Shown here: positions 1 to 64,000 of the stretch, in pieces | Position numbering within the stretch: the stretch's first letter is position 1 | Layout of the letters: every line of letters begins with the position of its first letter | Origin: a virus | Lineage: Duplodnaviria > Caudoviricetes | Reading direction: 5' to 3' (one strand) | IMG/VR virus record: IMGVR_UViG_3300021426_000072 | Location: 32,001 to 96,000 of that record | DNA length: 64,000 bases | The notes under the pieces: model-generated | Databases searched by the model: none | What the model saw: the letters and a program-made list of their open reading frames with translations, nothing else | What the model was told of the DNA's origin: nothing | Program-made: the position numbers and the translations under genes

Positions 1-3000
1 TTTTTCCCATATCTTATCTCTTACATCTCTCCATGCATCTGTATCTTTTTCAAATTCCGCCAATTGTTTTTTCCAAGCCGTTATATCAGAATCATTGTTT
101 AATCTGCGAGTTTGTATTTCTTTTATGTTCTGTTCTGTAAATCTTTCATAATCAGCAAAACGATCTTCATTCATTGCTCGTTGAGCATATTTTTCGAGCA
201 TACTTTCTTTATGTGTTCCTGGCTTTGTCTGTTCTTCGAGCTTATCTGCAAGAACTTCTATTTTCTTAGAATTAATACTGTTAATAGTATTATTAATCTC
301 TGCTAAAGCTTCTTCGGCAGCATAAACTGCATCACGAAGTTTATACCAATCGTCAGAGCTACTGGAAACAGTTTTCATCATATTATTAAGTTCAGCTATA
401 TTTTGATTATAAGCTTCTCTTAACTCATATTGTAAATCAATCTGATTGTTGATATTGCCAAAAGAGCCAGAATAATCATTTCTAAAATCAAGATCTTTTT
501 CTGTTGATTCTAAAAGTTTGCTACGATGCTCCAATTCTGCAAGACGACGTTTTTGACTTTCAAGAAGTTTATCAACGGCGGACTTTCCTCCACCGCCACC
601 TCCACCACCGCCTCTGGTCCCAGAACCTAAACCATCAATGACGAGTTTTGCATCGAAAGAATCTTTTCCAGCGTTAACCTCTAAATGAGCTTTTACGCCC
701 CAAGCTTGAAGTTCTTTGAGAACGCTTTCTTGAGCTTCATTGAGGTAAAGATCTGTTTCATTAAGAGCTTCATCCAGACTTACACTGACTGGACCGCTTC
801 CAATAGTTATTGGAGCCCCTTTAACTTCGATTGCATCGCCATTTTTAAAGTGGTCTGTCAAAGTTTGGCTAATACTTTCGCTTAGAGAATTTGCATAATC
901 TTCAATGCCTGATATATCAACTTGCTCCGAACTTTCAAGCAAACTGTCAACCAGAGCTTTATTCATGGATTCAAGTTGTCGTTTGTCCACGCCAAGCAAT
1001 CCTGCAACAGCGTTTACAGTTTCAGAATCTCTTTTCCCTTGTTTATACTGTTGTCTATAATATTGATTCTGAGAAATTTTAGACATAGATTGATTCATTT
1101 GCATAATCGCAGAGCTTGATTTCTTTGCGTCTTTGCTGAATAAATCCATGTAGGCTGTTGTTGATTTTGTGTCTTTTGCGAAATTCTTAACATCAGCAGA
1201 AGCCTTCTTCAGAGCTTCGTCAACATTATCAATACCGGTTTTAAAGTTTTCTGTTGGGATGCCTGCTTCTTCAAGAACTTTTGTAAATTCTTTATACTGT
1301 TCCTGATTTTCGGCGTAATCAGCTAAAGAAGTTGGTTTATTTATGCCTTCATATTTGTTAAGTTGCCGTTGTGCTTTAAGAATAGAGGCGAGCTGATCGT
1401 TTCCTGAAGTGTAAGCATCGATTATTGTTTGATCTGTAGTGCCAACATAATCGTTGTATGTCCCCTTTAGAACAGAATCAAACAATTCCTGTTGAGTGTT
1501 AATCTTTTGGAAGTCTACAAGACCATTTATCCCATACCCAAAATTAGTAGCAATATCTTTTGCATACTGTCTTTCGAGACTAGATAAAGTATTTGAAGAT
1601 CCCGAAGTAACCATATTGGAGCTAAGAACCTTACTGGCAAATTGATCCCCGAAAATGGTTGTTAGTTCTTCTCTGTCTCCACCAAACGGGTTTTCATTTC
1701 CCATCTCATCTAAAGCTCTTAATATAGATGTCGCTCTTTCTGCTTTTGAAGAATAAGCATCTATTGTAATGCCTTTGTATTCGTTTGACTTTGAGGCTAA
1801 CGCTTCTATAAACTTTCCAAAAGCAACATTGTCTGTATCTGTCGATGTTGTTACTGTTACAGGATTATAGTTTTCATCAACAAAATTTCTTTCGACAAAA
1901 TAAGAAGATAACAAACGACCAAGTCCCGTATCTTCTACTGCCTGTGTGTAAAGACTACTGTTTATATCGCCTCGATTAACAGCATCAATTAAATCCTGAA
2001 GACTGTTAATTTGTAAACTGTAGATATTTGTTAATAAGGTATCTGCATTAATAGCTTTTTGTCCTGCCTCTGAAGCGCCTTCTGTGCTAATAGCGTCTTC
2101 TAACGCTTTTCTAAAAGTAGATCTGACAGGGCCTTTTGATTTAATTTTTTCTGTTTCTTCGGCTTCGGCTATGACATCTTCTATGTCTATATTTAAATTA
2201 AAAGCATCAGCAATTTCTTTAACATTTTTAGCAGTATTCGAAACAAGGGTTTTCATTGAATCTTCATATTCAGATTCAGCAGCTTCAATTTCTTCTGTTG
2301 ATGGTTCATAATCAAATAGATAAATAGAGTCACCAATTTGTAATATCCAATCAGAAGACAAATCAACCAATTTTTCTGCTACGGCTCTTAATTTTCTCTC
2401 GTTTTGTTTAAATTTATCTTCAGTTAGAATTTGTGTTTCATTATTATCTGTAATTTTATACAAAGGGCCAGTAAAACTAGAATCATCAACCCAGGCGGGA
2501 AGTTCTCCTCTTCCTGTAGCCCAACGCTTATGAGTAGCAAAAAAGTTTAAATCATAATCCTCTAAAGCTTCATTAACACCCTGTTCTGTTTCAGGATATT
2601 TATAAACGCTTCTCATAGCGTTCATTTGTTCTTCAATTAGCTTATCTCTATCTTCAGGTGAAACTTGTCTTACAACAGCTTTAGCAATGTTCTGTTTGAC
2701 TTCACTTTCAGTTTGTTCAGCAAAAGTTTTTCCGTATTTCTTTTCTAAAATTCCTTTATATTCTTCGTCAGACAGATTATCTAATACATATCTAGTTAAA
2801 GCTTCTCTTGAAATTAACCCTTCTTCATCTGTATATGATAATAGATTCTTTAAGGCAGTTTGATATGCAGCATACGGCCTCTGAGAATAATTTTCAGTAC
2901 TTTGAACATTATTAATAAAAGAGGACATAAATGAAGGAATATACTTCTCGTCGATTCCGCTTGCAATTGCAACATCATTTATTATTCTGTCTGCTCTTGC

Positions 3001-6000
3001 GTTTAAAGCCTCTCCTATTAATTGTTCTTTAATTTCTTTTGTTAAGCCGCCGTCAGCTTCGCCTTTATATGTAAGAATAAAGTCAAGAAGCTGTTTTCCC
3101 GCAGAAGTTCTTTGACTCTTTGTTCCACCTTCGCCAGAGATAATTAAATCGGCGTATTTGTCGGCAGAATCAATGTAATCTAAATCAGCAGGAAGATTAA
3201 TCAGCTTTTTATCGTAGATATATTTTAATGTTTCTCGCATCCATTCGCCAACGGAATTTTCCATAAAATTTTCAGGACTTGAATAATCCATCATTCCAAT
3301 TCCGGTGCTGACATGATGTTCATGAGAAAGATAAGATTGAAGATTTCCAGACGCTAAAGCATATTCAAGATTTGAACTAATATCAAAAGGGTTTGAACCA
3401 TATTTTAATTCTGTGTCAATTATATTAGCAGTATTACGACCTTTTCTCTTATTGTTTTCTGTTTCAAATTCTTTCATTTTAGTAATAAGAGCGTCGTAAT
3501 TGCCTATTAATCCTTGAACTTCCGATCCTACGTGCCCAAATTCTCCAGCCAAAGAGCCTAAGTTGGCTTCAAGCTGGGTTGTTTCATCTGAAGTTAATCC
3601 TGTTACCGAGTTTGATTTTTCAATAAGACTCTTAGTTTCTTCTATGATTTGATCTACTCCAGATGTGCGATCAGATATCTGTTTGATTTGAGATTTTCTT
3701 ATAGTTCTTTCTTCTTCTTTTTCAAGAATTGCATTATCACTTTTTCGTTTTTGTTCTCCTATCGAGCTAACAATCCCAGTTGTAATGAGTGCAATACCAG
3801 TAAAAAGCGCAGCCCAAGGTTTGGCAGCAATCATCATTGCTCCTAAGGCAATCCCAAGAATCTTTATAGCCCCAGACAAGGCTCCAGTTGCTTTCTCTGC
3901 TGCTGTAATATTCTGAATTGTTTCAGATAAGAAATCGAGAAAACCTGTAGCAGTTTCAGATAATTCAAAAGAACTAATTAAATTATCAAATGCTGTTTTA
4001 ACATTATTTAACTTTGCTTCTAATGAATCAAGATAATTTTCATACTTACGGTCGGTAATACCCTCTGAATTTTGAGCAGTATCAAGATATCTTTGAGCTA
4101 ACTCTCCGCCGTCTTCCGCAAGGCCTTGCAACAATGTAGCGATATTAGAACGCTGTCTGCCTGCACCAAGTGTTGTAAGGATCATGCTTTGAGTTGTATC
4201 GTCTGCATTCTCCCATCCAGCGCCAATATCTTGAAGGATTTGGTATGGACCTCTAAAATTTCCTTTATCGTCATACAGACTAATCCCCATACGAGATAAA
4301 GCTTTTGTTGCAGCCGTGCTTGAAATATGTCTTCCGGCTTCATCTGTGAAATCTTCGTTATTGTTTACTTTGTAAAGTCTGTAAATTAAAGTATTTAAAG
4401 AAGATCCAATATTAGAACCGCCAAGCTGAGTTTTAGAAGTGCCAATAGTTAATAATGTAACAAGTTCGCCATAAGACATTCCAGCTTGTTTTGCGGCAGC
4501 GGCAGACTTCTGCATACCTTTTGATATTTCAGAAGCTGTTGTAGCAGCAGAGTCGCCAAGAGCAACAAGAGCATCCATAGCTTCCTGAGAATTATCTACA
4601 AGCCCATTTTGAAGAGCTGTAGTGATAATCTTTGATGCTTCTGTTGTTTTTATTCCTGCGACCTTGGAGAACTTAATCACATCGTCAAGTCGAGCGTCTA
4701 CTTCTTCATCACTCAAACCTTGTCTATAAAGATTTGATGCCGCTGAAGTGACTTCTGTTACAGTAGATCCAGAAGTTTGAGCTGTTCTAATCAGCTTATC
4801 TCCAAGTTGAGAAATTTCTTCGTCAGATTTTAAAGTAATCATCTGAATTTCAGTCATTGACTTATCGTAATCTCTGACGAAAGATGTAACTTCTTTCCGA
4901 ATTCTATACCACAGTTGTCTTCCAAGCATTCTTCCGGCGGCAGAAGCAAGGTTTGAAACTGTTGTCATTGCAGCGTTCATTGCGTTCTGGCCCGAAGAGA
5001 AATTCTTTTGTTCAGCTTCCGCTGCTCTTAAAGCTTCTGTATATCCTTTAATTTTCTCCTCTGCTTGTGCGATGTTTTTGTTTAAGCTTTTATCTTGTTC
5101 TGCATTTCCTGTTAATTGAGACCTCCAAAGATTTATATTGCCTCGTTCGTCTGCAATTTTATTACTGTATGCTTGAGCTTGATTTTCTAAACTAATACGG
5201 TAATTCTCATCTTGGTTGTAAAGCTGCATAAAACGAGAACGAGAACGTCTCATTCTTCGTTGCTGCTTGTATCGATCATATTGTTGTTCTTGCTGTGCAA
5301 GAGCCATATCATTCTGACGAGAAATTGAAGCTATTTGATTCTGTCTTGTTATGTCAAAAGCATCATTTTGTCTTTGCAAATCTTCATTTAAAATCTTTTC
5401 GTAATCTTCTTTGGAGAAAGAATTTAACAATGTAGATAATTCGTCATATTTATCTTTTCCAATCTTATCGTTTGCTCTAAGATTATCTAAAGATCTGCGA
5501 AGAATATCTTGTTGCTTTTCAAACTTCGAAGCCGACAATTTTATTTTGTCTTTTGGATTTGCATTTTTGCCTTGAGATGAGAGTATGAACTTAGAAATAT
5601 CTTCGCTCATTATTTCTTCTGCATCTTCTAATAACATTTGTTCGTATTCTTCTTTTAATTCATATGCAGAATTTAAAGCTGTTTCTGCTTTTGTTAAAGC
5701 TGCTTTATCTTCGTCCGTTGGCTTTGTTCCTGCTTTTTCTTTTAATATATCGTAAGCAGATCTTGCCCGTTCGATATTCTCATCAATTTCCTTTTGTTCG
5801 TTTACTATCTTTCTTGCACTACTTGTTGTTTTTCGATTTAAAATTCTGTTGAACACATCTTCATTAAACGCAACAAAATCGCCAGAAGCTCCAGCTCTTA
5901 ATGTCTGTTCAAACTGTTGATTCGCTAAATCAAAAGAAGTAGAAAATAATGCAAGTTCTTCATCAGAAGCTCCAATTCGAGATAATGTATTACGAAGATC

Positions 6001-9000
6001 TTCATAATGATCTTGACCTAATTGGAACTTAAAATTATCCCACTGTGTAGAAGGCTTTTTTGCCGTCTTTTGTTCATATTTTCTACTCATCGACGCCATG
6101 CGTCCACGAAGCTCTTCATATAAGTCTACTGTTTCATCAATATGCTGTCTTCCAGAAAATGCCTTTGTTAAGTCCGGCTTATCCACCTGCGTAACAGGCA
6201 CAGAGCCTTCAAATGAATACAGAGGAGGAACAGGAGGTTGGTTATTAGATCCTCCTCCTCTATTATTCTGGAGAGGTAATTCAGGCGAGTTTAATGAATG
6301 ATTAGATTGAAAAGAAAAAACTCCAGGCAACGCATATTTATTGAAATATCCCTGTCTGATTTCATGGAATGGATCAGGGTTATTCATAAGATTGATTGCA
6401 GCAGAAGAAAGGTTACGCATACGCTCTTCTACGCTGCTAATCATTTCTGTAGTAATCGGAACAGATCTTGTTTCAAGTTTTCCGTTGCCATAAGAGATTA
6501 TTCCTGCATGAGTTGCTTTGTTGTCACCTGCATACAAAACGGGCTGATCGTATCTGTGACTTTGTCCAGTCTTTTCGTCAATCCACTCAAGAGACTTATC
6601 GTGAGTAAAACCTTCTTTTGCATCCCAGTTTGTAATAGCTCCAGTCCTTGGATCACGAGTAACAAGATCGATATAGCCAACAGAATCAAGCCGACGACCT
6701 AATTTATCGACACCAAGATTTGGATGGACAATACCGCCATTTTTCTCAGCACCAATAATTTCTAAGTCTTTCATGAAATCTGGCAGGCTACGTACAGAAC
6801 TAACAATAGATTGATAGCGCTGTTTTACTTTTGCATCATATAGTTTGCTATCTTCTGTTGGTAATTCGGGGAACAAAGATAATTTTTTCCCTGTTTTTTC
6901 GTCTACCCAATTAAGCAAATAATCGTTTAATAACGCCTCATATTCGTCTGGCGTGCCATAATCATTTTGATTTTTCATTCTTCTGCCAGCCCAAGTTTCT
7001 TGAACTTTATGATAAGCAGAACCAAGAAGCATTAAAGGAGTTATTTCATCAGGAATTCCCGCAATGTATCTGGTGTACCAATTCTCTCCGCCGCTGGCGC
7101 TTTTTTCAATAGTGTGTAATTGGCTCCATGAATACTGACGAGTATTTGCTTTATTTACGGCTTCTGCAATAGCTTCTTGCCGAGCAATATTTTCAGAAGT
7201 AGCCAGTAATTGAGGATCTGCCCCTGAAAGAACAATACTCTTAGAAAGGAGAGCATCCTGTTCAGTATCAAATGCACTTGCAAAATTAGAACGAGAACCA
7301 GTTAGACGACCTTTCGCTAATCCAGAAGAACTAATAAATCCATCTTTTCTATTTGCAGCTTCTTCTGTTATACCATATCCGTGTAAAAATTCTAATCGTT
7401 TCTTTTGAAGCTCAGTTTCATAAAGCTGATTTCTCAAGTATTCCTTTTGAGCTTGAGAAATTCCCGGACGATTATACTCATCAGAAACTAATCCCGCCCA
7501 ATTTGCGTACAATCCTTTTAATTCGTTTTCATCTTTCGTAGAAACAATTTGAGCTTTATTAGAAGCGATTTGAGCCATCAAAGAATTATTTTTACGAAGA
7601 TATTGTGCTTTAGCTTTATCTGCGGGATTATTAGATGATTCAAGCGCATCTAATCCTTGTAAAAATTCTTGAGCTTGAATAAAAGATTCAATCATGTCAT
7701 TGCTAAAAGCACTATCCATTCCCGCTGCCAACATACTTGTTGTTAAATTTGAATAACGAGATGGAAAATTCACTTTTGAAAAATCTTTAACATTCGAAAA
7801 ATCACTGTTTTGAATTGCAGCATGTAAATTTTTAAACATACTGACATAAGGTGTTCCAAGATTTTTCGCGCCTCTTGCATAATGAGACCAAGAAGCAAGA
7901 ACACCAGTTTTGGCAAAAGTTGTATCGATATCGTACATTGCACGAAGATCAACGCCAGCCTGTCTTGCAAACTTAGCCCATTCAGGATCAAGCCAGTTCC
8001 CCTGAGAAAGAGCATCTCCAGCGTTGGAAACTCCAGCCATATCTAAAACAGAAGCTGCTTTTCGATAAAGCATGTCTGCAAAATCAGAACCTCGTACTTT
8101 TCGAGCTCCTCCTTTAAGAGGAATATCTTCTTCTTCTTTAATTGTTGGGCTTAATTTTGCAGCTTCAGATCCTCTAAATTTCCATGTTCTTTCTACTATT
8201 GTTCTTAATCTATTTCTGACAGCCTGAACAGTATCTCCATCGAAATCGCCGCCGCCCATCTTTTTGATAGTGTCCATGTTCATAACCATGGCATTACGGC
8301 TTATACCATACTCATCTAAAAGATTAATAAAATCTTTGGAGTTATATAACTTAAATTGTTCACCTACGTTGTTAGGGTAACGCCAACCTGCAATCTGATT
8401 GTCTGCCCACGCAGCAAGTGCAACAGCATCTTCGTCGCCTCTGCCTTTTAAACTTAATATGTTTGCAAGGTTTTTATTGACAGGAGCTTTTTTGTTGGCT
8501 TTTGCCATAGCGCTAATCAGTTCGAACGGATTGTTAATTGCAAGAGCGTTTAAAGCATCGCCCTTGGCAAAAAACCGTTCATTTAAAAGATCATCCTTAG
8601 CACTTTGAATTGAATCATTGACTCTTGCTCTTGCTTCGGGGTCGCTAAAAAAGAGACTATGATCTGCACTTACTCTTTGAGCCAACGGGTCATCTGGGTC
8701 AGAAAAAAGTAACTTGATAGTTTCTTCTGGATTATGTTCAAGAGTATCAATATACTTTTCCCATTTCTTTCTGTTTGCTGCAACATCTTTTTTACTAAGC
8801 GCTAAATTTTGAGTAACTTGTCTTGAAATAGAATCACTTCTGCTTAAAAATTCTTTATCTGTTGTTACTCCTCGAACACCACCAATTAAGTCGGCAATGT
8901 CAGAAAATAAATCTTGTATTTCTGTGTGACTTTTGCCTTTATAAAACGTGGTTTTATCCATCGTTTTATCGATCAAGGCCTCGTATTTAAGGATGTCTAC

Positions 9001-11154
9001 AAAATCTTCATCGAAAGATGTGAGACCAGATTTCTTATATGCTTGACGAACTGCTTCAATTCCACTTTTTTTGTAAAGCTCTTTCATTTCTGCTGGAGCA
9101 TTCCATGTCGGAGCGTAAAAAGAATCAACGTCTCCATATACATCTTTAATCATCTTTTTAAAATCAGTATTAAACCCAGCACCTTTAAATCCTACTGATC
9201 TTAAAGTCATTGCATCAGCAGGAAGGTATCCAGGCATAAACATAGCCCCGCCATCGAAACCTGTAAGAGAGTTCAAATCAACAAAAGCTATTTGATTTTT
9301 ATCAGGCATTCTTCCGCCAAGTTCAGAAAGAGGAATAGAAGGTGTATGTATTCTGTTTCTCGCATCAATCGGTTTGTTTAATCCTTTTATGGTATCAAAT
9401 GTTTCATCTTGGGAAATAAGATTTTGGAAAACATCTACGCCATACTTGTCAACGAATTGTGTTGCTTTTTCTAAATAAGCAGATTCAAGAGCCAAATCGA
9501 TAACGCCATTCTTATGAATGCCCGTAGGCACATAAGTTCCATTTTTGCCATAGCTGATTGTATTATATTTTAACTGATGATTTCCGGGAGTTGTTATAGT
9601 TTTTCCGTTTTCAACGTCAAATAACTGCGACACAAATGCCATTGTTTCAGCATTTGGTTTTGGTCTGCCGTTTTCAAAAATCGTTCTTCCAGAAGAATCC
9701 TTCTCGTAAATCCTGTCTGAAAGGTCAAGCTGTAACATTCTACGTGGACCGCTTTCAGAGCCATATGTGTTATGACCAGCCATTCCTAAAAGATCCGTAT
9801 AAATAGAACGACTAATCATCTTATTTACGGATTTCCCAGCAGGTCTTGTTTCAGCTAAAGATTGTTTAGGCTCTTTATCGTCAAGTATTACTCCATTTTT
9901 CAGATCATCCAAGGTTAAGGACATAATCTGGAAATAATCAGGACGAATATTTATAGAAGAATCAACAGCGCTTGAATTATCTGCGGAACGTCTATAACTT
10001 CTTGGCTTATCGAGATATAAAGGTTCTCTAACTGGGATTCCCTGTAAAGCGTCGAATGCAGCAAAGCTTTCTGATGCAACATGCGATGTTTTTCTTGCGA
10101 TTGCTTTTTGAGCATAATCATCGGAATTGGAAAGAAAATGACGGTACATCGGAGCACCTTCCAATGCCGGACGGAAAATATTTCTGTCTAAAAATCCTAA
10201 TGCAGCACCGTATTCTGCTTCGCTTATAGGTTTAGTGGGCATGATGAGTTGCCCGGCTTTTCCGTTAGCGACTCCTCTTTTTGCAACACCTGCCATCGTT
10301 AAAGCAGCTTCAAATGCAGGATATTTAGAAGCGACAGCTTTAACAACAGCATAATCTTCATCAGTTAAATTTCCCCCTTGATATGCTTTTCTTTTAGCTC
10401 CATTGCTAAAAGACGTTGTTTTTGGCACATCAGGGAAATTTCTAAAACTTTCCGGTAAACGATCTTTATACGTTACATACTCCGGTAAAACAGACAAACG
10501 TTTAAGCGTTCCTTGAGACGCATCTATTACCTTTTGATAATACGTGTCTCTGTTGTGAGAAGGCGTAGTATACTGAACAACACCTTTTATCAGCTCATCA
10601 ATTTGAGAATTAGATAATCCATATTTTGCGGAAACAGCCGAAGCGCCTTTTGCAAACGGTCCATTATTTTTCAAAATCGACATAAGCGCATCGTCTGATT
10701 GAGGCCCCATATTCCGAGTTGTCTTTCTCAATAAAGAAGAGGCTGTTTTTGACATGTCTGTAAATTCATGTTCAAAATCTTTAGCTAATGCTGAAGGAAC
10801 AGAAGAAAAAATCTTTCCTATAGATCCAGTAGAAGAGAATAACGATTCAACATTAGCTGTTAAATAGGCAATTCCTTGTTTTAAGCCTGTTATAATGTCG
10901 CTACTTATGGATTCTCCAAGCGCAGCGTTTTGAAGAACAGAAGTCAAACCTTTATATTGCTGGACAATATTAGTCTTTGCAGATGAAACATAAGTAGACA
11001 TTGCACTTGGAATGTTTCCAAATGAATTATTACTAAGCGAAGATAAAGAAAAGTTATCTTCTAATGTTTGTAATTGAGTCTGGCAAGCTAAAAGTTCTTG
11101 TTGGTCAAATGGTTTTAAATTTGGATTAATCTCAATGTCTATACGATTACTCAT
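1..11154 (-). CDS. Giant tape measure protein (>3718 aa, 3' end outside window) with N-terminal RNA-polymerase-like and PD-(D/E)XK domains
   Basis: ATG at 11154 with GGAGG RBS. All motifs I translated fall in this frame, and no stop-terminated ORF is listed for it. Tape-measure core near 4870-3800 (YDKSMTEIQMITLKSDEEISQLGDKLIRTAQTSGSTVTEVTSAASNLYRQG). Lies downstream of tail tube and chaperones. DFDGD at 8233-8247. Confidence 0.85.
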   Translation of the reverse strand, partial: MSNRIDIEINPNLKPFDQQELLACQTQLQTLEDNFSLSSLSNNSFGNIPSAMSTYVSSAKTNIVQQYKGLTSVLQNAALGESISSDIITGLKQGIAYLTANVESLFSSTGSIGKIFSSVPSALAKDFEHEFTDMSKTASSLLRKTTRNMGPQSDDALMSILKNNGPFAKGASAVSAKYGLSNSQIDELIKGVVQYTTPSHNRDTYYQKVIDASQGTLKRLSVLPEYVTYKDRLPESFRNFPDVPKTTSFSNGAKRKAYQGGNLTDEDYAVVKAVASKYPAFEAALTMAGVAKRGVANGKAGQLIMPTKPISEAEYGAALGFLDRNIFRPALEGAPMYRHFLSNSDDYAQKAIARKTSHVASESFAAFDALQGIPVREPLYLDKPRSYRRSADNSSAVDSSINIRPDYFQIMSLTLDDLKNGVILDDKEPKQSLAETRPAGKSVNKMISRSIYTDLLGMAGHNTYGSESGPRRMLQLDLSDRIYEKDSSGRTIFENGRPKPNAETMAFVSQLFDVENGKTITTPGNHQLKYNTISYGKNGTYVPTGIHKNGVIDLALESAYLEKATQFVDKYGVDVFQNLISQDETFDTIKGLNKPIDARNRIHTPSIPLSELGGRMPDKNQIAFVDLNSLTGFDGGAMFMPGYLPADAMTLRSVGFKGAGFNTDFKKMIKDVYGDVDSFYAPTWNAPAEMKELYKKSGIEAVRQAYKKSGLTSFDEDFVDILKYEALIDKTMDKTTFYKGKSHTEIQDLFSDIADLIGGVRGVTTDKEFLSRSDSISRQVTQNLALSKKDVAANRKKWEKYIDTLEHNPEETIKLLFSDPDDPLAQRVSADHSLFFSDPEARARVNDSIQSAKDDLLNERFFAKGDALNALAINNPFELISAMAKANKKAPVNKNLANILSLKGRGDEDAVALAAWADNQIAGWRYPNNVGEQFKLYNSKDFINLLDEYGISRNAMVMNMDTIKKMGGGDFDGDTVQAVRNRLRTIVERTWKFRGSEAAKLSPTIKEEEDIPLKGGARKVRGSDFADMLYRKAASVLDMAGVSNAGDALSQGNWLDPEWAKFARQAGVDLRAMYDIDTTFAKTGVLASWSHYARGAKNLGTPYVSMFKNLHAAIQNSDFSNVKDFSKVNFPSRYSNLTTSMLAAGMDSAFSNDMIESFIQAQEFLQGLDALESSNNPADKAKAQYLRKNNSLMAQIASNKAQIVSTKDENELKGLYANWAGLVSDEYNRPGISQAQKEYLRNQLYETELQKKRLEFLHGYGITEEAANRKDGFISSSGLAKGRLTGSRSNFASAFDTEQDALLSKSIVLSGADPQLLATSENIARQEAIAEAVNKANTRQYSWSQLHTIEKSASGGENWYTRYIAGIPDEITPLMLLGSAYHKVQETWAGRRMKNQNDYGTPDEYEALLNDYLLNWVDEKTGKKLSLFPELPTEDSKLYDAKVKQRYQSIVSSVRSLPDFMKDLEIIGAEKNGGIVHPNLGVDKLGRRLDSVGYIDLVTRDPRTGAITNWDAKEGFTHDKSLEWIDEKTGQSHRYDQPVLYAGDNKATHAGIISYGNGKLETRSVPITTEMISSVEERMRNLSSAAINLMNNPDPFHEIRQGYFNKYALPGVFSFQSNHSLNSPELPLQNNRGGGSNNQPPVPPLYSFEGSVPVTQVDKPDLTKAFSGRQHIDETVDLYEELRGRMASMSRKYEQKTAKKPSTQWDNFKFQLGQDHYEDLRNTLSRIGASDEELALFSTSFDLANQQFEQTLRAGASGDFVAFNEDVFNRILNRKTTSSARKIVNEQKEIDENIERARSAYDILKEKAGTKPTDEDKAALTKAETALNSAYELKEEYEQMLLEDAEEIMSEDISKFILSSQGKNANPKDKIKLSASKFEKQQDILRRSLDNLRANDKIGKDKYDELSTLLNSFSKEDYEKILNEDLQRQNDAFDITRQNQIASISRQNDMALAQQEQQYDRYKQQRRMRRSRSRFMQLYNQDENYRISLENQAQAYSNKIADERGNINLWRSQLTGNAEQDKSLNKNIAQAEEKIKGYTEALRAAEAEQKNFSSGQNAMNAAMTTVSNLASAAGRMLGRQLWYRIRKEVTSFVRDYDKSMTEIQMITLKSDEEISQLGDKLIRTAQTSGSTVTEVTSAASNLYRQGLSDEEVDARLDDVIKFSKVAGIKTTEASKIITTALQNGLVDNSQEAMDALVALGDSAATTASEISKGMQKSAAAAKQAGMSYGELVTLLTIGTSKTQLGGSNIGSSLNTLIYRLYKVNNNEDFTDEAGRHISSTAATKALSRMGISLYDDKGNFRGPYQILQDIGAGWENADDTTQSMILTTLGAGRQRSNIATLLQGLAEDGGELAQRYLDTAQNSEGITDRKYENYLDSLEAKLNNVKTAFDNLISSFELSETATGFLDFLSETIQNITAAEKATGALSGAIKILGIALGAMMIAAKPWAALFTGIALITTGIVSSIGEQKRKSDNAILEKEEERTIRKSQIKQISDRTSGVDQIIEETKSLIEKSNSVTGLTSDETTQLEANLGSLAGEFGHVGSEVQGLIGNYDALITKMKEFETENNKRKGRNTANIIDTELKYGSNPFDISSNLEYALASGNLQSYLSHEHHVSTGIGMMDYSSPENFMENSVGEWMRETLKYIYDKKLINLPADLDYIDSADKYADLIISGEGGTKSQRTSAGKQLLDFILTYKGEADGGLTKEIKEQLIGEALNARADRIINDVAIASGIDEKYIPSFMSSFINNVQSTENYSQRPYAAYQTALKNLLSYTDEEGLISREALTRYVLDNLSDEEYKGILEKKYGKTFAEQTESEVKQNIAKAVVRQVSPEDRDKLIEEQMNAMRSVYKYPETEQGVNEALEDYDLNFFATHKRWATGRGELPAWVDDSSFTGPLYKITDNNETQILTEDKFKQNERKLRAVAEKLVDLSSDWILQIGDSIYLFDYEPSTEEIEAAESEYEDSMKTLVSNTAKNVKEIADAFNLNIDIEDVIAEAEETEKIKSKGPVRSTFRKALEDAISTEGASEAGQKAINADTLLTNIYSLQINSLQDLIDAVNRGDINSSLYTQAVEDTGLGRLLSSYFVERNFVDENYNPVTVTTSTDTDNVAFGKFIEALASKSNEYKGITIDAYSSKAERATSILRALDEMGNENPFGGDREELTTIFGDQFASKVLSSNMVTSGSSNTLSSLERQYAKDIATNFGYGINGLVDFQKINTQQELFDSVLKGTYNDYVGTTDQTIIDAYTSGNDQLASILKAQRQLNKYEGINKPTSLADYAENQEQYKEFTKVLEEAGIPTENFKTGIDNVDEALKKASADVKNFAKDTKSTTAYMDLFSKDAKKSSSAIMQMNQSMSKISQNQYYRQQYKQGKRDSETVNAVAGLLGVDKRQLESMNKALVDSLLESSEQVDISGIEDYANSLSESISQTLTDHFKNGDAIEVKGAPITIGSGPVSVSLDEALNETDLYLNEAQESVLKELQAWGVKAHLEVNAGKDSFDAKLVIDGLGSGTRGGGGGGGGGKSAVDKLLESQKRRLAELEHRSKLLESTEKDLDFRNDYSGSFGNINNQIDLQYELREAYNQNIAELNNMMKTVSSSSDDWYKLRDAVYAAEEALAEINNTINSINSKKIEVLADKLEEQTKPGTHKESMLEKYAQRAMNEDRFADYERFTEQNIKEIQTRRLNNDSDITAWKKQLAEFEKDTDAWRDVRDKIWEK

Positions 11155-11438
11155 GTTTTTACCTCCTTTTTAGGGTTTAACTATATAGAAATAGCAAATG
11201 CTAATATGTTTGCAACTTAATTTTTTGTTATGACATCTTAAATGTAAGAAAGGAAAAGTCGATATTGAAAAAGTAAAATTAATCCTGACTTCGAACCACA
11301 ATGGTTAAAAGATGCTATAAAGTCAATGTTAAAAGGACGTTAAAAATCCTACAGCAACGAAGATCAGGACAAGTTATTAAAATAGTAACAACCAACAGTA
11401 AGAGGAGAGGGGAGTGCAAATGCGCTCCCCTCTTTTTA

Positions 11439-11789
11439 TTAATTCTGATCTTCTTTTACTTGATCTTCTTTTTCTCGATTAGATTTGATCATTTCAATTA
11501 TGTTTTTAAAATAGTTCGTTTCTTCTTCAAGAAGGAATGGCTCTGCATCAAGTTTAATTAAATCATACAACCAGTTAATAACATAAGACTTTTTAGAATT
11601 AATTGTATTACGTTTTTGAACTTCGAGTTTTAAAATGCTTTCAACTTCATTCCAACTAGTTGTTTTACTTATAGATAATCCTGAATCAAGAACTATCTGT
11701 TTCCACATCGGCTCTAAATACCATAATCCATTATCTGCTTGAACAATAGTAACATCCATAGCCTTTTTGATGAAAACTTCATTTAGCAT
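11439..11789 (-). CDS. Hypothetical protein
   Basis: 116-aa ORF with GGAGG RBS, co-oriented with the late operon. Confidence 0.65.
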   Translation of the reverse strand: MLNEVFIKKAMDVTIVQADNGLWYLEPMWKQIVLDSGLSISKTTSWNEVESILKLEVQKRNTINSKKSYVINWLYDLIKLDAEPFLLEEETNYFKNIIEMIKSNREKEDQVKEDQN

Positions 11790-12129
11790 ATTAATCCTCC
11801 TCTGCCTTGCCTTCTAAAGTCAAGGTACAAATCATTTTATCGTTCATTTGCTCTTCAGCATAAATAACCGTATCAATGTCAATCCTACCGTATTTGTTAT
11901 GTCGATACATAACAATTGAATCTTTAGGGTATTGAGATAATATTTCAATCAGTTCTCCGACGTTCATGTTTTCACCCCAAAATTACAGCAGTAGAACAAG
12001 CATATTTGTCAACAGATCCTGTTAAATAATATGAGTCTTCAATAGACACTGTATCTATTTCTTTGAAGTCATTTACAACAGGAAGATCAGGAGGTAGTTC
12101 CTGCAATGATAAAATCAAATCTTTTACTG

Positions 12130-12546
12130 TCATTTCTTATCACGCTTCTTGCCTTTAAAGAAATGATTCTTTTCATCATCAGGAATAACGCCTAATAAAT
12201 GCTGAATTGTATTTTGTTCCTTAGTTTCAATTGCACCTTTTTCTTCTTTGTGTTCCTCTTCTTTTTCCGTTTTTTCTTCAACGTATATATAAGGATTAGG
12301 AAGATTTTTTCCCATAATCGATCTGACACAATCAATCATTCTTTGCTTGGAAATTCTTCCGTCGATAGATCCTTTACGCCATTTCACACAGCAAACTTTC
12401 GCTTTGCTGAAGAGCTCATTAGCTTCCTGATCTTTAAAATTGGCTTCCTCTGCTTGCTCTATCCAGTTTCTTGCAGCAGCATTAAATGTGCCTTCGTCTT
12501 TATTCAAGGCTTCTTGCACTTTAGAATATAATTCATAATTCTGCAT
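12130..12546 (-). CDS. Hypothetical protein
   Basis: 138-aa ORF with AAGGAG RBS in the tail region. Confidence 0.7.
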   Translation of the reverse strand: MQNYELYSKVQEALNKDEGTFNAAARNWIEQAEEANFKDQEANELFSKAKVCCVKWRKGSIDGRISKQRMIDCVRSIMGKNLPNPYIYVEEKTEKEEEHKEEKGAIETKEQNTIQHLLGVIPDDEKNHFFKGKKRDKK

Positions 12547-12561
12547 TTTAATTTCTCCTTT

Positions 12562-12951
12562 TTATTTCAAGTATTCTTCGAACCAGCTCATATCGCCAAG
12601 TACTTTTTCGGCGGCTTCCTTCTGTTTTGAACCAGCTTCGATAACCGTCATTTGTCCCGGCATACCAATTAATGTTGCCGCACTATTAGACGTACTTGGC
12701 TTAGAAAGCGGATTTGAATTTTCGATGATACTATTAATTGCTTTACCATCTTTTTTATCAAATACAGTTTTTCCATACATGTTAGAAACTGATTCGAATT
12801 TAATTCGCTTGCCCAAAGCTTCTAAAACATCTTGAAAGAAAACATATGACATATTATTTATTTTATCTTCATCAACTTCGCCCAAGTGAGCCGCTATAGC
12901 TGCGACAGCTTCATCGAGACTTAACGATTCCCTTGGGCTTCCCTGTTTTTT
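12562..12951 (-). CDS. Tail assembly chaperone, frameshifted C-terminal extension (gpGT-like)
   Basis: The -1 frame is open from slippery heptamer A-AAA-AAC (12951-12945) through KQGSPRESLSLDEAVAAIAAHLGEVDEDKINN... to the stop at 12562. Confidence 0.75.
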   Translation of the reverse strand, partial: KKQGSPRESLSLDEAVAAIAAHLGEVDEDKINNMSYVFFQDVLEALGKRIKFESVSNMYGKTVFDKKDGKAINSIIENSNPLSKPSTSNSAATLIGMPGQMTVIEAGSKQKEAAEKVLGDMSWFEEYLK

Positions 12952-13505
12952 CTTTGAGCCTCAAGTTTGTCCTCTATATGATTCAGCCTGCCTACAATTT
13001 GAACTATACGCTCAACTTGTTCTGCGTCCATTTCATTATAGTTATCTCTTACAAAATCAGCATCATCAAACGCAGAAACAAGAAAATCATACACAACAGC
13101 GTCACCATCTCTTGTTTGATCGATAACTCCTGCTTTTAAAACAAGAAGTTCGCTTAAAGGATAGGATTTAAGCAAATTATAAGCAGATGCTGTTTTATTC
13201 CTAAAGTATTTTAATTTGGTTGGTTTAATTTCAATTTTTTCTCCTTTGATGATGACATAATTACTATCGTCGAAAGGAGTTTCTGTTTTAACCGGACTTT
13301 CAGAAGGAACTTCTTCTTTAACAGAAGATTCCATAGGAGTATTAACATTTTGTGGAGATTCCAAAGGGACGCTATTTTTAACAGGCTTTTCAGATGGTAT
13401 CGTGTTATTAGGAGCAGAATCAATAGGAGTAAGAGGAACTTCTGTAAATCCTTCTGGTACTCCCGGAATCTTTGATACCTTTGGTAATTTTGGCATTTCC
13501 TTCAA
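12921..13505 (-). CDS. Tail assembly chaperone (gpG-like)
   Basis: Located between tail tube and tape measure; ends in a slippery site; Pro-rich N-terminal extension. Confidence 0.75.
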   Translation of the reverse strand: MKEMPKLPKVSKIPGVPEGFTEVPLTPIDSAPNNTIPSEKPVKNSVPLESPQNVNTPMESSVKEEVPSESPVKTETPFDDSNYVIIKGEKIEIKPTKLKYFRNKTASAYNLLKSYPLSELLVLKAGVIDQTRDGDAVVYDFLVSAFDDADFVRDNYNEMDAEQVERIVQIVGRLNHIEDKLEAQRKNREAQGNR

Positions 13506-13518
13506 TTCCTTTCAAAAT

Positions 13519-13554
13519 AAAAAAAGGGGATACTGTAAGGTTACAGTATCCCCC
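13519..13554 (-). terminator. Rho-independent terminator after tail tube gene
   Basis: GGGGATACTGTAA/TTACAGTATCCCC stem with a U-tract on the minus strand. Confidence 0.8.
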
Positions 13555-13609
13555 TAAGATTAACTAACTGAACCTTATATATAAAAACCTTATTTGTTAG
13601 CAATCAAAA

Positions 13610-14386
13610 TCAGGCACTCTTCTTCCAATACGCCGTGCTGTAGCAGCCTTCGTCGTTCCGTTTCGCATCCAGAGCCTGAAGTTCGAACGTAAAGGTCGCA
13701 GCGCTCTTGTAAGAAGTGTCCATACCAGGAATCTGAGTGATACGAGCGCGGAACACGCGAACAATGTAATAGCCAATAATGTCAGACTGGCTGCAGTCGT
13801 CGCCAGAACCATACACAGGCCAAATACAAGTCGCTTCGCCAATGGCGCTTTCCTTGTTCGTAACGATCAGTTCCTTAACTTCCTTGACATACTTGTAGAT
13901 AACATCCACAAAATCAATGTCATCATCAGCAGAGAACGTGATCTGCTTACCGTTGACCAGATACTTGCCAGCGGTAATTGTGCCAGAACCAGTTACTTCC
14001 TCCAGACCAGCAATGAAAACAGTGCCAGCAACAGGAGTCTCAATCAGAGTAATCTGATGATTCTGGTCCGGGGAATGCCGTTCCTTGGTGTCCATTTCAT
14101 AGTTGGCATTTGTCTGATAGTCACCAGCCGCAGTTTTGTTTGCCATAGAGAACAGATCGGTATCAAACTGGGCAGAAGTAAAGTTCAGGGTGAAAGTAGA
14201 AGCACCCGGAAGAACGGCTAACGGGAACAGAGACCAACCACCTGTGATATCTGTGGTCTGAATATCGGCGCTGACGGTAGCACTCGCCAGTTCGTCGAAG
14301 GCATAAGCATGTCCATCGCAACGACGGAAAATAACCTTCGGCACGTCAGCAACGTATCCACGCAGGTTAGCATTATAAGTTGCCAT
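13610..14386 (-). CDS. Major tail tube protein
   Basis: Probable start MATYNANLRG with GAGG RBS; beta-rich; C-terminal SAATFTFELQALD; gene position. Confidence 0.75.
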   Translation of the reverse strand: MATYNANLRGYVADVPKVIFRRCDGHAYAFDELASATVSADIQTTDITGGWSLFPLAVLPGASTFTLNFTSAQFDTDLFSMANKTAAGDYQTNANYEMDTKERHSPDQNHQITLIETPVAGTVFIAGLEEVTGSGTITAGKYLVNGKQITFSADDDIDFVDVIYKYVKEVKELIVTNKESAIGEATCIWPVYGSGDDCSQSDIIGYYIVRVFRARITQIPGMDTSYKSAATFTFELQALDAKRNDEGCYSTAYWKKSA

Positions 14387-14544
14387 AGTACATGACCTCT
14401 TTCTAAAATATTTATAACAGCTCCAATTGTTAGTTCTTCCCCAAACCACAATTAAAACTTGTTATACAATAGAGGCCTTCAAATACCCTTTACGACTTAC
14501 CAAGCCGCATGGAATGTATTTATATCCCGCCCATTTTGGCGAAA

Positions 14545-15012
14545 TCATAATACTTTCAAGAAATAATAAGATAATACTTTTCTTGAATAGCCAATAGTTC
14601 TAGTGCCAACATCGTTTCCTCCGTCGGCAGGCCAGAATCTATATCCAGTATCAGCAACATAACGAGACGAACGAAGTAGTGTGTCTAATCGATCTGCAAT
14701 CAGGTCAAGACGCGAAACAAGACGGTCATCTCCTACGTTATACATATCGCTGTCTTTCACATAAATATCGAAAGTAAGAAGTTTTCTTTTGATATTGGGA
14801 ACGCTTGTATCTCCAATAGGAGTTTCAGAATAAATAATTCTACAAACTTCATCTGTTAACAATGCGTTTGTAAATCCAGCTTTAATAAAATACCTTCTGT
14901 CAAACTGAATTATTCCTGCTTTCGGAGGTATTTTCATGAGAACTTTTAATTCATGGTCAGGCCAAATAACTTTTCTTATTATTGTATTCCAATTGTTAGT
15001 CCAACCTATCAT
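14545..15012 (-). CDS. Putative tail terminator/completion protein
   Basis: 155 aa immediately upstream of tail tube; LLTFDIYV...RLDLIADRLDTLL pattern. Confidence 0.55.
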   Translation of the reverse strand: MIGWTNNWNTIIRKVIWPDHELKVLMKIPPKAGIIQFDRRYFIKAGFTNALLTDEVCRIIYSETPIGDTSVPNIKRKLLTFDIYVKDSDMYNVGDDRLVSRLDLIADRLDTLLRSSRYVADTGYRFWPADGGNDVGTRTIGYSRKVLSYYFLKVL

Positions 15013-15419
15013 TTAAACACCTCCTTGAATTCACCAACTATTTGTGGCTCAATTTGTTTTATTACTTCTCGTTTAAATACATCAGAATTAACTAAAACAT
15101 CCTGGACAAGATCATTAATAAAACCTCTCATTAAAAATAATGTTTCATCAATGATATGATTAACCGATGGAACATCTCGGTCCTTTGCCGGTATTCTCTC
15201 TAAGCTGATTCTATTTCCTAAATCAACGTTAAGAATATAGGCAAATGCTTCAGATGCATTCGCTATTTCCTTTTGAGCTTCTTCAGTTTTACACGCAGAT
15301 ATAAAAGATGCTCTTCTGGATAATTCATAATTCTTAGCAAATTGTTCAATCCAAAGAAGTTCTCTTTTAACAACAGAACATAATTCTGTTGACATATTAA
15401 TAACCATGTAAACCACCAT
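15009..15419 (-). CDS. Virion morphogenesis region hypothetical protein
   Basis: ORF overlapping its neighbours in the neck cluster. Confidence 0.55.
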   Translation of the reverse strand: MVVYMVINMSTELCSVVKRELLWIEQFAKNYELSRRASFISACKTEEAQKEIANASEAFAYILNVDLGNRISLERIPAKDRDVPSVNHIIDETLFLMRGFINDLVQDVLVNSDVFKREVIKQIEPQIVGEFKEVFK

Positions 15420-16176
15420 TAGCCCTTTTTGCTTGCAGCTTTAGTGTTCCATACTCTTGATTAAGATCCAAACCTACAGCGTTAACATCCACAATTTCAT
15501 ATGTGTTATTACCCCAATCAAAATAGTGGCCTATTTTAATATTTCTTGTCTGCTCGTTAAATTGAACAGTCATAAGGGTAAGAACACCAGCGATTGTGCC
15601 GGGAGTAGAAGCAACAGCAACATATTCCGGTCTGCCATCGTACCGATAAGCGTTTGCAGGAATAGAATCAACAATTGTTTTCTTTAAAGGACTTTCATCA
15701 TAAGGACGCTCATATTTTTCACGGCTCAATAAATATCCATCTTGATCCACGACATAGCCTTCGTCATCTGTTTCAACTTCCTGATATTCATAAACAGTAA
15801 GTTTCATGTTGCATCTTAAAGCTCTTGAAGGCATGTTGTTGCTTTCTTTATTAATTGCCCAATCTAAAATATATATAGTTCCTTCTGGATCAATTAACAT
15901 ATCGCCTTTTCTAATTCCGCTAGTTAAAGAACATCTTATATTTAAATTATTATCTGTATTTTCATAACGACTTTTTGTAGAATCTGGATATATTTCTCCT
16001 CGAATATATTGTGGAGTATATCCATATAAGAATTTAGTGTACCAGTTATGTAAAAGTTCAAAATTCATAACAGTATTTGGTATATCATTATTTAAAAACT
16101 CATCAAAATCAGCGGCCAGTGTCTTTGGAATCCTGAACCGCTTGGTAGTACCTTGCGGTACATAAGGAACAGACAT
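15397..16176 (-). CDS. Putative head closure / neck protein
   Basis: 259 aa, beta-rich, in head-tail joining position. Confidence 0.55.
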   Translation of the reverse strand: MSVPYVPQGTTKRFRIPKTLAADFDEFLNNDIPNTVMNFELLHNWYTKFLYGYTPQYIRGEIYPDSTKSRYENTDNNLNIRCSLTSGIRKGDMLIDPEGTIYILDWAINKESNNMPSRALRCNMKLTVYEYQEVETDDEGYVVDQDGYLLSREKYERPYDESPLKKTIVDSIPANAYRYDGRPEYVAVASTPGTIAGVLTLMTVQFNEQTRNIKIGHYFDWGNNTYEIVDVNAVGLDLNQEYGTLKLQAKRANGGLHGY

Positions 16177-16188
16177 AGGCTCACCCTC

Positions 16189-16518
16189 TTATGGCATAGT
16201 TTTTGAGATAAATTCGTTAATAGACATACTATTAGCTTTAATCCCGTGATAAGATAAATTTTGAGGTAAACGCTGAATGGCATTTGCCTGATCGAGAATT
16301 TTATGCCGAATCTTATTAAACCTAGCAGTAAGTTCTTCAGGCCAATCTTTCTTTTGTTTATTTCCAGCAAAATAGTAAAAAGCGTCCTCAATGTCCATAA
16401 GAACACGCTTTAATTCAAGATTAAGCATTTCAGTATAATCTGGAAAGCTATATTCTTTTTCTACAACTGTTTCCAGATTTTTATTTTTATACTCAATTTT
16501 CACTTTAAACTCACTCAT
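16189..16518 (-). CDS. Hypothetical protein (neck region)
   Basis: 109-aa ORF with RBS. Confidence 0.6.
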   Translation of the reverse strand: MSEFKVKIEYKNKNLETVVEKEYSFPDYTEMLNLELKRVLMDIEDAFYYFAGNKQKKDWPEELTARFNKIRHKILDQANAIQRLPQNLSYHGIKANSMSINEFISKTMP

Positions 16519-16530
16519 TTACCTTCACCC

Positions 16531-16965
16531 TTAAACCCCGCTTGTTTCGCGGGCCATCATTTTATGAAAAACCCGAATACGTTCAAGTTCAAGAGTATCA
16601 TATTCTTGTCTAACAGACTTATAACCTTCTTTCGCTCCGGTAACAGATAAAGCATCTGTCGTATAACTGATTGCTCCGTCACCAGACAAATCGGAAAGTA
16701 TTTGTGCTAAAAATTTCATTTTAGCAAGAATAAAAATATATTCTTCTTCAACAATATCAAAATCATAATCAAAAACAAGAACGTTATCTTCGGTCGTTGT
16801 GTACAAGGTTCTATCATAACTTTCAGGGTGATTTACATCGACAAAAAACTTTTTAATGGCCTGAACGATAAACTTTACATAATCTTCAGGCGAAAATGGA
16901 TATGCAGACTTACGCAACGAATTTTCAGCTTGAAGATCGTTCGCCATCTCTTTAATGTCGAGCAT
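16531..16965 (-). CDS. Putative head-tail adaptor
   Basis: 144 aa, helical with SYTTDALSV strand; downstream of capsid. Confidence 0.55.
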   Translation of the reverse strand: MLDIKEMANDLQAENSLRKSAYPFSPEDYVKFIVQAIKKFFVDVNHPESYDRTLYTTTEDNVLVFDYDFDIVEEEYIFILAKMKFLAQILSDLSGDGAISYTTDALSVTGAKEGYKSVRQEYDTLELERIRVFHKMMARETSGV

Positions 16966-16985
16966 TTAAATCACTCCTTTTTAAG

Positions 16986-17498
16986 TTAATTATTGTCGGA
17001 GGCTTCTTCTCCAAGCAGATCCCGTGCAGGCATTTTAGACTGAAGCAGTTTTAATTTGCTGGCTGGTAAATCCATGATCTTACCAACTTCCCAAATTTCA
17101 TGCAGTTCCACAGGATCATCGATTTTAGAGATCCACGATTTGAATGAGGCAAAAGGCTTATTCAGCATTTCCATGATTTCATCTGAATCACGATGAGGTT
17201 CGGCGGATTCATCAGTAAAACCACCAAGCTGTTCAAGACTTAACTCATGCCCTTGCTCATCTACCGGTACTAACATTTTCCTAGAAAAAAACTTTTTACG
17301 ATTGCAGATACTCTCAATATAGAGAATATCGTTAACGGAGAGCATAACAAAACTGCCCGGTTTAATGTTGGCAGATAGAATACCGTTGCTCATAGTCACG
17401 CCGATGTCATGAGAACAGCGATTGTATACACGAAATTTCATATCTCCGTTGAAAATTTTGGGTTCATTCATATTGCTCATTTCCTTCATACCTTTCAT
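16986..17498 (-). CDS. Hypothetical virion-region protein
   Basis: 170-aa ORF directly after the major capsid gene. Confidence 0.6.
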   Translation of the reverse strand: MKGMKEMSNMNEPKIFNGDMKFRVYNRCSHDIGVTMSNGILSANIKPGSFVMLSVNDILYIESICNRKKFFSRKMLVPVDEQGHELSLEQLGGFTDESAEPHRDSDEIMEMLNKPFASFKSWISKIDDPVELHEIWEVGKIMDLPASKLKLLQSKMPARDLLGEEASDNN

Positions 17499-17505
17499 TG
17501 AATAA

Positions 17506-17533
17506 GGAGAGGGGCTCTAAGAGCCCCTCTCCG
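17506..17533 (-). terminator. Hairpin after major capsid gene
   Basis: GGAGAGGGGCTCT/AGAGCCCCTCTCC inverted repeat. Confidence 0.7.
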
Positions 17534-17540
17534 TTGTCGT

Positions 17541-18539
17541 TTAACCAATCTCGTAAGCACCGATAGTCGGAACGCTGCCGACAACCCAAGCCGCACCAAA
17601 GCGCTGAGACAGTTCAGTCTCGAACGTATGGTCGTCAATGGTCTGCTGAGTCATGCTGAAAGTCGGGCCTTCATTCAGGACTTTCAGGTTCCGCTGATCG
17701 TTGGAAACACCAGCAGAGATGATGTAAATCCAGTCAGGATCGAGAATAGGCGTGGTCTTGCCATCTTCATATGCATTAACCATCTGCACAACACCACAGC
17801 CATTGTAACGGCCCAGATAACCGTTGTTGTTCTTCTCATCGATCATACTGCCAGAATACTGAATGCTGTTGGCGTTTACAGGAGCACCAGCCAGACCAAA
17901 CAGTCCTTCAACAGCAGCAGCGTCGCCCACCAGGGAAACACCGCCCAAACGCTTGAAGTACTGAAGTTGAGCATCCAGAGTAGCCTTAACAATACCCGTA
18001 CCAGTACCATAGAAAGGAGAACTGTACTGGGCAATCGCATTATGCAGAACCTGCTCAACATGCTTCAGTTTCAGCATCGTGAATTCTTTATTGGCATCAC
18101 GAATCAGATCGGGCATGTTGATACGGCCCATGCGGATATCCCAAACATTGATAGCGGGACGAGCAGCGATTTCAAAGGTATTGATAGAGAACTGACGATC
18201 AGTCACATAGCTACGAGCAGTAGTAGCACCGGTAGCCTGAATGAACGCCTTGATACCAGCAGTCTTCATCCGATACATCGGACGATCACCCAGTCCGACA
18301 TTGCGGATATCAGCAAAGGTCTCCATGAAATTCAGGGAATTCTGTTGCAGTTCATTGATGGTGAACGCAATGATCTGACCGATCTGATACATGTTCTGAG
18401 GATTCATTTCCTGAGCCAGTTCGTTTACGATAGCGGAAGCCTCTTCCACCTTATCGGAATCAACAGATTCACGACGAACCTGAGCAGCCATTACTTTAAT
18501 GAGCTTGCTGTCATTCTTAACTTCGATAGCCATTGTCAT
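17541..18539 (-). CDS. Major capsid protein
   Basis: 332 aa, strong codon bias, gene order portal-protease-decoration-capsid, followed by a hairpin. Confidence 0.85.
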   Translation of the reverse strand: MTMAIEVKNDSKLIKVMAAQVRRESVDSDKVEEASAIVNELAQEMNPQNMYQIGQIIAFTINELQQNSLNFMETFADIRNVGLGDRPMYRMKTAGIKAFIQATGATTARSYVTDRQFSINTFEIAARPAINVWDIRMGRINMPDLIRDANKEFTMLKLKHVEQVLHNAIAQYSSPFYGTGTGIVKATLDAQLQYFKRLGGVSLVGDAAAVEGLFGLAGAPVNANSIQYSGSMIDEKNNNGYLGRYNGCGVVQMVNAYEDGKTTPILDPDWIYIISAGVSNDQRNLKVLNEGPTFSMTQQTIDDHTFETELSQRFGAAWVVGSVPTIGAYEIG

Positions 18540-18547
18540 TCACCTCC

Positions 18548-18982
18548 TTAACCAATAGTACCGTCAGCCTTCAGAGAGTACACAGTACCCACCACAGGCG
18601 TCCCGGTCACACAAGTAGTAACAAACTCTTCACCAAGCAGTAAAGCATGAGCCCGCATCAGTTCACCAACAGGCTGCACGTAATTCCGCTTGTCGTACTC
18701 CTGGTAGTCTTCCACGTTGAACTGGAAGCTGTTTTCTACGAGGAAATGCCGCTTGCCGATTTCCTGAACTTGGAAACGATAAGCAACCACACCGCCGTAA
18801 ATGTCCGTAACTTCCATGCACAGGAACTTCGCATTGCTGTCCGCAGCAGGCAGTACGAACGAATCGGCGTTATTGCCAGTGCCCTGATCCATAATGAGAC
18901 CATTCGGAACAGGATTGGCGGCGCCGTTCTTCAGGGTGCCTTCATAGACATAACCCTGTAACTTAGTCATATAGCCAGCCAT
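18548..18982 (-). CDS. Capsid decoration/cement protein
   Basis: 144 aa between scaffold and capsid; GELMRAHALLLGEEFVT motif; high-expression codon usage. Confidence 0.6.
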   Translation of the reverse strand: MAGYMTKLQGYVYEGTLKNGAANPVPNGLIMDQGTGNNADSFVLPAADSNAKFLCMEVTDIYGGVVAYRFQVQEIGKRHFLVENSFQFNVEDYQEYDKRNYVQPVGELMRAHALLLGEEFVTTCVTGTPVVGTVYSLKADGTIG

Positions 18983-19020
18983 AGCTAGTCATTCCTTTCA
19001 TAAGAAATAATCTCTGTTGA

Positions 19021-20256
19021 TTACTTTTCAAGCAGAGAATAATTTGTTCTGGGAGTTTCGCTTTCAAGTAAAGAATATTTCTTCGTAGAAGAAAGATCTC
19101 CCATAAACGGATTGATTTCCGCCGTAACTGTAGTCTTTTCAGCCGTCACTTTGGCTTGTTTCATTTCCTCAATTTCGGCTTTAAGAGCTGCTACGACCTC
19201 TGATAACTCAGCGATCATTTGTTCAGCGGTCTTCTTTTGTTCCACATCGATGACAGGCGGGTCTTCTTCAGCAGTTTCATCGCCAGGATCATCAGAGGGA
19301 TCATCTGAACCTGAATCATCTCCAGATTCAGAAGAATCGTTGCCAGAATCTTCTGCCGCATCTCCATCTGGAGCTTCAGCAATTTCAGATTCTGCAACAT
19401 GGATACCGTCAGTTGTTTCAACCAGAGTACCCTCTTCTACTTGACTTGTCTCGGTGGAAACGCTTACAGACTGACGAACTTCTTTGCCCGTTTCTGTATC
19501 ATAAGCCACCTGAACATGTGTTTCGTCGTGGTATTCCCGTGTAACAACAGCAGCATTTTCATTAGTGGTTTCAGGATTTTCCTGTTCACCGGTTTCTTGT
19601 TCAGCCACAACAGGCTGAGTGACTTCAGTTTCAGCAACTTCAGTCTTGGCTTTGGCTCCTGTCATTTCACTCTCGCCTCCTTCGGCTTCATCTGCTTTCT
19701 GTGCCACTAATTCTAGTGCCACAGCTTCTTCGCAGGCAGGATAGGTTACAATAGCTGTACCTTCCAGATAATTGTGTTCAGACGCATCAATAAGGATCGT
19801 TTCATCATCAAGTTCATCATATTCTCCAACGGCGACTTCAAAAGAGAACTTTAAAGCACCTTCGGCAAACAGCTCAGAAATAGCTTTACTCAATTTGCGA
19901 TTACGCTTAGGAATTCTGGCATAGCCAATTAAGGCGCAAGAATCTCCGTTGACTTCTTTTTCAAACTTGTAAAAAGATCCGATTTGCGTCGAATGAAACT
20001 CGCCTGTTTTTTCGTCATACAGATGACCAAGGCGATTGTAGTTTCCGTTGATTAAAGCCTTTTTATCGGCATACAACGGAAGCCCAACATACCGTGCTTC
20101 ATTACCTACAATTTCATCAATGAACGCTTCAGTAACTCTCGCACCATTAAGATTCGCCTGTGGTGCTTCACAGATGCGGGCCTTCACAGTCATATAGATG
20201 TCTGACTGTTGAATTTCGGAGATGACAGAAGCAAAAACAAATTTACTCATATCCAT
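19021..20256 (-). CDS. Prohead protease/scaffold
   Basis: N-terminal protease-like domain (ANLNG, LGHL, FSFEV, AIVTYPA) plus acidic disordered and coiled-coil C-terminus. Confidence 0.75.
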   Translation of the reverse strand: MDMSKFVFASVISEIQQSDIYMTVKARICEAPQANLNGARVTEAFIDEIVGNEARYVGLPLYADKKALINGNYNRLGHLYDEKTGEFHSTQIGSFYKFEKEVNGDSCALIGYARIPKRNRKLSKAISELFAEGALKFSFEVAVGEYDELDDETILIDASEHNYLEGTAIVTYPACEEAVALELVAQKADEAEGGESEMTGAKAKTEVAETEVTQPVVAEQETGEQENPETTNENAAVVTREYHDETHVQVAYDTETGKEVRQSVSVSTETSQVEEGTLVETTDGIHVAESEIAEAPDGDAAEDSGNDSSESGDDSGSDDPSDDPGDETAEEDPPVIDVEQKKTAEQMIAELSEVVAALKAEIEEMKQAKVTAEKTTVTAEINPFMGDLSSTKKYSLLESETPRTNYSLLEK

Positions 20257-20381
20257 TCTCCCTTTGCTTTCGCGTTCAGTGGGGGAAGACAAAGAGCGCT
20301 CAAGCGAATCTATGGTAAACACCATAAGGTGTAACCATTAAAATAAGCGGGACTTACACCCGAAGGATGCCCGCATTTCTG

Positions 20382-21938
20382 TTATTCATTTCCCATAGAT
20401 CCTTCTGGATTAGAAGGCTTCGGCTGTTTACCTCGAATTGCAGCTTCTGGATCAGATTTTCTTTCTGAATCATCTACTGGATTGCGACCAGCTTCATTCT
20501 GTGCGCTGGCTTCAACATCCCGTGGAGCCATAATCTTATCTGTTCCATCTGACTTTTCCTGTTCTCTCTTCTTTCTTTCTCTTTCCAGAGAATAGCCCTC
20601 AGATTTAGACATTGTGTCAGTAGAGATAACGCCTTTCTCCCAAAGTTCAAGAGCTTTTTCACGAAGGGCTTTCTTTCCTTCGATAGAGAGAGGCTGGAAA
20701 TGGAATTCAGGAATCTGTTTAAGATTATAAGTTCCGGGGATACTTTCAGTAAGACGCTCATTAATCTTGGTCATCATTTCGCAGAACTCTTTTCGGAAAG
20801 CTTCGATACGAGCTTCCGCTGTTTGAGTTGAAACCTGCGCAGATGCAAAAGTAGAGCCGTCTTCTGAAACACCAGTCACAAGAACTCCGCTAATACCTCC
20901 GGCAGAAAGAATATCGTTATTGACGTTTCTGTATTTATCCCATTGAAATAAGTCATCCATGTCAAACTGAATTGTTTCTGCTGAAGCTAAATGGTTTGTA
21001 ACAGCCACAGGAGTTCCACTCATTGCCTGAATAAAAATCCTTCTGACTTTCGACAGCTGCGGTTCATCAGGCAAAATATCGTTTGTTTTAGAACTTTCAC
21101 CATACTTAACATGAACAAAACTTCTTTTGCCGATATTGAGCATGGCATCTTCATAACTGGAGATGAGTTCTTTCTTGGCAAGAGGCCGTAAAGCAGAAGC
21201 AATAAAAGGAATTGCATACTTTTTCCATGTTTCTTTCGGACCTTGTAAGACAAAGGTATAATCAGGATTAAGCTGTGCATACTGCTTATTAGCTTTAACT
21301 GCTTTTTGGATTTCCTCTGGATAACCTTTTAAAACATAATCACGATTGCTATCCTTAACCTTTTCATCAATGCTGTAAGATTTAGTCTCAATTTCATTGA
21401 TAATGCTTTGACAGTCAAAGTCAACAATCGGTGTTCCATTAAAGGTTGTATTACCAATTCTCCATTTATTAACAGGAAGAGTAATTAAGTCACCGTCTTT
21501 TAAATAACAACAGACATTATTAAACTTCCAAAGTTCAAGCATGATTGCGTCGATCTTTTCTCTGAGCCGCATACGTTTATATTGCTGCTCGAAAAGTTCA
21601 TATGTTTTTTCATTTGACTTAGTAAGGAACCAGTCCGAACAAGTAGAAAAGGGAACAAACACATGATAAATCATGCCATGAACAATAGGATCGGCATCAG
21701 AATAATAATCAGCCAACTGATAAAAAGACTGAATATTAGCCTGCTTATCTCTTAAAAGCGAAACATAGTCGAAAGACGATAGTTCACCAGAAAATGTGAA
21801 ATTGGAATTAGAGAAAGCTTGAATAGTGTCCTCACCTGAAGCTGGCTTTTCAACTCCAACCACGATCTCTTTCTGTTCCTGAGGCTTACTCGCCACAATT
21901 GGTTCGGCCCGGTTAAAGAACCGATCAAATAACGCCAT
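20382..21938 (-). CDS. Portal protein
   Basis: 518 aa directly after the large terminase; ILSAGGISGVLVTG and LWEKGVISTDT portal-type motifs. Confidence 0.85.
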   Translation of the reverse strand: MALFDRFFNRAEPIVASKPQEQKEIVVGVEKPASGEDTIQAFSNSNFTFSGELSSFDYVSLLRDKQANIQSFYQLADYYSDADPIVHGMIYHVFVPFSTCSDWFLTKSNEKTYELFEQQYKRMRLREKIDAIMLELWKFNNVCCYLKDGDLITLPVNKWRIGNTTFNGTPIVDFDCQSIINEIETKSYSIDEKVKDSNRDYVLKGYPEEIQKAVKANKQYAQLNPDYTFVLQGPKETWKKYAIPFIASALRPLAKKELISSYEDAMLNIGKRSFVHVKYGESSKTNDILPDEPQLSKVRRIFIQAMSGTPVAVTNHLASAETIQFDMDDLFQWDKYRNVNNDILSAGGISGVLVTGVSEDGSTFASAQVSTQTAEARIEAFRKEFCEMMTKINERLTESIPGTYNLKQIPEFHFQPLSIEGKKALREKALELWEKGVISTDTMSKSEGYSLERERKKREQEKSDGTDKIMAPRDVEASAQNEAGRNPVDDSERKSDPEAAIRGKQPKPSNPEGSMGNE

Positions 21939-21957
21939 CGGGCTTCAGCCCCCTTTC

Positions 21958-23649
21958 TTAAAAACGATTGAACGTTTTAATAATATTTTTTGAAAAACCA
22001 TCATCAAATCCGCCTGTAACGCCTATACACTCACGACCATGCTGATGCAGTTTAATACTGACCTTTTCAAGTTCGGAGATATAGTCATTACCCATAGCAA
22101 GTGCTGAATAACGGTCTTTATGCATCGTAGACTTAGGTACGTCATAAATGAAGTTACCGCTTGCGCCTACTCTGGCAACAATATTGCCCATTTCAATCTG
22201 AAGAGCGTCTGCCTCAATAAAATTGGCAAACTCTTCTTTTGAAAATTTCTTTTCGGATTCTTCCTGTTTTTCCCTCATGATTCTGGAAGAAATAGGAAGC
22301 TCTATTGTCTGCTTTTCAAGAGCAACTCTTAAATTTGTATAGATTCTCTGGTTAAGCTGATTGACAGCCCTGAAAGGATGCAAAGCCTGAACAGCGTCCG
22401 GGTTGGTTAAAGGTTCATCATCTACAACCAACGGCGGATACTCCCTCCCGGATTCACCGTCAATCCATGCCTTGTCAAAGAATCTGTCGAAACTATCACC
22501 TATGCCCCTTGCGTCGTAAACAATCTTTTCAGTATTAGGGAATTTAATGTGATAGTACTTTCTGACTGTTTCTGCGAGATAGTCCAAAGGAATACCATTA
22601 AAGGAACGCAAATGGACAACCTGCTTACTGAAAGACCCGTCTTTCTTTTCATTAAACTTATGTACAACCAAAACACTATTGTCTGATCCTTTGGCTTTGG
22701 ATGTAGCTATATCCAACGAAATAATATACCGGGACTTAGAGCCTTTCGGCTGTTCCATTTCAATGTTGGATAAAGTACGACAACTTTGGACAAGATCAAA
22801 TGGAAGAGCTGAATCTTCAGAAGACCCAAGGAATTTTGACTCATATTCCATTTGGAACGTTGTCTCAGGAATACTGTCCTTTTCTTCCATGTAGTACTTC
22901 TCTTTGGTTAAACCTTCCGCAATTGGGGTCTTGTAATGCAGCACACAAGCAAAATAAGACTTGTCTCCAGAAGCCATCCGCTGAACAATACGTTCGAATT
23001 CTTTAAAGAATTCATAGTTCTTTGGACAGGCAGAAGTAATATAGATGATCTTGGAATCAAAATCATCAAAACCAAAAGCCCGAGGATTATAGCGGGTTTC
23101 GTTTCTTGTGGGCTTCGCAACTTCCTGAAGAATCTTCATATCCACATCACGAGCTTCATCCACAATAAGAAGCTTACATCGATAAGATCTGGCACGGGCA
23201 ATAGGAACTGATTTAATTGTGCTGCCGTTCTTCAGCATGATATTGGACTCGTCTTTACTAATAGAAACATATGTCTTTGCGTTAGTCGGACGAATTTCAT
23301 TCCTGACGTTTTCGTTCTCATTGCAAAGATCACGTATCTTTTCAGCAATACGAGTAGCCTGGTCTGCCGTAGGAGCAACAACAAGAATAGAAGTTCCGGG
23401 ATAAAGAGAACCAAGGGAAATAGCAATAAATGCCGTCAGCCATGTTTTACCATACCCACGAGGAGCAACAATAGCCGATGTAGTAGCATTACCAACCCCA
23501 CGAGCAATAACATGCTGAATTGGAGTAAGCTTTACAGGAGCAAAGGCACTCTCAATATACATATCCATATGGGTACGGAAATAGATTATCTGTTCTTCTA
23601 TTACGTCCCAGTTGGTGATTGTGCCGTTTTGTCTTCGGGTGTCAATCAT
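21958..23649 (-). CDS. terL: Terminase large subunit
   Basis: Walker A APRGYGKT, Walker B LLIVDEA, nuclease motifs LDIA...DNS, YDARGIG, KDRYSAL. Confidence 0.93.
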   Translation of the reverse strand: MIDTRRQNGTITNWDVIEEQIIYFRTHMDMYIESAFAPVKLTPIQHVIARGVGNATTSAIVAPRGYGKTWLTAFIAISLGSLYPGTSILVVAPTADQATRIAEKIRDLCNENENVRNEIRPTNAKTYVSISKDESNIMLKNGSTIKSVPIARARSYRCKLLIVDEARDVDMKILQEVAKPTRNETRYNPRAFGFDDFDSKIIYITSACPKNYEFFKEFERIVQRMASGDKSYFACVLHYKTPIAEGLTKEKYYMEEKDSIPETTFQMEYESKFLGSSEDSALPFDLVQSCRTLSNIEMEQPKGSKSRYIISLDIATSKAKGSDNSVLVVHKFNEKKDGSFSKQVVHLRSFNGIPLDYLAETVRKYYHIKFPNTEKIVYDARGIGDSFDRFFDKAWIDGESGREYPPLVVDDEPLTNPDAVQALHPFRAVNQLNQRIYTNLRVALEKQTIELPISSRIMREKQEESEKKFSKEEFANFIEADALQIEMGNIVARVGASGNFIYDVPKSTMHKDRYSALAMGNDYISELEKVSIKLHQHGRECIGVTGGFDDGFSKNIIKTFNRF

Positions 23650-24584
23650 ACTGTCTCACCCGGCTCTTCTGTATAGTCTTCGTCCTTCATTGAATAAACA
23701 ATATACGCAAGCCCGTCTAAAGCTGCATCAACAACATCCTTTTCCCATTCAATTTTCTTAACGCATGGGTGACCGTGAGTTTCGCAGTACAAAGTTGTTT
23801 CAGCCCAGTTGTTTAAAACATTCTTATCTCCGGGTTTACGTTTACACGCAGCAAAGTTACCTGTTTTCATCAACAGATCCAGCACAGCATTCGCATCTTT
23901 TACGTCCTGCAAGGTGCATCTGCCCATCATATAATCGTTCAGTGCCTTATCGGCAAGCAAGGACGCTTTTGCCGCTTTTTTTGCCGTATCTCTCAAGGCG
24001 GTGTCGGAAAGATCAAAATCCTCTTCCAAACCTTTATAGTAAGTTTCAAGATATTCAAGTTCCTGTTCTTTAAACTCACCGTTAAAAAACTCATTATAAG
24101 TTTTAACGTTTTTGTCTTTAGACTTGGAAGAGCTTTCTTCGACTATCTTTCCGGTTTCCTTTGCTTCGTCATAGTTATTTGCGTTTACGTCAGACGTATG
24201 GTCTTCGTACTTATAGTTTTGACTTAACCTGAAAAGCTCCGGCATAACAGAACAGGCAATATGCTCAAGCAATACCTGTTTTCTGTCTTCATTTGATTTT
24301 TGATAAACACTGGACTTCGCCGCTTCAAGTTTTGCCTTTTCAATAGCATTTGACCATACGTTTTCTTTCCATTGCCGATTATTCTCCCAAAAGTATCTGC
24401 GCATTTCATCTTTTGACTGAATTTTGGCAACACATGATTTGCACCATTTGTCTTTTTTGCCGTTTTCCAGCCAGTCTTTATTCGCAAAAAATGCAGACAA
24501 AGGTTTTGTCTGGTTACAGTGCAAACAAAGACGAGTCTGCGCTGGCGGGGTAGAACCTCTCGGTTTAGAAACAATATAAGGCAT
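23646..24584 (-). CDS. Putative terminase small subunit (Zn-finger N-terminus)
   Basis: CLHC...CKSC finger; ATGA overlap with terL. Confidence 0.6.
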   Translation of the reverse strand: MPYIVSKPRGSTPPAQTRLCLHCNQTKPLSAFFANKDWLENGKKDKWCKSCVAKIQSKDEMRRYFWENNRQWKENVWSNAIEKAKLEAAKSSVYQKSNEDRKQVLLEHIACSVMPELFRLSQNYKYEDHTSDVNANNYDEAKETGKIVEESSSKSKDKNVKTYNEFFNGEFKEQELEYLETYYKGLEEDFDLSDTALRDTAKKAAKASLLADKALNDYMMGRCTLQDVKDANAVLDLLMKTGNFAACKRKPGDKNVLNNWAETTLYCETHGHPCVKKIEWEKDVVDAALDGLAYIVYSMKDEDYTEEPGETV

Positions 24585-24589
24585 TCAGA

Positions 24590-24958
24590 TCACTCCGAAC
24601 CTTCCAGAACGTCTTTAACTTCCTCGTCTGATACATCCAACAGTTTCTTTTCCGGTTCAGTAAGATCTTCTTTCTTAACTTTAATATAGCCCTTTTCAAG
24701 CGGCATACTTTCAACCGTCTTAAAGAATCTTTCATTACGAACCTGATTGTAAAATTCTGCCAGAGCAAGGAACAGTTCCGGCGTTTTTTCATACTTGTAT
24801 TTAATAATATGGTACTTAGGATGTTTTTTAGCGTAAACGTAAGCAATTCCCTTATCTTCAAGGAACTGAACTTCACGTTTCCACTGAGTGGAATACTCTT
24901 TATCAAATACATACTTCGGAATCTTGGATTCACTCATAATAATCACTCCGTTAATCAT
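24590..24958 (-). CDS. Hypothetical protein, first gene of late operon
   Basis: YSTQWKREVQFLEDKGIAY...YKYEKTPELF small phage protein. Confidence 0.65.
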   Translation of the reverse strand: MINGVIIMSESKIPKYVFDKEYSTQWKREVQFLEDKGIAYVYAKKHPKYHIIKYKYEKTPELFLALAEFYNQVRNERFFKTVESMPLEKGYIKVKKEDLTEPEKKLLDVSDEEVKDVLEGSE

Positions 24959-25431
24959 TAATTAGGAGATATTCTCCCTTATAGTGTTTTTGGAAAGACA
25001 CGCTTTAAAAAGATAAGAAAATGAATATTATGAGTACTATTTATTTTCATTTGATTGCATTTTCTTTTTGGAATGTCGAATGGTTTTTAAAAAACGAACG
25101 CAGTGAGTCATAAACATAAATAAAACCAAAAAAAGGGGACAAACATATTGATACAGAATTCTGTCCCCTTTTTTATTTTGAAAAGAGGTTTGGAAATTAA
25201 AAAGAATTGGAATTTGAAGAGAGGTTTGAAAATTTAAAAAAGTGTTGGAATGGAACTGAAGTGAAGGAATTCCAGCGTCTGAAAGTTTTTCAGCGTAAAT
25301 TGGACGACGTTGGAACACAATCTGTAGCCTGATCAACTGTAGATTGCAAACTCTTTATCAGTAAATGTGCTGATAAGACAAAAAAGCGTTCATTTTAACA
25401 AAAATGACGCTAAAAAGAAAGGGGAATACTC

Positions 25432-25740
25432 ATGAACAACCTGATTCTCTTCATTGTCTGGTGTGCCTCGATTGCTGGCGACTTCAAAACCTACGTTGTC
25501 GCCGCCGAAAACGAAGAAAATGCTGTAAAAACCATCCCACTTTTCATGCGGCAGGACTTCGAAGTCTCTTTTGCGAGCTTAGATCAGGCTTGCGACTATG
25601 GATGCAAGTACATCGGTGACGATACGGTCATATTCGAAGACAAGTTTTTCGTATACAACACAAAGACAAAACGACTTGAGTTTGATTCTCTCGTTAATTA
25701 TGACGTAAGACCAGACCTCAAGTCCGCTAATCCCACCTGA
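25432..25740 (+). CDS. Hypothetical early protein
   Basis: First plus-strand ORF after the strand switch; AAGGGG RBS. Confidence 0.65.
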   Translation: MNNLILFIVWCASIAGDFKTYVVAAENEENAVKTIPLFMRQDFEVSFASLDQACDYGCKYIGDDTVIFEDKFFVYNTKTKRLEFDSLVNYDVRPDLKSANPT

Positions 25741-25796
25741 TGATGGAGCTGGTGGTTCCGCTCCGAAAGCAACGTCGTGAGACGTGGCTTGTGGGA
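25731..25796 (+). ncRNA. Type I hammerhead ribozyme
   Basis: Stem I UCCCAC/GUGGGA; core CUGAUGA; stem II GGAGC/GCUCC; GAAA; stem III GC-ACGUC-GUGA-GACGU-GC; cleavage triplet CUU; one extra U after A9. Confidence 0.65.
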
Positions 25797-25846
25797 AACC
25801 ACAACAGAATATGCAGCTATGCAATAAATAGCAGGAGGTTGCCGCT

Positions 25847-26071
25847 ATGAAGAAAGCAATCATCATCCTCGTTGCCCTTATTATTGTTTTTGTTGTCGGA
25901 TTTATGTCGGGAGCAAGAACAGTCCTCTTTGACTCTCCCAAATGGGTTGAAGAAGTCCACGGTCAGTACTTAATTGTTACTGACTTCTTTGGCAACGAAT
26001 ACGTTGACATGGCTGACAAAACTGGGCATATGTACTCGTATTTCTCTTATGTTGTCGAAAGAAGGCCTTGA
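25847..26071 (+). CDS. Small membrane/secreted protein
   Basis: N-terminal hydrophobic helix; GGAGG RBS. Confidence 0.65.
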   Translation: MKKAIIILVALIIVFVVGFMSGARTVLFDSPKWVEEVHGQYLIVTDFFGNEYVDMADKTGHMYSYFSYVVERRP

Positions 26072-26661
26072 ATATGACAGGTTAGTGGCTTTATGACCCA
26101 ATACATCCCAGCCGGATCGACGAAGAGTTTTATGGATATTTCGAAGGAAAAGACGCCTTTGAAATATTCACAAGCTTTCTTGTCACTTTTTACGAGATAT
26201 CCGTTATGAACAAAGACAATCCTAACGGAGCTTATGCTCATAAGGTGTCGGCTGTTGTCAAAGAAGGTAGAGCATCTTATATCGTTGAGACATCATTTTA
26301 TGGATACTCTGCCGGAGAAGAGGAATGTCTAAGCGAAACAGACCTTTTCAGAGGATTAATAGATCGTTTACTCAACTATAAAAACTATATAAATCCGGTC
26401 GTTTACTCAAATAACGAAGGTCACTTTATTGAAGATAACGACCCAAGTGAGCTTGTTCCTATACTTCCAATAGAATTGCCTTTCTAAGAATTTCGTCCTG
26501 AGCAAGACGTTAAAAGGCTTTTCTTAGTTTTGAAAATTCGAGCCTTGTGCTCTTTATATAAATTGCGAAGCTGCTGTCGCATAGAGTTCAGCAGTCGGTT
26601 AAAGCTCCGTTAAAAGCTTATTTTCAATTCCCAGAACACAAACAACAAGGAGGAAACTATC

Positions 26662-29103
26662 ATGAAACTCATCAACAAGATCAACCTCGCTGAAAACCAT
26701 GTGGAAAAGATCGCTCTCTTTGACTCTGCTCTCACCCGCAAATTCGACGATATGGGACTCGATCCCATCAACGTCATTTGCAAAATTTGCGCTGAAACCC
26801 CGAAGCGCAAGGAAGCCGAAGAGATTGTCAAGGCCACGCTGACCAACATGGTCGCGTCGGGCTTCATGTTCAACGGAAGCATCAACACGCCCTTCATGTC
26901 CGGTGCTTCTGACGGACGCAAAGCCACTTCAACGTGGATTAATCAGGACATTCTGCCCGGTATGGGAAAATGGGCGATGTGCGGACTTGTAAGCAAGAAA
27001 ATGGAGCTTGCCATCAATAAGTACATGTCATACACTGGACTTCTGTCTTCTGCAAGCAAGCCGTTCGATAAGGCATTCAGCAAGAAAATCGATATTCGGC
27101 GTGTTGCCGTAATCAAAGACGTAGATGTCATAGTCGATGCCATCGTTGACTATGTGTCAGCAACAGACGGGATCGAGAAAGAAAAGACCCGCCAGCTCGT
27201 CATCAATGCCTTTGATGGATTTGGATGCATCCGCATCGAACTTACCAACGGCGAATCTGTCACCATTCGTGCACCTTGGATGAAGGCGTTCGTACAGGCT
27301 ATTGACTTCAAGAAAGTATACGCTTGGTGTATCAAGAACGGAGTTAAAGCAGAGTTCGTTGATCGTTGGGGAACAACGTGGAAACTCAAAGACGTAGACA
27401 TGATTCTTACAGAAAGCTGCTTCAAAACAGCAAAACTGTACGATTCGTGGGAACAGTATTGCTCCGCTTTTGAAGAATTGAAACACGAAGTGTGCGTGTG
27501 TGTTCGTGAGCACGCACCTAAACTGAAAGGTCTTCCTTATCAGCAAGGGCAGACTCTTCTCGGCACTGAAGACGATGCAACGTCTTTCATGCAGCACGCC
27601 AAGGCTACCGTGTACAAGTACCATGAACCGAAGAACGCAGCTAAACTGCTCCGTGGATGGCAGCGGGTTGCTGCTAAGATTTATCCGGCTCTGATGAACG
27701 AACCGGAAACATATCGGACGATTCAGGAAGCATTCACCACCAAACGCAATGACATGCTTGGCGGACGTATCCCTGAACTGGGATATAATGCGTTTATTGC
27801 GCCCGATCCTGTGGCGTTTATCCAGCACCTGTTTGGACTGCCCATCACGGGATACCTGAAGGCTGGCGAATGCTTCTGTGCAGCCGCAAAACCCGGAACA
27901 GTAGACGTAACTCGTAATCCGCATTTGGACAATGCGCATGTGCTGCTAAATAACGTAACCTTCTGTCCTCTGGCTGAAGGTCCTACGATGTTTATCAACA
28001 TTTTCGACGCAACGACCATTCGTCTTCGTTGTGACTATGACGGTGACCACGTCTGGTACAGTCAGGATGAGCACCTGCTTGATCTTGTTGAAAGAACTTA
28101 CAGCGAACTGAAGAACATCCCGATTGACTGGGATGCTCCGAAAGCTCCGAAAGGACCTGTAAACAAGAAGACGATTGGTGAGTTCATCATCAATCTTATT
28201 CATGGATCAGAGATTGGTCTGTACGCAGACGCTCTGACTAAAATGTGGAACACCAAGTATGATCGTGAAGTGTGTGACTGGCTCACTTGGGCTGGCAACG
28301 TACTGATCGACGCAGCAAAGCACGGAAGTGTAAAGATTGAGAAACCTGACGCAGTCAAGAATCTCAATTATGTTTCACTTCCTCTGTTCGCCATGTATGC
28401 CAAGGCGGATGCTGATCATCCTGCCGGAAGTGACTATTGGCTCAAAGAACGGGTTACTTCTACTGGCATGGAACTTCCGCCTCGGTGTGCTTACTCTGGA
28501 TCTTTCTTGGATATGTATTCCAAGAAGATCAAAGAGAATATTCCTGAAGTGTTGGAAATTGAAGGTCTTAACGACCAGATGTTCGATTTCACTATGCTGA
28601 TGATCAACATTCACAGGAAAGTCGGAAACTTCGTTGGCTTATCAAAGAAGGGTGTATATGATCCAGAAACTAATACATTCAAAGATTGTGGACTGTTTCA
28701 GGACATCGCCTTCCGTCACAGCTCCCAGTGGAACGAACTGATCGGAAATGCTTCCTTCTTCGCAAACCGTCAGGAATGGGAAGAGGAAACAGGAAGAACA
28801 GCTCGGAAAGAGATTCTGGATTGGGCTTACGCTCAGTACCCGGACCTCGAACGTTCTCCTTCTATGGACGAACGTATTGACGATGCCTGCTATGACATCA
28901 TTCTTCGCAACATCTTCACTTCGAAGATGAGTGAAGGTATGGACAAAGTCGTAAAGCAGGCATTCTGGAGAATTTACGGAGATAAAGCCGTAGAAACTCT
29001 GAAGAGCAAACTTCATCCTGAACTTTCGGACGAAGAACTGCTTACTCTCCCTGACATCGATTGTGATGATGTTGAAGAACTGGTTAATCCTGACGAGGAT
29101 TAA
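26662..29103 (+). CDS. YonO-like single-subunit RNA polymerase 1 (two-barrel, RdRP-related)
   Basis: FDGFG...IRAPWMK, RNPHL, catalytic DYDGD, IDAAKHG motifs; AAGGAGG RBS. Confidence 0.85.
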   Translation: MKLINKINLAENHVEKIALFDSALTRKFDDMGLDPINVICKICAETPKRKEAEEIVKATLTNMVASGFMFNGSINTPFMSGASDGRKATSTWINQDILPGMGKWAMCGLVSKKMELAINKYMSYTGLLSSASKPFDKAFSKKIDIRRVAVIKDVDVIVDAIVDYVSATDGIEKEKTRQLVINAFDGFGCIRIELTNGESVTIRAPWMKAFVQAIDFKKVYAWCIKNGVKAEFVDRWGTTWKLKDVDMILTESCFKTAKLYDSWEQYCSAFEELKHEVCVCVREHAPKLKGLPYQQGQTLLGTEDDATSFMQHAKATVYKYHEPKNAAKLLRGWQRVAAKIYPALMNEPETYRTIQEAFTTKRNDMLGGRIPELGYNAFIAPDPVAFIQHLFGLPITGYLKAGECFCAAAKPGTVDVTRNPHLDNAHVLLNNVTFCPLAEGPTMFINIFDATTIRLRCDYDGDHVWYSQDEHLLDLVERTYSELKNIPIDWDAPKAPKGPVNKKTIGEFIINLIHGSEIGLYADALTKMWNTKYDREVCDWLTWAGNVLIDAAKHGSVKIEKPDAVKNLNYVSLPLFAMYAKADADHPAGSDYWLKERVTSTGMELPPRCAYSGSFLDMYSKKIKENIPEVLEIEGLNDQMFDFTMLMINIHRKVGNFVGLSKKGVYDPETNTFKDCGLFQDIAFRHSSQWNELIGNASFFANRQEWEEETGRTARKEILDWAYAQYPDLERSPSMDERIDDACYDIILRNIFTSKMSEGMDKVVKQAFWRIYGDKAVETLKSKLHPELSDEELLTLPDIDCDDVEELVNPDED

Positions 29104-29405
29104 CCTATGACTAAGCTGTGCTATCGGCTAGACGGGCTAAACACAAAAACGCCTAAGAATTCATACACGGGAGATCCACAGGGTCTCTCGTAATGAGTCC
29201 TTGGGACTCAACAAGGCCTGAGGGGGTCTTTTTTCTCTCCCCGGGCGATTTTTCTGCAGGGGGCATTTTTTGGCTTCGCCTCCCAGCTCATCTTAGCATG
29301 TTACTTGAATGCACCTATTGCTCACTTCAATCAGCATGACGGGCAAGCCCTTCAGATGCTGTGAACTTACTTTTTGAAGTTCAATATTGAAAGGAGCGAA
29401 ACTAT

Positions 29406-29621
29406 ATGACCATTCGCAAGATGAATGAAGCCCAGCGTGTTGCCCAGATCAAGGTTGAAATGCAGAACCGACAGGAGAGCCTTGAAAGACTCGCCAACAA
29501 AGCGGAGAAGAACCTTTACCTCAGTCCTGACGAGATCGAGCTCGGTCGAGAACACGTGGCATGGATCAATCGCAACAAAAAGATCCTTCAGGACTTTTAC
29601 AAGCCTGCCACGAGGATATGA
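29406..29621 (+). CDS. Hypothetical protein
   Basis: AAGGAG RBS; 71 aa. Confidence 0.65.
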   Translation: MTIRKMNEAQRVAQIKVEMQNRQESLERLANKAEKNLYLSPDEIELGREHVAWINRNKKILQDFYKPATRI

Positions 29622-29873
29622 CCTTTTCCTGCCCCGGCTGCTGCTTTGCGCCGGTCGGGGTGGATGACTGTTCAAGATGTTCAACTCTGCCGTCTTGTTA
29701 TCAAGGCTGGCAGACTTGAGTACCTTGCGACATGTCCTACGTATAGAGAATGTTTTGCGGATCTTGCCAGTCTGCTTGACATTTTCTGTGCGGGTCGGGG
29801 TGGATTATGGGTCTGCCCCGATTCTACTCAGCAAGATACTTTGTTTTCTTCATGAGTTTCCTCCTTTTCTTTT

Positions 29874-29908
29874 GTGAGCTGGTACTGGGAGCCAGCTCAC
29901 TTTTTTTT
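29874..29908 (+). terminator. Rho-independent terminator
   Basis: GTGAGCTGG/CCAGCTCAC stem followed by a T-tract. Confidence 0.75.
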
Positions 29909-29958
29909 TAAAAGCGGGGGGGATTTTTTCTCGCCTTCCAAACTTGCTCACCTTTCCT

Positions 29959-29987
29959 ACGGCGCAAGCGCCTGTAGATGCTATGAA
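29959..29987 (+). promoter_or_regulatory. Repeated hairpin motif, copy 1 (candidate early promoter)
   Basis: ACGGCGCAAGCGCCTGTARATRCYATGAA, also at 30946; upstream of RNase H. Confidence 0.5.
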
Positions 29988-30021
29988 AATTATTTCTATT
30001 CAACAGAAAGGAGCCAAAACA

Positions 30022-30459
30022 ATGTATGACGTGATTATTTTCACGGACGGTGCTTGCTCTGGAAATCCCGGTGTTGGCGGTTACGGAGCTATCCTGACCT
30101 GCAAGGGTGTCGAGAAAGTCGTTCGTGGCTACTGCGCTCAGAAAACGACCAACAATCGTATGGAACTGATGGCTGTCATCTCTGCTCTGAAAGCCCTGAC
30201 CAAACCCTCCAATGTGGTTGTTTACACTGATGCTAACTACATCTGCCAGTGTGTCTCCCATGATCGCAAATGGCTGACAGACAAAGAACGTGTCAACAAT
30301 GACCTCTGGTTGGAGCTTATCACCACGGGTCTGAATGGCGGACATAAGATCACATTCCAGAAGGTAAAGGGTCACGACGGTGTCGTTATGAACGAACGTT
30401 GCGACAAGATTGCCAAGGAACAGTGCCGGAAAGCTCGTCATGAAGCTTTCAATAAGTAA
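30022..30459 (+). CDS. rnhA: Ribonuclease HI
   Basis: FTDGACSGNPG, TTNNRMEL, YTDANY, KVKGH, NERCD: complete D-E-D-D catalytic set. Confidence 0.95.
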   Translation: MYDVIIFTDGACSGNPGVGGYGAILTCKGVEKVVRGYCAQKTTNNRMELMAVISALKALTKPSNVVVYTDANYICQCVSHDRKWLTDKERVNNDLWLELITTGLNGGHKITFQKVKGHDGVVMNERCDKIAKEQCRKARHEAFNK

Positions 30460-30945
30460 CGAACAAGGAGGAATGTCGGATGCATGACCCTGAATTCACT
30501 CTGACCGAAACAGGATGCGTTGGCATCCTTCCTGACGGAACAGAGATGGAATTTGCAACTCAGGATGAATACATGGAACGCTACCATGAAGATGAGAATG
30601 AAATTTATGACGAAATGGCAGAAGCGTTCGATCATCCTGAATATCCTGAATACCCGGAGGACTGGTTTTGATGTTTATCTTCTACGGTCTTTTAATCCTG
30701 GGCCTCATTGTACTGGCGTTTCTCGGAGGTAAATGCATCTCTGATTCATACAATCAATGCATTATCGAAGAACTGCGTTATCAGCTCCGGCTTTACCAAA
30801 CAAAAGAAGGTATCGGATATCTTGCACCTCCTGTGAAACCAAGAAGGAGAATGTACATGCCTATCGGCCAGCCATTTATGGACAAGCTGAAAGAAAACGG
30901 GCGTGCTACCCAACAAATCTCCTCTTCCCAACAATCAGGGGAGTG

Positions 30946-30974
30946 ACGGCGCAAGCGCCTGTAAATACCATGAA
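30946..30974 (+). promoter_or_regulatory. Repeated hairpin motif, copy 2
   Basis: Near-identical to 29959-29987; upstream of SSB. Confidence 0.5.
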
Positions 30975-31138
30975 GGATAACCATCAATCCTTCAACTCGG
31001 CGTCCCACACCAATGAGTATAAAAATGCCGCCGTGGGATAGACTATCTCGGTCGATAAAAGAGGAGCCGCATACGGGTTGAACAGTATGACTCCAACAGA
31101 AAGTAAACCACAAAAGAAATTATTCGGAGGTAAGAAGA

Positions 31139-31510
31139 ATGAATCGTGCGTTTATTATCGGACATGTTACCAAGGACGCTGAAACCCGTTCCGTGAATGT
31201 GAAAGGCATTCCTACCCTGGTTACTGACTTCACCGTCGCCGCCAACGAAGGCTACGGCGAGAACCAGACGACAGCCTATTACCGGGTGTCCATCTGGCGT
31301 GATCGTGGAGCGAAGATGGCTCCGCATCTGGTGAAGGGCCGCGCCGTGAGTATCGCCGGTATCCCGTCCGTCCGGGCATGGAAGGATAACAACGGTGATC
31401 CGCGTGCCCAGCTGGAAATGACGAACCCCACTGTCGAGTTCATCGGCAAGAAGCCGTCTGATCCTGATGACCTGCCCTTCGCAGCGGAGGCCGTCGAAGA
31501 AGAGGCGTAA
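31139..31510 (+). CDS. ssb: Single-stranded DNA-binding protein 1
   Basis: MNRAFIIGHVTKDAE, FTVAAN, YYRVSIW, LVKGRAV, acidic DDLPF tail. Confidence 0.9.
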   Translation: MNRAFIIGHVTKDAETRSVNVKGIPTLVTDFTVAANEGYGENQTTAYYRVSIWRDRGAKMAPHLVKGRAVSIAGIPSVRAWKDNNGDPRAQLEMTNPTVEFIGKKPSDPDDLPFAAEAVEEEA

Positions 31511-31523
31511 TGTATTCCCATAT

Positions 31524-31561
31524 GAGAGTCTGACTTGTTGAAAGTCAGGCTCTCTTTTTTT
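31524..31561 (+). terminator. Rho-independent terminator
   Basis: GAGAGTCTGACTT/AAGTCAGGCTCTC stem plus T-tract. Confidence 0.8.
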
Positions 31562-31582
31562 GTTCTTTTTACGAAACCGTTC

Positions 31583-31622
31583 GGTACCGAACTTTGAAGC
31601 CATTTAAAAAATGCTATAAGGG
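31583..31622 (+). promoter_or_regulatory. Conserved phage promoter-like motif, copy 1
   Basis: GGTACCGAACTTTGAAGCCATTTAAAAAATGCTATAAGGG; also at 46817 and 60236. Confidence 0.65.
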
Positions 31623-31656
31623 AAGTACTGATTTTTTCAATGAGCGAGGTTTTTTC

Positions 31657-31926
31657 ATGGAAACGTGTTTTAACTACTGTGACGATAAACAAGCTTTTTT
31701 TTCATCAGACGAGCGAAAATGGATTACGAGAATCCGTAAGCTCCAAGCACAGAATCCAGATGAAGTAATTATTCTGCGACAGCCTGAGACAAACGACGGC
31801 TGTATTTACGCAAAGCTTCCTGCTTCATATCTGAAAGTACAGCCAAAGAAGAAAATGGTAATGACAGAAGAGCGAAAAGAACAACTCATGAAGCAGTTGG
31901 AGAAGACAAGAAAGAAACCTAAGTAA
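31657..31926 (+). CDS. Conserved phage hypothetical protein
   Basis: METCFNY...SSDERKWITRIRKL...NDGCIYAKLP. Confidence 0.65.
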   Translation: METCFNYCDDKQAFFSSDERKWITRIRKLQAQNPDEVIILRQPETNDGCIYAKLPASYLKVQPKKKMVMTEERKEQLMKQLEKTRKKPK

Positions 31927-32814
31927 CTTTGGGAGATTTTGATTAAATCAGGGCTTCTAAATTCAAGGATGACCAAATTATCGTTTTTGTATCTGGAGGC
32001 TCTGATTTGATTTTTTTCTTCCGTATGATACGGATAACAACAGAAAGGAATGAGACTCACATGCCGTACAAAAGAAAATTCGTGCCAAGAGACAAAATGT
32101 CCAAGAAGGACAGGAAAGAACTCGACAACCAGAAGCGTATCATGTGGGGCTTTTCCCCGACTGAAAGAATAAAACAGAATAAAAAGCTGTATGACCGTGA
32201 GCGACTGAAGCGAACTGCCATTCAGTTTGGAGACTGAAAATATGAACGATTCTATTCATGAAGGTATGGTTCTTAGAGAACTTGTATCAAGCATATGTGG
32301 CGGAAGGTCATGTGTGGTTTGTCCGTTTGAATGTGAAAGCGGCTGTAAAACTACAAATATAGATTACGATCATCCGTCAGATGAAGAAATCAATCTGGTG
32401 GTTTCTACTTTTCTGGAGTTAAATCCCGGATATGAAGATAATATTGATCCTGCTATACTTGCTGTGGCGAAATCATACAATTGTCCGACCATCGATGTTT
32501 CTGATTCTGAGATGATTGATGTGTTCGGAGGCTAATATGACATTAGATCTTAATGATGTAATGTATGAGGTTTGTAGGAAACAGAAGAATTGTAAATCAT
32601 GTCCTATTAAAGTCGTAGAGTCTGAAGTGTGTGTTACAGGACTTTCCGTCCATGAATCTCCGGCATGGAGGAAAATGGCTGAAGCTATAGTTCCTTATTT
32701 CGTAAAAACACATCGTTCTCTCGTCTGGATGCTTAATCACAGCCTCTTGCAGTTTCTTCCTGCTGAATTAGAAGCTGGAAACAATGCAAAATAAGGTTTT
32801 GTGACTGAATTTAG

Positions 32815-33385
32815 CTCAATTATTATGAAAGTTCCTACATTATATTAATAATATATATAATAATAAGAATTATATTCATTTTATATGAATTACTAAGAAT
32901 TATTATTGTAGATATGATAATGTATGTAACTATAATATTATAACTAACTTTATTATAGTAACTATTGTAATGGTTGTAGTTAAATATATTGGTATTTGTT
33001 TTTTATTATAGTAAAGTTGTTAAGAGTAGAATAATTATAATTATAATTTCTCTCCTCTCTATACAATATGTATAATTATATTCTCTCTCTATAACACATA
33101 TATTTAACATATACAGAGAGTTTATATTATAATTATTTCTCTTTAACCTTTACTGTAATATTATGCAGTTACTGCATATTAATATAATCATTGTTTATTG
33201 TCTTATCATAATTACGATTATTATTATTTAGTTCCTCTCTTAATATCTAATGATTTTTTGGATAATAATAATAGTGATTGGATATTACAATAATAATATT
33301 AACTACGTAGATTTTATGTTTATATTAATTAATGCAATAACTGCAAGCAGTATACTGCATATATATAAATATACTCCTAAAGAGA
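32815..33385. other. Extremely AT-rich non-coding tract (candidate origin)
   Basis: About 570 bp with no listed ORF, very low GC, TATAAT-like and CTCTCT repeats. Confidence 0.5.
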
Positions 33386-34834
33386 GGAGTGATAATAAAT
33401 ATGAATGACGATGTAAGAACATGGGATGAACGATTTTGGCAGCCGGATGAAATTCTTTGGAATATCCTTTTTAAGCACCGGAATCACAAAACTAAAATTG
33501 AAACCTATGGAGATCCGAATAATCCTCAGAATGTTTGCTTATCATGTTTAACCTGTAATCAGGTTATCCTTGACGCTGAAATATATACAATCTGCGCCCG
33601 GGAAGACGTTCAATGAAAGGAAATGTTCATGACTCAGTTTGTTATCTATCAGAGTGTAACAGACAATGATGGCAGTAAAAGAATTTCTGAAGTTTCAAGG
33701 TATGCGTCTTTTGATCAGGCTCATGCGGTTATGGACTCAATTGCTGTGGGCTGTGATAATGTAGTCAGGTTTGAAAATAACAATGGTTTCTGGGGTAAAC
33801 TTCCTTTGTATAGCTCTGCGACTGAAATTAAAATGTGGATTGACTTTGAATAAGCTGTGACTAAAAGGAGAAATACTATGAAAAAGTTCGTTATCTATGA
33901 ACGCCGTGGTGACCGGGATTTTGATGATGTCCAGAAAGTAGGAGAAGCCGCGAATGAAGAATTCGCAAGGATGATCCTTTGTGACTATGCTGCCCGCTGT
34001 TCTTATCCTGAATGGAATAAGGACGGACTGGGATTTCATGCCAATGTAGGCGTGGGATACGGCGAGTACTACCATATGGTCTATAACGACGTATGGGCCA
34101 AAGAAGAGGATTTCTGAAATGAAAAAAAATAATCGAAAGCCAAAGGGTCTGCACCCTGATTGCGTAAAAGCATATCATAAAGCACGGTATGCGAAAGCAC
34201 GAGTTCGGTTTTATGGTCGGGCTTATGAAATCGGATGGAGAGACTTTTGTTCTTTCTCAAAAGATGAATTTGTCCGGACCATGTGCCACATCGAAGTGGA
34301 ATCTGTGTCTGATTTTATTAAGAGACTTTTCGGAAGACCTGAAAAACATATAAACGCCACTCTTGAGGGCGAAATTGAATTTTGAAAAATTAAACCGGTA
34401 GTAGGGAACTACAAAGCGCTAAATTAAACTGAGGACAACTTGAATCTGTAACGATTGGTTATAACCGCTTCGGTGTTTGGTGCAGTCAGGTTTACAACAA
34501 ATGCGGTTTACTGACTTTAATCATGGCAGTTGGTCTGCCTCGGGCCAGGTGTGCCCGGTATGTAAAAACTAAGCCTCTGCCGGTACTATAGCCGCCCATG
34601 TACCATATAAGGCAGATAAGCTAAAAGGCACTGGCGACGTATCGTGCCATGTCAGGTTACATCGTATGAGATGAGTTGTCCTGACTTTTAAGAATCAGGT
34701 GAGAATCCTGATATACCTGAGAGATGCTCCAGAGGAACAGCCTGACGCATAATGGCGGGGTTCTGCTCAGGTGAAGGGCTGTGTGATAGCCTGTGTTTAA
34801 TGACTGGCGTGGGTACTACGATAGTGCCAATCTT

Positions 34835-34977
34835 GTTTCCGTGGCTTAACGGGAAAGCTTGGAGTGCTCCCTGATGTAATATTGGTTGAGTTGGTTGGTT
34901 GGTTGCAATATTACTACAACGGGATACAACCGGAACACATGTCAACGGTGATTACAGTTCGAATCTGTACGGAAACA
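34835..34977 (+). ncRNA. tRNA-like RNA with large central insertion
   Basis: Acceptor GTTTCCG/CGGAAAC, D arm GCTT/AAGC, T arm TACAG-TTCGAAT-CTGTA; about 85 nt replace the anticodon arm. Confidence 0.55.
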
Positions 34978-34980
34978 CTT

Positions 34981-35200
34981 ATAAATCTTTCGCTGCAAAC
35001 ACTTACTTCTTTCTTGACTTAAAATCAAACAAATAGTGTTTGGATACCGATTGATTTATATATTTCTGGCTGGTAGCGCTTACTTCTTTGAGTTATATCT
35101 TAAACAATTAGTGCTACGATATCCAGAAATTTTAATCCCAGGGGATGCTGTTAACACTTACTTCTTTTATGCAAAAAAATAGTGTTAAGATACCGTCCCC
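34981..35200 (+). repeat. Three structured RNA repeats (GCTG..TACTTCTTT..GATAY)
   Basis: Three tandem units with covarying stems and conserved internal loops. Confidence 0.8.
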
Positions 35201-35232
35201 GTTTTTTGATTAAAATAAAGGAGATTGAATAT

Positions 35233-37257
35233 ATGAAAGAAAGTTTGAAAGAATTCCTGTTTACGAAACATATCCTTGTTGCAGAACAGGAGGAAGATCC
35301 GGGCGTTATCATTAACGTTCTGACAGCTTTTAAAGGGCTGCTTAATGTTACAATTACCAAAGGATATAACCTTGCTCATAGAGATATGATTCGGTTTATG
35401 GCTTCTCTTCTGGGTGAGCAGGTTCCTGCTTCGTTTTACCGTGGATTTCCAAACAGTGTGCGTGAACTTACAAGTGATCAGTTGCTGTTTGATCAGCTTT
35501 CTCATTACGTATCTACATATGGCTGGGGCAACTTCGAAGAACAGGGGCATAGTTTCTTCGAAACTGTTACTTATCGCAATCCTTTTAATGAAAAGCCAAC
35601 TGTGCCGAAGGAGTTTGTTATCCTCGACGAAGCTCATGCAAAGGATAAACTGCTGGGGTTCTTCAATGATCTGGCTGCGTCTACTCGTCCTTTGAATGAG
35701 TTGATGCAGAATGTAATGATTGACTGTATCAGTGAGTATGACTGGTTTCCGTGGTCTATTGCTTCACGACAGACGACTGTTGATCTTTTGTATAAAACTA
35801 AGGATTTGCGGTTTGCCAAGTTTATGAAGATGCAGGATGTTATCAAGTACGTCGATACCATTAACTGGCTCAGTCATTGGTCGGAGAACATGAAGACTGT
35901 GCGGTTGACCAGCTCTGAGCGTAAGCTCGTTACCAAGGTTCTGGATACTGTCCTGTTTGTTGCAGAACCGGAAGATATCCGTGTCTGCCTTGAGAAGCGG
36001 GCTATTTGGAAGGGCATCCTGCATCAGATTCACTACAAGCCGAAGACTGAAAAGTCGAAAGAGCTTATCGGGCTTATCTACAATGATAAGATTCCGTCTT
36101 ACTCTGGCGTTGTAGATCGGGCTATTCACAGCGATAAGTTTACCGTTGTGGAATCTGCTCAACTGTTGAAAGACACTAAAGGAAATGGTGCTCTGCTTCG
36201 GTCTTTGAACTATTTTCTGTATATGTGCCGTTCAAAGGAACAGATTGAAGGGGTTATCAACTTGGTTGATGCAAAAAATCCTATTATTCTGTTCCAGCTT
36301 CTTGATTCCTATGCCAATTACAGCACCGATAACCGGGTGTTTACGTTCATTCGGCATGAACGGGTGAAAAAGCATAAGGAAGCTATGCGTAAATGGTACT
36401 TGACTTCGGATATTATTACGTATATTACTGAAGCTTTGCAGACAAAGCTCGAAGAATCCCTGAAAGGAAAGATAAACAAGGTATACATTGCTCCCGGAAT
36501 GGAGAAGGTGTGTGTACCTGTGAACCTTTCTGCCGGAGAGAGCGGATTTGGCATTATGCCGACTGGTTCTCGTATTAAACTTCCCGAAGGAAAGAAGATT
36601 CGTGCTTTTACCTACTGGGAAAAGGTAAACGATATTGATTTGTCCTGTTTCGGGCTGTCCTCTGATGGTTCTGAGGATATTGAGTTTTCCTGGCGCACTA
36701 TGTATGGGCGTCAGAGCAACGCTATGACGTACTCCGGTGATCAGACTTCCGGCTACGATGGCGGTTCCGAATTCTTTGATGTTGATATCGATGAAATTCG
36801 GAAAGCGTATCCTTCAATTGATTATATTATCTTTTGTAACAATGTTTATTCTGGAGTTACATTTGATAAGGTTGTATGCCGTGCCGGATGGATGAATCGT
36901 GATATCTTTGATTCTGGAGAGGTTTACGAACCGAAGACGGTTGAATCCGCATATCAGATTAATGCCAAGTCAACGTTTGCATATCTTTACGCCATTGACG
37001 TCGTAAACCGTGAGGTTGTGTGGCTGAATCTGGCAGATGCAAAGAATCACCGGGTGGCAGGAGGAAATACCTTCTCATGGATGAGGAAATATTTCACTAT
37101 GAGCGAAACCATGAACATGGCTAAACTCTTTACTATGGCAGCGACTGAAGTTGTCGATGCTCCCGAGAAAGCTGATCTGGTTGTAGGAGATGTTGAAACG
37201 GACAAACCTCAGATTCATTCTTATGAGTTTGAAAAAGCCTTTTCAATTTTAAGTTGA
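35233..37257 (+). CDS. Large helical protein with C-terminal TerD-like domain
   Basis: DIDLSCFGL and YSGDQTSGYDGGSEFFDVDI resemble TerD motifs; GGAG RBS before the ATG at 35233. Confidence 0.65.
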   Translation: MKESLKEFLFTKHILVAEQEEDPGVIINVLTAFKGLLNVTITKGYNLAHRDMIRFMASLLGEQVPASFYRGFPNSVRELTSDQLLFDQLSHYVSTYGWGNFEEQGHSFFETVTYRNPFNEKPTVPKEFVILDEAHAKDKLLGFFNDLAASTRPLNELMQNVMIDCISEYDWFPWSIASRQTTVDLLYKTKDLRFAKFMKMQDVIKYVDTINWLSHWSENMKTVRLTSSERKLVTKVLDTVLFVAEPEDIRVCLEKRAIWKGILHQIHYKPKTEKSKELIGLIYNDKIPSYSGVVDRAIHSDKFTVVESAQLLKDTKGNGALLRSLNYFLYMCRSKEQIEGVINLVDAKNPIILFQLLDSYANYSTDNRVFTFIRHERVKKHKEAMRKWYLTSDIITYITEALQTKLEESLKGKINKVYIAPGMEKVCVPVNLSAGESGFGIMPTGSRIKLPEGKKIRAFTYWEKVNDIDLSCFGLSSDGSEDIEFSWRTMYGRQSNAMTYSGDQTSGYDGGSEFFDVDIDEIRKAYPSIDYIIFCNNVYSGVTFDKVVCRAGWMNRDIFDSGEVYEPKTVESAYQINAKSTFAYLYAIDVVNREVVWLNLADAKNHRVAGGNTFSWMRKYFTMSETMNMAKLFTMAATEVVDAPEKADLVVGDVETDKPQIHSYEFEKAFSILS

Positions 37258-37262
37258 AAGAC

Positions 37263-37289
37263 GCCCTCCTTGAAAAAGGAGGGCTTTTT
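37263..37289 (+). terminator. Rho-independent terminator
   Basis: GCCCTCCTT/AAGGAGGGC stem plus TTTTT. Confidence 0.8.
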
Positions 37290-37323
37290 CAATTGAAACT
37301 TTAAAATTCTAAGCAAACTACGA

Positions 37324-37698
37324 ATGGTCGGAGAATTAAATATGAATGTATATACAGAACGAGTTGATGGATATCAAATCAGGGATATTGCTTATTTAGG
37401 AAAACCTCCTTTTGATGATCCGGTAAGGTTTGATGTTGTGAAATGGATTTCGGAAGAAAAGCCTTATATGGGAACTATTTATTATGAAACTCCGATAGGA
37501 TGGATAACAAAAGAAGAATTAATTACAGAACATTGTTATTCAGTTGGTGTTTTGGAATGGAATGAACATGAACTGGATTTCGATTTCCATTCTGTTGGAC
37601 TTCGTTGGCTGGAAGAAAAACCTTCTGAAGCAGTTGTAGATATGATTTTAAAGTTTTGCGAAGAAAAGAAGAAAGAAATCTATGAAAGTTCTGATTAA
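37324..37698 (+). CDS. Hypothetical protein
   Basis: 124-aa ORF. Confidence 0.6.
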   Translation: MVGELNMNVYTERVDGYQIRDIAYLGKPPFDDPVRFDVVKWISEEKPYMGTIYYETPIGWITKEELITEHCYSVGVLEWNEHELDFDFHSVGLRWLEEKPSEAVVDMILKFCEEKKKEIYESSD

Positions 37699-37725
37699 GA
37701 TAATTTAATACAGGAGATAGAGTAA

Positions 37726-38046
37726 ATGCTTGATGAAATGTTTTATGATGCTTTTTCCAATTCTTACACTGTAAAACCGGATTTGTACGCTCCGCCTGAA
37801 AGATATGTGAAAACAGTGAGAGGCGATCATGATGTTTATGTTGATGTGTGGGCTGGAGAAAAGAATGGGCATCCGAATTGTGAATTGAGAATTGAATATA
37901 CTCCAGAAGAATATTATTCTCCTATGCACAATGCTCGGTTCTTTGAATATTGTGAGAAAAATAACTTTAAGGCAAAAATTCTTTCCTGTTTCATCCTTCC
38001 TAAGAAAGTTTTTGACGAATATGTTGTGAAATTTGGCTTGGAATAA
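37726..38046 (+). CDS. Hypothetical protein
   Basis: 106-aa ORF with AGGAG RBS. Confidence 0.6.
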   Translation: MLDEMFYDAFSNSYTVKPDLYAPPERYVKTVRGDHDVYVDVWAGEKNGHPNCELRIEYTPEEYYSPMHNARFFEYCEKNNFKAKILSCFILPKKVFDEYVVKFGLE

Positions 38047-38202
38047 AATTTTAAGTTGGTGATTTTATGCTATTCCGTTGCTTAATAGATGTCTTTTCTC
38101 TTTTTGGGGTGATTTTATTAACATTGTTGATTTTGTTTGGTGTAATTGTCATTGTTTTTTTGACTATAGGCGAGAAGAAACACTGGTGGTAGGTGACTGA
38201 AT

Positions 38203-38550
38203 TTGAAAATTATCGTTGCTGGTTCACGAACTTTTGACGATTATAGGCTTCTCGAATCAAAACTGGATTATCTTTTTCAAAATATCCACCCGGTTATTAT
38301 TTGCGGGGAGGCAAAAGGCGCCGACTTGTTAGGGAAAAAATATGCTCGTGAAAAAGGTCTGGAATGTATATCTTTTCCTGCAAAATGGGAAGAAGACGGA
38401 AAATCTGCCGGATATAAAAGAAATGAACTGATGGGTCAAATTGCAGATGGATTAGTTGCTTTCTGGGACAGAAAATCAAAAGGAACAAAACATATGATTG
38501 AATATATGCTGTCTCTCGGGAAAGAAGTAAGGATCATCAAATACAAATAA
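38203..38550 (+). CDS. SLOG-superfamily (YspA/DUF2493-like) protein
   Basis: IIVAGSRTF, IICGEAKGAD, AGYKRN, VAFWDRKSKGTKHMI. Confidence 0.85.
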   Translation: MKIIVAGSRTFDDYRLLESKLDYLFQNIHPVIICGEAKGADLLGKKYAREKGLECISFPAKWEEDGKSAGYKRNELMGQIADGLVAFWDRKSKGTKHMIEYMLSLGKEVRIIKYK

Positions 38551-38898
38551 ATAAAAGGCTGATAAAAATGAGCACTTATGTAAGAATCGACAAGTGTGTT
38601 TTTGATGCAATCATCGAATCAATCATCAAAGTAGATCAACGACTGCATCTTTTAGATCAAGATGTTCCAAAATACATTTATTGTGCAGATGATTACGTTC
38701 AATATGAAAAAGATGAAGAGGAAAAATGAATGGAAATTTATAAGTGCGAAAGGTGTAAGAAACGTTTTCTTACGTGCGATCTTGTAAGAACAAAATGTTC
38801 AGAGAACGAATGTGGATCGTACTTGATTCCATTTTGTCCTGAATGTTTCGGGCCAATCAAAGTTGAAAAGCCCAAAGAAGCTCTCTGATGGGAGCTGT

Positions 38899-38982
38899 GC
38901 CGTCGTGGGCGAGAGGTCTATGTCACCTGTCTTGAAAACAGGCAAGCGTACTGCTTCGCAGGTTCAAATCCTGCCGACGGCG
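38899..38982 (+). tRNA. tRNA-Ser(TGA)
   Basis: Cloverleaf; anticodon arm CCTGT-CTTGAAA-ACAGG; long variable arm; GGTTCAAATCC. Confidence 0.85.
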
Positions 38983-38988
38983 CTTTAT

Positions 38989-39061
38989 GCTTCATTAGCT
39001 CAGTTGGCAGAGCACATGACTTTTAATCATGGTGTCCGGGGTTCAATTCCCCGATGAGGCA
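38989..39061 (+). tRNA. tRNA-Lys(TTT)
   Basis: CATGA-CTTTTAA-TCATG; canonical D and T arms. Confidence 0.92.
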
Positions 39062-39084
39062 CTAAAAATTGGAGGATAATTAAT

Positions 39085-39351
39085 ATGGCTAAAGATTTGG
39101 TTAAAAGAAGCTTCAGAATAACATTTACCCGCAAAGCGCAAGATGGTGAATCTATTGATCATCCTGGCTGGTTTGATTCACGAGACAAAAGAGTTATTGA
39201 TTCTACGGAATTTGATGTGAGCTCTTTTGATTATACTTGTGATGAATATCTTCCAGAACTCATAAATTTATTTAATGCGTTTACTGCTGAAAATAATTTT
39301 GATGCGGTGGAAGTTGTTCAGATTGATGAGGTTCCTTATGACGGCGATTAA
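39085..39351 (+). CDS. Hypothetical protein
   Basis: GGAGG RBS; 88 aa. Confidence 0.6.
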   Translation: MAKDLVKRSFRITFTRKAQDGESIDHPGWFDSRDKRVIDSTEFDVSSFDYTCDEYLPELINLFNAFTAENNFDAVEVVQIDEVPYDGD

Positions 39352-39366
39352 TTTGCCGTCGTTTAT

Positions 39367-39440
39367 CGAGATGTAGCGCAGGTTGGTAGCGCATCTGATT
39401 TGGGATCAGAAGGTCGCAGGTTCAAATCCTGTCGTCTCGA
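39367..39440 (+). tRNA. tRNA-Pro(TGG)
   Basis: TCTGA-TTTGGGA-TCAGA; GGTTCAAATCC. Confidence 0.92.
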
Positions 39441-39771
39441 CTTTGGAGTAGTGACTTGCTCCGAACGTCTTCCTGAATTGTTTGTTGGTTGAAATGATAT
39501 ATACCAATAAATGTAAACGACTGTATCTTATTACAGGAGTAATTCATAGACGTAAACCTATTACATATATATTTTGCCTACGTTGCGGGTATATAGCGAG
39601 AAACGGATACTACCTAGTCACAGGAGTTGCAACTTAGAAGTTCCGTGTTACTACAAGGTTCTGAAATTGATGGCAGACGTGAGGTTGGGCTGTAAAGGCG
39701 AGGGTGTGCTGTTAGAAGGTGCATGTGTAATTGATGTCTGATAAAGTAAGAGCCTCGTAGTAGTGTGTTAT

Positions 39772-39845
39772 GCTCCATTAGCTCATAAGGATAGAGCAGC
39801 GGTCTTCTAAACCGCAGGTATACGGTTCGAATCCGTAATGGAGTA
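39772..39845 (+). tRNA. tRNA-Arg(TCT)
   Basis: GCGGT-CTTCTAA-ACCGC; GGTTCGAATCC. Confidence 0.92.
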
Positions 39846-39880
39846 CTGATTTATTTTTTAAACAAAGAAAGGAATAAACA

Positions 39881-40300
39881 ATGAGTTACTGTAAAGATGC
39901 AATCAGTTGTGAAGTCAAATCAAAAGAAGGATTTTATATTGGAGACATTTGCTATGCTCTTGCCGATGAGGTCTATTTTGGAATCTGGGGCAATCATGAT
40001 TTCAAAGATGGCAGTCATCATGTTTCAGAAGCAGATTTGGATTTTGCTGTAGCTTCTACAGCCTTTGGTGACGGAGTTTACTTGGGATCAAATGGATTCC
40101 TGTACGGAGTAGATGCTGGCAATATTGGCATTGTTCCTCTTGAACTGGTTGAGAAAGACATAAATGGCTGTGGAACTGTTTATAACATTCCGGGGAAAGC
40201 TTCTCTGTGTGCCGAAGATGGAAAGTTTATTTTCCGCCTTCCAGATGACAAAGAAATTAAAATCAACACAGTTTATTACGAAGAAGAAGACGATGAGTAA
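39881..40300 (+). CDS. Conserved phage hypothetical protein
   Basis: FYIGDICY...TAFGDGVY...VDAGNIGIVP motif. Confidence 0.7.
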   Translation: MSYCKDAISCEVKSKEGFYIGDICYALADEVYFGIWGNHDFKDGSHHVSEADLDFAVASTAFGDGVYLGSNGFLYGVDAGNIGIVPLELVEKDINGCGTVYNIPGKASLCAEDGKFIFRLPDDKEIKINTVYYEEEDDE

Positions 40301-40315
40301 AGGAGATTTATAAAA

Positions 40316-40858
40316 ATGAAAAAGTTTAAATTGGGTTTGATTGTTCTCGCAATTATTGTCTGCGTTATTGTAGCCGGTTTGTATTTTGTCCATAATGCAG
40401 AAAATACAGCCGTTGGAATGGAAGAGGAAATCAACTCTGCGACATCTGAAATCAACGTGCAGGAAAAGCGCAGAGCTGATTTGATTCCAAATCTTATTGA
40501 GTGTGTAAAAGCTTATGACAAGCATGAATATGAAACACTCCTTGCGCTGATAAATGCTCGTAAACCTGACGACAAAGTTGCCAGTGATGTTCAGCTTGCA
40601 GTTAATGCGATTGCTGAGGCCTATCCAGAATTGAAATCAAGTGAACAGTACAAACAGTTAATGACTGAGCTTGCTGTTACAGAAAATATGATTGCCAATT
40701 ATCGTAATGCATACAATAAACGGGTAAAAGAGTATTCAACTTATGTTCGCAGGTTTCCGCATAGTTTTCTTTTTAACATGACTGGCTATGAAGAAAAGAA
40801 ATATGAATACCTTTATTACGAAGTGTCGGACACAGCTCCGACAATAAATTTTAATTGA
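40316..40858 (+). CDS. lemA: LemA family protein
   Basis: N-terminal TM helix; RRADLIPNL, AEAYPELKS, ENMIANYRNAYN, RRFP. Confidence 0.9.
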   Translation: MKKFKLGLIVLAIIVCVIVAGLYFVHNAENTAVGMEEEINSATSEINVQEKRRADLIPNLIECVKAYDKHEYETLLALINARKPDDKVASDVQLAVNAIAEAYPELKSSEQYKQLMTELAVTENMIANYRNAYNKRVKEYSTYVRRFPHSFLFNMTGYEEKKYEYLYYEVSDTAPTINFN

Positions 40859-40859
40859 T

Positions 40860-41573
40860 ATGGAAGTAACGAAAAGAGAAATACTTTGTTGTGTAATTAT
40901 TTCTTGTGTTATGTTCGTTGTTGGATTGGTCTTACAGCAAGTTATCCGCACGGCAGTAACAGAACGAAATAAGGAATATGAACATGCAATTCATATTCAG
41001 GATACAGACACCTTTGTTTATGGAATGGGCACAAACATTGGTCATGCATTTGTATATGGTGATCTTGTTGCTGTTGATCCTGTTTCGCATGATAATTTGA
41101 AGGGTGAATGGCTGTGGATTCAAAGAATAACAGAGCATTATACTTTGCATTATCGTACAGTTACAGTAAAAGAAGGGAAACAGACAAAAACTGTTCAGCA
41201 GCCTTATTATACTTGGGATAAAGTGGCTACTGATACGTGGCACAGCAAGAAAATCACATTTCTTGGAGTTGAATTTCCTTACGAAAAGATATCAGGGTTT
41301 TATACCAAGAATATAAAAACAGATACTTATGGATACATAAGATACAAATGGAGTGCGAGTGACGTAAAACACATCGGAACAATTTATACGACACTTAAAG
41401 ATAATACAATATCAAATACAAGATTTTATGAATCAATGACTTCGTGGCAAGCCCGTGAAGTCTGTATTATAAATGTTACTTTGTATGTTGTTTTGTTTTG
41501 GATTGTTTGGGTTTTAACAACTGCTGCTTTGTGTTTTGGGTTCTGTTACTTAGAAAATGATTGGCTTGAATAA
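40860..41573 (+). CDS. Two-TM membrane protein coupled to LemA
   Basis: N- and C-terminal TM helices; ends in YLENDWLE. Confidence 0.7.
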   Translation: MEVTKREILCCVIISCVMFVVGLVLQQVIRTAVTERNKEYEHAIHIQDTDTFVYGMGTNIGHAFVYGDLVAVDPVSHDNLKGEWLWIQRITEHYTLHYRTVTVKEGKQTKTVQQPYYTWDKVATDTWHSKKITFLGVEFPYEKISGFYTKNIKTDTYGYIRYKWSASDVKHIGTIYTTLKDNTISNTRFYESMTSWQAREVCIINVTLYVVLFWIVWVLTTAALCFGFCYLENDWLE

Positions 41574-41651
41574 TAAGAAAAAATAAACTTAAAGAAACAG
41601 GGGCATATTATTCTTCAACGGGGAAAAACTTTATAAAAGAATATAGGAAGG

Positions 41652-42816
41652 ATGGCGAAGATGTCTGACATAAGTGACATGATGTACGAACATGGTTTCC
41701 ACGATGGATACCAAAAAGCATTAAGAGAACTGAAGTTGGAACCACCGAAAGACCTTCTCGACATGAGCGATGAAGCAAAGGTAAAGACAATCATTCCGAA
41801 GCTCAAAGGATTGAAGAAGTACATCCAGGATGAAAAAGAACAAATGATCCTTACGGATGCCATGTTCCTTATCAAAATGTGGTTTGAACGGATTCCAAAG
41901 AAGGGTGCGTGGATTTTTACGGGTCAGAAGAACGCATACGGGGGAATCGTGATTGAGTGCCCATTCTGCGAGGACAAATATGCAGTAGCGACTCCGCTTT
42001 CCGAACACTTCTGTCGGAACTGCGGAGCGAAACTGATGGACTAAATAGGAGAATAACGCACCAATGAAATTGCCAATTGTATTTAATCCGATGCCTGTTG
42101 GTGAGGTTTTGAAATACCTTGAAGAGTTGATGAATCGCCGGGTATTGTCCGACGAATGGACGGACTTGATCGACAGAGCAAGCGAACTGCTGAAAGAGAA
42201 AACCGAGGATGCCGTAGAGAGAGCAACGGCAGGAGTACAACCAACGGCATATTGGGTAGAACCGGAAGGCACAGGGCATTGTTCAAACTGCGGATGCGAC
42301 AGGCCGAGTTTTATCAGCGGTTCTGAATGGGACACGGTAAGCACGAAATACTGTCCAAACTGCGGTGCGAAAATGGTACAGGACGGTGACGGGAAATGAC
42401 AATCAGGGAAGAAGGATATGTGGAAGGGTATCGTGATGGATATTCCAAACGGGATGAGGAAATCGTGAGGTGCAAGGATTGCAAAGCATGGAAACAGTAC
42501 GATGATTTGAATCTTGGTGGATGTGAATTGTTCCCAGAATATAACAAAATTGGTGATTGGTTCTGCAACTTTGGTGAACGGAAGGACGGTGACGGGGATG
42601 GCTGAAGTTGAGAACGTAATCAAGGCGTGGAATTGTTGCAACCCATTTAACCGGAAGTGCAAGGAATGTCCGTATGAAAAGGATTGCTATCATGACGGAA
42701 TATCAAGACACATGGTCGCAGATGCCATTGAACTGCTGAAATCCAAACAGGCAGAGATCGAACGGCTGATAGACATGAACGGAGAACTTATAAAGTTGAA
42801 CGGCATGGACATTTAG
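41652..42816 (+). CDS. Cluster of four small Cys-rich Zn-ribbon phage ORFs (41652-42044, 42064-42399, 42396-42605, ~42598-42816)
   Basis: CPFC/FCRNCGAKL, CSNCG/YCPNCGAKM, VRCKDCK..WFC and CKECPY motifs. Confidence 0.7.
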
Positions 42817-43450
42817 TTCGTTAAAGGAGCGAATGTGGAATGATTTATTCCGTTAATTTCAACAATAGAATGAATGCTTTTGCAGGTGGTAGAAAATCAC
42901 GCAGAAAAGCGAGATGGAAGAAGAAAATGATGCGTTATCTCAGCCGGAATTACATGTTTGTTTTCTTCAGCTAATTTATTAAAGGAGCGTTTTAGGATAA
43001 GGTTTTTGTATGACAAAAAAATCAAAAGATTTTATTCCGCTTTCATTTGAAAATGCGAAACGTCTTTTAATAAAAGATGAATATGCGTGGCTAAGAGTCA
43101 CTTATTTTTCTTTTGGAAATAGTTCAAAAATATATCATCTTCGTATCGATGAAGTTTGCAATGAAGGTATTAGGGTAGATGTAATAAAAGGAACTCATGC
43201 GTTACCTTACAACACTTATGGAGAATGCTGGCAAATATATAAGGAAAGTAGGTAAACTATGGAAGACGAGAAAAATAAGGAAGAACAGTTTGATATTCGA
43301 ATAGAGAAAGTAACATATGTTTTGCATGGTGAAAATAATTATGTGCCTGACCCATGTAAAACATGTGCAAACCACCCTGACAATGGAGGAAGTGGAATTT
43401 GTAACTGTATTCTTCCGATTATAAACCAAGTAACTTAACAAAGAAAGAAA

Positions 43451-43753
43451 TTGAATATGAATATCGTGGAAATTTCAACAGATAAACAATGTCCGTTTTG
43501 TGGTTGTAAAAAGAATTATCTTTCGTGCAAATCTTCGAAGTATTCAAAAACGGAAGGTTTTGAAAAGCATAAATGGTATGTAAGATGTTCTAATTGTAAA
43601 GCAACTGGTGGTAATGCGACCGGAATTGTTGCAGTAAAAAAGATTGGAGAACTTCCATCTTTTTGTACGACAGACAAAGTGTTGAAAAGAAAAGCTATAG
43701 ATAAGTGGACTGTTAAATTTAATAATAATAAGGAGCAGCAATATGAATTATGA
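43451..43753 (+). CDS. Lar-like (restriction alleviation family) Zn protein
   Basis: CPFCG...VRCSNCKA...AIDKW pattern. Confidence 0.6.
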   Translation: MNMNIVEISTDKQCPFCGCKKNYLSCKSSKYSKTEGFEKHKWYVRCSNCKATGGNATGIVAVKKIGELPSFCTTDKVLKRKAIDKWTVKFNNNKEQQYEL

Positions 43754-44498
43754 ACTTAACCTGCTTGTTCAAAAATTAAACTCTTGGTCTACCTCATCTA
43801 TTCTTGCAACGGGATGCAGAGTAACGCTTGCTAAAGCAGCGGATGTTATTAAAGAGCAGGATGAAAAAATAACTGAACTTGAACAAAAAAATATTCAGTT
43901 AATTAAAGAGTACAACGAGTTGGTACATAGAAAAGAAGGAGTTAGTGAAACGTTATTATGTCACCTCTTAGAAGAATAACGGGAGATTTGCATATGTCGG
44001 TGGACGAATGGCACAGAATGGAAAAGAAACGTTATTATGCAAAAAAAATAGAATCGATTATTATTTTTATAGGTCTTATTGCGATATTCGGATATCTTTT
44101 CTGCATTCTGTTTAAATAAAAAAACAGACAAAGGAAATATATATGAATTATTTAGACTTATTCTTTTCTCAAAAGCTTGCTATTTCTATGGAAGGTTCTA
44201 CTGCTGAAGAACGCAATAAAATAAATGTCCTATTGGCAGAATATCCTAATAAAGGGGATAAGTATTTTCCTACGGCGTTTTCGGAATTTAATGAGTATGC
44301 TTTTGGAAATGCGATTGTAGGATTTTTTAGTCATCCTTTTTTAACATACGTAACAAAAGAATCTACTACAGGTTTATGGTATAGACAATATCAAATAGTA
44401 ACAACGAAAGAGTTTTTGTCTTTTGAATTCGAAAACGTTAGTTTAAAAGAAATATCTGAAAGTGACATGTTTGAAATTTTTAAAGAAGGTGTTTAAAT

Positions 44499-44726
44499 TT
44501 GGAAAACATTACTCGGTGTCCTTATTGTAAGGGCGCTGTTGAAGTAATTAAACTTATCAGAAAACCAGGAGAAGAATTTCAACCGTATAGAATCCAATGT
44601 CTAAAGTGTAAAGCTTGTGTTGCTCGTGGGCAAAAGTTTCCCAATGAAACTAAAGAGCAGGGCGAACAAAGAATCAAAGAATATAATGCCGAAATGAAAA
44701 GAATCTTTTCTCAAAACAGGGCGTAA
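44499..44726 (+). CDS. Second Lar-like Zn-ribbon protein
   Basis: CPYCKG...IQCLKCKA...IKEYN. Confidence 0.45.
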   Translation: MENITRCPYCKGAVEVIKLIRKPGEEFQPYRIQCLKCKACVARGQKFPNETKEQGEQRIKEYNAEMKRIFSQNRA

Positions 44727-45152
44727 AAGAAACGCAAATAAAGGTTAGTTGACTCGCCCTTCGTATACTCAGGGGATGCCGTGAAAAACATTTCTCTTTC
44801 ACACTTTTATAAAATCCAACGCCCTTATAAAGAGAATGAGCTGTGGTATATTAAAAGTTGAATTAAAGGATTTGTTTTTCAGGTTAAAAATATGCAACTT
44901 TTTGTATAAAAAATATTTTATGAACAACTTCGAGCCGTTGAAATACAAAGGTTTGAGGAGATTTTTTTGGTTTTAAGAATAAATATGCATGAAATAAAAA
45001 TAATATGCAGATTTATTTAATAAATCAGTTTTTTAAAAAATGCAAAAATTGTATAAATTTAAGTAAAATATACTTACAAAAAACGATAAGTATATTTATT
45101 TATATATTTTATCATAACAAACAACAGAAATTCCAAACGAAGGAGAAAGAAA

Positions 45153-45590
45153 ATGAATAAGTGTATTGTTTGTGGAAATCTTGCAATTGATCCGGTTTTA
45201 AGTAAACTGGAATACGTCAACAAAGAAACTGGAGAGATTCTTAACACCAAGGTTTGCAATTTTACTATTGCGTGTGATGACGGCTTTGGGGAGTATAAGA
45301 ATACTCAGTTCTTCCGTGTTGCCGTATGGCGTAAGCTTGGAGAAGCGTGTGCCAAGTATCTGAAGAAGGGCCATCAGGTTCTTGTTTCTGGCCCTGTGTT
45401 TCTGAATAACTACGTGGATAAGAGTAACAATCTGCGTTCTGTTATGGAAATTCGAGCTGATGAAATTCAGTTCCTGAATAACAAGAAACCGGGTGTTGTG
45501 ACTCCAGACGAAAACAAAGAAGCAGAAGAGCCCGAGGCTGTAGAAGAAAATCCAAAGACAGAAGCTGTTCTGGATGACATGCCATATTAA
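45153..45590 (+). CDS. ssb: Single-stranded DNA-binding protein 2
   Basis: MNKCIVCGNL, FTIACD, FFRVAVWRKLGE, YLKKGHQVLVSG, C-terminal DDMPY. Confidence 0.9.
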   Translation: MNKCIVCGNLAIDPVLSKLEYVNKETGEILNTKVCNFTIACDDGFGEYKNTQFFRVAVWRKLGEACAKYLKKGHQVLVSGPVFLNNYVDKSNNLRSVMEIRADEIQFLNNKKPGVVTPDENKEAEEPEAVEENPKTEAVLDDMPY

Positions 45591-45660
45591 GAAATTATCT
45601 AATTACCGATATGGGAGCAGGTTGTGATGGGGCTTGCTCCCTCTTTTTTCGGAGGTTAAT

Positions 45661-46451
45661 ATGACTATAAGATATTATGTTGAAGATACAGATACGTACT
45701 TTGATTCACCTGAAGATGCTGTAGAAGCTTGTATCGATTCTTCTTGGCACGAAGATGATACATATGATTTCAAAGATTGGGTTAATGAAAAGTATACGGC
45801 GTATGAAGTGTTGAATGATGAAGTCAGTCTTTCCAGTTTGCTTGAAGAATATTGCGAAGAGAAAAACGACGAAGATAGAGATGAAGCTCTTTGGGATTTG
45901 GATGGAGCAGAAAATGGATACGTTGTAGAAGTTCATGGCTCTTCTATTAGAGTTGTAATTGAAGAAGAAACCATAGGTCAATCGATTGATATATGTCGTG
46001 AAATGATTGAACAACAGAAACAAAACGCCTTAAAAGAACAAGAAGAGCAAAAGAAAGATGATGATGTTTATCTCTGTGTTTTTCAGGAGGTAAAATAATG
46101 ATTGCTTCTTTAACGGTAAGAAACGTCCAAAGTGAGAAGACGTTTGATGAACTGTGCGCAAAACTAACCGAATACGATCTTGTTCGTTATGTTTTTGATG
46201 AAGGATCATACGATAGCAAAAGAAAGGAAGCCTATTTCTCTTCTTGGGAAGAAGAGAGTTGGCGATATTATCCAGCAGATATGCAAATTATTGCCGAAAG
46301 TTTTCCAAGTCTTGTTTTTGAATTGACTTGCCAAGCTGGTAATGATTACTGGCGTGTTTATTATCAGGATATATCTAATGAAGTCTGCTTCGGAGAAGTT
46401 ATATATCAAGCACCGGAAAAAATAAAGTGGGATGCTCTTGCCCCATTTTAA
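45661..46451 (+). CDS. Two hypothetical acidic proteins (45661-46098, 46098-46451)
   Basis: Coupled ORFs with GGAGG RBS. Confidence 0.6.
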
Positions 46452-46694
46452 TAAGAAAACATTATCATATATTACATGAGTTGAAACATGAAAGGATAAT
46501 GCGTTTCGATGTTTGATGCAGAATTAATAAAACAAAGAATTTTAAACTGTATGAATCCAGAGTATCCATGTGATAACTGTAGATATCGTAATAGTGGATG
46601 TGAGGAACATTTACTGTCTGATGCCGTATGCGTAATTTATGAATTACAAACAGAAATAAATCAGCTAAAAGCAAGTGAACCGAAATAACTAATA

Positions 46695-46811
46695 GTATGG
46701 GTGGCGGAATATGTAGACGCTTAAAACGTAAGGCTTGTCGCCGTTAACTAAAGTTCGACAGTTGCGTGACCGCAGTACTGCTATGTAAGGTGTAAATCCT
46801 TACCCCGTATT
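46695..46811 (+). ncRNA. Aberrant tRNA-like RNA
   Basis: Acceptor GTATGGG/CCCGTAT, D region TGGCGGAAT..GTAGACGC, T arm GTAAGG-TGTAAAT-CCTTAC; no normal anticodon arm. Confidence 0.5.
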
Positions 46812-46816
46812 AGTTA

Positions 46817-46857
46817 GGTACCAAAGTTTGAAGTCATTTAAAAAAATGCATAATGGG
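46817..46857 (+). promoter_or_regulatory. Conserved phage promoter-like motif, copy 2
   Basis: GGTACCAAAGTTTGAAGTCATTTAAAAAAATGCATAATGGG, ending 4 nt before tRNA-Leu. Confidence 0.6.
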
Positions 46858-46861
46858 ATAA

Positions 46862-46943
46862 GCGGATATGGTGAAATGGTAGACACTGAGGACTTAAAAT
46901 CCTTTGGCTTTATGCCGTGAGGGTTCGAATCCCTCTATCCGCA
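46862..46943 (+). tRNA. tRNA-Leu(TAA)
   Basis: GAGGA-CTTAAAA-TCCTT; variable arm; GGTTCGAATCCC. Confidence 0.92.
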
Positions 46944-46957
46944 CTTAGGAGGCTTGT

Positions 46958-47275
46958 ATGGAAAAGAAAACATATTTCTTTATAACTGTTTTACAACGAA
47001 TGAAAAAGGATAAACTTGGTTGGCCTGATACTGGAGCTACGCGGTGCTGGGGGTTTTATACAAATAAAGATACAGCAATCACAGCGCTTCATGAAAACTG
47101 GACGGATATGGAAGAAACGATTTACAAGTATGCCGTTCTGGAGGAGTACGAAGAAGGAATATCCAATTTTACCGGTTACGAACAATGGTTTAAATTTGAT
47201 GTTGAAAAAGACGGTTATTTTGAAATTGACAAACCTCCAGAGACAAATCACTTTGCTGGATGGGCTTTTGGGTAA
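46958..47275 (+). CDS. Hypothetical protein
   Basis: RCWGFY...AVLEEYEEGI phage protein; GGAGG RBS. Confidence 0.7.
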   Translation: MEKKTYFFITVLQRMKKDKLGWPDTGATRCWGFYTNKDTAITALHENWTDMEETIYKYAVLEEYEEGISNFTGYEQWFKFDVEKDGYFEIDKPPETNHFAGWAFG

Positions 47276-47327
47276 TCAAAAGAGAGAAGAAGCAGTTAAT
47301 TACGTCAAACAACAAGGAGGAATAAAA

Positions 47328-47510
47328 ATGAAACATCTATACAACAAGCCTATGGCGGAGAAACTGGTATTCGATTATAGCGAAAACGTAGTGGCATCCA
47401 CTAACAAACCTCATCATGGTGACATGGGAATTGGTCATGGAGGTGGCGGTGGTTGTGACCATAATCCCGGTCATGGAAGCCCTCATAAGCCTCATCCCGG
47501 AAAGCATTGA
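47328..47510 (+). CDS. RiPP-precursor-like peptide (60 aa)
   Basis: AAGGAGG RBS; leader YNKPMAEKLVFDYSENVVAS followed by a His/Gly/Pro-rich core. Confidence 0.55.
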   Translation: MKHLYNKPMAEKLVFDYSENVVASTNKPHHGDMGIGHGGGGGCDHNPGHGSPHKPHPGKH

Positions 47511-47711
47511 TGGAAAAAATAGAAGAAAACTACGTCCGTCGATACCTCATTGGTATTAGTTAGGACAAGATGGATGTTGGTTTTGCAAAAGTAAAAATAA
47601 TTGCAGTTCTTGTAAAGCAAACAGAATTGCTGCAAAACAAGATAAGAAATTATTTAAACACAGAGACAAACAAAAATTATCAAAAGAAAATAATAAACAA
47701 GGAGAAAGAAA

Positions 47712-48494
47712 ATGGCTAATAAGAAGATCAAGGTAGAAGTTGAAACCAAGGAAGGAACTACTGAAACGATGGAGCTCCCTGAACGGGCAACAGAACGAAT
47801 TGAAATCAAGAAAGTTCCTGTGGAAAAAGTGCGTATCAAGATCGTCGGAGATACTCCGCTTCTTGTTCACGCATGGTCTGAAAAGGTTAAGAAGCAGCTC
47901 CTCAATGATATGCAGATGACTAAACGTGAAAAGAAGGAAAAGGAACACGAAAAGAAAGACCCGTTTGCAGACTTTGTTGAGGCTGCTTACTGGATTACTC
48001 CCATGCCGCAGGTGCGTGGTCTTGAACCCGAGAAACAGATCGAACTGTTTGAAAAGGCAATTACCGATGGTGCTCAGTTTGGCTTTCCTACAATTGCCTT
48101 CAAGAAAGCTGCTATTACCGCTTGCTATAGCGCAGGATACATTAAGAGTACGGCTCTTATGCGTCGGCTATTCCATGTGAACGCAGTTAACGGCGCACAT
48201 ATTGGATCGTCTCAGGAGCTTGCTATTATTAAGACGGAAGAACCGCCGGAACTGTCTGAAGACGTTGTAAAGGTTGGCCCTTTTAACAATCGTGTACCTG
48301 ATCTTCGTTATCGTCCGTCTTTTCGTAAGTGGTCTGTTGAACTGGAACTCAGTCTGATTAAGACAGGAATGTTTACAATGGAAGACGTTGTCAATGCAAT
48401 TGATATGGGCGGTTTCATGAACGGCGTTGGCGAATGGCGCACTGAGAAAGACGGAGAATTTGGTAACTACCATGTTTATCGAGATGGGGAATAA
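47712..48494 (+). CDS. Stand-alone Cas7/RAMP-like protein
   Basis: First strand IKIVGDTPLLVH, FPTIAFKKA helix, RYRPSF..W, and C-terminal Gly-rich loop GGFMNGVGEWRTEKDGEFG typical of RAMPs. Confidence 0.7.
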   Translation: MANKKIKVEVETKEGTTETMELPERATERIEIKKVPVEKVRIKIVGDTPLLVHAWSEKVKKQLLNDMQMTKREKKEKEHEKKDPFADFVEAAYWITPMPQVRGLEPEKQIELFEKAITDGAQFGFPTIAFKKAAITACYSAGYIKSTALMRRLFHVNAVNGAHIGSSQELAIIKTEEPPELSEDVVKVGPFNNRVPDLRYRPSFRKWSVELELSLIKTGMFTMEDVVNAIDMGGFMNGVGEWRTEKDGEFGNYHVYRDGE

Positions 48495-48496
48495 TT

Positions 48497-48988
48497 ATGG
48501 CAGCATTTGAATACAAATATCGGATTAACGGTATTGTGAAAGCGCCTGCGGAAGTAACAGGCGAGGTGTGTCAGAATATTATTAGTGAAGAAGGAACTGT
48601 TACTCCAAAAAAGTTGGTTGATGTAAGTAGACCTGAAGACGCTCCTCTTCACGATGAATTTGAGTGGAATGACGATATCGCTGCTGAAAAGTATCGTGAA
48701 GAACAGGCAAGACAGATTATTAAGAACATTGTTATCATTGAAGTGTCAGATGATGTTGATGAACCTAAAGAAGTAAAATGCTGGGTTAACAGTGACCGAG
48801 CGTTTGTTCCGACAGACACGAGGCAGCATGAATATGTAACAATAGATACAGCATTAAACAATGCTGACTGGCGTAATAATTTGATTGAGTCGGCAAAAAG
48901 AGACATGCTTTCATTTGTCCATAAATATAAGAGACTCGGAGAGTTAAATAAAATTATCACCGATATGAGCGAATTCCTTGGTGCCTAA
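48497..48988 (+). CDS. Accessory protein of the RAMP/array locus
   Basis: TPKKLVDVSRPEDAPLHDEFEWNDDIAAEKYREEQARQII; starts 2 nt after the RAMP gene and directly precedes the array. Confidence 0.7.
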   Translation: MAAFEYKYRINGIVKAPAEVTGEVCQNIISEEGTVTPKKLVDVSRPEDAPLHDEFEWNDDIAAEKYREEQARQIIKNIVIIEVSDDVDEPKEVKCWVNSDRAFVPTDTRQHEYVTIDTALNNADWRNNLIESAKRDMLSFVHKYKRLGELNKIITDMSEFLGA

Positions 48989-49044
48989 AAGTTAGAAGAC
49001 GCTATAAGATCTTTCGGAGTAGGTGAAAGGCCTGAATATGGTTA

Positions 49045-49495
49045 GGCAGCCGGGGTTGGCATAGTTGCGTTGAGTAATGTCGAAGAGGGGCAAGGTATGG
49101 CAGTCTTGGTCAGTTGAGTACTGTTACGTTCAGTCAGGTCACGTTGGGGATAGGCAGTCGTGGAGTGTAACGTCACGATAAGTTGTGGATCGGAAAGCGT
49201 TGGCAGTCTTGGTGCTGTTTGTTACGTTAAGACTAGTTCTGGATTTGCTTGTTTAGTTGCGGCAGTCTAGGTACGCTATGATGCGTACTGTTAAGCAGAG
49301 AATAGGCAGTCAAGGTAGTGCCTGTTGAGTTCCGAATTGGATGGTTATGCTATGGCAGTCTAGGTGTGGACAGGAGGCGGTTTGTCTGCGTTGGTCCCGT
49401 TACGGCAGTCGAGGTTAGTTCCGTTATGCTACGACCAGTTGGTTTATGGCAGTCATGGCGAGCTGTTGCAAGTAGAGCTGTGTTCTGACTCAGAA
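49045..49495 (+). repeat. Nine-unit array with 5-nt periodicity (GGCAGYC-NN-[Gxx-NN]n), candidate guide RNA array
   Basis: GGCAGYCNNGG at 49045, 49099, 49153, 49202, 49261, 49305, 49354, 49404, 49448; spacings 54,54,49,59,44,49,50,44. Confidence 0.9.
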
Positions 49496-49522
49496 AAGAC
49501 TTTCAGGAAAGACTGAATGGCG

Positions 49523-49544
49523 GCTCGGAAAGACGAGCATTTTT
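49523..49544 (+). terminator. Hairpin closing the array
   Basis: GCTCG-GAAAGA-CGAGC followed by ATTTTT. Confidence 0.55.
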
Positions 49545-49562
49545 AATATGGAGTGATTGTAA

Positions 49563-49892
49563 ATGAAATATAGTAAAGTTTATAACGCAGATCGAACATT
49601 GAGAGAAGAAATAAATCATTTATTAACCCATGAACCTCGTAGTGAAAGTGAAATGTTCAACGAAAATGATCATCTTTCTATAAGTGTGCGTTATCTGGAT
49701 GGCAAGGTTGTGGTTATTGAAGTTTGTGGCTGTGTTGACTACAAAGAAAATGAGTCCAACATTCCTTGGACACAAGGAATACTATATTCCAAAGAAGGAT
49801 ATGAATTAACTGTAACTGAACCCAGAGATGAGTTTTTTGGAGAATGGAATTTTGTTTACGATGACAATATTTACATCCTGAATGTAATTTAA
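49563..49892 (+). CDS. Hypothetical protein
   Basis: 109-aa ORF with GGAG RBS. Confidence 0.6.
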   Translation: MKYSKVYNADRTLREEINHLLTHEPRSESEMFNENDHLSISVRYLDGKVVVIEVCGCVDYKENESNIPWTQGILYSKEGYELTVTEPRDEFFGEWNFVYDDNIYILNVI

Positions 49893-49951
49893 TCAATCAA
49901 ACCTGAAATATATCAGCATTGGCTGTTTGTAATAAGATAGCTATGACAGAT

Positions 49952-50025
49952 GGATCATTAGCTCAGCAGGTCAGAGCAGTCGGCTCATAACCGATCGGTC
50001 TATGGTTCGAATCCATAATGATCCA
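49952..50025 (+). tRNA. tRNA with CAT anticodon, probably Ile2
   Basis: GTCGG-CTCATAA-CCGAT; body resembles Firmicutes tRNA-Ile2. Confidence 0.85.
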
Positions 50026-50973
50026 CTAATTAGGAGGATAGCGACGAGGAATGAGTGAACCGCATATGTGTATAACTTGTCAGAATTATGAACCGTATCA
50101 TTGTACACTGGACGATTCATATATTGGATATCTGTACTGTGGCACTCCAACGAAATGCAGAGGATGGAGATTGCATGAAAACTATAAAAAGGGTGGCAAG
50201 TTCTATAACAATAGACGGAAAACAGTTCGTTAAAGAAATAAACGATAGATAGGAGATTAGTAAATAAGAATGTTCAATGATGATGAATATGCCAACAAGA
50301 AAATAGAAAATGCCCGTAAGTTGCATTATCTTGAAGGACGAATGAGCGTGGGACTTGAGAAACTGCAACCCGGTGACGGAGCTATTCTTGTGCATCAATG
50401 GGTGTTTGATCTGCTCTCAACGATAGTCAGCTATCTTCTTGAGTTGAGAAGGTGGCAGAAAATCCACGATAACAATTTTTAAGTTACTCAAAAAGTAATT
50501 GAAAAAATAGGAGGATTGCGAATGAGCATGGCGTTAGTGAATAGGATTTGTCCAAAGTGCAAGAATCCAAATTATATGGTTTTCCTTGGCGATTTTTCAG
50601 AAAGATATAAATACAAGTGCATGAATTGTAATAGGTACTTTAATGATGCTGACTTTGAAGAACAGTTTCAGCCTGTTTTAAGAAGTAAGAACTATGTGAT
50701 TGTAGATATGCCGATAGAACAGGCGAGAACGATCATCGGATTAGTCGAAGATACCGTAAACGATGGTGAGTTTGAAACGGTATGGATGGATGACCAGAAA
50801 GAGCATTTGAAAAACTTTTTGGCAAGATACAAGGATGTACGTTAATACGCTAAAGGAGCATATGGCGTATCAAATTGTCGATAACTGAATTGGTAAAATA
50901 TCCGTATGTTTGCTGGTACAACAAGTAATTGGCGGTTAAATTGATACGGTATAATTTAATATACCGTAAATTA

Positions 50974-51072
50974 CGGGCGTTTCGTAACGGAAACGAGGCT
51001 GCGAAAAGATAATGCGTAAATCCATTGTCGAAGTATGAGCTGCGGTGGTTGGTTCGATTCCTGCCCGCTCGA
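50974..51072 (+). ncRNA. Degenerate tRNA-like RNA
   Basis: CGGGCG/CGCTCG ends, D-like hairpin TCGT..ACGA, GGTTCGATTCC T loop; central region atypical. Confidence 0.4.
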
Positions 51073-51075
51073 TAT

Positions 51076-51148
51076 GCCGGTATAGCTCAATGGGCAGAGC
51101 AGTTGATTTGTAATCATCAGGTTTCCAGTTCGAGTCTGGATATCGGCT
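51076..51148 (+). tRNA. tRNA-Thr(TGT)
   Basis: TGA-TTTGTAA-TCA; canonical D and T arms. Confidence 0.88.
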
Positions 51149-51655
51149 CTAGGAATGCTGCTGACTTAATATCGATTAATGGTCAGGTGAAGAGTGCTAT
51201 CGAGAATAGTCTGGCGAAGCAAATTGTCAGATATTGAACCCCCTTCGCGCGTGAAACCAAGAATATTAAATGAGGGTCTTGAAAAAAACATCTTCAGCAT
51301 TCCTTTTACATGGAGAATTACAGGTTAAAATCCTGTGTTCTCCGAAATGAAGGTACATTCAGGGACGCCTGATATTGAAGTCCACCAAAGTCACAGATTG
51401 GCTCGTTCCTTGACCGGGCGAATAAGAAGGGCTCAGGTGCGCACGTAAACCATATATAGAAAATGAAATCTGAGTATATGATAAAAGGACTTCTACCTTC
51501 TAGAGACTGACCAAATAATCGGGATCTTATATATCACTCCTGCGGGTAGTAAATAAGGACGTGGCTACTGAATAAGTACACCTGAAAGAACAGGACAGGG
51601 GCGCAGGTCACGTATAAGATTTCTTAACAGCCCGCCCGGTGGCGCAGTCTCGTAT

Positions 51656-51727
51656 AGCCCCTTAGCGTATCTGGCAGCGCAACGGACTTTGACTCCGTAT
51701 GAGATGGTTCGAATCCATCAGGGGCTG
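51656..51727 (+). tRNA. tRNA-Gln(TTG)
   Basis: ACGGA-CTTTGAC-TCCGT; GGTTCGAATCC. Confidence 0.9.
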
Positions 51728-51756
51728 CTCTTATTAATTGAATGAGGTAAACAAAT

Positions 51757-53698
51757 ATGATGAATGTTTATGATTTGTATCAAGGTTTAATCTGTATGTG
51801 TAAAGACAAAGAATGCTGTGAATGTTATGATTCTTGCCCGTATAAAAAGAGAAATGGGAATAAAGACAATTGTAACTATATGGTAGGACTTGATGCTTTG
51901 GAAACAATTGTAGAGTTAATGCAAGAAGTGGCTCAGTTAAAACAAGCTCTTAATGTTTCTGAAAAGGAGAAAAACGACAATGTTGCTACGACTTAAAGAA
52001 CAAAACGTATCTGGATATTATGGTGTAGAACAAGCTATTATAAGAAAACTTGGAGAAATTCCACCGGAGAGTTTGCTTGTTCAGATTAGAACAAAACACA
52101 GAGAAGATGAAGAATGGCGGGATATAACAGAACTGTTAATTCAAGAAGGAACCTCTGATGATCCTAAATGGATTTGGGAATCTGACTGGTGGGAAGGTGA
52201 GCAGTTTGTTGATCTCGTTGCTGTAGCTAAGATTTGGCAAGTTGACATTAGTGAAGACTTTGCTTTTGAGGAATGATATGACATACAAAGAAGCTGCTGA
52301 TATGATACGCGATGACATGCGTTTACATCATGATTATTTAAGTGGGCAATATAGGAAAGCTCTTAAACTTGCAGTCGAAGTCCTTGAAAAACAAAATGAA
52401 CCGACTTCTCCTAAATGGAGAAGCGATCCTGTAACAAAAGCACAAAAAGAAATGATTGCACAGATGCAGGAAAATGCTGGTATAAATGGAGCGTTACATT
52501 TACCTGAGTTTACGGGAACAACTAAAGGTGAAGCCTGTGATTATATTCAGGCAAACGCCCATAAACAATATGAAACAATGGACTATTTGTGCCATGAAGA
52601 TGCAGGTGACAGAAATGGTTAAGTTGACAGCAAGTCTTGAACACTGGCTTTTTGTAAATGAGCCCAAATTATTGGTTTTAATTGGATTTGGACATCTTGA
52701 ATGTTTTACCGAAGAAATGCAAAAGAAGTATTTGGAGTGGGTACAGACAGAAGAAGGACGGTCATATCTAAAAGGTGGAAAGAACTACCATGACCCAAGA
52801 TAAATAAAAGAAAGAAGAAAAAGAATCATGACTATGTATGTTGATTTTGCTGTTCAAAAGAATTGTTGGAATTTAATTGATAGTTATGGAGAAATGTGTG
52901 TTGGCTGCGGATGCTGCCTAAAAGACAAAAAGAAACGTTATGAAAGCCGCATTCGCTGCCTTGAACGATGGATAGATGAATGGAAAAATTTTGACGGCTG
53001 GATCGAAGGATGTGAAGATCTGCAAAGAAAGAACATCAGGTCAAATCTCAAATACTTTAATCGGAGATTGCGTTATTACAAATCCAGGCTGAAAAACATG
53101 GGTAATGAAAAATGAATAAGACTAAAGCACTTGTTGAACGTATCAACGCTGACGTTGAAATGCTTGTTAATTCAGAGAGTATGACAGATTGTACTTCTGC
53201 TTATGTTCGTGTTATGGACTACCTTGCTAATCTTTATCTTTCAGTAATGAAAAAGCATGTAAAAGCGGGAAAAGATCATATGTCAGTATTGCCAAAGAAA
53301 GATTGTTAAGGAAATGAGAATGTATAGCAAAGTAGATATTGGGCTGAGATGCTGTTTGGCTGATGATAGTGATTGTAAGCTTTGTCCTTATATGGGCAAA
53401 GGCACAGCGAAAATAGACTGCGCAACGCTCCTTATGAGAGACGTTTTAGAACTAGTTGAATGTCAGGAAATAAAGATAGGTATACTGCAAGTCGAAAATA
53501 GGGCATTGATAGATGCACGAATTAGAGCTTCAAAAAGAGAAGATAAAAAGAAAGGCAAACCAAATGAGCGCAACAGTTTATAAATGGATTGTTGTCTATG
53601 AAGATGGTAGAACCGAGGAAAAACGGGGAGAAGCTCCGTGGTCTTTTGCAGATGAATTGGATGAAACTCCAGTTGCTATCATCAGAAACGGATGGTAA
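51757..53698 (+). CDS. Run of small hypothetical phage ORFs
   Basis: Tightly packed co-oriented ORFs of about 60-126 aa, several Cys-rich. Confidence 0.55.
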
Positions 53699-53749
53699 TA
53701 AATTATTGCGGGTAATGGAAAAGGTATAAATTCTTGCCCCGCAATTTAT

Positions 53750-53821
53750 GGCTTGTTAGCCTAGTGGGTTAGGCACGCGGCTGTTAACCGCGCTAGGGGA
53801 GTTCAATTCTCTCACGAGCCG
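53750..53821 (+). tRNA. tRNA-Asn(GTT)
   Basis: CGCGG-CTGTTAA-CCGCG; T loop GTTCAATTC. Confidence 0.85.
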
Positions 53822-54240
53822 CATCTTATTTTATTGCGATGCCTTAGTTGGTCGTAATACAAATAAGATTGAAGGACTTAACGTTCTTCTGGGGGTTGTT
53901 TTTACAACCGCTACCTAGCTAGTAGTAAAAAAAGCTTTAACTGGGTGGCGCCCGCTCCGAAGTTATGCCCGCCAGAGACAAAAGATCGCGTATTCCGTCT
54001 AGCCAGCGGATATAAATCGACGATTTATGTACAGAGCATTAAGTGGTAATTAGATAGGAGCATTATATCATCGCCGCCGCAAGCGACGGCACATACCGGG
54101 AAAACCCCACCTTACCCAAACTTTAAGCATATACATGCTTCCGCATAAAAGTTTGGGTTCTACACGCAGAAATAAAGATAAAATTGTCTGCGTAAAACCA
54201 CCATAACAAAAGGATTAATAAAAAAAGGAGTGATTAATTT

Positions 54241-54852
54241 ATGGTGAAGGTTTATTGCACTACTACTGCTGGACGGTCTTGCGATCTGTTTGACGAGAAC
54301 ACGAAAATTCGTGAGGTTTTCGAACATTTCGGTGCGGACTATAAAGTAGGAACAAACAGTATCGAAAACGTTCGCATTACCAAGGAAGGTCTGGAAAAGA
54401 CTCTTCTGGAGTGGAAAGCTGGCGATGTGTGCCATCTGTCTTGCATTGTGAAGATTGACAATGCTGCTCGTATGGAAGTTTCTGGCGCTGCTGCTATCCT
54501 GATTTCCGATGTTTCTCTGGAAGACTGGAAGCGTGTTGAAAAGTATGCTCCTGAAGCTCTGAAGCTGTTCGACGAAAACGGAGATGCAGACTTTAAGGTT
54601 TCAACTCGTGGTTCTGCCTCCGGTACTATCACTGATCATGGCGTATCTTTCGGTGCTTACAGCAACAAAGAAGGTAAGGCTACTGTTACTATCATGCTGG
54701 ATACTGGCAACGAAGATAAGGTTGCTGCTGTTAAGGAGCTGTTCGGTAACACGCTGCTTGATCTGAATCGCATTGAAGCGAAGATTCCTGAGACACTGAA
54801 AGATATCGCAAACAAAGAAGCGGAGATCGGTAAGCTGATTACTGAAGCTTGA
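54241..54852 (+). CDS. Ubiquitin-like (beta-grasp) N-terminal domain fused to an unknown C-terminal domain
   Basis: About 75-aa N-domain with a beta-grasp-like pattern ending HLSCIVKIDNA; first gene of the E2/JAB/E1 operon; strong codon bias. Confidence 0.55.
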   Translation: MVKVYCTTTAGRSCDLFDENTKIREVFEHFGADYKVGTNSIENVRITKEGLEKTLLEWKAGDVCHLSCIVKIDNAARMEVSGAAAILISDVSLEDWKRVEKYAPEALKLFDENGDADFKVSTRGSASGTITDHGVSFGAYSNKEGKATVTIMLDTGNEDKVAAVKELFGNTLLDLNRIEAKIPETLKDIANKEAEIGKLITEA

Positions 54853-54864
54853 TCTCCGTTGCAT

Positions 54865-54900
54865 TAGGGAGCCGGGTGTTGTAACCCGGCTCCCTATTTT
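54865..54900 (+). terminator. Internal terminator/stabilising hairpin after the Ubl gene
   Basis: TAGGGAGCCGGGT/ACCCGGCTCCCTA plus TTTT. Confidence 0.75.
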
Positions 54901-54924
54901 AAAAGAAATGGAGATATAAAAGAA

Positions 54925-56457
54925 ATGTTTAGAGAAGCAATTGCTCTCATTGATCCTATTCCGAAAGAATATGGAAATAATCTTATTCGTCTGAACGACG
55001 AAGTTGACTGGTCTTTAACCTGCCTTGGTTTGGCTTTACTTAAATCTCGAATTCCCGACTATAATGGAATTGCTGGAAGATGCGATTTGTACGAAACAAG
55101 ATCTACTTTAAGAAATTGTATCATGCATTTTAAAGCGGATAAACAGGCCGCTGAAGAAGAGCATCCAGATTGTCCGGCATTCTTTTACTATACATACAGA
55201 AGTGATGAAGACGTTAATGTTCTGGAAGAATTAAACGATCCTTCCTTCAAAACAAATATAAAAATTGAAACATTAATTCGTCAGAAATCAGAAAGCAAAT
55301 GTCACGTTATTTACAATGATACCAAGCCGTGTGCTGCTATTTTCATTGATAATCGTGACATTAGAATTTATCATCTTTTAATTTCGTTTCTCTCTTTGTA
55401 TTTCCCGACTCTGTTTGCTGAAAAGCCAATGGAGAAAAAAGATTATGATGTTGTGGTCACCCTGAATAAAAAGGAACAAGAACCATTTATTCAGGCGATT
55501 AAAGAAGCTTTAATCCCGTATGTTGGTGATTTCAAAAAGACGCAAATGAAAGCGCTGATTAAAGCAATGCACAACAGTAAAATCAACGCTGTCTTCAAAG
55601 CTCTCACAAAACAGCGGGAATACTCAACTTCTTTAATGAACCAATATCGCGAAGCTCAAAGAGAAGTTAGAAGATTAAGTATTGAATATGAAGGATCTCT
55701 GGTTGTAGAAACTATGGACGAACCAGAGGAAGAACTTGTTGACTTTATTTCTTCTAACGAACAAGTTCGTACTTTAACTATGAATGGAAACGAAATCCGG
55801 TTTACAGTTCCTACCAGATTAAATAATTTTAACTGGGAAGAGTTTGAAAGCAGTAGACGCCGTGATGAAATTTCTCCAGCAGATGGAATCTTCAATGGAA
55901 AGTATGAACATGCTGGCTGGGGTACAAACAATCTTTTACCTGTGTTTATGGAGAGAGAAAACCGGAAGAAATTCTTGAGTTATATCTTTCGTGAGGATTC
56001 TGATATCTCTGTCAAGATTGTAAGTAATTATATTCTTGATCTTGTAGCGAATACAGCAACGGTTAACAAAAACTTCAATTATATTGAAGCTGATCCAATG
56101 TATAAAGATTATATTCCGAATCCTCATCATAAAATATTTGCATGTCTTGGTGGTTATGAAGGCAGAATTCCAGATTTGCTGGCAAAAAGAAATTATGTTG
56201 CTGCCGTTCAGCTTTGTATTGCGTCTGCAAGCAGCATTGATATTGCTGAAAATGAGCAGACGTTCCGTCCTTTCTTGTCTTGGTTGATGACATCAAAGAA
56301 TAAGGTTCTTATCAGGAACGATGGAGAGAATATGACTCCTGAAGAAGCTCTGATTTGGATCATTGACAAAGAAAAGAACGAAGCAAAACAGAATGAAGTA
56401 GAAGTAAAAGTTGACTTGGAAACAACAGAAACGAATAACGAGGAGAAAACAGAATGA
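54925..56457 (+). CDS. Coiled-coil protein with putative prokaryotic E2-like domain
   Basis: IPNPHHKIFACLGGY resembles the E2 HP(H/N)...C.G catalytic region; located between Ubl and JAB. Confidence 0.6.
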   Translation: MFREAIALIDPIPKEYGNNLIRLNDEVDWSLTCLGLALLKSRIPDYNGIAGRCDLYETRSTLRNCIMHFKADKQAAEEEHPDCPAFFYYTYRSDEDVNVLEELNDPSFKTNIKIETLIRQKSESKCHVIYNDTKPCAAIFIDNRDIRIYHLLISFLSLYFPTLFAEKPMEKKDYDVVVTLNKKEQEPFIQAIKEALIPYVGDFKKTQMKALIKAMHNSKINAVFKALTKQREYSTSLMNQYREAQREVRRLSIEYEGSLVVETMDEPEEELVDFISSNEQVRTLTMNGNEIRFTVPTRLNNFNWEEFESSRRRDEISPADGIFNGKYEHAGWGTNNLLPVFMERENRKKFLSYIFREDSDISVKIVSNYILDLVANTATVNKNFNYIEADPMYKDYIPNPHHKIFACLGGYEGRIPDLLAKRNYVAAVQLCIASASSIDIAENEQTFRPFLSWLMTSKNKVLIRNDGENMTPEEALIWIIDKEKNEAKQNEVEVKVDLETTETNNEEKTE

Positions 56458-57218
56458 GACATCTAATATTGTCTGAAAAAGAAAAGGAAATTTTGCGTAA
56501 AGAATTCTCAACTGCCTTTGATAAGGCAGTTGAGGAGTTTTCTTTTAATGCTTCAAAGGAGAAATTTTCTTTAACCGTAAAGTTTAATAAGCCTTCGGAG
56601 CAAAAGGTCGTCATTTCTTATACACCACAGGCTTTTGTTAAGATGTATTCTCTTGTTCATTATTATGATACCGAAATTGGTTGGTATGGCTTAGTAGAAA
56701 AGACAGGAGAATATTCGTACCGGGTTTATGATGTAAAAATCTGTAAGCAACTCGTAGATGCAGGCCGGGTAAAAACAGACGATGACGACACCAGAGAATT
56801 TTACAATTCACTGACAGATGAAGAAGTTAATGCTATGCGTTTTCAAGCTCACTCTCATGTGAATTTTAAAACTACTCCTTCTGAAATTGATATTCAGAAT
56901 CAGATTCAAATTGTAAAATCTCTTAGGAATAAAGGGTTTTATATCTTCCAGATTTGGAATAAGAAAGATGATATTAATTCTTTCGTATTTGATCTTGACG
57001 CAGGCGTTATGTACGATAAGGATGATATTATTTGCACAATTGAAAATGATGATTCAAATATTACGGATTGGCTGATGGAAACAAAAGCCTGTGTTGTGGA
57101 AAAGAAAGTACTTCCTGCTTATCCTTATTATCCTCAAAACGGAAATGTTAAAACAGAAGGATGCCAGAAGGAATTCTTTCAGGATGAATCCGGTTGGAAC
57201 GAGAGGTTTTACGAATGA
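56454..57218 (+). CDS. JAB/MPN metalloprotease
   Basis: EIGWYG and HSHVNFKTTPSEID (HxH-x7-S-x2-D); ATGA overlap with the E2 gene. Confidence 0.85.
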   Translation: MRHLILSEKEKEILRKEFSTAFDKAVEEFSFNASKEKFSLTVKFNKPSEQKVVISYTPQAFVKMYSLVHYYDTEIGWYGLVEKTGEYSYRVYDVKICKQLVDAGRVKTDDDDTREFYNSLTDEEVNAMRFQAHSHVNFKTTPSEIDIQNQIQIVKSLRNKGFYIFQIWNKKDDINSFVFDLDAGVMYDKDDIICTIENDDSNITDWLMETKACVVEKKVLPAYPYYPQNGNVKTEGCQKEFFQDESGWNERFYE

Positions 57219-57886
57219 ATTTAGCTAAAAGTGCAGAATTTTTCGATCCGTTTTCCTGTAAAGGGAAAATTCACATTATTGGATGCGGATCTGTTGGATC
57301 TACTGTAGCAGAACTGTTAGCTCGTTTTGGGCTGACTAATGTGAATTTATATGATTTCGACACGGTTGCTGAACATAATCTGGCCAATCAGATGTTTGTA
57401 TTGGATGATGTTGGGAAAAATAAAGCAGAAAAGGTATATGACCGTTGGGTAGAAATCAATCCTGAAGCAGCACATACTATCCGTGTTTTCAAGGAAGGAT
57501 GGAACGGACAGAGGTTATCAGGATATGTCTTTCTCTGTGTTGACAACATTGAACTGAGAAAGAAAATTGTCGAAGAAAATAAGTACAACCTTGACGTTAA
57601 AGCAATGTTCGATTTCAGAACTGCTTTAACCGATGGTCAGCATTATGCTGCTGACTGGGAAAGAGATGACGACATAGAGCATTTGCTTGACACAATGGAC
57701 TTTACGCATGAAGAAGCAGAAAAGAATGTTCCTGTAAGTGCATGTAAAATTGCTTTATGTGTAATGCCAACCGTATGGTCTGTAGCAATGTCTGGTGTTG
57801 TGAACTTTATTAACTTCGTCAAATATGGAAAACTTGAAAAGTCAATGATTGTAAAACCATTTGATTTTGAAACTATTATATTCTAA
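57215..57886 (+). CDS. ThiF/E1-like activating enzyme
   Basis: IIGCGSVGS, DFDTVAEHNLANQ, VGKNKA, CVDNIELR, DFR, SAC; ATGA overlap with JAB. Confidence 0.92.
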   Translation: MNLAKSAEFFDPFSCKGKIHIIGCGSVGSTVAELLARFGLTNVNLYDFDTVAEHNLANQMFVLDDVGKNKAEKVYDRWVEINPEAAHTIRVFKEGWNGQRLSGYVFLCVDNIELRKKIVEENKYNLDVKAMFDFRTALTDGQHYAADWERDDDIEHLLDTMDFTHEEAEKNVPVSACKIALCVMPTVWSVAMSGVVNFINFVKYGKLEKSMIVKPFDFETIIF

Positions 57887-58297
57887 TGCATAAAGAAATA
57901 AATCTTATTGTATAGGGTTTACATTTAATGTTATTAGATGTTTCACTTTGACCGGAAATGGAGGCACGAAGGCCTACGGCCGTCGGGACGACGTACTGGG
58001 CTCGAACCGGTGGCTGCAAAGCGTGCTGCGGGCTGCGAAGTGGCGGAGATGCTCGAGACGCAGTTCAACTGGATCAGACTTATCAGGATCTCGATAATTA
58101 ACTATCGAAATGATAGGTGAAAGCCGGATGACTGAAGAAACTGATGAACGGGAGATCGCGCAAGGAAGCAGGTGAAGTCGTGTTGGCGACAGCGCGGCAC
58201 ACGATCGGAATGAAGGGGCCCGGGGTCACATGCCTCAAAGGCGCCTGCAGCCAGGTCCTCCAGGAGACTCCAGCTCTCAACATTTTTAGTTTATGCA
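57887..58297 (+). ncRNA. Putative retron-like msr/msd ncRNA
   Basis: Flanked by inverted repeat TGCATAAA (57887-94) / TTTATGCA (58290-97) with a G right after the 5' arm; core is 58% GC in an AT-rich genome; immediately upstream of the RT. Confidence 0.6.
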
Positions 58298-58310
58298 AAG
58301 GAAGAAGAAA

Positions 58311-59465
58311 ATGTATTACGTAACAACAGTATTAAGCAAAAAGCCTGTGCAGTTAACATGGGAAGATGTCATGTTTGATAAGGTGCCGTTGAATGCACTG
58401 CAAATGAATGAATCAAACGGTACGTCTACGATCACAAGAAAATATGAAACAATTAGTCCCGAAATTCTTGAACAGGCTGATGTAGAAAAGATTATTAATT
58501 GGCTAAAACTATACAATCTTCGGTATAAAGAACTTTTTGAAAAAGACAGAAAAACTTTATACCACAGTTTCAAAATTCCTAAAGCCACGGGAGGGTATAG
58601 AGATATAAATGCTCCGTGCGACGAACTTCAGGATGCTCTTCGAGTATTGGTAAGATTCCTGTCTGAAGATTGTGGGATTTTATATCATACGGCTGCGTTC
58701 GCATATATTAAAGGACGCAGTATTGTTGATTGTGTGAAAAGACATCAGAATTTCAACAGCAATTGGTTTTTGAAAACTGATTTCAGCGGGTTCTTTCCGT
58801 CTACCACAATCGAATTTGTAATGAAAATGTATTCAAAGATATTCCCGCTTTCGGAAGTATGTAAAAATGAAGAAGGTTATGCTGAATTAAAGAAAGCATT
58901 GTCTCTTGCTTTTCTGGACGGCGGACTTCCGCAAGGAACTTGTGCTTCCCCGTTCATTACAAATTCAATGATGATTCCGATTGACCATAAATTGTCAAAT
59001 GAATTTGCGAAGCGGAATTTAATGTATACCAGATATGCAGATGACATTCACATTTCTGCAAAAGAATGTTTCCCGTGGAAAGAAATCGTGAAAAATATTG
59101 AAGACGCACTGACAGAGTTTGAAGCTCCTTTCAAGATTAAGCCGGAAAAGACTCATTTCGGTAAGAAGGCTGGCAGATCTGCAAACTGGTGTTTAGGACT
59201 TCTTTTGAATAAAGATAACAATATTACAGTTTCTGCCAAGAAGAAAGCTCAGTTTAAGGCTTCTTTGTGTTCATTTATTCTTGATACACGGAATGGAAAA
59301 TATTGGAATCTCGAAGATGTATATCATTTAAGAGGTTTGCTTTCTTATTACAGCATGGTTGAAAAAGAGTATTTTGAAAATGTAATTAAGCAACAAGAGA
59401 ACAAATGGAAAGTAAACGTAAGCAAAATTTTTAAAGATTATTTAAGCGGAACTATTAATGCGTGA
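58311..59465 (+). CDS. Retron-type reverse transcriptase
   Basis: FKIPKATGGYRDINAP, AFAYIKGRS, KTDFSGFFPS, GLPQGTCASP, YTRYADDI, KPEKT, LRGLLSYY; no maturase or nuclease domain. Confidence 0.9.
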   Translation: MYYVTTVLSKKPVQLTWEDVMFDKVPLNALQMNESNGTSTITRKYETISPEILEQADVEKIINWLKLYNLRYKELFEKDRKTLYHSFKIPKATGGYRDINAPCDELQDALRVLVRFLSEDCGILYHTAAFAYIKGRSIVDCVKRHQNFNSNWFLKTDFSGFFPSTTIEFVMKMYSKIFPLSEVCKNEEGYAELKKALSLAFLDGGLPQGTCASPFITNSMMIPIDHKLSNEFAKRNLMYTRYADDIHISAKECFPWKEIVKNIEDALTEFEAPFKIKPEKTHFGKKAGRSANWCLGLLLNKDNNITVSAKKKAQFKASLCSFILDTRNGKYWNLEDVYHLRGLLSYYSMVEKEYFENVIKQQENKWKVNVSKIFKDYLSGTINA

Positions 59466-59643
59466 GAAAAGAAATGCAGGATATTTCTGCTCAATAAATG
59501 TTATTTGTTGAAACAACAAGTATTATATAAACTTTTACCATGAAATAGTTCAAACACGAATTTTCGCGGGTTCAAGAACCCAGCTCAAATTCTTGTTGGA
59601 ACTATTTCAGGTAAGGTTGTGATAAATCATAGTTTTCTTGCGC

Positions 59644-59677
59644 AGAGCGGGTATAAAAATACTCGCTCTTTTTTTTA
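59644..59677 (+). terminator. Rho-independent terminator after RT locus
   Basis: AGAGCGGGTAT/ATACTCGCTCT plus T-tract. Confidence 0.8.
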
Positions 59678-60235
59678 TGTGGAGTTACGCCTATGTATTA
59701 ATACCGAGCTGGCCTCTCGGTGCTCCGTAATTTAATAAAAAAGAAAGATGTGCTACAACTCCCCTTGTGCTTGTTTGGACGGCGAGTAGCATAAATCAGA
59801 TTTCTCTCCATACGTCTTTTTGTTCGAGATATCTCACACAAGATACACCTTCATGTTGACCTTTCTGTATGGAGTTATTTTCTGTAAGAAGGTTCTGTGG
59901 TTGCAGAACCTTTTTCGAATGTTAGTTTAAGTAAAACGACTTTAAGTAAATGAAAGTTCAAATCTTTCACATTCGAATTATTACTGAGCGATAGAACACT
60001 TATTGGTTTATTGGCATGGCCCGTCATTTAAATAGTTATGACGTTAAATGTGATCGAGTTTGCGGATGGACTCGGCACCTCCTTTCAGTAAGAGACATTA
60101 ACCAATAGGACACTATCATCCTGCCTGCTCAAGCATGAACCCTATACGGTGCGTGTCTCTCGCCGTCTTGACAGGGAAGGCATCTCCATAAGGCAGGACT
60201 TTTGAATATAATTGGTTTGTTTCGGTAATTATTTC

Positions 60236-60275
60236 GGTACCGAAATTTGAAGCCATTTAAAAAGATATATAAGGG
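60236..60275 (+). promoter_or_regulatory. Conserved phage promoter-like motif, copy 3
   Basis: GGTACCGAAATTTGAAGCCATTTAAAAAGATATATAAGGG, upstream of RNAP 2. Confidence 0.65.
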
Positions 60276-60305
60276 AAAACGAATAAAAAACAAATCAAAC
60301 AAAAA

Positions 60306-63173
60306 TTGAATATGGAGGAGCATATGTCTGAGAAAACATATCTTAAAGAGCAAATTAGATTAGTATCATTGTCTAGCTATGATCTGTTTACAGATGAGGA
60401 ATATGACCTCTATATGCAAATAGTAAAATTAAAAAATCAACTGGATTTGTTGGATGAAGAGGAATACGATCCTGATGAAAGAAAGCAGCTTCTTGCTGAT
60501 AAGAAAAAGGCAAGGATCTCTCTTGAACGTTTAATTGCAGAGCATGAAAATATTCCTCGAACAGTAAGACTGTCATCTGTAATTTATTATCCTAAATATG
60601 CGGAATATCCATTCCCGGAAGGCATTACATATAATAATCTGAAAACAAACAAGAAGATTGCTGAGTTTTGTTGTGAACTGTCCAGAGCTATGGGTCTAAA
60701 GAATCTCGACCGAACTCTGGACTTAGTTGTTATGAAATGGAAAAACACAGAAATTCTCAGGCAAATTGTTATAAATGGATTTTATATGCCAATTCTCACA
60801 GAGGACGGTGTGGTGAAAAAACATTATCGGTTCTTTACTGCAAGCAGCGGACAATTAAGAACAGATAAGTTTATGGCAATTTCAGATGATGCATGGGCGA
60901 AAATCCGAGACAGACTTGAATGCGGGGTTGGATGGAAAGAGATTAACGCTAAAGGCGGAATTAATGCTAATAAGCTGAGTGCTTATGAAGCTCTTCCTAA
61001 CTCAGCGACAGAAGAGTGGACAGACTTTGATATTGACAGAATGATTGTAGTCGATGACTTTGAAGGAGAAGTTACAGACCGCATGATTTATATTAAGCCT
61101 GATTACACATGGGAGTCCGGGGTTAAGACTGTGAAGATAAAACACACCGACGGGTGTGGCATGATTCTCCCGTCTGTTTCGGGCGGTAACTTTATGATTA
61201 GGGCTCCTTACATTAAAGGGCTTCTTATTGTCTTCGACTTTATAAAGTTCTGTAAAGTTAACAATGTTCCGGCTGTTGTTACGGACATTTACGGTAAAGA
61301 ACATGATTTAATTAAAGAAAATATTCAAATTATCATCTTTAAAAGTATGTTTAAACTATGGAAATATTATAACAGCTGGGATGAATATAAAGAACATTTC
61401 AAAAAGAATAAATGCAAAGTTGGCAAGACGAATTATGAAGAAGAATATCTGGCAAACAAAGCGTTAAACTATCAAATGATTCAAACTCTTACAGACTTTA
61501 CAGATGAAGAAATAAAAGAATTTGTTAAATATGAGCATGATCGAATTCAAGGAATAACAAAAGATAGAGATGCAATGTTGAAAACTTTGAGGGCTAGTCC
61601 AGATTCTGAACAGCCGTATAAAGCAGCATTGGCATTATATCCAGAACTGTTACGGGAAGCTTATAGTAAAGAATCATTAAAGAACATCAGGAAAAGAATG
61701 CTCCTTGATGCCAAGTCAGGTAAGCTGAAGCTTAATAAAGAAAAGGGTGGCAACAAAAGACTGTTTGCTTGTCCTGACTTATATGGAATTTGTGAGTGGT
61801 TGTTCTGCCATGATCCAAAGCCGAAAGGCCTTTTGAGAAATGGTGAAGTTGCCTGTAAGATATTCAGGCGACATGACAAGGTGGATGTTCTAAGATCGCC
61901 TCACCTTTCGATGGAACATGGGCTGAGAAATGTAGCTCACGATCCGAGCATATATGAATGGTTCTGTACGAACGGATTATACAGTTCGTTACATGATTTA
62001 CTGAGCCGACTTTTGCAACTGGATTGGGATGGCGACCAATTAAACGTAGTTGCAGATCCATTGTTTGTTTCAATAGCAGAGAGAAACATCAAAAAATATG
62101 ATGTAATTCCATTGTTTTATGATGCAGATACGGCAGATGCAGAGAAAATTGATTTTGAAGCAATGTATCGTGCATTAAAACGAGCTCATGACTTCTCTGC
62201 TGGAGAAATTACAAGCATCGGTGAGATATCCAACATGCTGACAAGATTATGGAATAAAGATAATCCTGATCGGGATGTTGCAAATCTTCTTACAATGTTT
62301 AACAATCTGGTGATTGATGCTGCAAAGTCCGGCAAAATAAATCATTATAAAGATTATCCTCAAGTAGCAAAGAGAATAGGCAGAGCTACCGGAGGTAAAA
62401 ATGGACGTATGCCATATTGGTTCAAGTACAGTAAAAACGGCAGAAAGAATGTTTCACAGAATAAAGATAAAAAGTATGGCGAACTGAACAGCTCTACCAT
62501 GAGCCGTATTTGTATGGCATTTTCCGACATAGGAAACATCAATATGAATTATGCCGGAATTCCTCAGTTCAATTGGCAAATGCTGCTTAGTGAGCCATGC
62601 CCAAATTCAAAACCTGAAATCCAGGAAATGTTCTGTGAAATGGATAACGCAAATAAAGCATCTGTAATTGAATCACAGGATGTGTCCTATACAAGTGAAA
62701 AGCAATTAGTAAATGGATATGCAATCGTAGCAGAAGATATTATCAACAGAATGATTGAAAGATACGGTTCTCTCGAAACTGTATATCCTTATATAGCCAA
62801 ATATTTATTCGCGGGTGAGGGACAGAACAAGTCTGCTCACAAGCAAATGTTCTGGCGAGTATTTGGCGAGATTGCTTTAAGAAATATTAAGGCTAACCTT
62901 ACCAACTGCGATACTTGCCCTTCTTGTGGGATAAAAATACCAAGCTGGGTAAAGAATCATATTTGCATAAAGAATACACAAGGGTTTTATGAGTGCATAG
63001 ACTGTGGAGCTATGTGCGAAAGAAAGAACCCTCTTCAATGCAGATGTGAAGGTTGTCAGGAAAAATACAGAGCAATAACAAAGAAAGCCCGTCAGAGAGA
63101 AAGAAGAGAATTGCATAAGGAGTTGATCGCAAAACGTACTACAGTCTTGCAATCGTTCTCGACAGAGATGTAA
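60306..63173 (+). CDS. YonO-like single-subunit RNA polymerase 2 with C-terminal Zn ribbons
   Basis: TASSGQLR, HTDGCGMI..IRAPYIKG, RSPHL, catalytic DWDGD, IDAAKSG; CPSC/CIDC/CEGC. True start may be 60324. Confidence 0.88.
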   Translation: MNMEEHMSEKTYLKEQIRLVSLSSYDLFTDEEYDLYMQIVKLKNQLDLLDEEEYDPDERKQLLADKKKARISLERLIAEHENIPRTVRLSSVIYYPKYAEYPFPEGITYNNLKTNKKIAEFCCELSRAMGLKNLDRTLDLVVMKWKNTEILRQIVINGFYMPILTEDGVVKKHYRFFTASSGQLRTDKFMAISDDAWAKIRDRLECGVGWKEINAKGGINANKLSAYEALPNSATEEWTDFDIDRMIVVDDFEGEVTDRMIYIKPDYTWESGVKTVKIKHTDGCGMILPSVSGGNFMIRAPYIKGLLIVFDFIKFCKVNNVPAVVTDIYGKEHDLIKENIQIIIFKSMFKLWKYYNSWDEYKEHFKKNKCKVGKTNYEEEYLANKALNYQMIQTLTDFTDEEIKEFVKYEHDRIQGITKDRDAMLKTLRASPDSEQPYKAALALYPELLREAYSKESLKNIRKRMLLDAKSGKLKLNKEKGGNKRLFACPDLYGICEWLFCHDPKPKGLLRNGEVACKIFRRHDKVDVLRSPHLSMEHGLRNVAHDPSIYEWFCTNGLYSSLHDLLSRLLQLDWDGDQLNVVADPLFVSIAERNIKKYDVIPLFYDADTADAEKIDFEAMYRALKRAHDFSAGEITSIGEISNMLTRLWNKDNPDRDVANLLTMFNNLVIDAAKSGKINHYKDYPQVAKRIGRATGGKNGRMPYWFKYSKNGRKNVSQNKDKKYGELNSSTMSRICMAFSDIGNINMNYAGIPQFNWQMLLSEPCPNSKPEIQEMFCEMDNANKASVIESQDVSYTSEKQLVNGYAIVAEDIINRMIERYGSLETVYPYIAKYLFAGEGQNKSAHKQMFWRVFGEIALRNIKANLTNCDTCPSCGIKIPSWVKNHICIKNTQGFYECIDCGAMCERKNPLQCRCEGCQEKYRAITKKARQRERRELHKELIAKRTTVLQSFSTEM

Positions 63174-63307
63174 AAAACGGAAGTTTCTGGCCTTCATATG
63201 TTTTATGTTCAGCTAATACTACTTCAGAGAAGAGGTCTGGCTGGAGAGTCTTAAAACAATATGGCAGAAAATATAAACAAAATCTCTCTAAAATCCTTGT
63301 AACCTCG

Positions 63308-63619
63308 ATGTTCGGGCATGAAGACATGATTAATTATCTTTCTGACTACAGGACGCAGGATAAATTTAAAGGAAAGCATTACTATCCCAGTGGGGCGCTA
63401 TGTTGGTTTGAAACAAATCAGTATGGCGACCCTGCCGGGTCAGTATATTACATCAAGAAAGTTCCAGACATGGAGCTTCTTGATAAACCAAGAAGGCAGC
63501 GTGGATTCAAAAAACTGATCGCAGACAACAAAAGAGAAATAACGTTAAAAGAAAAGTTAACAAAAGCACAACAGGATATGGAGATCAGAGAATTTACAAA
63601 ACCTAAAATGTATCAATAG
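63308..63619 (+). CDS. Hypothetical protein (start uncertain)
   Basis: ORF following RNAP 2. Confidence 0.5.
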   Translation: MFGHEDMINYLSDYRTQDKFKGKHYYPSGALCWFETNQYGDPAGSVYYIKKVPDMELLDKPRRQRGFKKLIADNKREITLKEKLTKAQQDMEIREFTKPKMYQ

Positions 63620-63632
63620 AAAGGATGTTATT

Positions 63633-64000
63633 ATGGCTACAAAGAAAGTACAGACAGAAGAACCGGAAGTAAAAGAAATTGAACAGGAAAACTCAAATAT
63701 AAGGTTTTATCGCCAGTTTGCTACAACACCGGAATCAGCCAAGAGGACGATTGGTGCTGGCAGACTGAAAGGCTATACGGATATCAATCCGATGTGGCGT
63801 ATTAAGCGGTTAACTGAAGTTTTTGGGCCTGCTGGTTTCGGTTGGTGGACACAGGATGAAAAGTTCACATATGAACCGTGTGAAACAGGTGAGATTGCTG
63901 TTTTCTGTTCATTACAGCTTGTCGTTGTAGATCCTGAAACGCACGAACAGAGCCATCCAATCTCAGGATTTGGTGGAAATAAGTTTGTTGCGAATGAAAC
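63633..64000 (+). CDS. Rad52/Sak-like single-strand annealing protein (partial)
   Basis: GRLKGYTDINPMWRIKRLTEVFGPAGFGW...GFGGNKF; AAGGA RBS; runs off the window. Confidence 0.75.
   Translation, partial: MATKKVQTEEPEVKEIEQENSNIRFYRQFATTPESAKRTIGAGRLKGYTDINPMWRIKRLTEVFGPAGFGWWTQDEKFTYEPCETGEIAVFCSLQLVVVDPETHEQSHPISGFGGNKFVANE

What the first reader, a model, noticed from the sequence alone, without database searches (positions are those of the whole stretch)
47712..49544. Cas7/RAMP-like gene, accessory gene and a 5-nt-periodic array: candidate phage RNA-guided system with a gapped code
Seen: nine units begin with GGCAGYC, and seven of eight spacings equal 9+5n nt (44, 49, 54, 59); one is 50. 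Each unit parses as GGCAGTC-NN-(triplet-NN)n, e.g. unit 2: TT GGT CA GTT GA GTA CT GTT AC GTT CA GTC AG GTC AC GTT GG GGA TA. In the seven in-phase complete units, 53 of 58 triplets start with G (mostly GTT, GGT, GGA, GTC), while the NN positions vary freely. A hairpin closes the array. No cas1, cas2, cas5, cas6 or nuclease gene is nearby, and there are no CRISPR-type repeats. Established: Cas7/RAMP proteins polymerise along guide RNA with a fixed step. Inference: each subunit binds one pentamer and presents NN to a target, so each unit is a guide for silencing competing phages or host genes. From memory (unverified), phage RAMP systems with GGY/NN repeats (VIPR) have recently been reported; this would be a divergent variant with a relaxed G(T/G)N triplet.
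Basis: partly seen in the sequence, partly recalled or inferred. Interest (0 to 1): 0.95.

Follow-up and report, generated by a model that had tools for sequence, protein, structure and literature searches.

The report
Phage VIPR guide-RNA system
A 127-kb uncultured phage carries a VIPR system, the CRISPR-related kind first described in 2026: a lone Cas7-like protein, a helper gene and nine guide RNAs built of five-base repeats. At least two guides spell conserved motifs in genes of rival temperate phages, so it is a well-supported new example, not a new kind.

Summary

- **Protein.** The 260-aa protein is a true Vipr homologue. hhalign against the SUSP2 phage Vipr gives probability 98.5%, and a profile search hits PDB 36pp at E 6e-10. 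The AF2 model matches Csm3/Cas7 at Z 9.9. The five RNA-contact residues reported for SUSP1 are conserved.
- **Relatives.** All 80 viral loci with a homologue carry a same-strand period-5 array. 76 of them also have the same helper gene, which is unrelated to SUSP vap1.
- **Grammar.** Each unit is GGCA plus 8-11 G-K-H-N-N pentamers. Units overlap by 1 nt, which fits the "staggered arrays" of the VIPR preprint.
- **Targets under the published "read two, skip one" rule:**
  - Guide 4 matches 22/22 bases in the Enc34-type SSB gene of 11 diverged viral contigs.
  - Guide 6 matches an HsdM-like methylase motif in 31 genomes, and that gene sometimes sits in the same rival phages.
  - Guide 2 matches ArdC-like genes.
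  - For relatives' guides, the skip-0, skip-2 and reversed controls give 0 hits against 42 for skip-1.

Transcription, processing and binding are untested. This scan has already found related VIPR loci on other DNA. Verdict: real, a new member of a known kind.

The parts
47712..48494 (+). vipr: a 260-aa lone RAMP/Cas7-like protein. Residues 34-259 form the RAMP core. The first ~35 residues are an N-terminal extension seen only in this subclade.
   Evidence: hhalign of A2 against SUSP2 Vipr gives probability 98.5%, E 2e-15, over 184 columns. The profile hits PDB 36pp_D 'SUSP1 Vipr protein' at E 6.3e-10. The AF2 model has pLDDT 88.9. The top Foldseek and VIA hits are all Cas7/Csm3, with Z 9.9. 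phrog_4652 matches at E 1e-19.
48497..48988 (+). vap-like accessory gene, 163 aa, of no known family. Its invariant motif is S..APLH..FEW....AA..YR..QA.
   Evidence: phrog_15946 matches at E 4e-21. There is no Pfam, NCBIfam or PDB match. It shows no similarity to SUSP2 vap1. A homologue is present in 76 of 80 Vipr loci, either before or after the array.
48989..49044 (+). Conserved 56-nt leader between the vap stop codon and the first anchor.
   Evidence: Mean column identity is 85% across the window and L001-L003, although the vap proteins of those loci are only 46-51% identical to the window's. Its function is unknown.
49045..49098 (+). Guide unit 1 (54 nt, 10 NN).
   Evidence: No exact 1-nt-skip match in viral contigs.
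49099..49152 (+). Guide unit 2 (54 nt, 10 NN). Probable target: the HExxH motif FHELTHSTGY of ArdC-like genes.
   Evidence: There are 3 exact 20/20 matches in metagenome contigs. Two of them lie in diverged ArdcN + zincin genes, on the sense strand. There were 0 hits in viral contigs.
49153..49201 (+). Guide unit 3 (49 nt, 9 NN).
   Evidence: The 3 viral hits look like chance.
49202..49260 (+). Guide unit 4 (59 nt, 11 NN). Target: the motif AYKNSYFVNA of the Enc34-type ssDNA-binding protein gene of rival phages.
   Evidence: There are 11 exact 22/22 matches in viral contigs. All lie in PF10991 genes, with the skip bases at wobble positions that differ among the contigs. There is no match or homologue in the phage's own genome.
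49261..49304 (+). Guide unit 5 (44 nt, 8 NN).
   Evidence: Not scanned in public collections.
49305..49353 (+). Guide unit 6 (49 nt, 9 NN). Target: the motif (A)IIQNGSSLF of an HsdM-like N6-adenine methyltransferase gene.
   Evidence: Two of 3 viral hits and 31 of 41 genome hits fall in this one motif, with varied wobble bases. The 10 unrelated hits are at chance level. The gene lies beside the PolA/SSB module in L109, G004, L131 and L146. In G004 guide 6 matches 15/18 and guide 4 matches 22/22.
49354..49403 (+). Guide unit 7 (50 nt). It has one extra base after the fourth pentamer, so it is out of phase.
   Evidence: No exact hit under a 1-nt-skip reading.
49404..49447 (+). Guide unit 8 (44 nt, 8 NN).
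   Evidence: The 5 viral hits look like chance.
49448..49491 (+). Guide unit 9, the last unit. It has no closing GGCAG, and its 3' end is uncertain.
49523..49546 (+). Terminator-like hairpin (GCTCG-GAAAGA-CGAGC) followed by a T run.

Best explanation
This is a VIPR (Viral Interference Programmable Repeat) system of a lytic-looking 127-kb tailed phage.

**Layout.** vipr, a clade-specific vap gene and a nine-unit vrRNA array form one rightward module that ends at a terminator-like hairpin. Each unit is 8-11 pentamers of G-(T/G)-(T/A/C)-N-N. The closing pentamer GGC-AG shares its last G with the first pentamer G-Y-C-NN of the next unit. This gives the 5n+4 spacing and shifts the register by one base at each junction.

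**Inferred by homology to the SUSP1 structures.**
- One Vipr protomer binds each pentamer.
- H53 and E241 hold base 1, R201 and W242 hold base 2, and R243 holds base 3.
- The NN pair is displayed for pairing.

**Shown here by computation.** The displayed NN pairs read double-stranded targets as NN-skip-NN. The skipped base falls on codon wobble positions, so one guide covers many diverged alleles of a conserved peptide motif.
- Guide 4 is aimed at the Enc34-type SSB gene of a family of temperate phages with a DUF2800 nuclease / SSB / PolA replication module.
- Guide 6 is aimed at an HsdM-like methylase gene that some of those same phages carry.
- Guide 2 is probably aimed at ArdC-like genes of other mobile elements.

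**Inferred from experiments on SUSP1.** Binding silences transcription of these genes, so the phage wins when it meets a resident or co-infecting rival.

**Unknown.** The promoter, the enzyme that cuts at GGCAG, and the role of Vap.
For: **Protein**
- Profile of 23 homologues against PDB 36pp_D (SUSP1 Vipr): E 6.3e-10.
- hhalign against the full-length SUSP2 Vipr: probability 98.5%, 184 columns.
- AF2 model with pLDDT 88.9. Every top structural match is Cas7/Csm3/Cmr, with Z up to 9.9 over residues 34-259.
- SUSP1 contact residues H17, R138, D177, W178 and R179 (bioRxiv 10.64898/2026.04.26.720927) align to H53, R201, E241, W242 and R243. All five are invariant in 67 sequences.

**Array**
- The statistics are confirmed.
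- It is the only long period-5 array in the genome.
- All 80 homologous viral loci have a same-strand array next to vipr.
- 76 of 80 loci have GGCAG-delimited 5n+4 units, 330 units in all. Their pentamer composition is G92 / G69,T25 / Y85 / N / N.

**Code and targets**
- Guide 4 has 11 exact 22-base hits, all in PF10991 SSB genes with differing wobble bases.
- Guide 6 hits one HsdM motif in 31 of 41 genome matches. About 17 chance hits are expected and 10 unrelated hits were seen.
- For relatives' guides with 18 or more specified bases and at most 1 mismatch, skip-1 gives 42 hits from 14 guides. Skip-0, skip-2 and reversed guides give 0 each.
- 37 of those 42 hits put NN on codon positions 1-2, and both strands are hit.
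- There is no self-target. The phage's own SSB belongs to a different family, PF00436.
Against: - No RNA data.
- No promoter was identified.
- Six of nine guides have no convincing target yet.
- The ArdC target rests on only two homologous hits.
- Position 2 of the triplet is T more often than G here, although the residues that cradle G2 in SUSP1 are conserved. The homology-based contact model may therefore not transfer exactly.
- There is no 3' tail or pseudoknot as in SUSP1, so filament capping and processing must differ.
- Whether binding represses, and whether Vap is needed, was not tested.
Confidence: 0.88

Rival explanations
1. It is the same VIPR machinery, but its main purpose is counter-defence. 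Guides 6 and 2 would silence restriction-related genes of the host or of its mobile elements (type I R-M HsdM, ArdC), rather than fight rival phages.
For: 31 HsdM-family hits lie in bacterial MAG contigs, 17 of them from Treponema or Spirochaetaceae, and most have no phage gene within the 8 kb fetched. The protein has HsdM_N + N6_Mtase domains typical of type I R-M. Other windows of this scan reported guides against R-M genes, but those notes are unchecked.
Against: - The HsdM-like gene lies within a few kb of the PolA/SSB module in L109, G004, L131 and L146.
- G004 carries targets of both guide 4 and guide 6.
- Guide 4 and 14 guides of relatives hit phage replication genes.
- Silencing hsdM after entry would not remove enzyme that is already made (general knowledge).
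- An earlier, similar methylase claim in this scan partly fell on re-check.
Confidence: 0.15
2. The guides act on RNA, by antisense binding to mRNA as in type III CRISPR Cas7 complexes, and not on DNA.
For: The closest solved folds are Csm3 and Cmr subunits, which bind target RNA. Guides 4 and 6 of this window both match the antisense strand, so they would be complementary to the mRNA.
Against: - Guide 2 matches the sense strand.
- Among relatives' guides, 30 of 42 hits are same-sense and could not pair with the mRNA.
- SUSP1 VIPR binds dsDNA and silences from either strand (bioRxiv 10.64898/2026.04.26.720920).
Confidence: 0.05
3. The array is not a guide array. It could be a degenerate tandem repeat, a set of protein-binding DNA iterons, or a remnant coding sequence that only happens to sit beside a RAMP-like gene.
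For: There is no expression data. The pentamers are degenerate. Two short ORFs (50 and 56 aa) overlap its 3' half.
Against: - A period of 5 is incompatible with coding.
- The same grammar, with hypervariable NN, is kept beside vipr in 80 of 80 loci down to 37% protein identity.
- NN strings hit conserved genes elsewhere only under the skip-1 code.
Confidence: 0.02

Closest known systems
VIPR systems with 'staggered' vrRNA arrays and relaxed repeat consensus (bioRxiv 10.64898/2026.04.26.720920; fig. S18 legend and the type-classification methods)
   Same: - A lone Vipr RAMP with a vap gene and pentamer vrRNAs.
- Units that abut with a 1-nt overlap, so the end of one unit is the start of the next.
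- Repeat consensus forms looser than GGY (the paper lists NNNGG, YNNNG and NNNNG).
- Phage-borne, with rival mobile elements as targets.
   Different: I could not see the figure or the data tables. Whether this GGCAG-junction clade and its vap family are among the paper's seven types is therefore unverified. The paper states that staggered arrays were not among the architectures confirmed by sRNA-seq.
Type II VIPR of Escherichia phages SUSP1/SUSP2 (Vipr, vap1, four vrRNAs; PDB 36pp)
   Same: - Homologous Vipr over 184 columns, with RNA-contact residues conserved.
- The vipr-vap gene pair is followed by an array.
- The 1-nt skip rule applies and skipped bases fall on wobble positions.
   Different: - Vipr here is 260 aa, against 195 aa in SUSP2, and carries an N-terminal extension.
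- The vap gene is unrelated to vap1.
- SUSP vrRNAs are ~100-nt units of strict GGY-NN, each with a ~40-nt structured 3' tail and its own spacer.
- Here the units are 44-59 nt and tail-less, joined only by GGCAG, with G-K-H triplets.
Class 1 CRISPR-Cas backbone subunits (Cas7 / Csm3 / Cmr4)
   Same: The RAMP fold, with an RRM core, a glycine-rich loop (GVGEWR) and a thumb. The inferred mode of action is also shared: one subunit per fixed step of guide RNA, with periodic base flipping.
   Different: - No CRISPR repeats.
- No cas1, cas2, cas5, cas6, large subunit or nuclease.
- A 5-nt step with only 2 pairing bases, rather than a 6-nt step with 5.
- Guides are hard-wired rather than acquired.

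Membership tests
VIPR system | A Vipr protein: a minimal RAMP (RRM core, G-loop, thumb) homologous to characterised Vipr | tested here: met
   hhalign probability 98.5%, E 2e-15, against SUSP2 Vipr. PDB 36pp_D hit at E 6.3e-10. AF2 model matches Cas7/Csm3 at Z 9.9.
VIPR system | Residues that hold the conserved triplet (SUSP1 H17, R138, D177, W178, R179) | tested here: met
   They align to H53, R201, E241 (a D-to-E change), W242 and R243. All five are invariant in the 67-sequence alignment A2. This rests on alignment only, not on a structure of this RNP.
VIPR system | vrRNA genes next to vipr: tandem pentamers with a conserved triplet and a hypervariable NN | tested here: met
   Position 1 is G in 53 of 58 pentamers, position 3 is G only once in 58, and the NN positions are flat. 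Arrays are present in 80 of 80 homologous loci. The family logo is given. The triplet here is G-K-H rather than strict GGY.
VIPR system | Noncontiguous target code: NN pairs read with one skipped base | tested here: met
   Guide 4 matches 22/22 in 11 SSB genes. Guide 6 matches in 31 HsdM genes. Relatives' guides give 42 hits under skip-1 and 0 under skip-0, skip-2 or reversed guides. This is computational only.
VIPR system | Minimal locus with a vap accessory gene and no cas operon or CRISPR array | tested here: met
   The vap-like gene is linked to vipr in 76 of 80 loci. No cas or nuclease domains and no CRISPR-type repeats were found nearby.
VIPR system | vrRNAs are expressed and co-purify with Vipr, and the RNP binds or represses DNA | not testable with these tools
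This needs sRNA-seq, pull-down and reporter assays.
VIPR type II (SUSP1 / P. fulva) | A vap1 accessory protein | tested here: not met
   hhalign of A3 against SUSP2 vap1 gives probability 0.2%.
VIPR type II (SUSP1 / P. fulva) | ~100-nt vrRNAs, each ending in an invariant structured 3' tail (pseudoknot) | tested here: not met
   Units of 44-59 nt abut directly at GGCAG with no tail. The SUSP2 arrays are shown for comparison.
VIPR staggered-array architecture (fig. S18 of 10.64898/2026.04.26.720920) | Adjacent vrRNAs overlap by 1 nt, so the end of one is the start of the next | tested here: inconclusive
   The sequence fits. GGC-AG is in frame with the preceding unit, and its last G is base 1 of the next unit's G-Y-C-NN, which gives the 5n+4 spacing. 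Only the figure legend could be read, and no supplements are held.
CRISPR-Cas class 1 | A repeat-spacer array with cas adaptation and effector genes | tested here: not met
   No direct repeats beyond the 7-nt anchors. No cas families in the neighbouring ORFs.

The most novel reading that the evidence does not exclude
This Vipr clade may be a VIPR type whose biology is not yet described. Its features are tail-less GGCAG-joined guides, a G-K-H scaffold that tolerates T at the position SUSP1 reads as G2, and an obligate partner of no known family, present in 76 of 80 loci on either side of the array. On this reading the register break at GGCAG sets the filament ends, and Vap, rather than an RNA pseudoknot, caps or processes each guide. 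In addition, some guides (HsdM, ArdC) would be aimed at restriction and anti-restriction functions rather than at replication genes.
Probability: 0.25. Interest if true: 0.55.

Novelty: new member of a known kind. Interest (0 to 1): 0.38.

Why it matters
VIPR was described only in 2026, and its experiments cover type II systems of enterobacterial and Pseudomonas phages. This locus extends that picture in three ways.
- It shows by computation, with controls, that the same "read two, skip one" code holds in a distant clade of ruminant-gut phages. That clade has a different accessory protein, no RNA tail and a looser scaffold triplet.
- It names concrete natural targets that can be put straight into a reporter assay: the SSB, PolA, DUF2800 nuclease and HsdM-like genes of a widespread temperate-phage family.
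- It shows guides aimed at the most conserved peptide motifs with wobble positions skipped, which is a broad-spectrum design.

It does not change what kind of system this is.

Tried and rejected
- **Single-sequence AF2** of Vipr gave an unusable model with pLDDT 38. It was replaced by the model built from the alignment.
- **Family searches.** Pfam and NCBIfam gave nothing for Vipr or Vap. A PDB profile search and the ESM Atlas gave no function for Vap.
- **Complex prediction** of Vipr with Vap returned no verdict, score 0.00. This is no evidence either way.
- **Self-targeting.** No match of 80% or more in the phage's own genome under skip 0, 1 or 2. Skip 3 only finds the guides themselves.
- **Window guides against other loci.** The 80 Vipr loci gave nothing above control level. 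In the five complete target contigs, only guides 4 and 6 hit.
- **Guides without exact hits.** Guide 1 and guide 7, read with a 1-nt skip, had no exact hits in viral contigs.
- **Hits judged to be chance.** Guide 3: two identical contigs plus one non-coding site. Guide 8: out of frame or unrelated.
- **ArdC homologues** are absent from the target-phage set and from the phage's own genome.
- **The short period-5 signal** at window 28286-28339 lies inside a large ORF and has no anchors, so I treated it as chance.
- **The weak TIGR04423 (type III CRISPR-associated) hit** of ORF 49563-49892 scores 14.9 bits against a cutoff of 40. The ORF is also not conserved in relatives' loci. Rejected.
Full report
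**Observation**

The stretch reads as described. GGCAG[CT]C occurs nine times between 49045 and 49448, with spacings of 54, 54, 49, 59, 44, 49, 50 and 44. Base composition predicts about 0.02 anchors in 404 nt.

In the seven in-phase units, 53 of 58 triplets begin with G. Position 2 is T28/G18, position 3 is G only once, and the two NN positions are flat.

A sliding period-5 G scan of the window and of the whole genome finds one long signal, at 49045-49452 on the + strand, and one short stretch inside a large ORF. The genome is a single 127,247-bp contig whose start recurs about 166 nt from its end (its first 30 nt match again at position 127,082), so it is probably complete. It encodes terminase, portal and head proteins and nine tRNAs within the window.

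A terminator-like hairpin with a T run sits at 49523-49546.

**Grammar**

The anchor is better parsed as GGCA followed by pentamers. The last G of GGCAG, together with the following T/C-C, forms the first triplet (G-Y-C-NN). GGC-AG itself is an in-frame pentamer of the preceding unit. Units therefore overlap by one base, their length is 5n+4, and the register shifts at every junction. The 50-nt unit has one extra base after its fourth pentamer.

**The protein**

Pfam finds nothing for the protein. The homology evidence comes from profile and structure comparisons:
- A profile of 23 homologues hits PDB 36pp_D, "SUSP1 Vipr protein", at E 6.3e-10.
- I fetched the SUSP2 locus as L081. hhalign of a 67-sequence alignment against its Vipr gives probability 98.5% over 184 columns.
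- With that alignment AlphaFold2 gives pLDDT 88.9.
- Every top Foldseek hit is a Cas7-family subunit. VIA-align gives Z 9.9 to Csm3 over residues 34-259.
- The SUSP1 residues reported to hold the GGY triplet are H17, R138, D177, W178 and R179 (bioRxiv 10.64898/2026.04.26.720927). They align to H53, R201, E241, W242 and R243, all invariant in the family.

**Relatives**

A scan of viral contigs returned 80 loci with homologues at 37-83% identity.
- All 80 have a period-5 G array on the same strand next to vipr.
- 76 have GGCAG-delimited 5n+4 units, 330 units in all.
- The family-wide pentamer is G92 / G69,T25 / Y85 / N / N. This window and its close relatives use T at position 2 more often.

The second gene (163 aa, phrog_15946, no other match) has a homologue in 76 of 80 loci. 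Its position varies:
- It sits before the array in this subclade.
- It sits after the array in the more distant one.

It is unrelated to SUSP vap1. Cultured Gordonia, Mycobacterium, Pseudomonas and cyanobacterial phages also carry homologues of this Vipr, annotated as hypothetical.

**Targets**

I applied the published rule, in which each NN pairs and one target base is skipped between pairs (bioRxiv 10.64898/2026.04.26.720920).

*Guide 4* (22 specified bases)
- It has 11 exact matches in viral contigs, while two 20-base guides have none.
- All 11 lie in the gene of an Enc34-type ssDNA-binding protein (PF10991, E 1e-65 to 1e-82), at the motif AYKNSYFVNA. The skipped bases fall on wobble positions that differ among the contigs.
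- A 16-base guide gave only 5 hits in the same collection. A 22-base chance match is therefore expected about once in a thousand scans; this is a rough inference.
- The phage has no PF10991 gene and no self-match. Its own SSB is PF00436.

*Guide 6* (18 specified bases)
- It hits two diverged HsdM-like methylase genes in viral contigs.
- In 596 billion bases of genomes it has 41 hits. About 17 are expected by chance. Ten are unrelated, and 31 lie in one motif, (A)IIQNGSSLF, of that gene family. The host genomes are Treponema, Prevotella, Bacteroidales and Clostridia MAGs from rumen and gut.
- This gene lies beside the PolA/SSB module in L109, G004, L131 and L146. G004 carries both a 22/22 guide-4 site and a 15/18 guide-6 site.

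*Guide 2*
- It has three exact 20-base hits in metagenomes.
- Two are in diverged ArdC-like genes, at the HExxH motif and on the sense strand.

**Controls for the code**

I scanned 306 unique guides from the relatives against 648 kb of fetched target DNA. For guides with 18 or more specified bases and at most one mismatch:
- The skip-1 rule gives 42 hits from 14 guides.
- Skip-0, skip-2 and reversed guides give none.
- 37 of the 42 hits put NN on codon positions 1-2.
- 30 hits are same-sense and 12 are antisense, which argues for DNA rather than mRNA as the target.

The genes hit form the replication module of a temperate-phage family with an antirepressor gene. Two of its records are classed as proviruses. 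The module is made up of:
- a family A DNA polymerase;
- the SSB;
- a DUF2800 PD-(D/E)XK nuclease.

**Mechanism**

*Shown*
- The gene pair, the array grammar and their conservation across relatives.
- The homology to Vipr.
- The match of NN strings to conserved rival-phage genes, only under the one-base-skip code.

*Inferred from SUSP1 work*
- One protomer binds per pentamer.
- The triplet is sequestered and the NN pair is displayed.
- The complex binds dsDNA and silences transcription.

*Unknown*
- The promoter.
- What cuts at GGCAG.
- What Vap does.
- Why the 56-nt leader is 85% conserved.

**Comparison and novelty**

The locus meets every VIPR feature that I could test. It fails the two type II features, vap1 and the tailed vrRNAs. 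It fits the legend of the preprint's "staggered arrays", an architecture the preprint says was not among those confirmed by sRNA-seq. I could not read the figures or tables, so I cannot assign the type.

Earlier notes of this scan describe related VIPR loci on other DNA. One is a ruminant-gut relative with the same architecture and rival-phage targets. A similar methylase-target claim there partly fell on re-check. For that reason I read the HsdM hits as a gene of the rival phage family first, and as a host defence gene only as a rival explanation.

**Verdict**

This is a real VIPR system, a new member of a known kind, with useful and testable natural targets.

Noticed in passing
window 48989-49044: The 56-nt leader between vap and the first anchor is 85% identical across four phages. 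The vap proteins of the three relatives are only 46-51% identical to the window's. It could be a promoter or a processing signal. No clear hairpin or promoter consensus was seen.
   Followed up: partly
L012-L080 compared with window and L001-L011: Gene order differs between clades. It is vipr-vap-array here and vipr-array-vap in the more distant clade. The vap family stays linked to vipr in 76 of 80 loci.
   Followed up: partly
window 45153-45590: The phage's own ssDNA-binding protein is a classical OB-fold SSB (PF00436, E 6e-20), a different family from the Enc34-type SSB that guide 4 targets.
   Followed up: yes
window 49563-49892: The 109-aa ORF just after the array has a sub-threshold hit to TIGR04423, a type III CRISPR-associated family (E 0.024, 14.9 bits against a cutoff of 40). 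It has no homologue in the 80 related loci, so the hit is probably chance.
   Followed up: partly
window 47016-47510: The ORF upstream of vipr ends in a His/Gly/Pro-rich low-complexity tail (…HHGDMGIGHGGGGGCDHNPGHGSPHKPHPGKH). It has no family match.
   Followed up: no
window 38899-53822: Nine tRNA genes (Ser, Lys, Pro, Arg, Leu, Met, Thr, Gln, Asn) are scattered among small ORFs around the VIPR locus. tRNA-Met lies 60 nt after ORF 49563-49892.
   Followed up: no
window 58293-59465: A 390-aa protein matches phrog_2825 'polymerase' (E 3e-45) and, more weakly, a reverse-transcriptase phrog (E 1e-12).
   Followed up: no
window 26662-29103 and 60306-63173: Two large paralogous proteins (813 and 955 aa) both match phrog_8308, of unknown function. 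The first contains the short period-5 G stretch at 28286-28339.
   Followed up: no
phage records H1-H30: Cultured Gordonia phages (Pipp, UmaThurman, ODay, Ecliptus), 25 Mycobacterium phage records (for example Donkeykong and Saal), a Pseudomonas phage and a cyanophage encode homologues of this Vipr (29-34% identity), all annotated as hypothetical. I did not inspect their arrays.
   Followed up: no
L109 2089-3657: In one target phage contig, an ISL3-type transposase gene lies between the HsdM-like gene and the replication module.
   Followed up: no

Follow-up and report, generated by a model that had tools for sequence, protein, structure and literature searches.

On the plus strand between positions 54241 and 59677 of the window (the whole 64,000-nucleotide stretch of phage DNA that was analysed), we found genes for a ubiquitin-like (Ubl) fusion protein, an E2-like protein (B510), a JAB peptidase and an E1-like enzyme, followed by a non-coding RNA (ncRNA), a retron-type reverse transcriptase (RT) and a terminator, in that order:

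54241-54852, +: A203, 203-aa Ubl fusion protein (ORF call)
54241..54465, +: Ubl domain, A203 residues 1-75, ending ...VKIDNA (AF2 model, VIA, Foldseek)
54466..54852, +: Cdom, 128-aa C-terminal part of A203, fused behind the Ubl; stop codon included
54852-54877 and 54884-54909, +: arms of a G+C-rich hairpin (inverted repeat I8) with T-rich tail TATTTT (inverted-repeat search)
54925-56457, +: B510, 510 aa, E2-like C-terminal domain (ORF call)
56454-57218, +: JAB/JAMM peptidase, 254 aa (ORF call)
57215-57886, +: ThiF/E1, 223 aa, minimal, single domain (ORF call)
57887-58297, +: retron-like ncRNA unit, 411 nt (covariance model, covariation, a1/a2 arms)
57887-57894, +: a1, TGCATAAA (perfect inverted repeat with a2)
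57895, +: conserved G after a1 (comparison across units)
57900-57920, +: ncRNA hairpin 1 (covariation)
57921-57941, +: ncRNA hairpin 2 (covariation)
57942-57956, +: conserved single strand of the ncRNA
57957-58289, +: G+C-rich variable structured part of the ncRNA
58290-58297, +: a2, TTTATGCA (perfect partner of a1)
58311-59465, +: retron-type RT, 384 aa from ATG 58311, ORF opening at 58293 (profiles, nearest solved structures)
59644-59677, +: intrinsic terminator closing the block (11-bp stem, 4-nt loop, T8 run)

A tyrosine integrase is encoded in the same 127-kb genome, that of a large and probably temperate gut phage. This phage also has many tRNA genes.

All features that the initial annotation had described in this interval were recovered at their positions. 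The ATGA overlaps of B510 with JAB (56454-57) and of JAB with E1 (57215-18) are real, and a terminator scan placed the first clear intergenic terminator after the RT, as had been proposed. The scan predicted no terminator between E1 and RT; a further terminator-like hairpin (56505-56536) was predicted, but within the JAB coding sequence. The hairpin at 54852-54909, absent from the scan's list, lies after the Ubl gene and ahead of the enzyme genes and is a candidate attenuator. Searches with family and defence profiles (Pfam, PADLOC, NCBIfam) found no classical toxic effector in the block, in agreement with the earlier reading.

The Ubl precursor and its enzymes

The first gene had been called a Ubl, which holds for residues 1-75 of A203 but not for the rest of the 203-aa fusion. 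VIA matched the AF2 model of the Ubl domain (pLDDT 90) best to 8tyz_B (Z 9.4; 72 residues at rmsd 2.2 A), which is the Ubl of a bacterial E1-E2-Ubl complex of the Bil type. All 50 VIA matches listed for the domain were beta-grasp/Ubl folds, and its Foldseek matches were SUMO, NEDD8 and ubiquitin. In many relatives the Ubl is a gene of its own of ~75 aa, with the stop codon exactly after ...KADNA or 1-4 residues later. A conserved dipeptide, [N/G/S]-[A/G] and mostly Asn-Ala, occupies the position of ubiquitin's C-terminal Gly-Gly. From these gene ends the Ubl is predicted to be produced as a precursor, carrying the Cdom fusion here and 0-4 extra residues in relatives. Cdom consists of beta strands and a 40-residue C-terminal helix, with no fold class assigned. 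Roughly half of the relatives encode it as a gene of its own, mostly directly before the Ubl gene and in some cases after it. Cdom had no match in Pfam, PHROG, NCBIfam, PADLOC, PDB sequences or the Atlas.

B510 was modelled with high confidence (AF2 pLDDT 91.5) as three parts: an alpha/beta domain at the N terminus, a helix of 65 residues and, at the C terminus, an E2/RWD-like domain carrying the motif NPH-x5-C (Cys407). Its non-coiled-coil VIA matches were RWD/UBC-like only, namely Knl1 4nf9_A (Z 7.4, residues 262-438), the SEA complex, Ltn1 and KNL1, while the E2-like fold matches at Z 6-7 lie inside the noise range of long-helix matches. His401 and Cys407 are kept in 120/120 cassettes. No Pfam match was found for B510 and no sequence family matched its E2-like part; the Atlas gave as a lead a viral cluster in which 14% of members carry Prok-E2_D. 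The B510 family comprises 2139 clusters at 50% identity. The earlier 'E2' call is upheld only for the C-terminal third of this three-part, 510-aa protein, by fold and motif; E2 identity of that domain is plausible but less firm than the other component calls.

The JAB and E1 calls were borne out. PADLOC JAB models matched at 1e-4, PDB sequences gave a weak match to Rpn11, and the full JAMM motif (Glu74 ... His133-x-His135-x7-Ser143-x2-Asp146) is kept in 120/120 cassettes. The E1 matched Pfam ThiF (7e-20) and PADLOC CBASS E1-E2 models (2e-16), and its PDB matches include UBA5, Uba1, MoeB, MccB, Cap2 and PaaA. Its best NCBIfam matches were of the ThiF, TcdA and MoeB types, with all sulfur-pathway scores far under their cut-offs. 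The GxGxxG glycines are kept in 119/120 cassettes and Cys177 (motif PVSAC) in 120/120. Judged by alignment, the catalytic residues of the JAMM peptidase, the minimal E1 and the E2-like domain are all intact.

The reverse transcriptase and its ncRNA

Profiles and the nearest solved structures confirmed that the RT is of the retron class. Its best 25 PADLOC models are all retron RTs (RT_II-A, 3.5e-50), the closest profiles being retron types II-A, III-A and I-A (St85, Ec83 and Ec78 relatives), and its closest solved structures are the RTs of retrons Ec83, Ec78, Ec67 and Ec86. NCBIfam retron_St85_RT scored 184.6 bits, under the 235-bit cut-off. The two YADD aspartates are kept in 120/120 and 119/120 cassettes, NLG/CLG stands at the retron VTG position, and a conserved stretch of ~60-80 extra N-terminal residues precedes the best retron profile match. 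Since a2 overlaps ATG 58293, the RT most likely starts at ATG 58311, 14 nt past a2, a spacing arrangement also seen in relatives.

The proposed a1/a2 pair was upheld: a1 starts at 57887, next to the E1 stop codon (57884-86) as had been noted, and the 8-nt inverted repeat brackets a structured ncRNA of 411 nt. By itself the repeat is weak in the window, as ~12% of shuffles equal it. The same architecture, however, recurs in register in ~30 independent units, in which the a1/a2 sequences differ yet compensate. The 5′ hairpins show covariation at 13/13 pairs, with 88% of hairpin cells paired compared with 37-47% when the partner is slid. The unit scored 69.9 bits (E 4e-14) against covariance model R1, its MFE fold is closed by a1/a2, and its GC content is 51-55% versus 38% locally; Rfam gave no match. 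Units are 250-410 nt long, and relatives have 1-3 of them per locus, on either side of the RT. In its predicted anatomy the ncRNA is retron-like: it has a1/a2 arms, with a G following a1, and two conserved recognition hairpins ahead of a hypervariable template part. This template part differs from the one long hairpin that is usual in msd.

Linkage of the reverse transcriptase to the E1 module

As the initial annotation had suggested, we surveyed gene neighbourhoods; the set comprised 142 distinct loci related to this one, 76 on IMG/VR contigs and 66 on MAG contigs. The RT adjoins the E1 module in 132 of them, seven end too early to judge and three have no adjacent RT. Independent assortment of the RT and the E1 operon was not seen: among informative loci they stand side by side in 74/74 from IMG/VR and 58/61 from MAGs. 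In the exceptions the RT is 7.3 kb off with in-frame stops (one), the contig ends first (one) or no RT was found in a MAG that has the Ubl module (one, L117). In L155 the RT is present but B510 and JAB are missing. ENA, Logan and NCBI assemblies with divergent B510 homologs show the pairing too, and adjacency holds down to 23-25% B510 identity while flanking genes differ. The block stays intact despite insertions of 1-2 kb, with inserted ORFs of up to 1.5 kb between E1 and RT in some relatives, and despite the ncRNA switching sides of the RT; in L150 the RT is placed between JAB and E1. Two related complete phages, G004 and G007, have neither E1 nor a retron-type RT.

Across 120 cassettes, RT distances correlated with those of E1, JAB and B510 (Mantel r = 0.75, 0.80 and 0.80; p = 0.001) about as well as distances within the Ubl module do (0.78-0.89). 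This test compared cassette proteins only, and because all loci come from one broad gut/rumen phage group, shared descent could account for some of the co-occurrence and some of the distance correlation. Co-occurrence, rearrangements, joint absence and distance correlation together uphold the proposal that this phage joins an E1/E2/JAB module to a retron, and on this comparative evidence the whole block is inherited together.

Known systems and the proposed function of the block

Retrons comprise an RT, an msr-msd ncRNA and an effector, and fall into 13 types (Mestre et al. 2020, PMC7736814). The phage block shares with them a retron-class RT with YADD, an adjacent same-strand ncRNA of the anatomy described above, accessory genes that co-evolve with the RT and, as for many retrons, carriage by a phage that is probably temperate. 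It differs in its partner, a Ubl conjugation cascade of four to five proteins (the words ThiF, JAB and ubiquitin are absent from the main text of PMC7736814), in NLG/CLG for VTG, in an RT under the St85 family cut-off and in long ncRNAs that vary in number and side. The BilABCD systems (type I and II ISG15-like operons, PMC10557695) have in common with it a Ubl, which gives the best structural match, an E2 with catalytic Cys, a JAB that pre-processes the Ubl (a predicted step in the phage block), an E1, and a part in conflict with phages that is probable for the phage block. The phage E1, however, is a single 223-aa adenylation domain in place of IAD-AAD-CYS, the E2-like domain forms the end of B510, a 510-aa protein whose family is undescribed, most members have a Ubl ending in Asn-Ala, Cdom is an extra protein, and the block is phage-encoded and locked to a retron. 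Bub (6E/DUF6527; PMC11601596) likewise has an N-terminal Ubl fusion that needs JAB cleavage, and a short E1. Bub, in contrast, has Ubl-E2 and JAB-E1 fusions, serine oxyesters and the DUF6527 protease BubE, whereas the phage block has separate genes, invariant cysteines and Cdom as the fusion partner; DUF6527 was not found in it. Like Cap2/Cap3 of type II CBASS, whose E1-E2 and JAB PADLOC models are the best defence-library matches, the block pairs an E1-like enzyme and a JAB peptidase with a putative sensor of nucleic-acid-polymerase type, which in CBASS they regulate; it has a free Ubl but neither a CD-NTase nor an E1-E2 fusion. PRTRC (the ParB-related, ThiF-related cassette of plasmids and integrative elements; NCBIfam TIGR03736 and neighbours) is also a mobile-element cassette with ThiF-like, JAB-like, Prok-E2-like and small beta-grasp proteins. 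The phage E1, however, scored 38 bits against PRTRC_ThiF (cut-off 144.75 bits), no other PRTRC NCBIfam model matched the block, no ParB was found, and the PRTRC definition holds no RT or ncRNA. The pairing of a Ubl tagging kit with a retron was not described in the literature searched.

We consider it likely that the block is one functional unit, a phage retron with a complete Bil-like Ubl conjugation cascade as its partner in place of a classical toxic effector. Three other explanations were weighed. The cascade might instead regulate the retron, with Ubl placed on the RT (or on RT-bound Cdom or B510) switching msDNA synthesis or complex assembly, and msDNA or the RT as the output. Such control would parallel type II CBASS, in which conjugation by Cap2 primes the CD-NTase and is undone by Cap3. 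The likeness of the E1 to Cap2 E1 domains, the lack of a classical toxic effector, the conserved N-terminal extension of the RT and the tight RT/Ubl-module distance correlation all agree with this idea, which we nonetheless hold to be unlikely: the block has a free Ubl, predicted to be processed from its own precursor, whereas CBASS conjugates the enzyme's own tail, and the system would be left without an obvious effector.

That the retron stands alone and the Bil-like Ubl system is a module independent of it, the two being neighbours only by lineage inheritance, strikes us as improbable. Stand-alone (msr-msd)-RT cassettes are on record (PMC7736814), every locus comes from one broad phage group, L117 and L155 each have one side with the other missing or incomplete, and ORFs intervene between E1 and RT in some relatives. 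Against this, adjacency persists to 23-25% B510 identity with changing flanks and survives rearrangement (in L150, and where the ncRNA switches sides), both are missing from G004 and G007, the ncRNA begins 1 nt past the E1 stop with no predicted terminator before the RT, and the RT distance correlation is about as strong as that within the Ubl module. We give very little weight to a sulfur-carrier or adenylation pathway (ThiS/ThiF, CysO/Mec+ or MccB-like) that would modify nucleic acid (msDNA, tRNA) or a peptide, with the B510 cysteine as a relay. Such a pathway would suit the minimal, single-domain, ThiF-like E1 and its ThiF, TcdA and MoeB-type matches, MccB and PaaA among its PDB matches, a Ubl ending in Asn-Ala rather than Gly-Gly and the phage's many tRNA genes. 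Sulfur carriers, however, end in Gly-Gly and are not known to have an E2-like partner, whereas the phage systems always have an E2/RWD-like domain whose His and Cys are invariant. Structurally, the Ubl is closest to that of a Bil conjugation system, sulfur-pathway family scores are all far under cut-offs, and Ubl precursor tails and fusions fit protein-modifier systems (PMC11601596).

For a retron partnered by a conjugation cascade, we propose that the operon would be transcribed as a single RNA and part of the ncRNA copied to msDNA by the RT, which would remain bound. The JAB would release the Ubl by cutting its precursor at ...DNA↓A; in both Bub and Bil, Ubl fusion precursors are likewise cleaved by a JAB (PMC11601596, PMC10557695). 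The Ubl would then be adenylated by the E1 and handed to the E2-like cysteine. The RT-msDNA particle would act as sensor or scaffold, gating conjugation or aiming it at host proteins or those of a rival phage, and the JAB would reverse the tagging. Conjugation of the Ubl onto the RT-msDNA complex, and use in counter-defence or inter-phage competition, both put forward in the initial annotation, are possible roles. Bil systems tag phage tail proteins, which the proposed tagging resembles. The system is probably used in phage-host or phage-phage conflict and, given the integrase encoded elsewhere in the genome, may shield lysogens or help the phage in such conflict.

Layout of the cassette

The source record is an IMG/VR virus of 127,247 bp (92% complete according to CheckV) that encodes a tyrosine integrase in the same genome as the cassette. 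Between a tRNA-Asn gene (53750–53822) and a large gene starting at 60306, five genes lie on the same (+) strand, together with a retron-like non-coding RNA (ncRNA) unit and a terminator.

Features of the cassette
54241–54852, +: A203, fusion of a ubiquitin-like domain (Ubl) and a C-terminal domain (Cdom), 203 aa
54925–56457, +: B510, putative E2-like protein, 510 aa
56454–57218, +: C254, JAB protein, 254 aa
57215–57886, +: D223, E1 protein, 223 aa
57887–57894 (a1), 57895 (G) and 58290–58297 (a2), +: inverted-repeat arms and G of the retron-like ncRNA unit, 411 nt
58293 (likely start ATG 58311) to 59465, +: reverse transcriptase (RT), 390 or 384 aa
59644–59677, +: terminator, 11-bp stem and T8 run

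The locus is as the initial annotation described it, with the genes, both ATGA overlaps (B510/C254 and C254/D223) and the terminator after the RT all present. On its 3′ side, A203 is followed by a G+C-rich hairpin with a T-rich tail. The gap between the E1 stop codon and the RT ORF measures 406 nt and has a G+C content of 45–55%, compared with ∼38% in the surroundings; no convincing ORF was found in it. A DNA search of deposited phage genomes with the cassette block (54241–59677) gave no match.

The flanks of the cassette have features of their own. Nine tRNA genes (Ser, Lys, Pro, Arg, Leu, Met, Thr, Gln and Asn), all on the + strand, are spread over the 15 kb upstream (38899–53822). Between tRNA-Asn and the Ubl gene is a 418-nt non-coding stretch (53823–54240; G+C 47–49%), which has no listed + strand ORF of at least 40 aa, no Rfam match and no nucleotide similarity in any fetched relative, and whose 3′ end is overlapped by a 91-aa minus-strand ORF. 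This stretch could contain the promoter and leader of the operon, or another RNA. Downstream, a hairpin with 30-nt arms that are 83% complementary (59541–59609) begins 75 nt past the RT stop codon, ahead of the terminator. Upstream of the next gene is a repeat of ∼50 nt (60228–60279), which recurs at 31580–31624 and 46809–46861 with 81–89% identity and may represent a phage promoter or a regulatory motif. The next gene itself (60306–63173, +) encodes a 955-aa RNA-polymerase-like product whose sole match is phrog_8308 (1e-179). Among homologs in related contigs, the precomputed matches to Pfam RdRP (PF05183) are weak or faint, and the gene adjoins the cassette in some relatives only.

The predicted Ubl conjugation proteins

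A203 had no sequence-family match, and its first 75 residues form a beta-grasp domain in an AlphaFold model (pLDDT 90). The best VIA match was 8tyz_B (Z 9.4, rmsd 2.2 Å over 72 residues), a Ubl chain in complex with a bacterial E1 and E2; all 50 listed VIA matches were ubiquitin-like folds, and Foldseek matched SUMO, NEDD8 and ubiquitin. The remaining 128 residues, Cdom, are modelled as beta strands and a 40-residue helix; no match was found by any method, Atlas and PDB profile search included, and the VIA list for whole A203 was taken up by the Ubl domain. About half of the related loci encode Ubl and Cdom separately, with the Cdom gene usually preceding the Ubl gene.

These separate genes reveal how the Ubl ends. 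Most of their ORFs terminate exactly at ...VVKADNA, and the others at KADGG-CC, KADGG-TN, KADGA-R(K), KADSA-A(I), KTSNA or KAQGNA-I. A C-terminal dipeptide of the form [N/G/S]-[A/G] is conserved at the position of the ubiquitin Gly-Gly: it is Asn-Ala in the window and in most relatives, and Gly-Gly, Gly-Ala or Ser-Ala in a minority. After the dipeptide the protein ends, runs on for one to four residues or continues into an entire fused domain. Modifier precursors that a protease trims show this pattern, and cleavage is predicted here. In Bub systems a Ubl-E2 fusion is cut by the JAB (PMC11601596), and in Bil systems a terminal Ala is removed to expose Gly (PMC10557695); by likeness to Bil, the cut site could lie one residue before the common ORF end.

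B510 was not matched in Pfam, PHROGs, NCBIfam, PADLOC or PDB sequences, nor by Foldseek against the PDB, and its one match in BFVD was an uncharacterised gut phage protein. Its model (pLDDT 91.5) starts with an alpha/beta N-domain, continues into a 65-residue helix and ends in a C-terminal domain. Apart from coiled coils, the VIA matches of the C-terminal domain were all RWD/UBC-like, namely Knl1 (Z 7.4, residues 262–438), SEA complex, Ltn1 and KNL1, and the RWD/UBC-like matches as a group spanned residues 262–465 at Z 6.3–7.4 in VIA with the full-length 510-aa model. The domain carries the motif N-P-H-x5-C-x-G, of which His401 and Cys407 are invariant, and its elements (helix, four strands, motif loop, Cys, three helices) follow the UBC order. 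Atlas gave as a lead a viral cluster with Prok-E2_D on 14% of members. With moderate confidence, we therefore regard the modelled B510 as E2-like. The family is large, comprising 2139 clusters at 50% identity among 1.84 billion representatives, and none of 111 B510 homolog clusters carried a precomputed Pfam domain.

The other two proteins have recognisable relatives. In D223 a ThiF/E1 adenylation domain is recognised by Pfam (7e-20) and by the PADLOC CBASS E1-E2 models (2e-16); the protein has PDB matches to UBA5, Uba1, MoeB, MccB and Cap2, the motifs GCGSVGS and DFDxVExHN, and an invariant Cys177. C254 matched PADLOC JAB models weakly (1e-4), and its JAMM signature is complete (Glu74, then His133-x-His135-x7-Ser143-x2-Asp146).

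The reverse transcriptase and its adjacent RNA

The RT is retron-class, as indicated by its profile matches and nearest solved structures: the 25 best PADLOC models were all retron RTs (top RT_II-A, 3.5e-50), and the nearest structures were the RTs of retrons Ec83, Ec78, Ec67 and Ec86. The best NCBIfam model was retron_St85_RT, at 184.6 bits under a curated cut-off of 235, and DRT models in NCBIfam scored far below the retron models. The protein carries YADD, and in place of the retron VTG the window has C-L-G; across 120 cassettes this triplet is N, M or C, then L (117/120), then G (120/120). About 60–80 residues precede the RT profile match, and the closest deposited phage homolog is 37% identical. 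The a2 arm overlaps ATG 58293. Since the RT of relatives starts ∼14 nt past a2, and AAGGAAG precedes ATG 58311, the latter is the likely start codon.

Two other kinds of element were considered and rejected. A diversity-generating retroelement does not fit, as the non-coding stretch next to the RT has no second copy in the 64-kb window and the RT profiles are retron-class; a group II intron was discarded on the grounds that no Rfam intron matched and the group II maturase model scored far below the retron models.

In an alignment of the E1–RT spacers, a pair of 5′ hairpins and a single-stranded segment (CACTTTGCCCGG-like) proved conserved, and RNAalifold on a MAFFT-based alignment found 5 of 8 pairs in hairpin 2 changed on both sides. 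A covariance model of the 5′ part of the ncRNA (R1) gave 60 matches in 72 sources, on the RT strand except for one marginal partial match. The matches lie directly after the E1 stop codon and/or directly after the RT stop codon, with one to three units per locus; the window has a single unit (57880–57975, 69.9 bits), and the model did not match the hairpin at 59541–59609. In the R1 alignment, which is model-fitted and with which the RNAalifold result agrees, all 13 of 13 pairs changed on both sides, 88% of cells paired in comparison with 37–47% for slid partners, and the covariation score was 0.66 against 0.09–0.17.

Each unit has, within its first 28 nt, a stretch of 8–13 nt whose perfect reverse complement lies mostly 250–330 nt downstream. 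These a1 arms vary by unit (e.g. TACGTAAA, CACTTAAA, GACTGTAAT and ATAAGCCTGTAAT), and across ∼30 units from relatives the a1/a2 arms differ and compensate perfectly, with a G directly after a1 in most units and unit lengths mostly of 250–330 nt. By these sequence features, the ends of the ncRNA have the anatomy of a retron, comprising a1/a2 and a priming G. The ncRNA has no Rfam family match. Its middle part, which showed no nucleotide similarity among the fetched relatives, is predicted to fold into several hairpins and not a single long one. Within the variable part (57961–58260) there are 10 different 6-bp palindromes, compared with 4.2 ± 1.9 in mononucleotide shuffles (P ∼0.007), an excess for which stem-rich structure may account.

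The position and number of units also differ between loci. L013-type loci have 10 nt between E1 and the RT, with a tandem pair of units following the RT (L013:11030–11522). L013, L004, L056, L085 and L090 have two or three different ncRNA units arrayed on the upstream side of the RT, on its downstream side or on both, and such arrays of up to three template RNAs might confer several specificities.

Linkage in relatives and proposed working

An E1 profile search returned 153 stretches from IMG/VR, of which the best 80 were fetched, and 67 from species-representative genomes, nearly all of them MAGs and mostly of gut or rumen Clostridia. Fetched loci were scored with profile HMMs made from an alignment of relatives; for the RT and the 955-aa RNA-polymerase-like product, phmmer was used. 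Among 76 distinct loci on IMG/VR contigs (from the best 80 of 153), the RT was present in 74, the contig ended 330 nt–1.2 kb past E1 in two, and none lacked an RT within 6.9 kb. The 66 distinct loci on MAG contigs included 58 with the RT, five in which the contig ended 330 nt–1.2 kb past E1 and three without an RT within 6.9 kb. The RT is therefore beside the Ubl module in 132 of 135 informative loci, the IMG/VR part being the best 80 of 153. As to the three MAG exceptions, L131 has an RT 7.3 kb downstream of E1 with two in-frame TAA codons, L132 is a close relative of L131 whose contig stops before the RT position, and an RT search of the MAG of L117 gave no match. The RT of the L131 genome (L165; G002:C1:90004–91089) is possibly a decaying copy.

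The block is retained through divergence and rearrangement. Divergent B510 homologs (23–29% identity; ENA, Logan and NCBI assemblies) lie in the same block, insertions of 1–2 kb occur within it, and in one locus (L150) the RT sits between JAB and E1. E1 is missing from two complete phages (G004 and G007) whose copy of the flanking gene is 35% identical; one of them has no RT at all and G004 has only an unrelated, non-retron RT. The latter (L179:5793–6866) has as its best PADLOC matches a generic RT model and UG17-type models, none of them retron. In 120 non-redundant cassettes from one broad phage group, RT distances correlated with those of E1, JAB and B510 (Mantel r 0.75, 0.80 and 0.80; P = 0.001), and correlations within the Ubl module were 0.78–0.89. 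Catalytic residues are retained in 119–120 of the 120 cassettes, namely Cys177 and the glycines of E1, all five JAMM positions, His401 and Cys407 of B510, and the aspartates of YADD. Judged from its sequences, the system is real, conserved and intact.

Other observations concern individual relatives. One locus (L155), possibly decaying, is without B510 and JAB; its Cdom, Ubl and RT are retained, as is an E1 of reduced length. A Thg1-like gene (3′–5′ nucleotide addition) lies directly past the RT in L016 (11624–12688), and DUF2828 genes are found a few kb upstream of the cassette (L015:3817–4602 and L016:389–1876); these neighbours hint at RNA repair or tRNA functions nearby. As a check for prophage integration, large MAG contigs were searched for ribosomal protein L2, and the matches fell on contigs not tied to the cassette. 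The hosts are likely to be Clostridia.

The cassette shares with retrons its linked, co-evolving accessory genes (here 132/135 informative loci and Mantel r 0.75–0.80) and an adjacent ncRNA with a1/a2 repeats and a priming G, but its RT falls below the retron_St85_RT cut-off and has CLG instead of VTG. The main text of the classification into 13 retron types does not contain the words ThiF, JAB or ubiquitin (PMC7736814), and none of the types listed there has an accessory module of this Ubl kind. With BilABCD it has in common a beta-grasp Ubl and JAB pre-processing, the latter suggested by the fusion and the 1–4-residue tails. In contrast to the IAD-AAD-CYS E1 and reactive C-terminal Gly of BilABCD, the E1 here is a single ThiF domain of 223 aa and the Ubl ends mostly in Asn-Ala. 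A candidate counterpart of the stand-alone E2 of BilABCD, with its catalytic Cys, is the E2-like domain on residues 262–465 of a 510-aa protein that had no E2-family sequence match. Bub systems have Ubl-E2 and JAB-E1 (type I) or E2-E1 (type II) fusions, whereas these are separate genes here and the Ubl is fused to Cdom; no cassette protein matched the Pfam model of the Bub protease, DUF6527. Type II CBASS combines a CD-NTase with a fused E1-E2 (Cap2) and a JAB (Cap3); no cassette protein matched a PADLOC CD-NTase model, E1 and the E2-like protein are separate here, and the PADLOC CBASS E1-E2 models that match our E1 cover only its Rossmann part. For PRTRC, TIGR03736 scored 38.4 bits against a cut-off of 144.75, and at E ≤ 0.01 none of the other PRTRC models gave a match. 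In its predicted working the system resembles a retron coupled to a Bil-like cascade, but as defined neither family includes it; it is a retron whose partner module has no precedent. Neither the Bil nor the Bub paper mentions retrons or reverse transcriptases (PMC10557695, PMC11601596), and a full-text search of the published literature found no retron linked to E1, JAB or Ubl.

We propose that one transcript would run from upstream of A203 through the RT, with possible attenuation after A203. The RT would make msDNA from the ncRNA, the JAB would mature the Ubl, and the E1 would activate it and pass it to Cys407 of B510. Conjugation would be gated or aimed by the RT-msDNA particle and reversed by the JAB; more speculatively, the long helices of Cdom and B510 might pair. 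We give even chances to such a coupling of reverse-transcribed DNA and Ubl conjugation in one machine, in which the RT-msDNA particle senses a trigger and licenses or aims the E1-E2 cascade, or is itself switched by Ubl attachment.

Within a linked system, the main alternative to this coupling is that the Ubl cascade regulates the RT itself, as Cap2/Cap3 act on CD-NTases. It is less likely that the RT and the Ubl module are independent neighbours. The initial annotation had joined them in one system, and the independent assortment that would speak against this was not seen, as judged by adjacency (132/135), distance correlation and survival through rearrangement; shared descent is a caveat on this co-inheritance, because all loci belong to one broad phage group. 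Sulfur-carrier or adenylation chemistry is also less likely: ThiF and MoeB models do match, but at 35–65 bits against cut-offs of 152–376, and whereas sulfur carriers have a Gly-Gly end and no E2, here the Ubl ends in Asn-Ala and an E2-like partner is always present.

Toxic effectors known to be guarded by retrons include nucleases, NAD+-degrading enzymes and membrane proteins, and the bacterial ubiquitin-like systems (Bil, Bub and CBASS Cap2/3) are known as separate defences. The coupling of RT and Ubl lends itself directly to testing, given the small size of the parts and the fact that all predicted catalytic residues are known, and the long variable template RNAs may interest users of retrons for DNA production in cells. 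If true, the coupling would establish a new type of retron, with protein tagging and not a toxin as its output; if the two are hard-wired, covalent protein tagging would be a new retron output, and a DNA-RNA-protein sensor a new input for prokaryotic ubiquitination. The system is widespread in temperate phages of gut Clostridia and abundant (>2000 unannotated E2-like clusters at 50% identity), and since phages, not hosts, carry it, it bears on phage–phage and phage–host conflict in gut communities.
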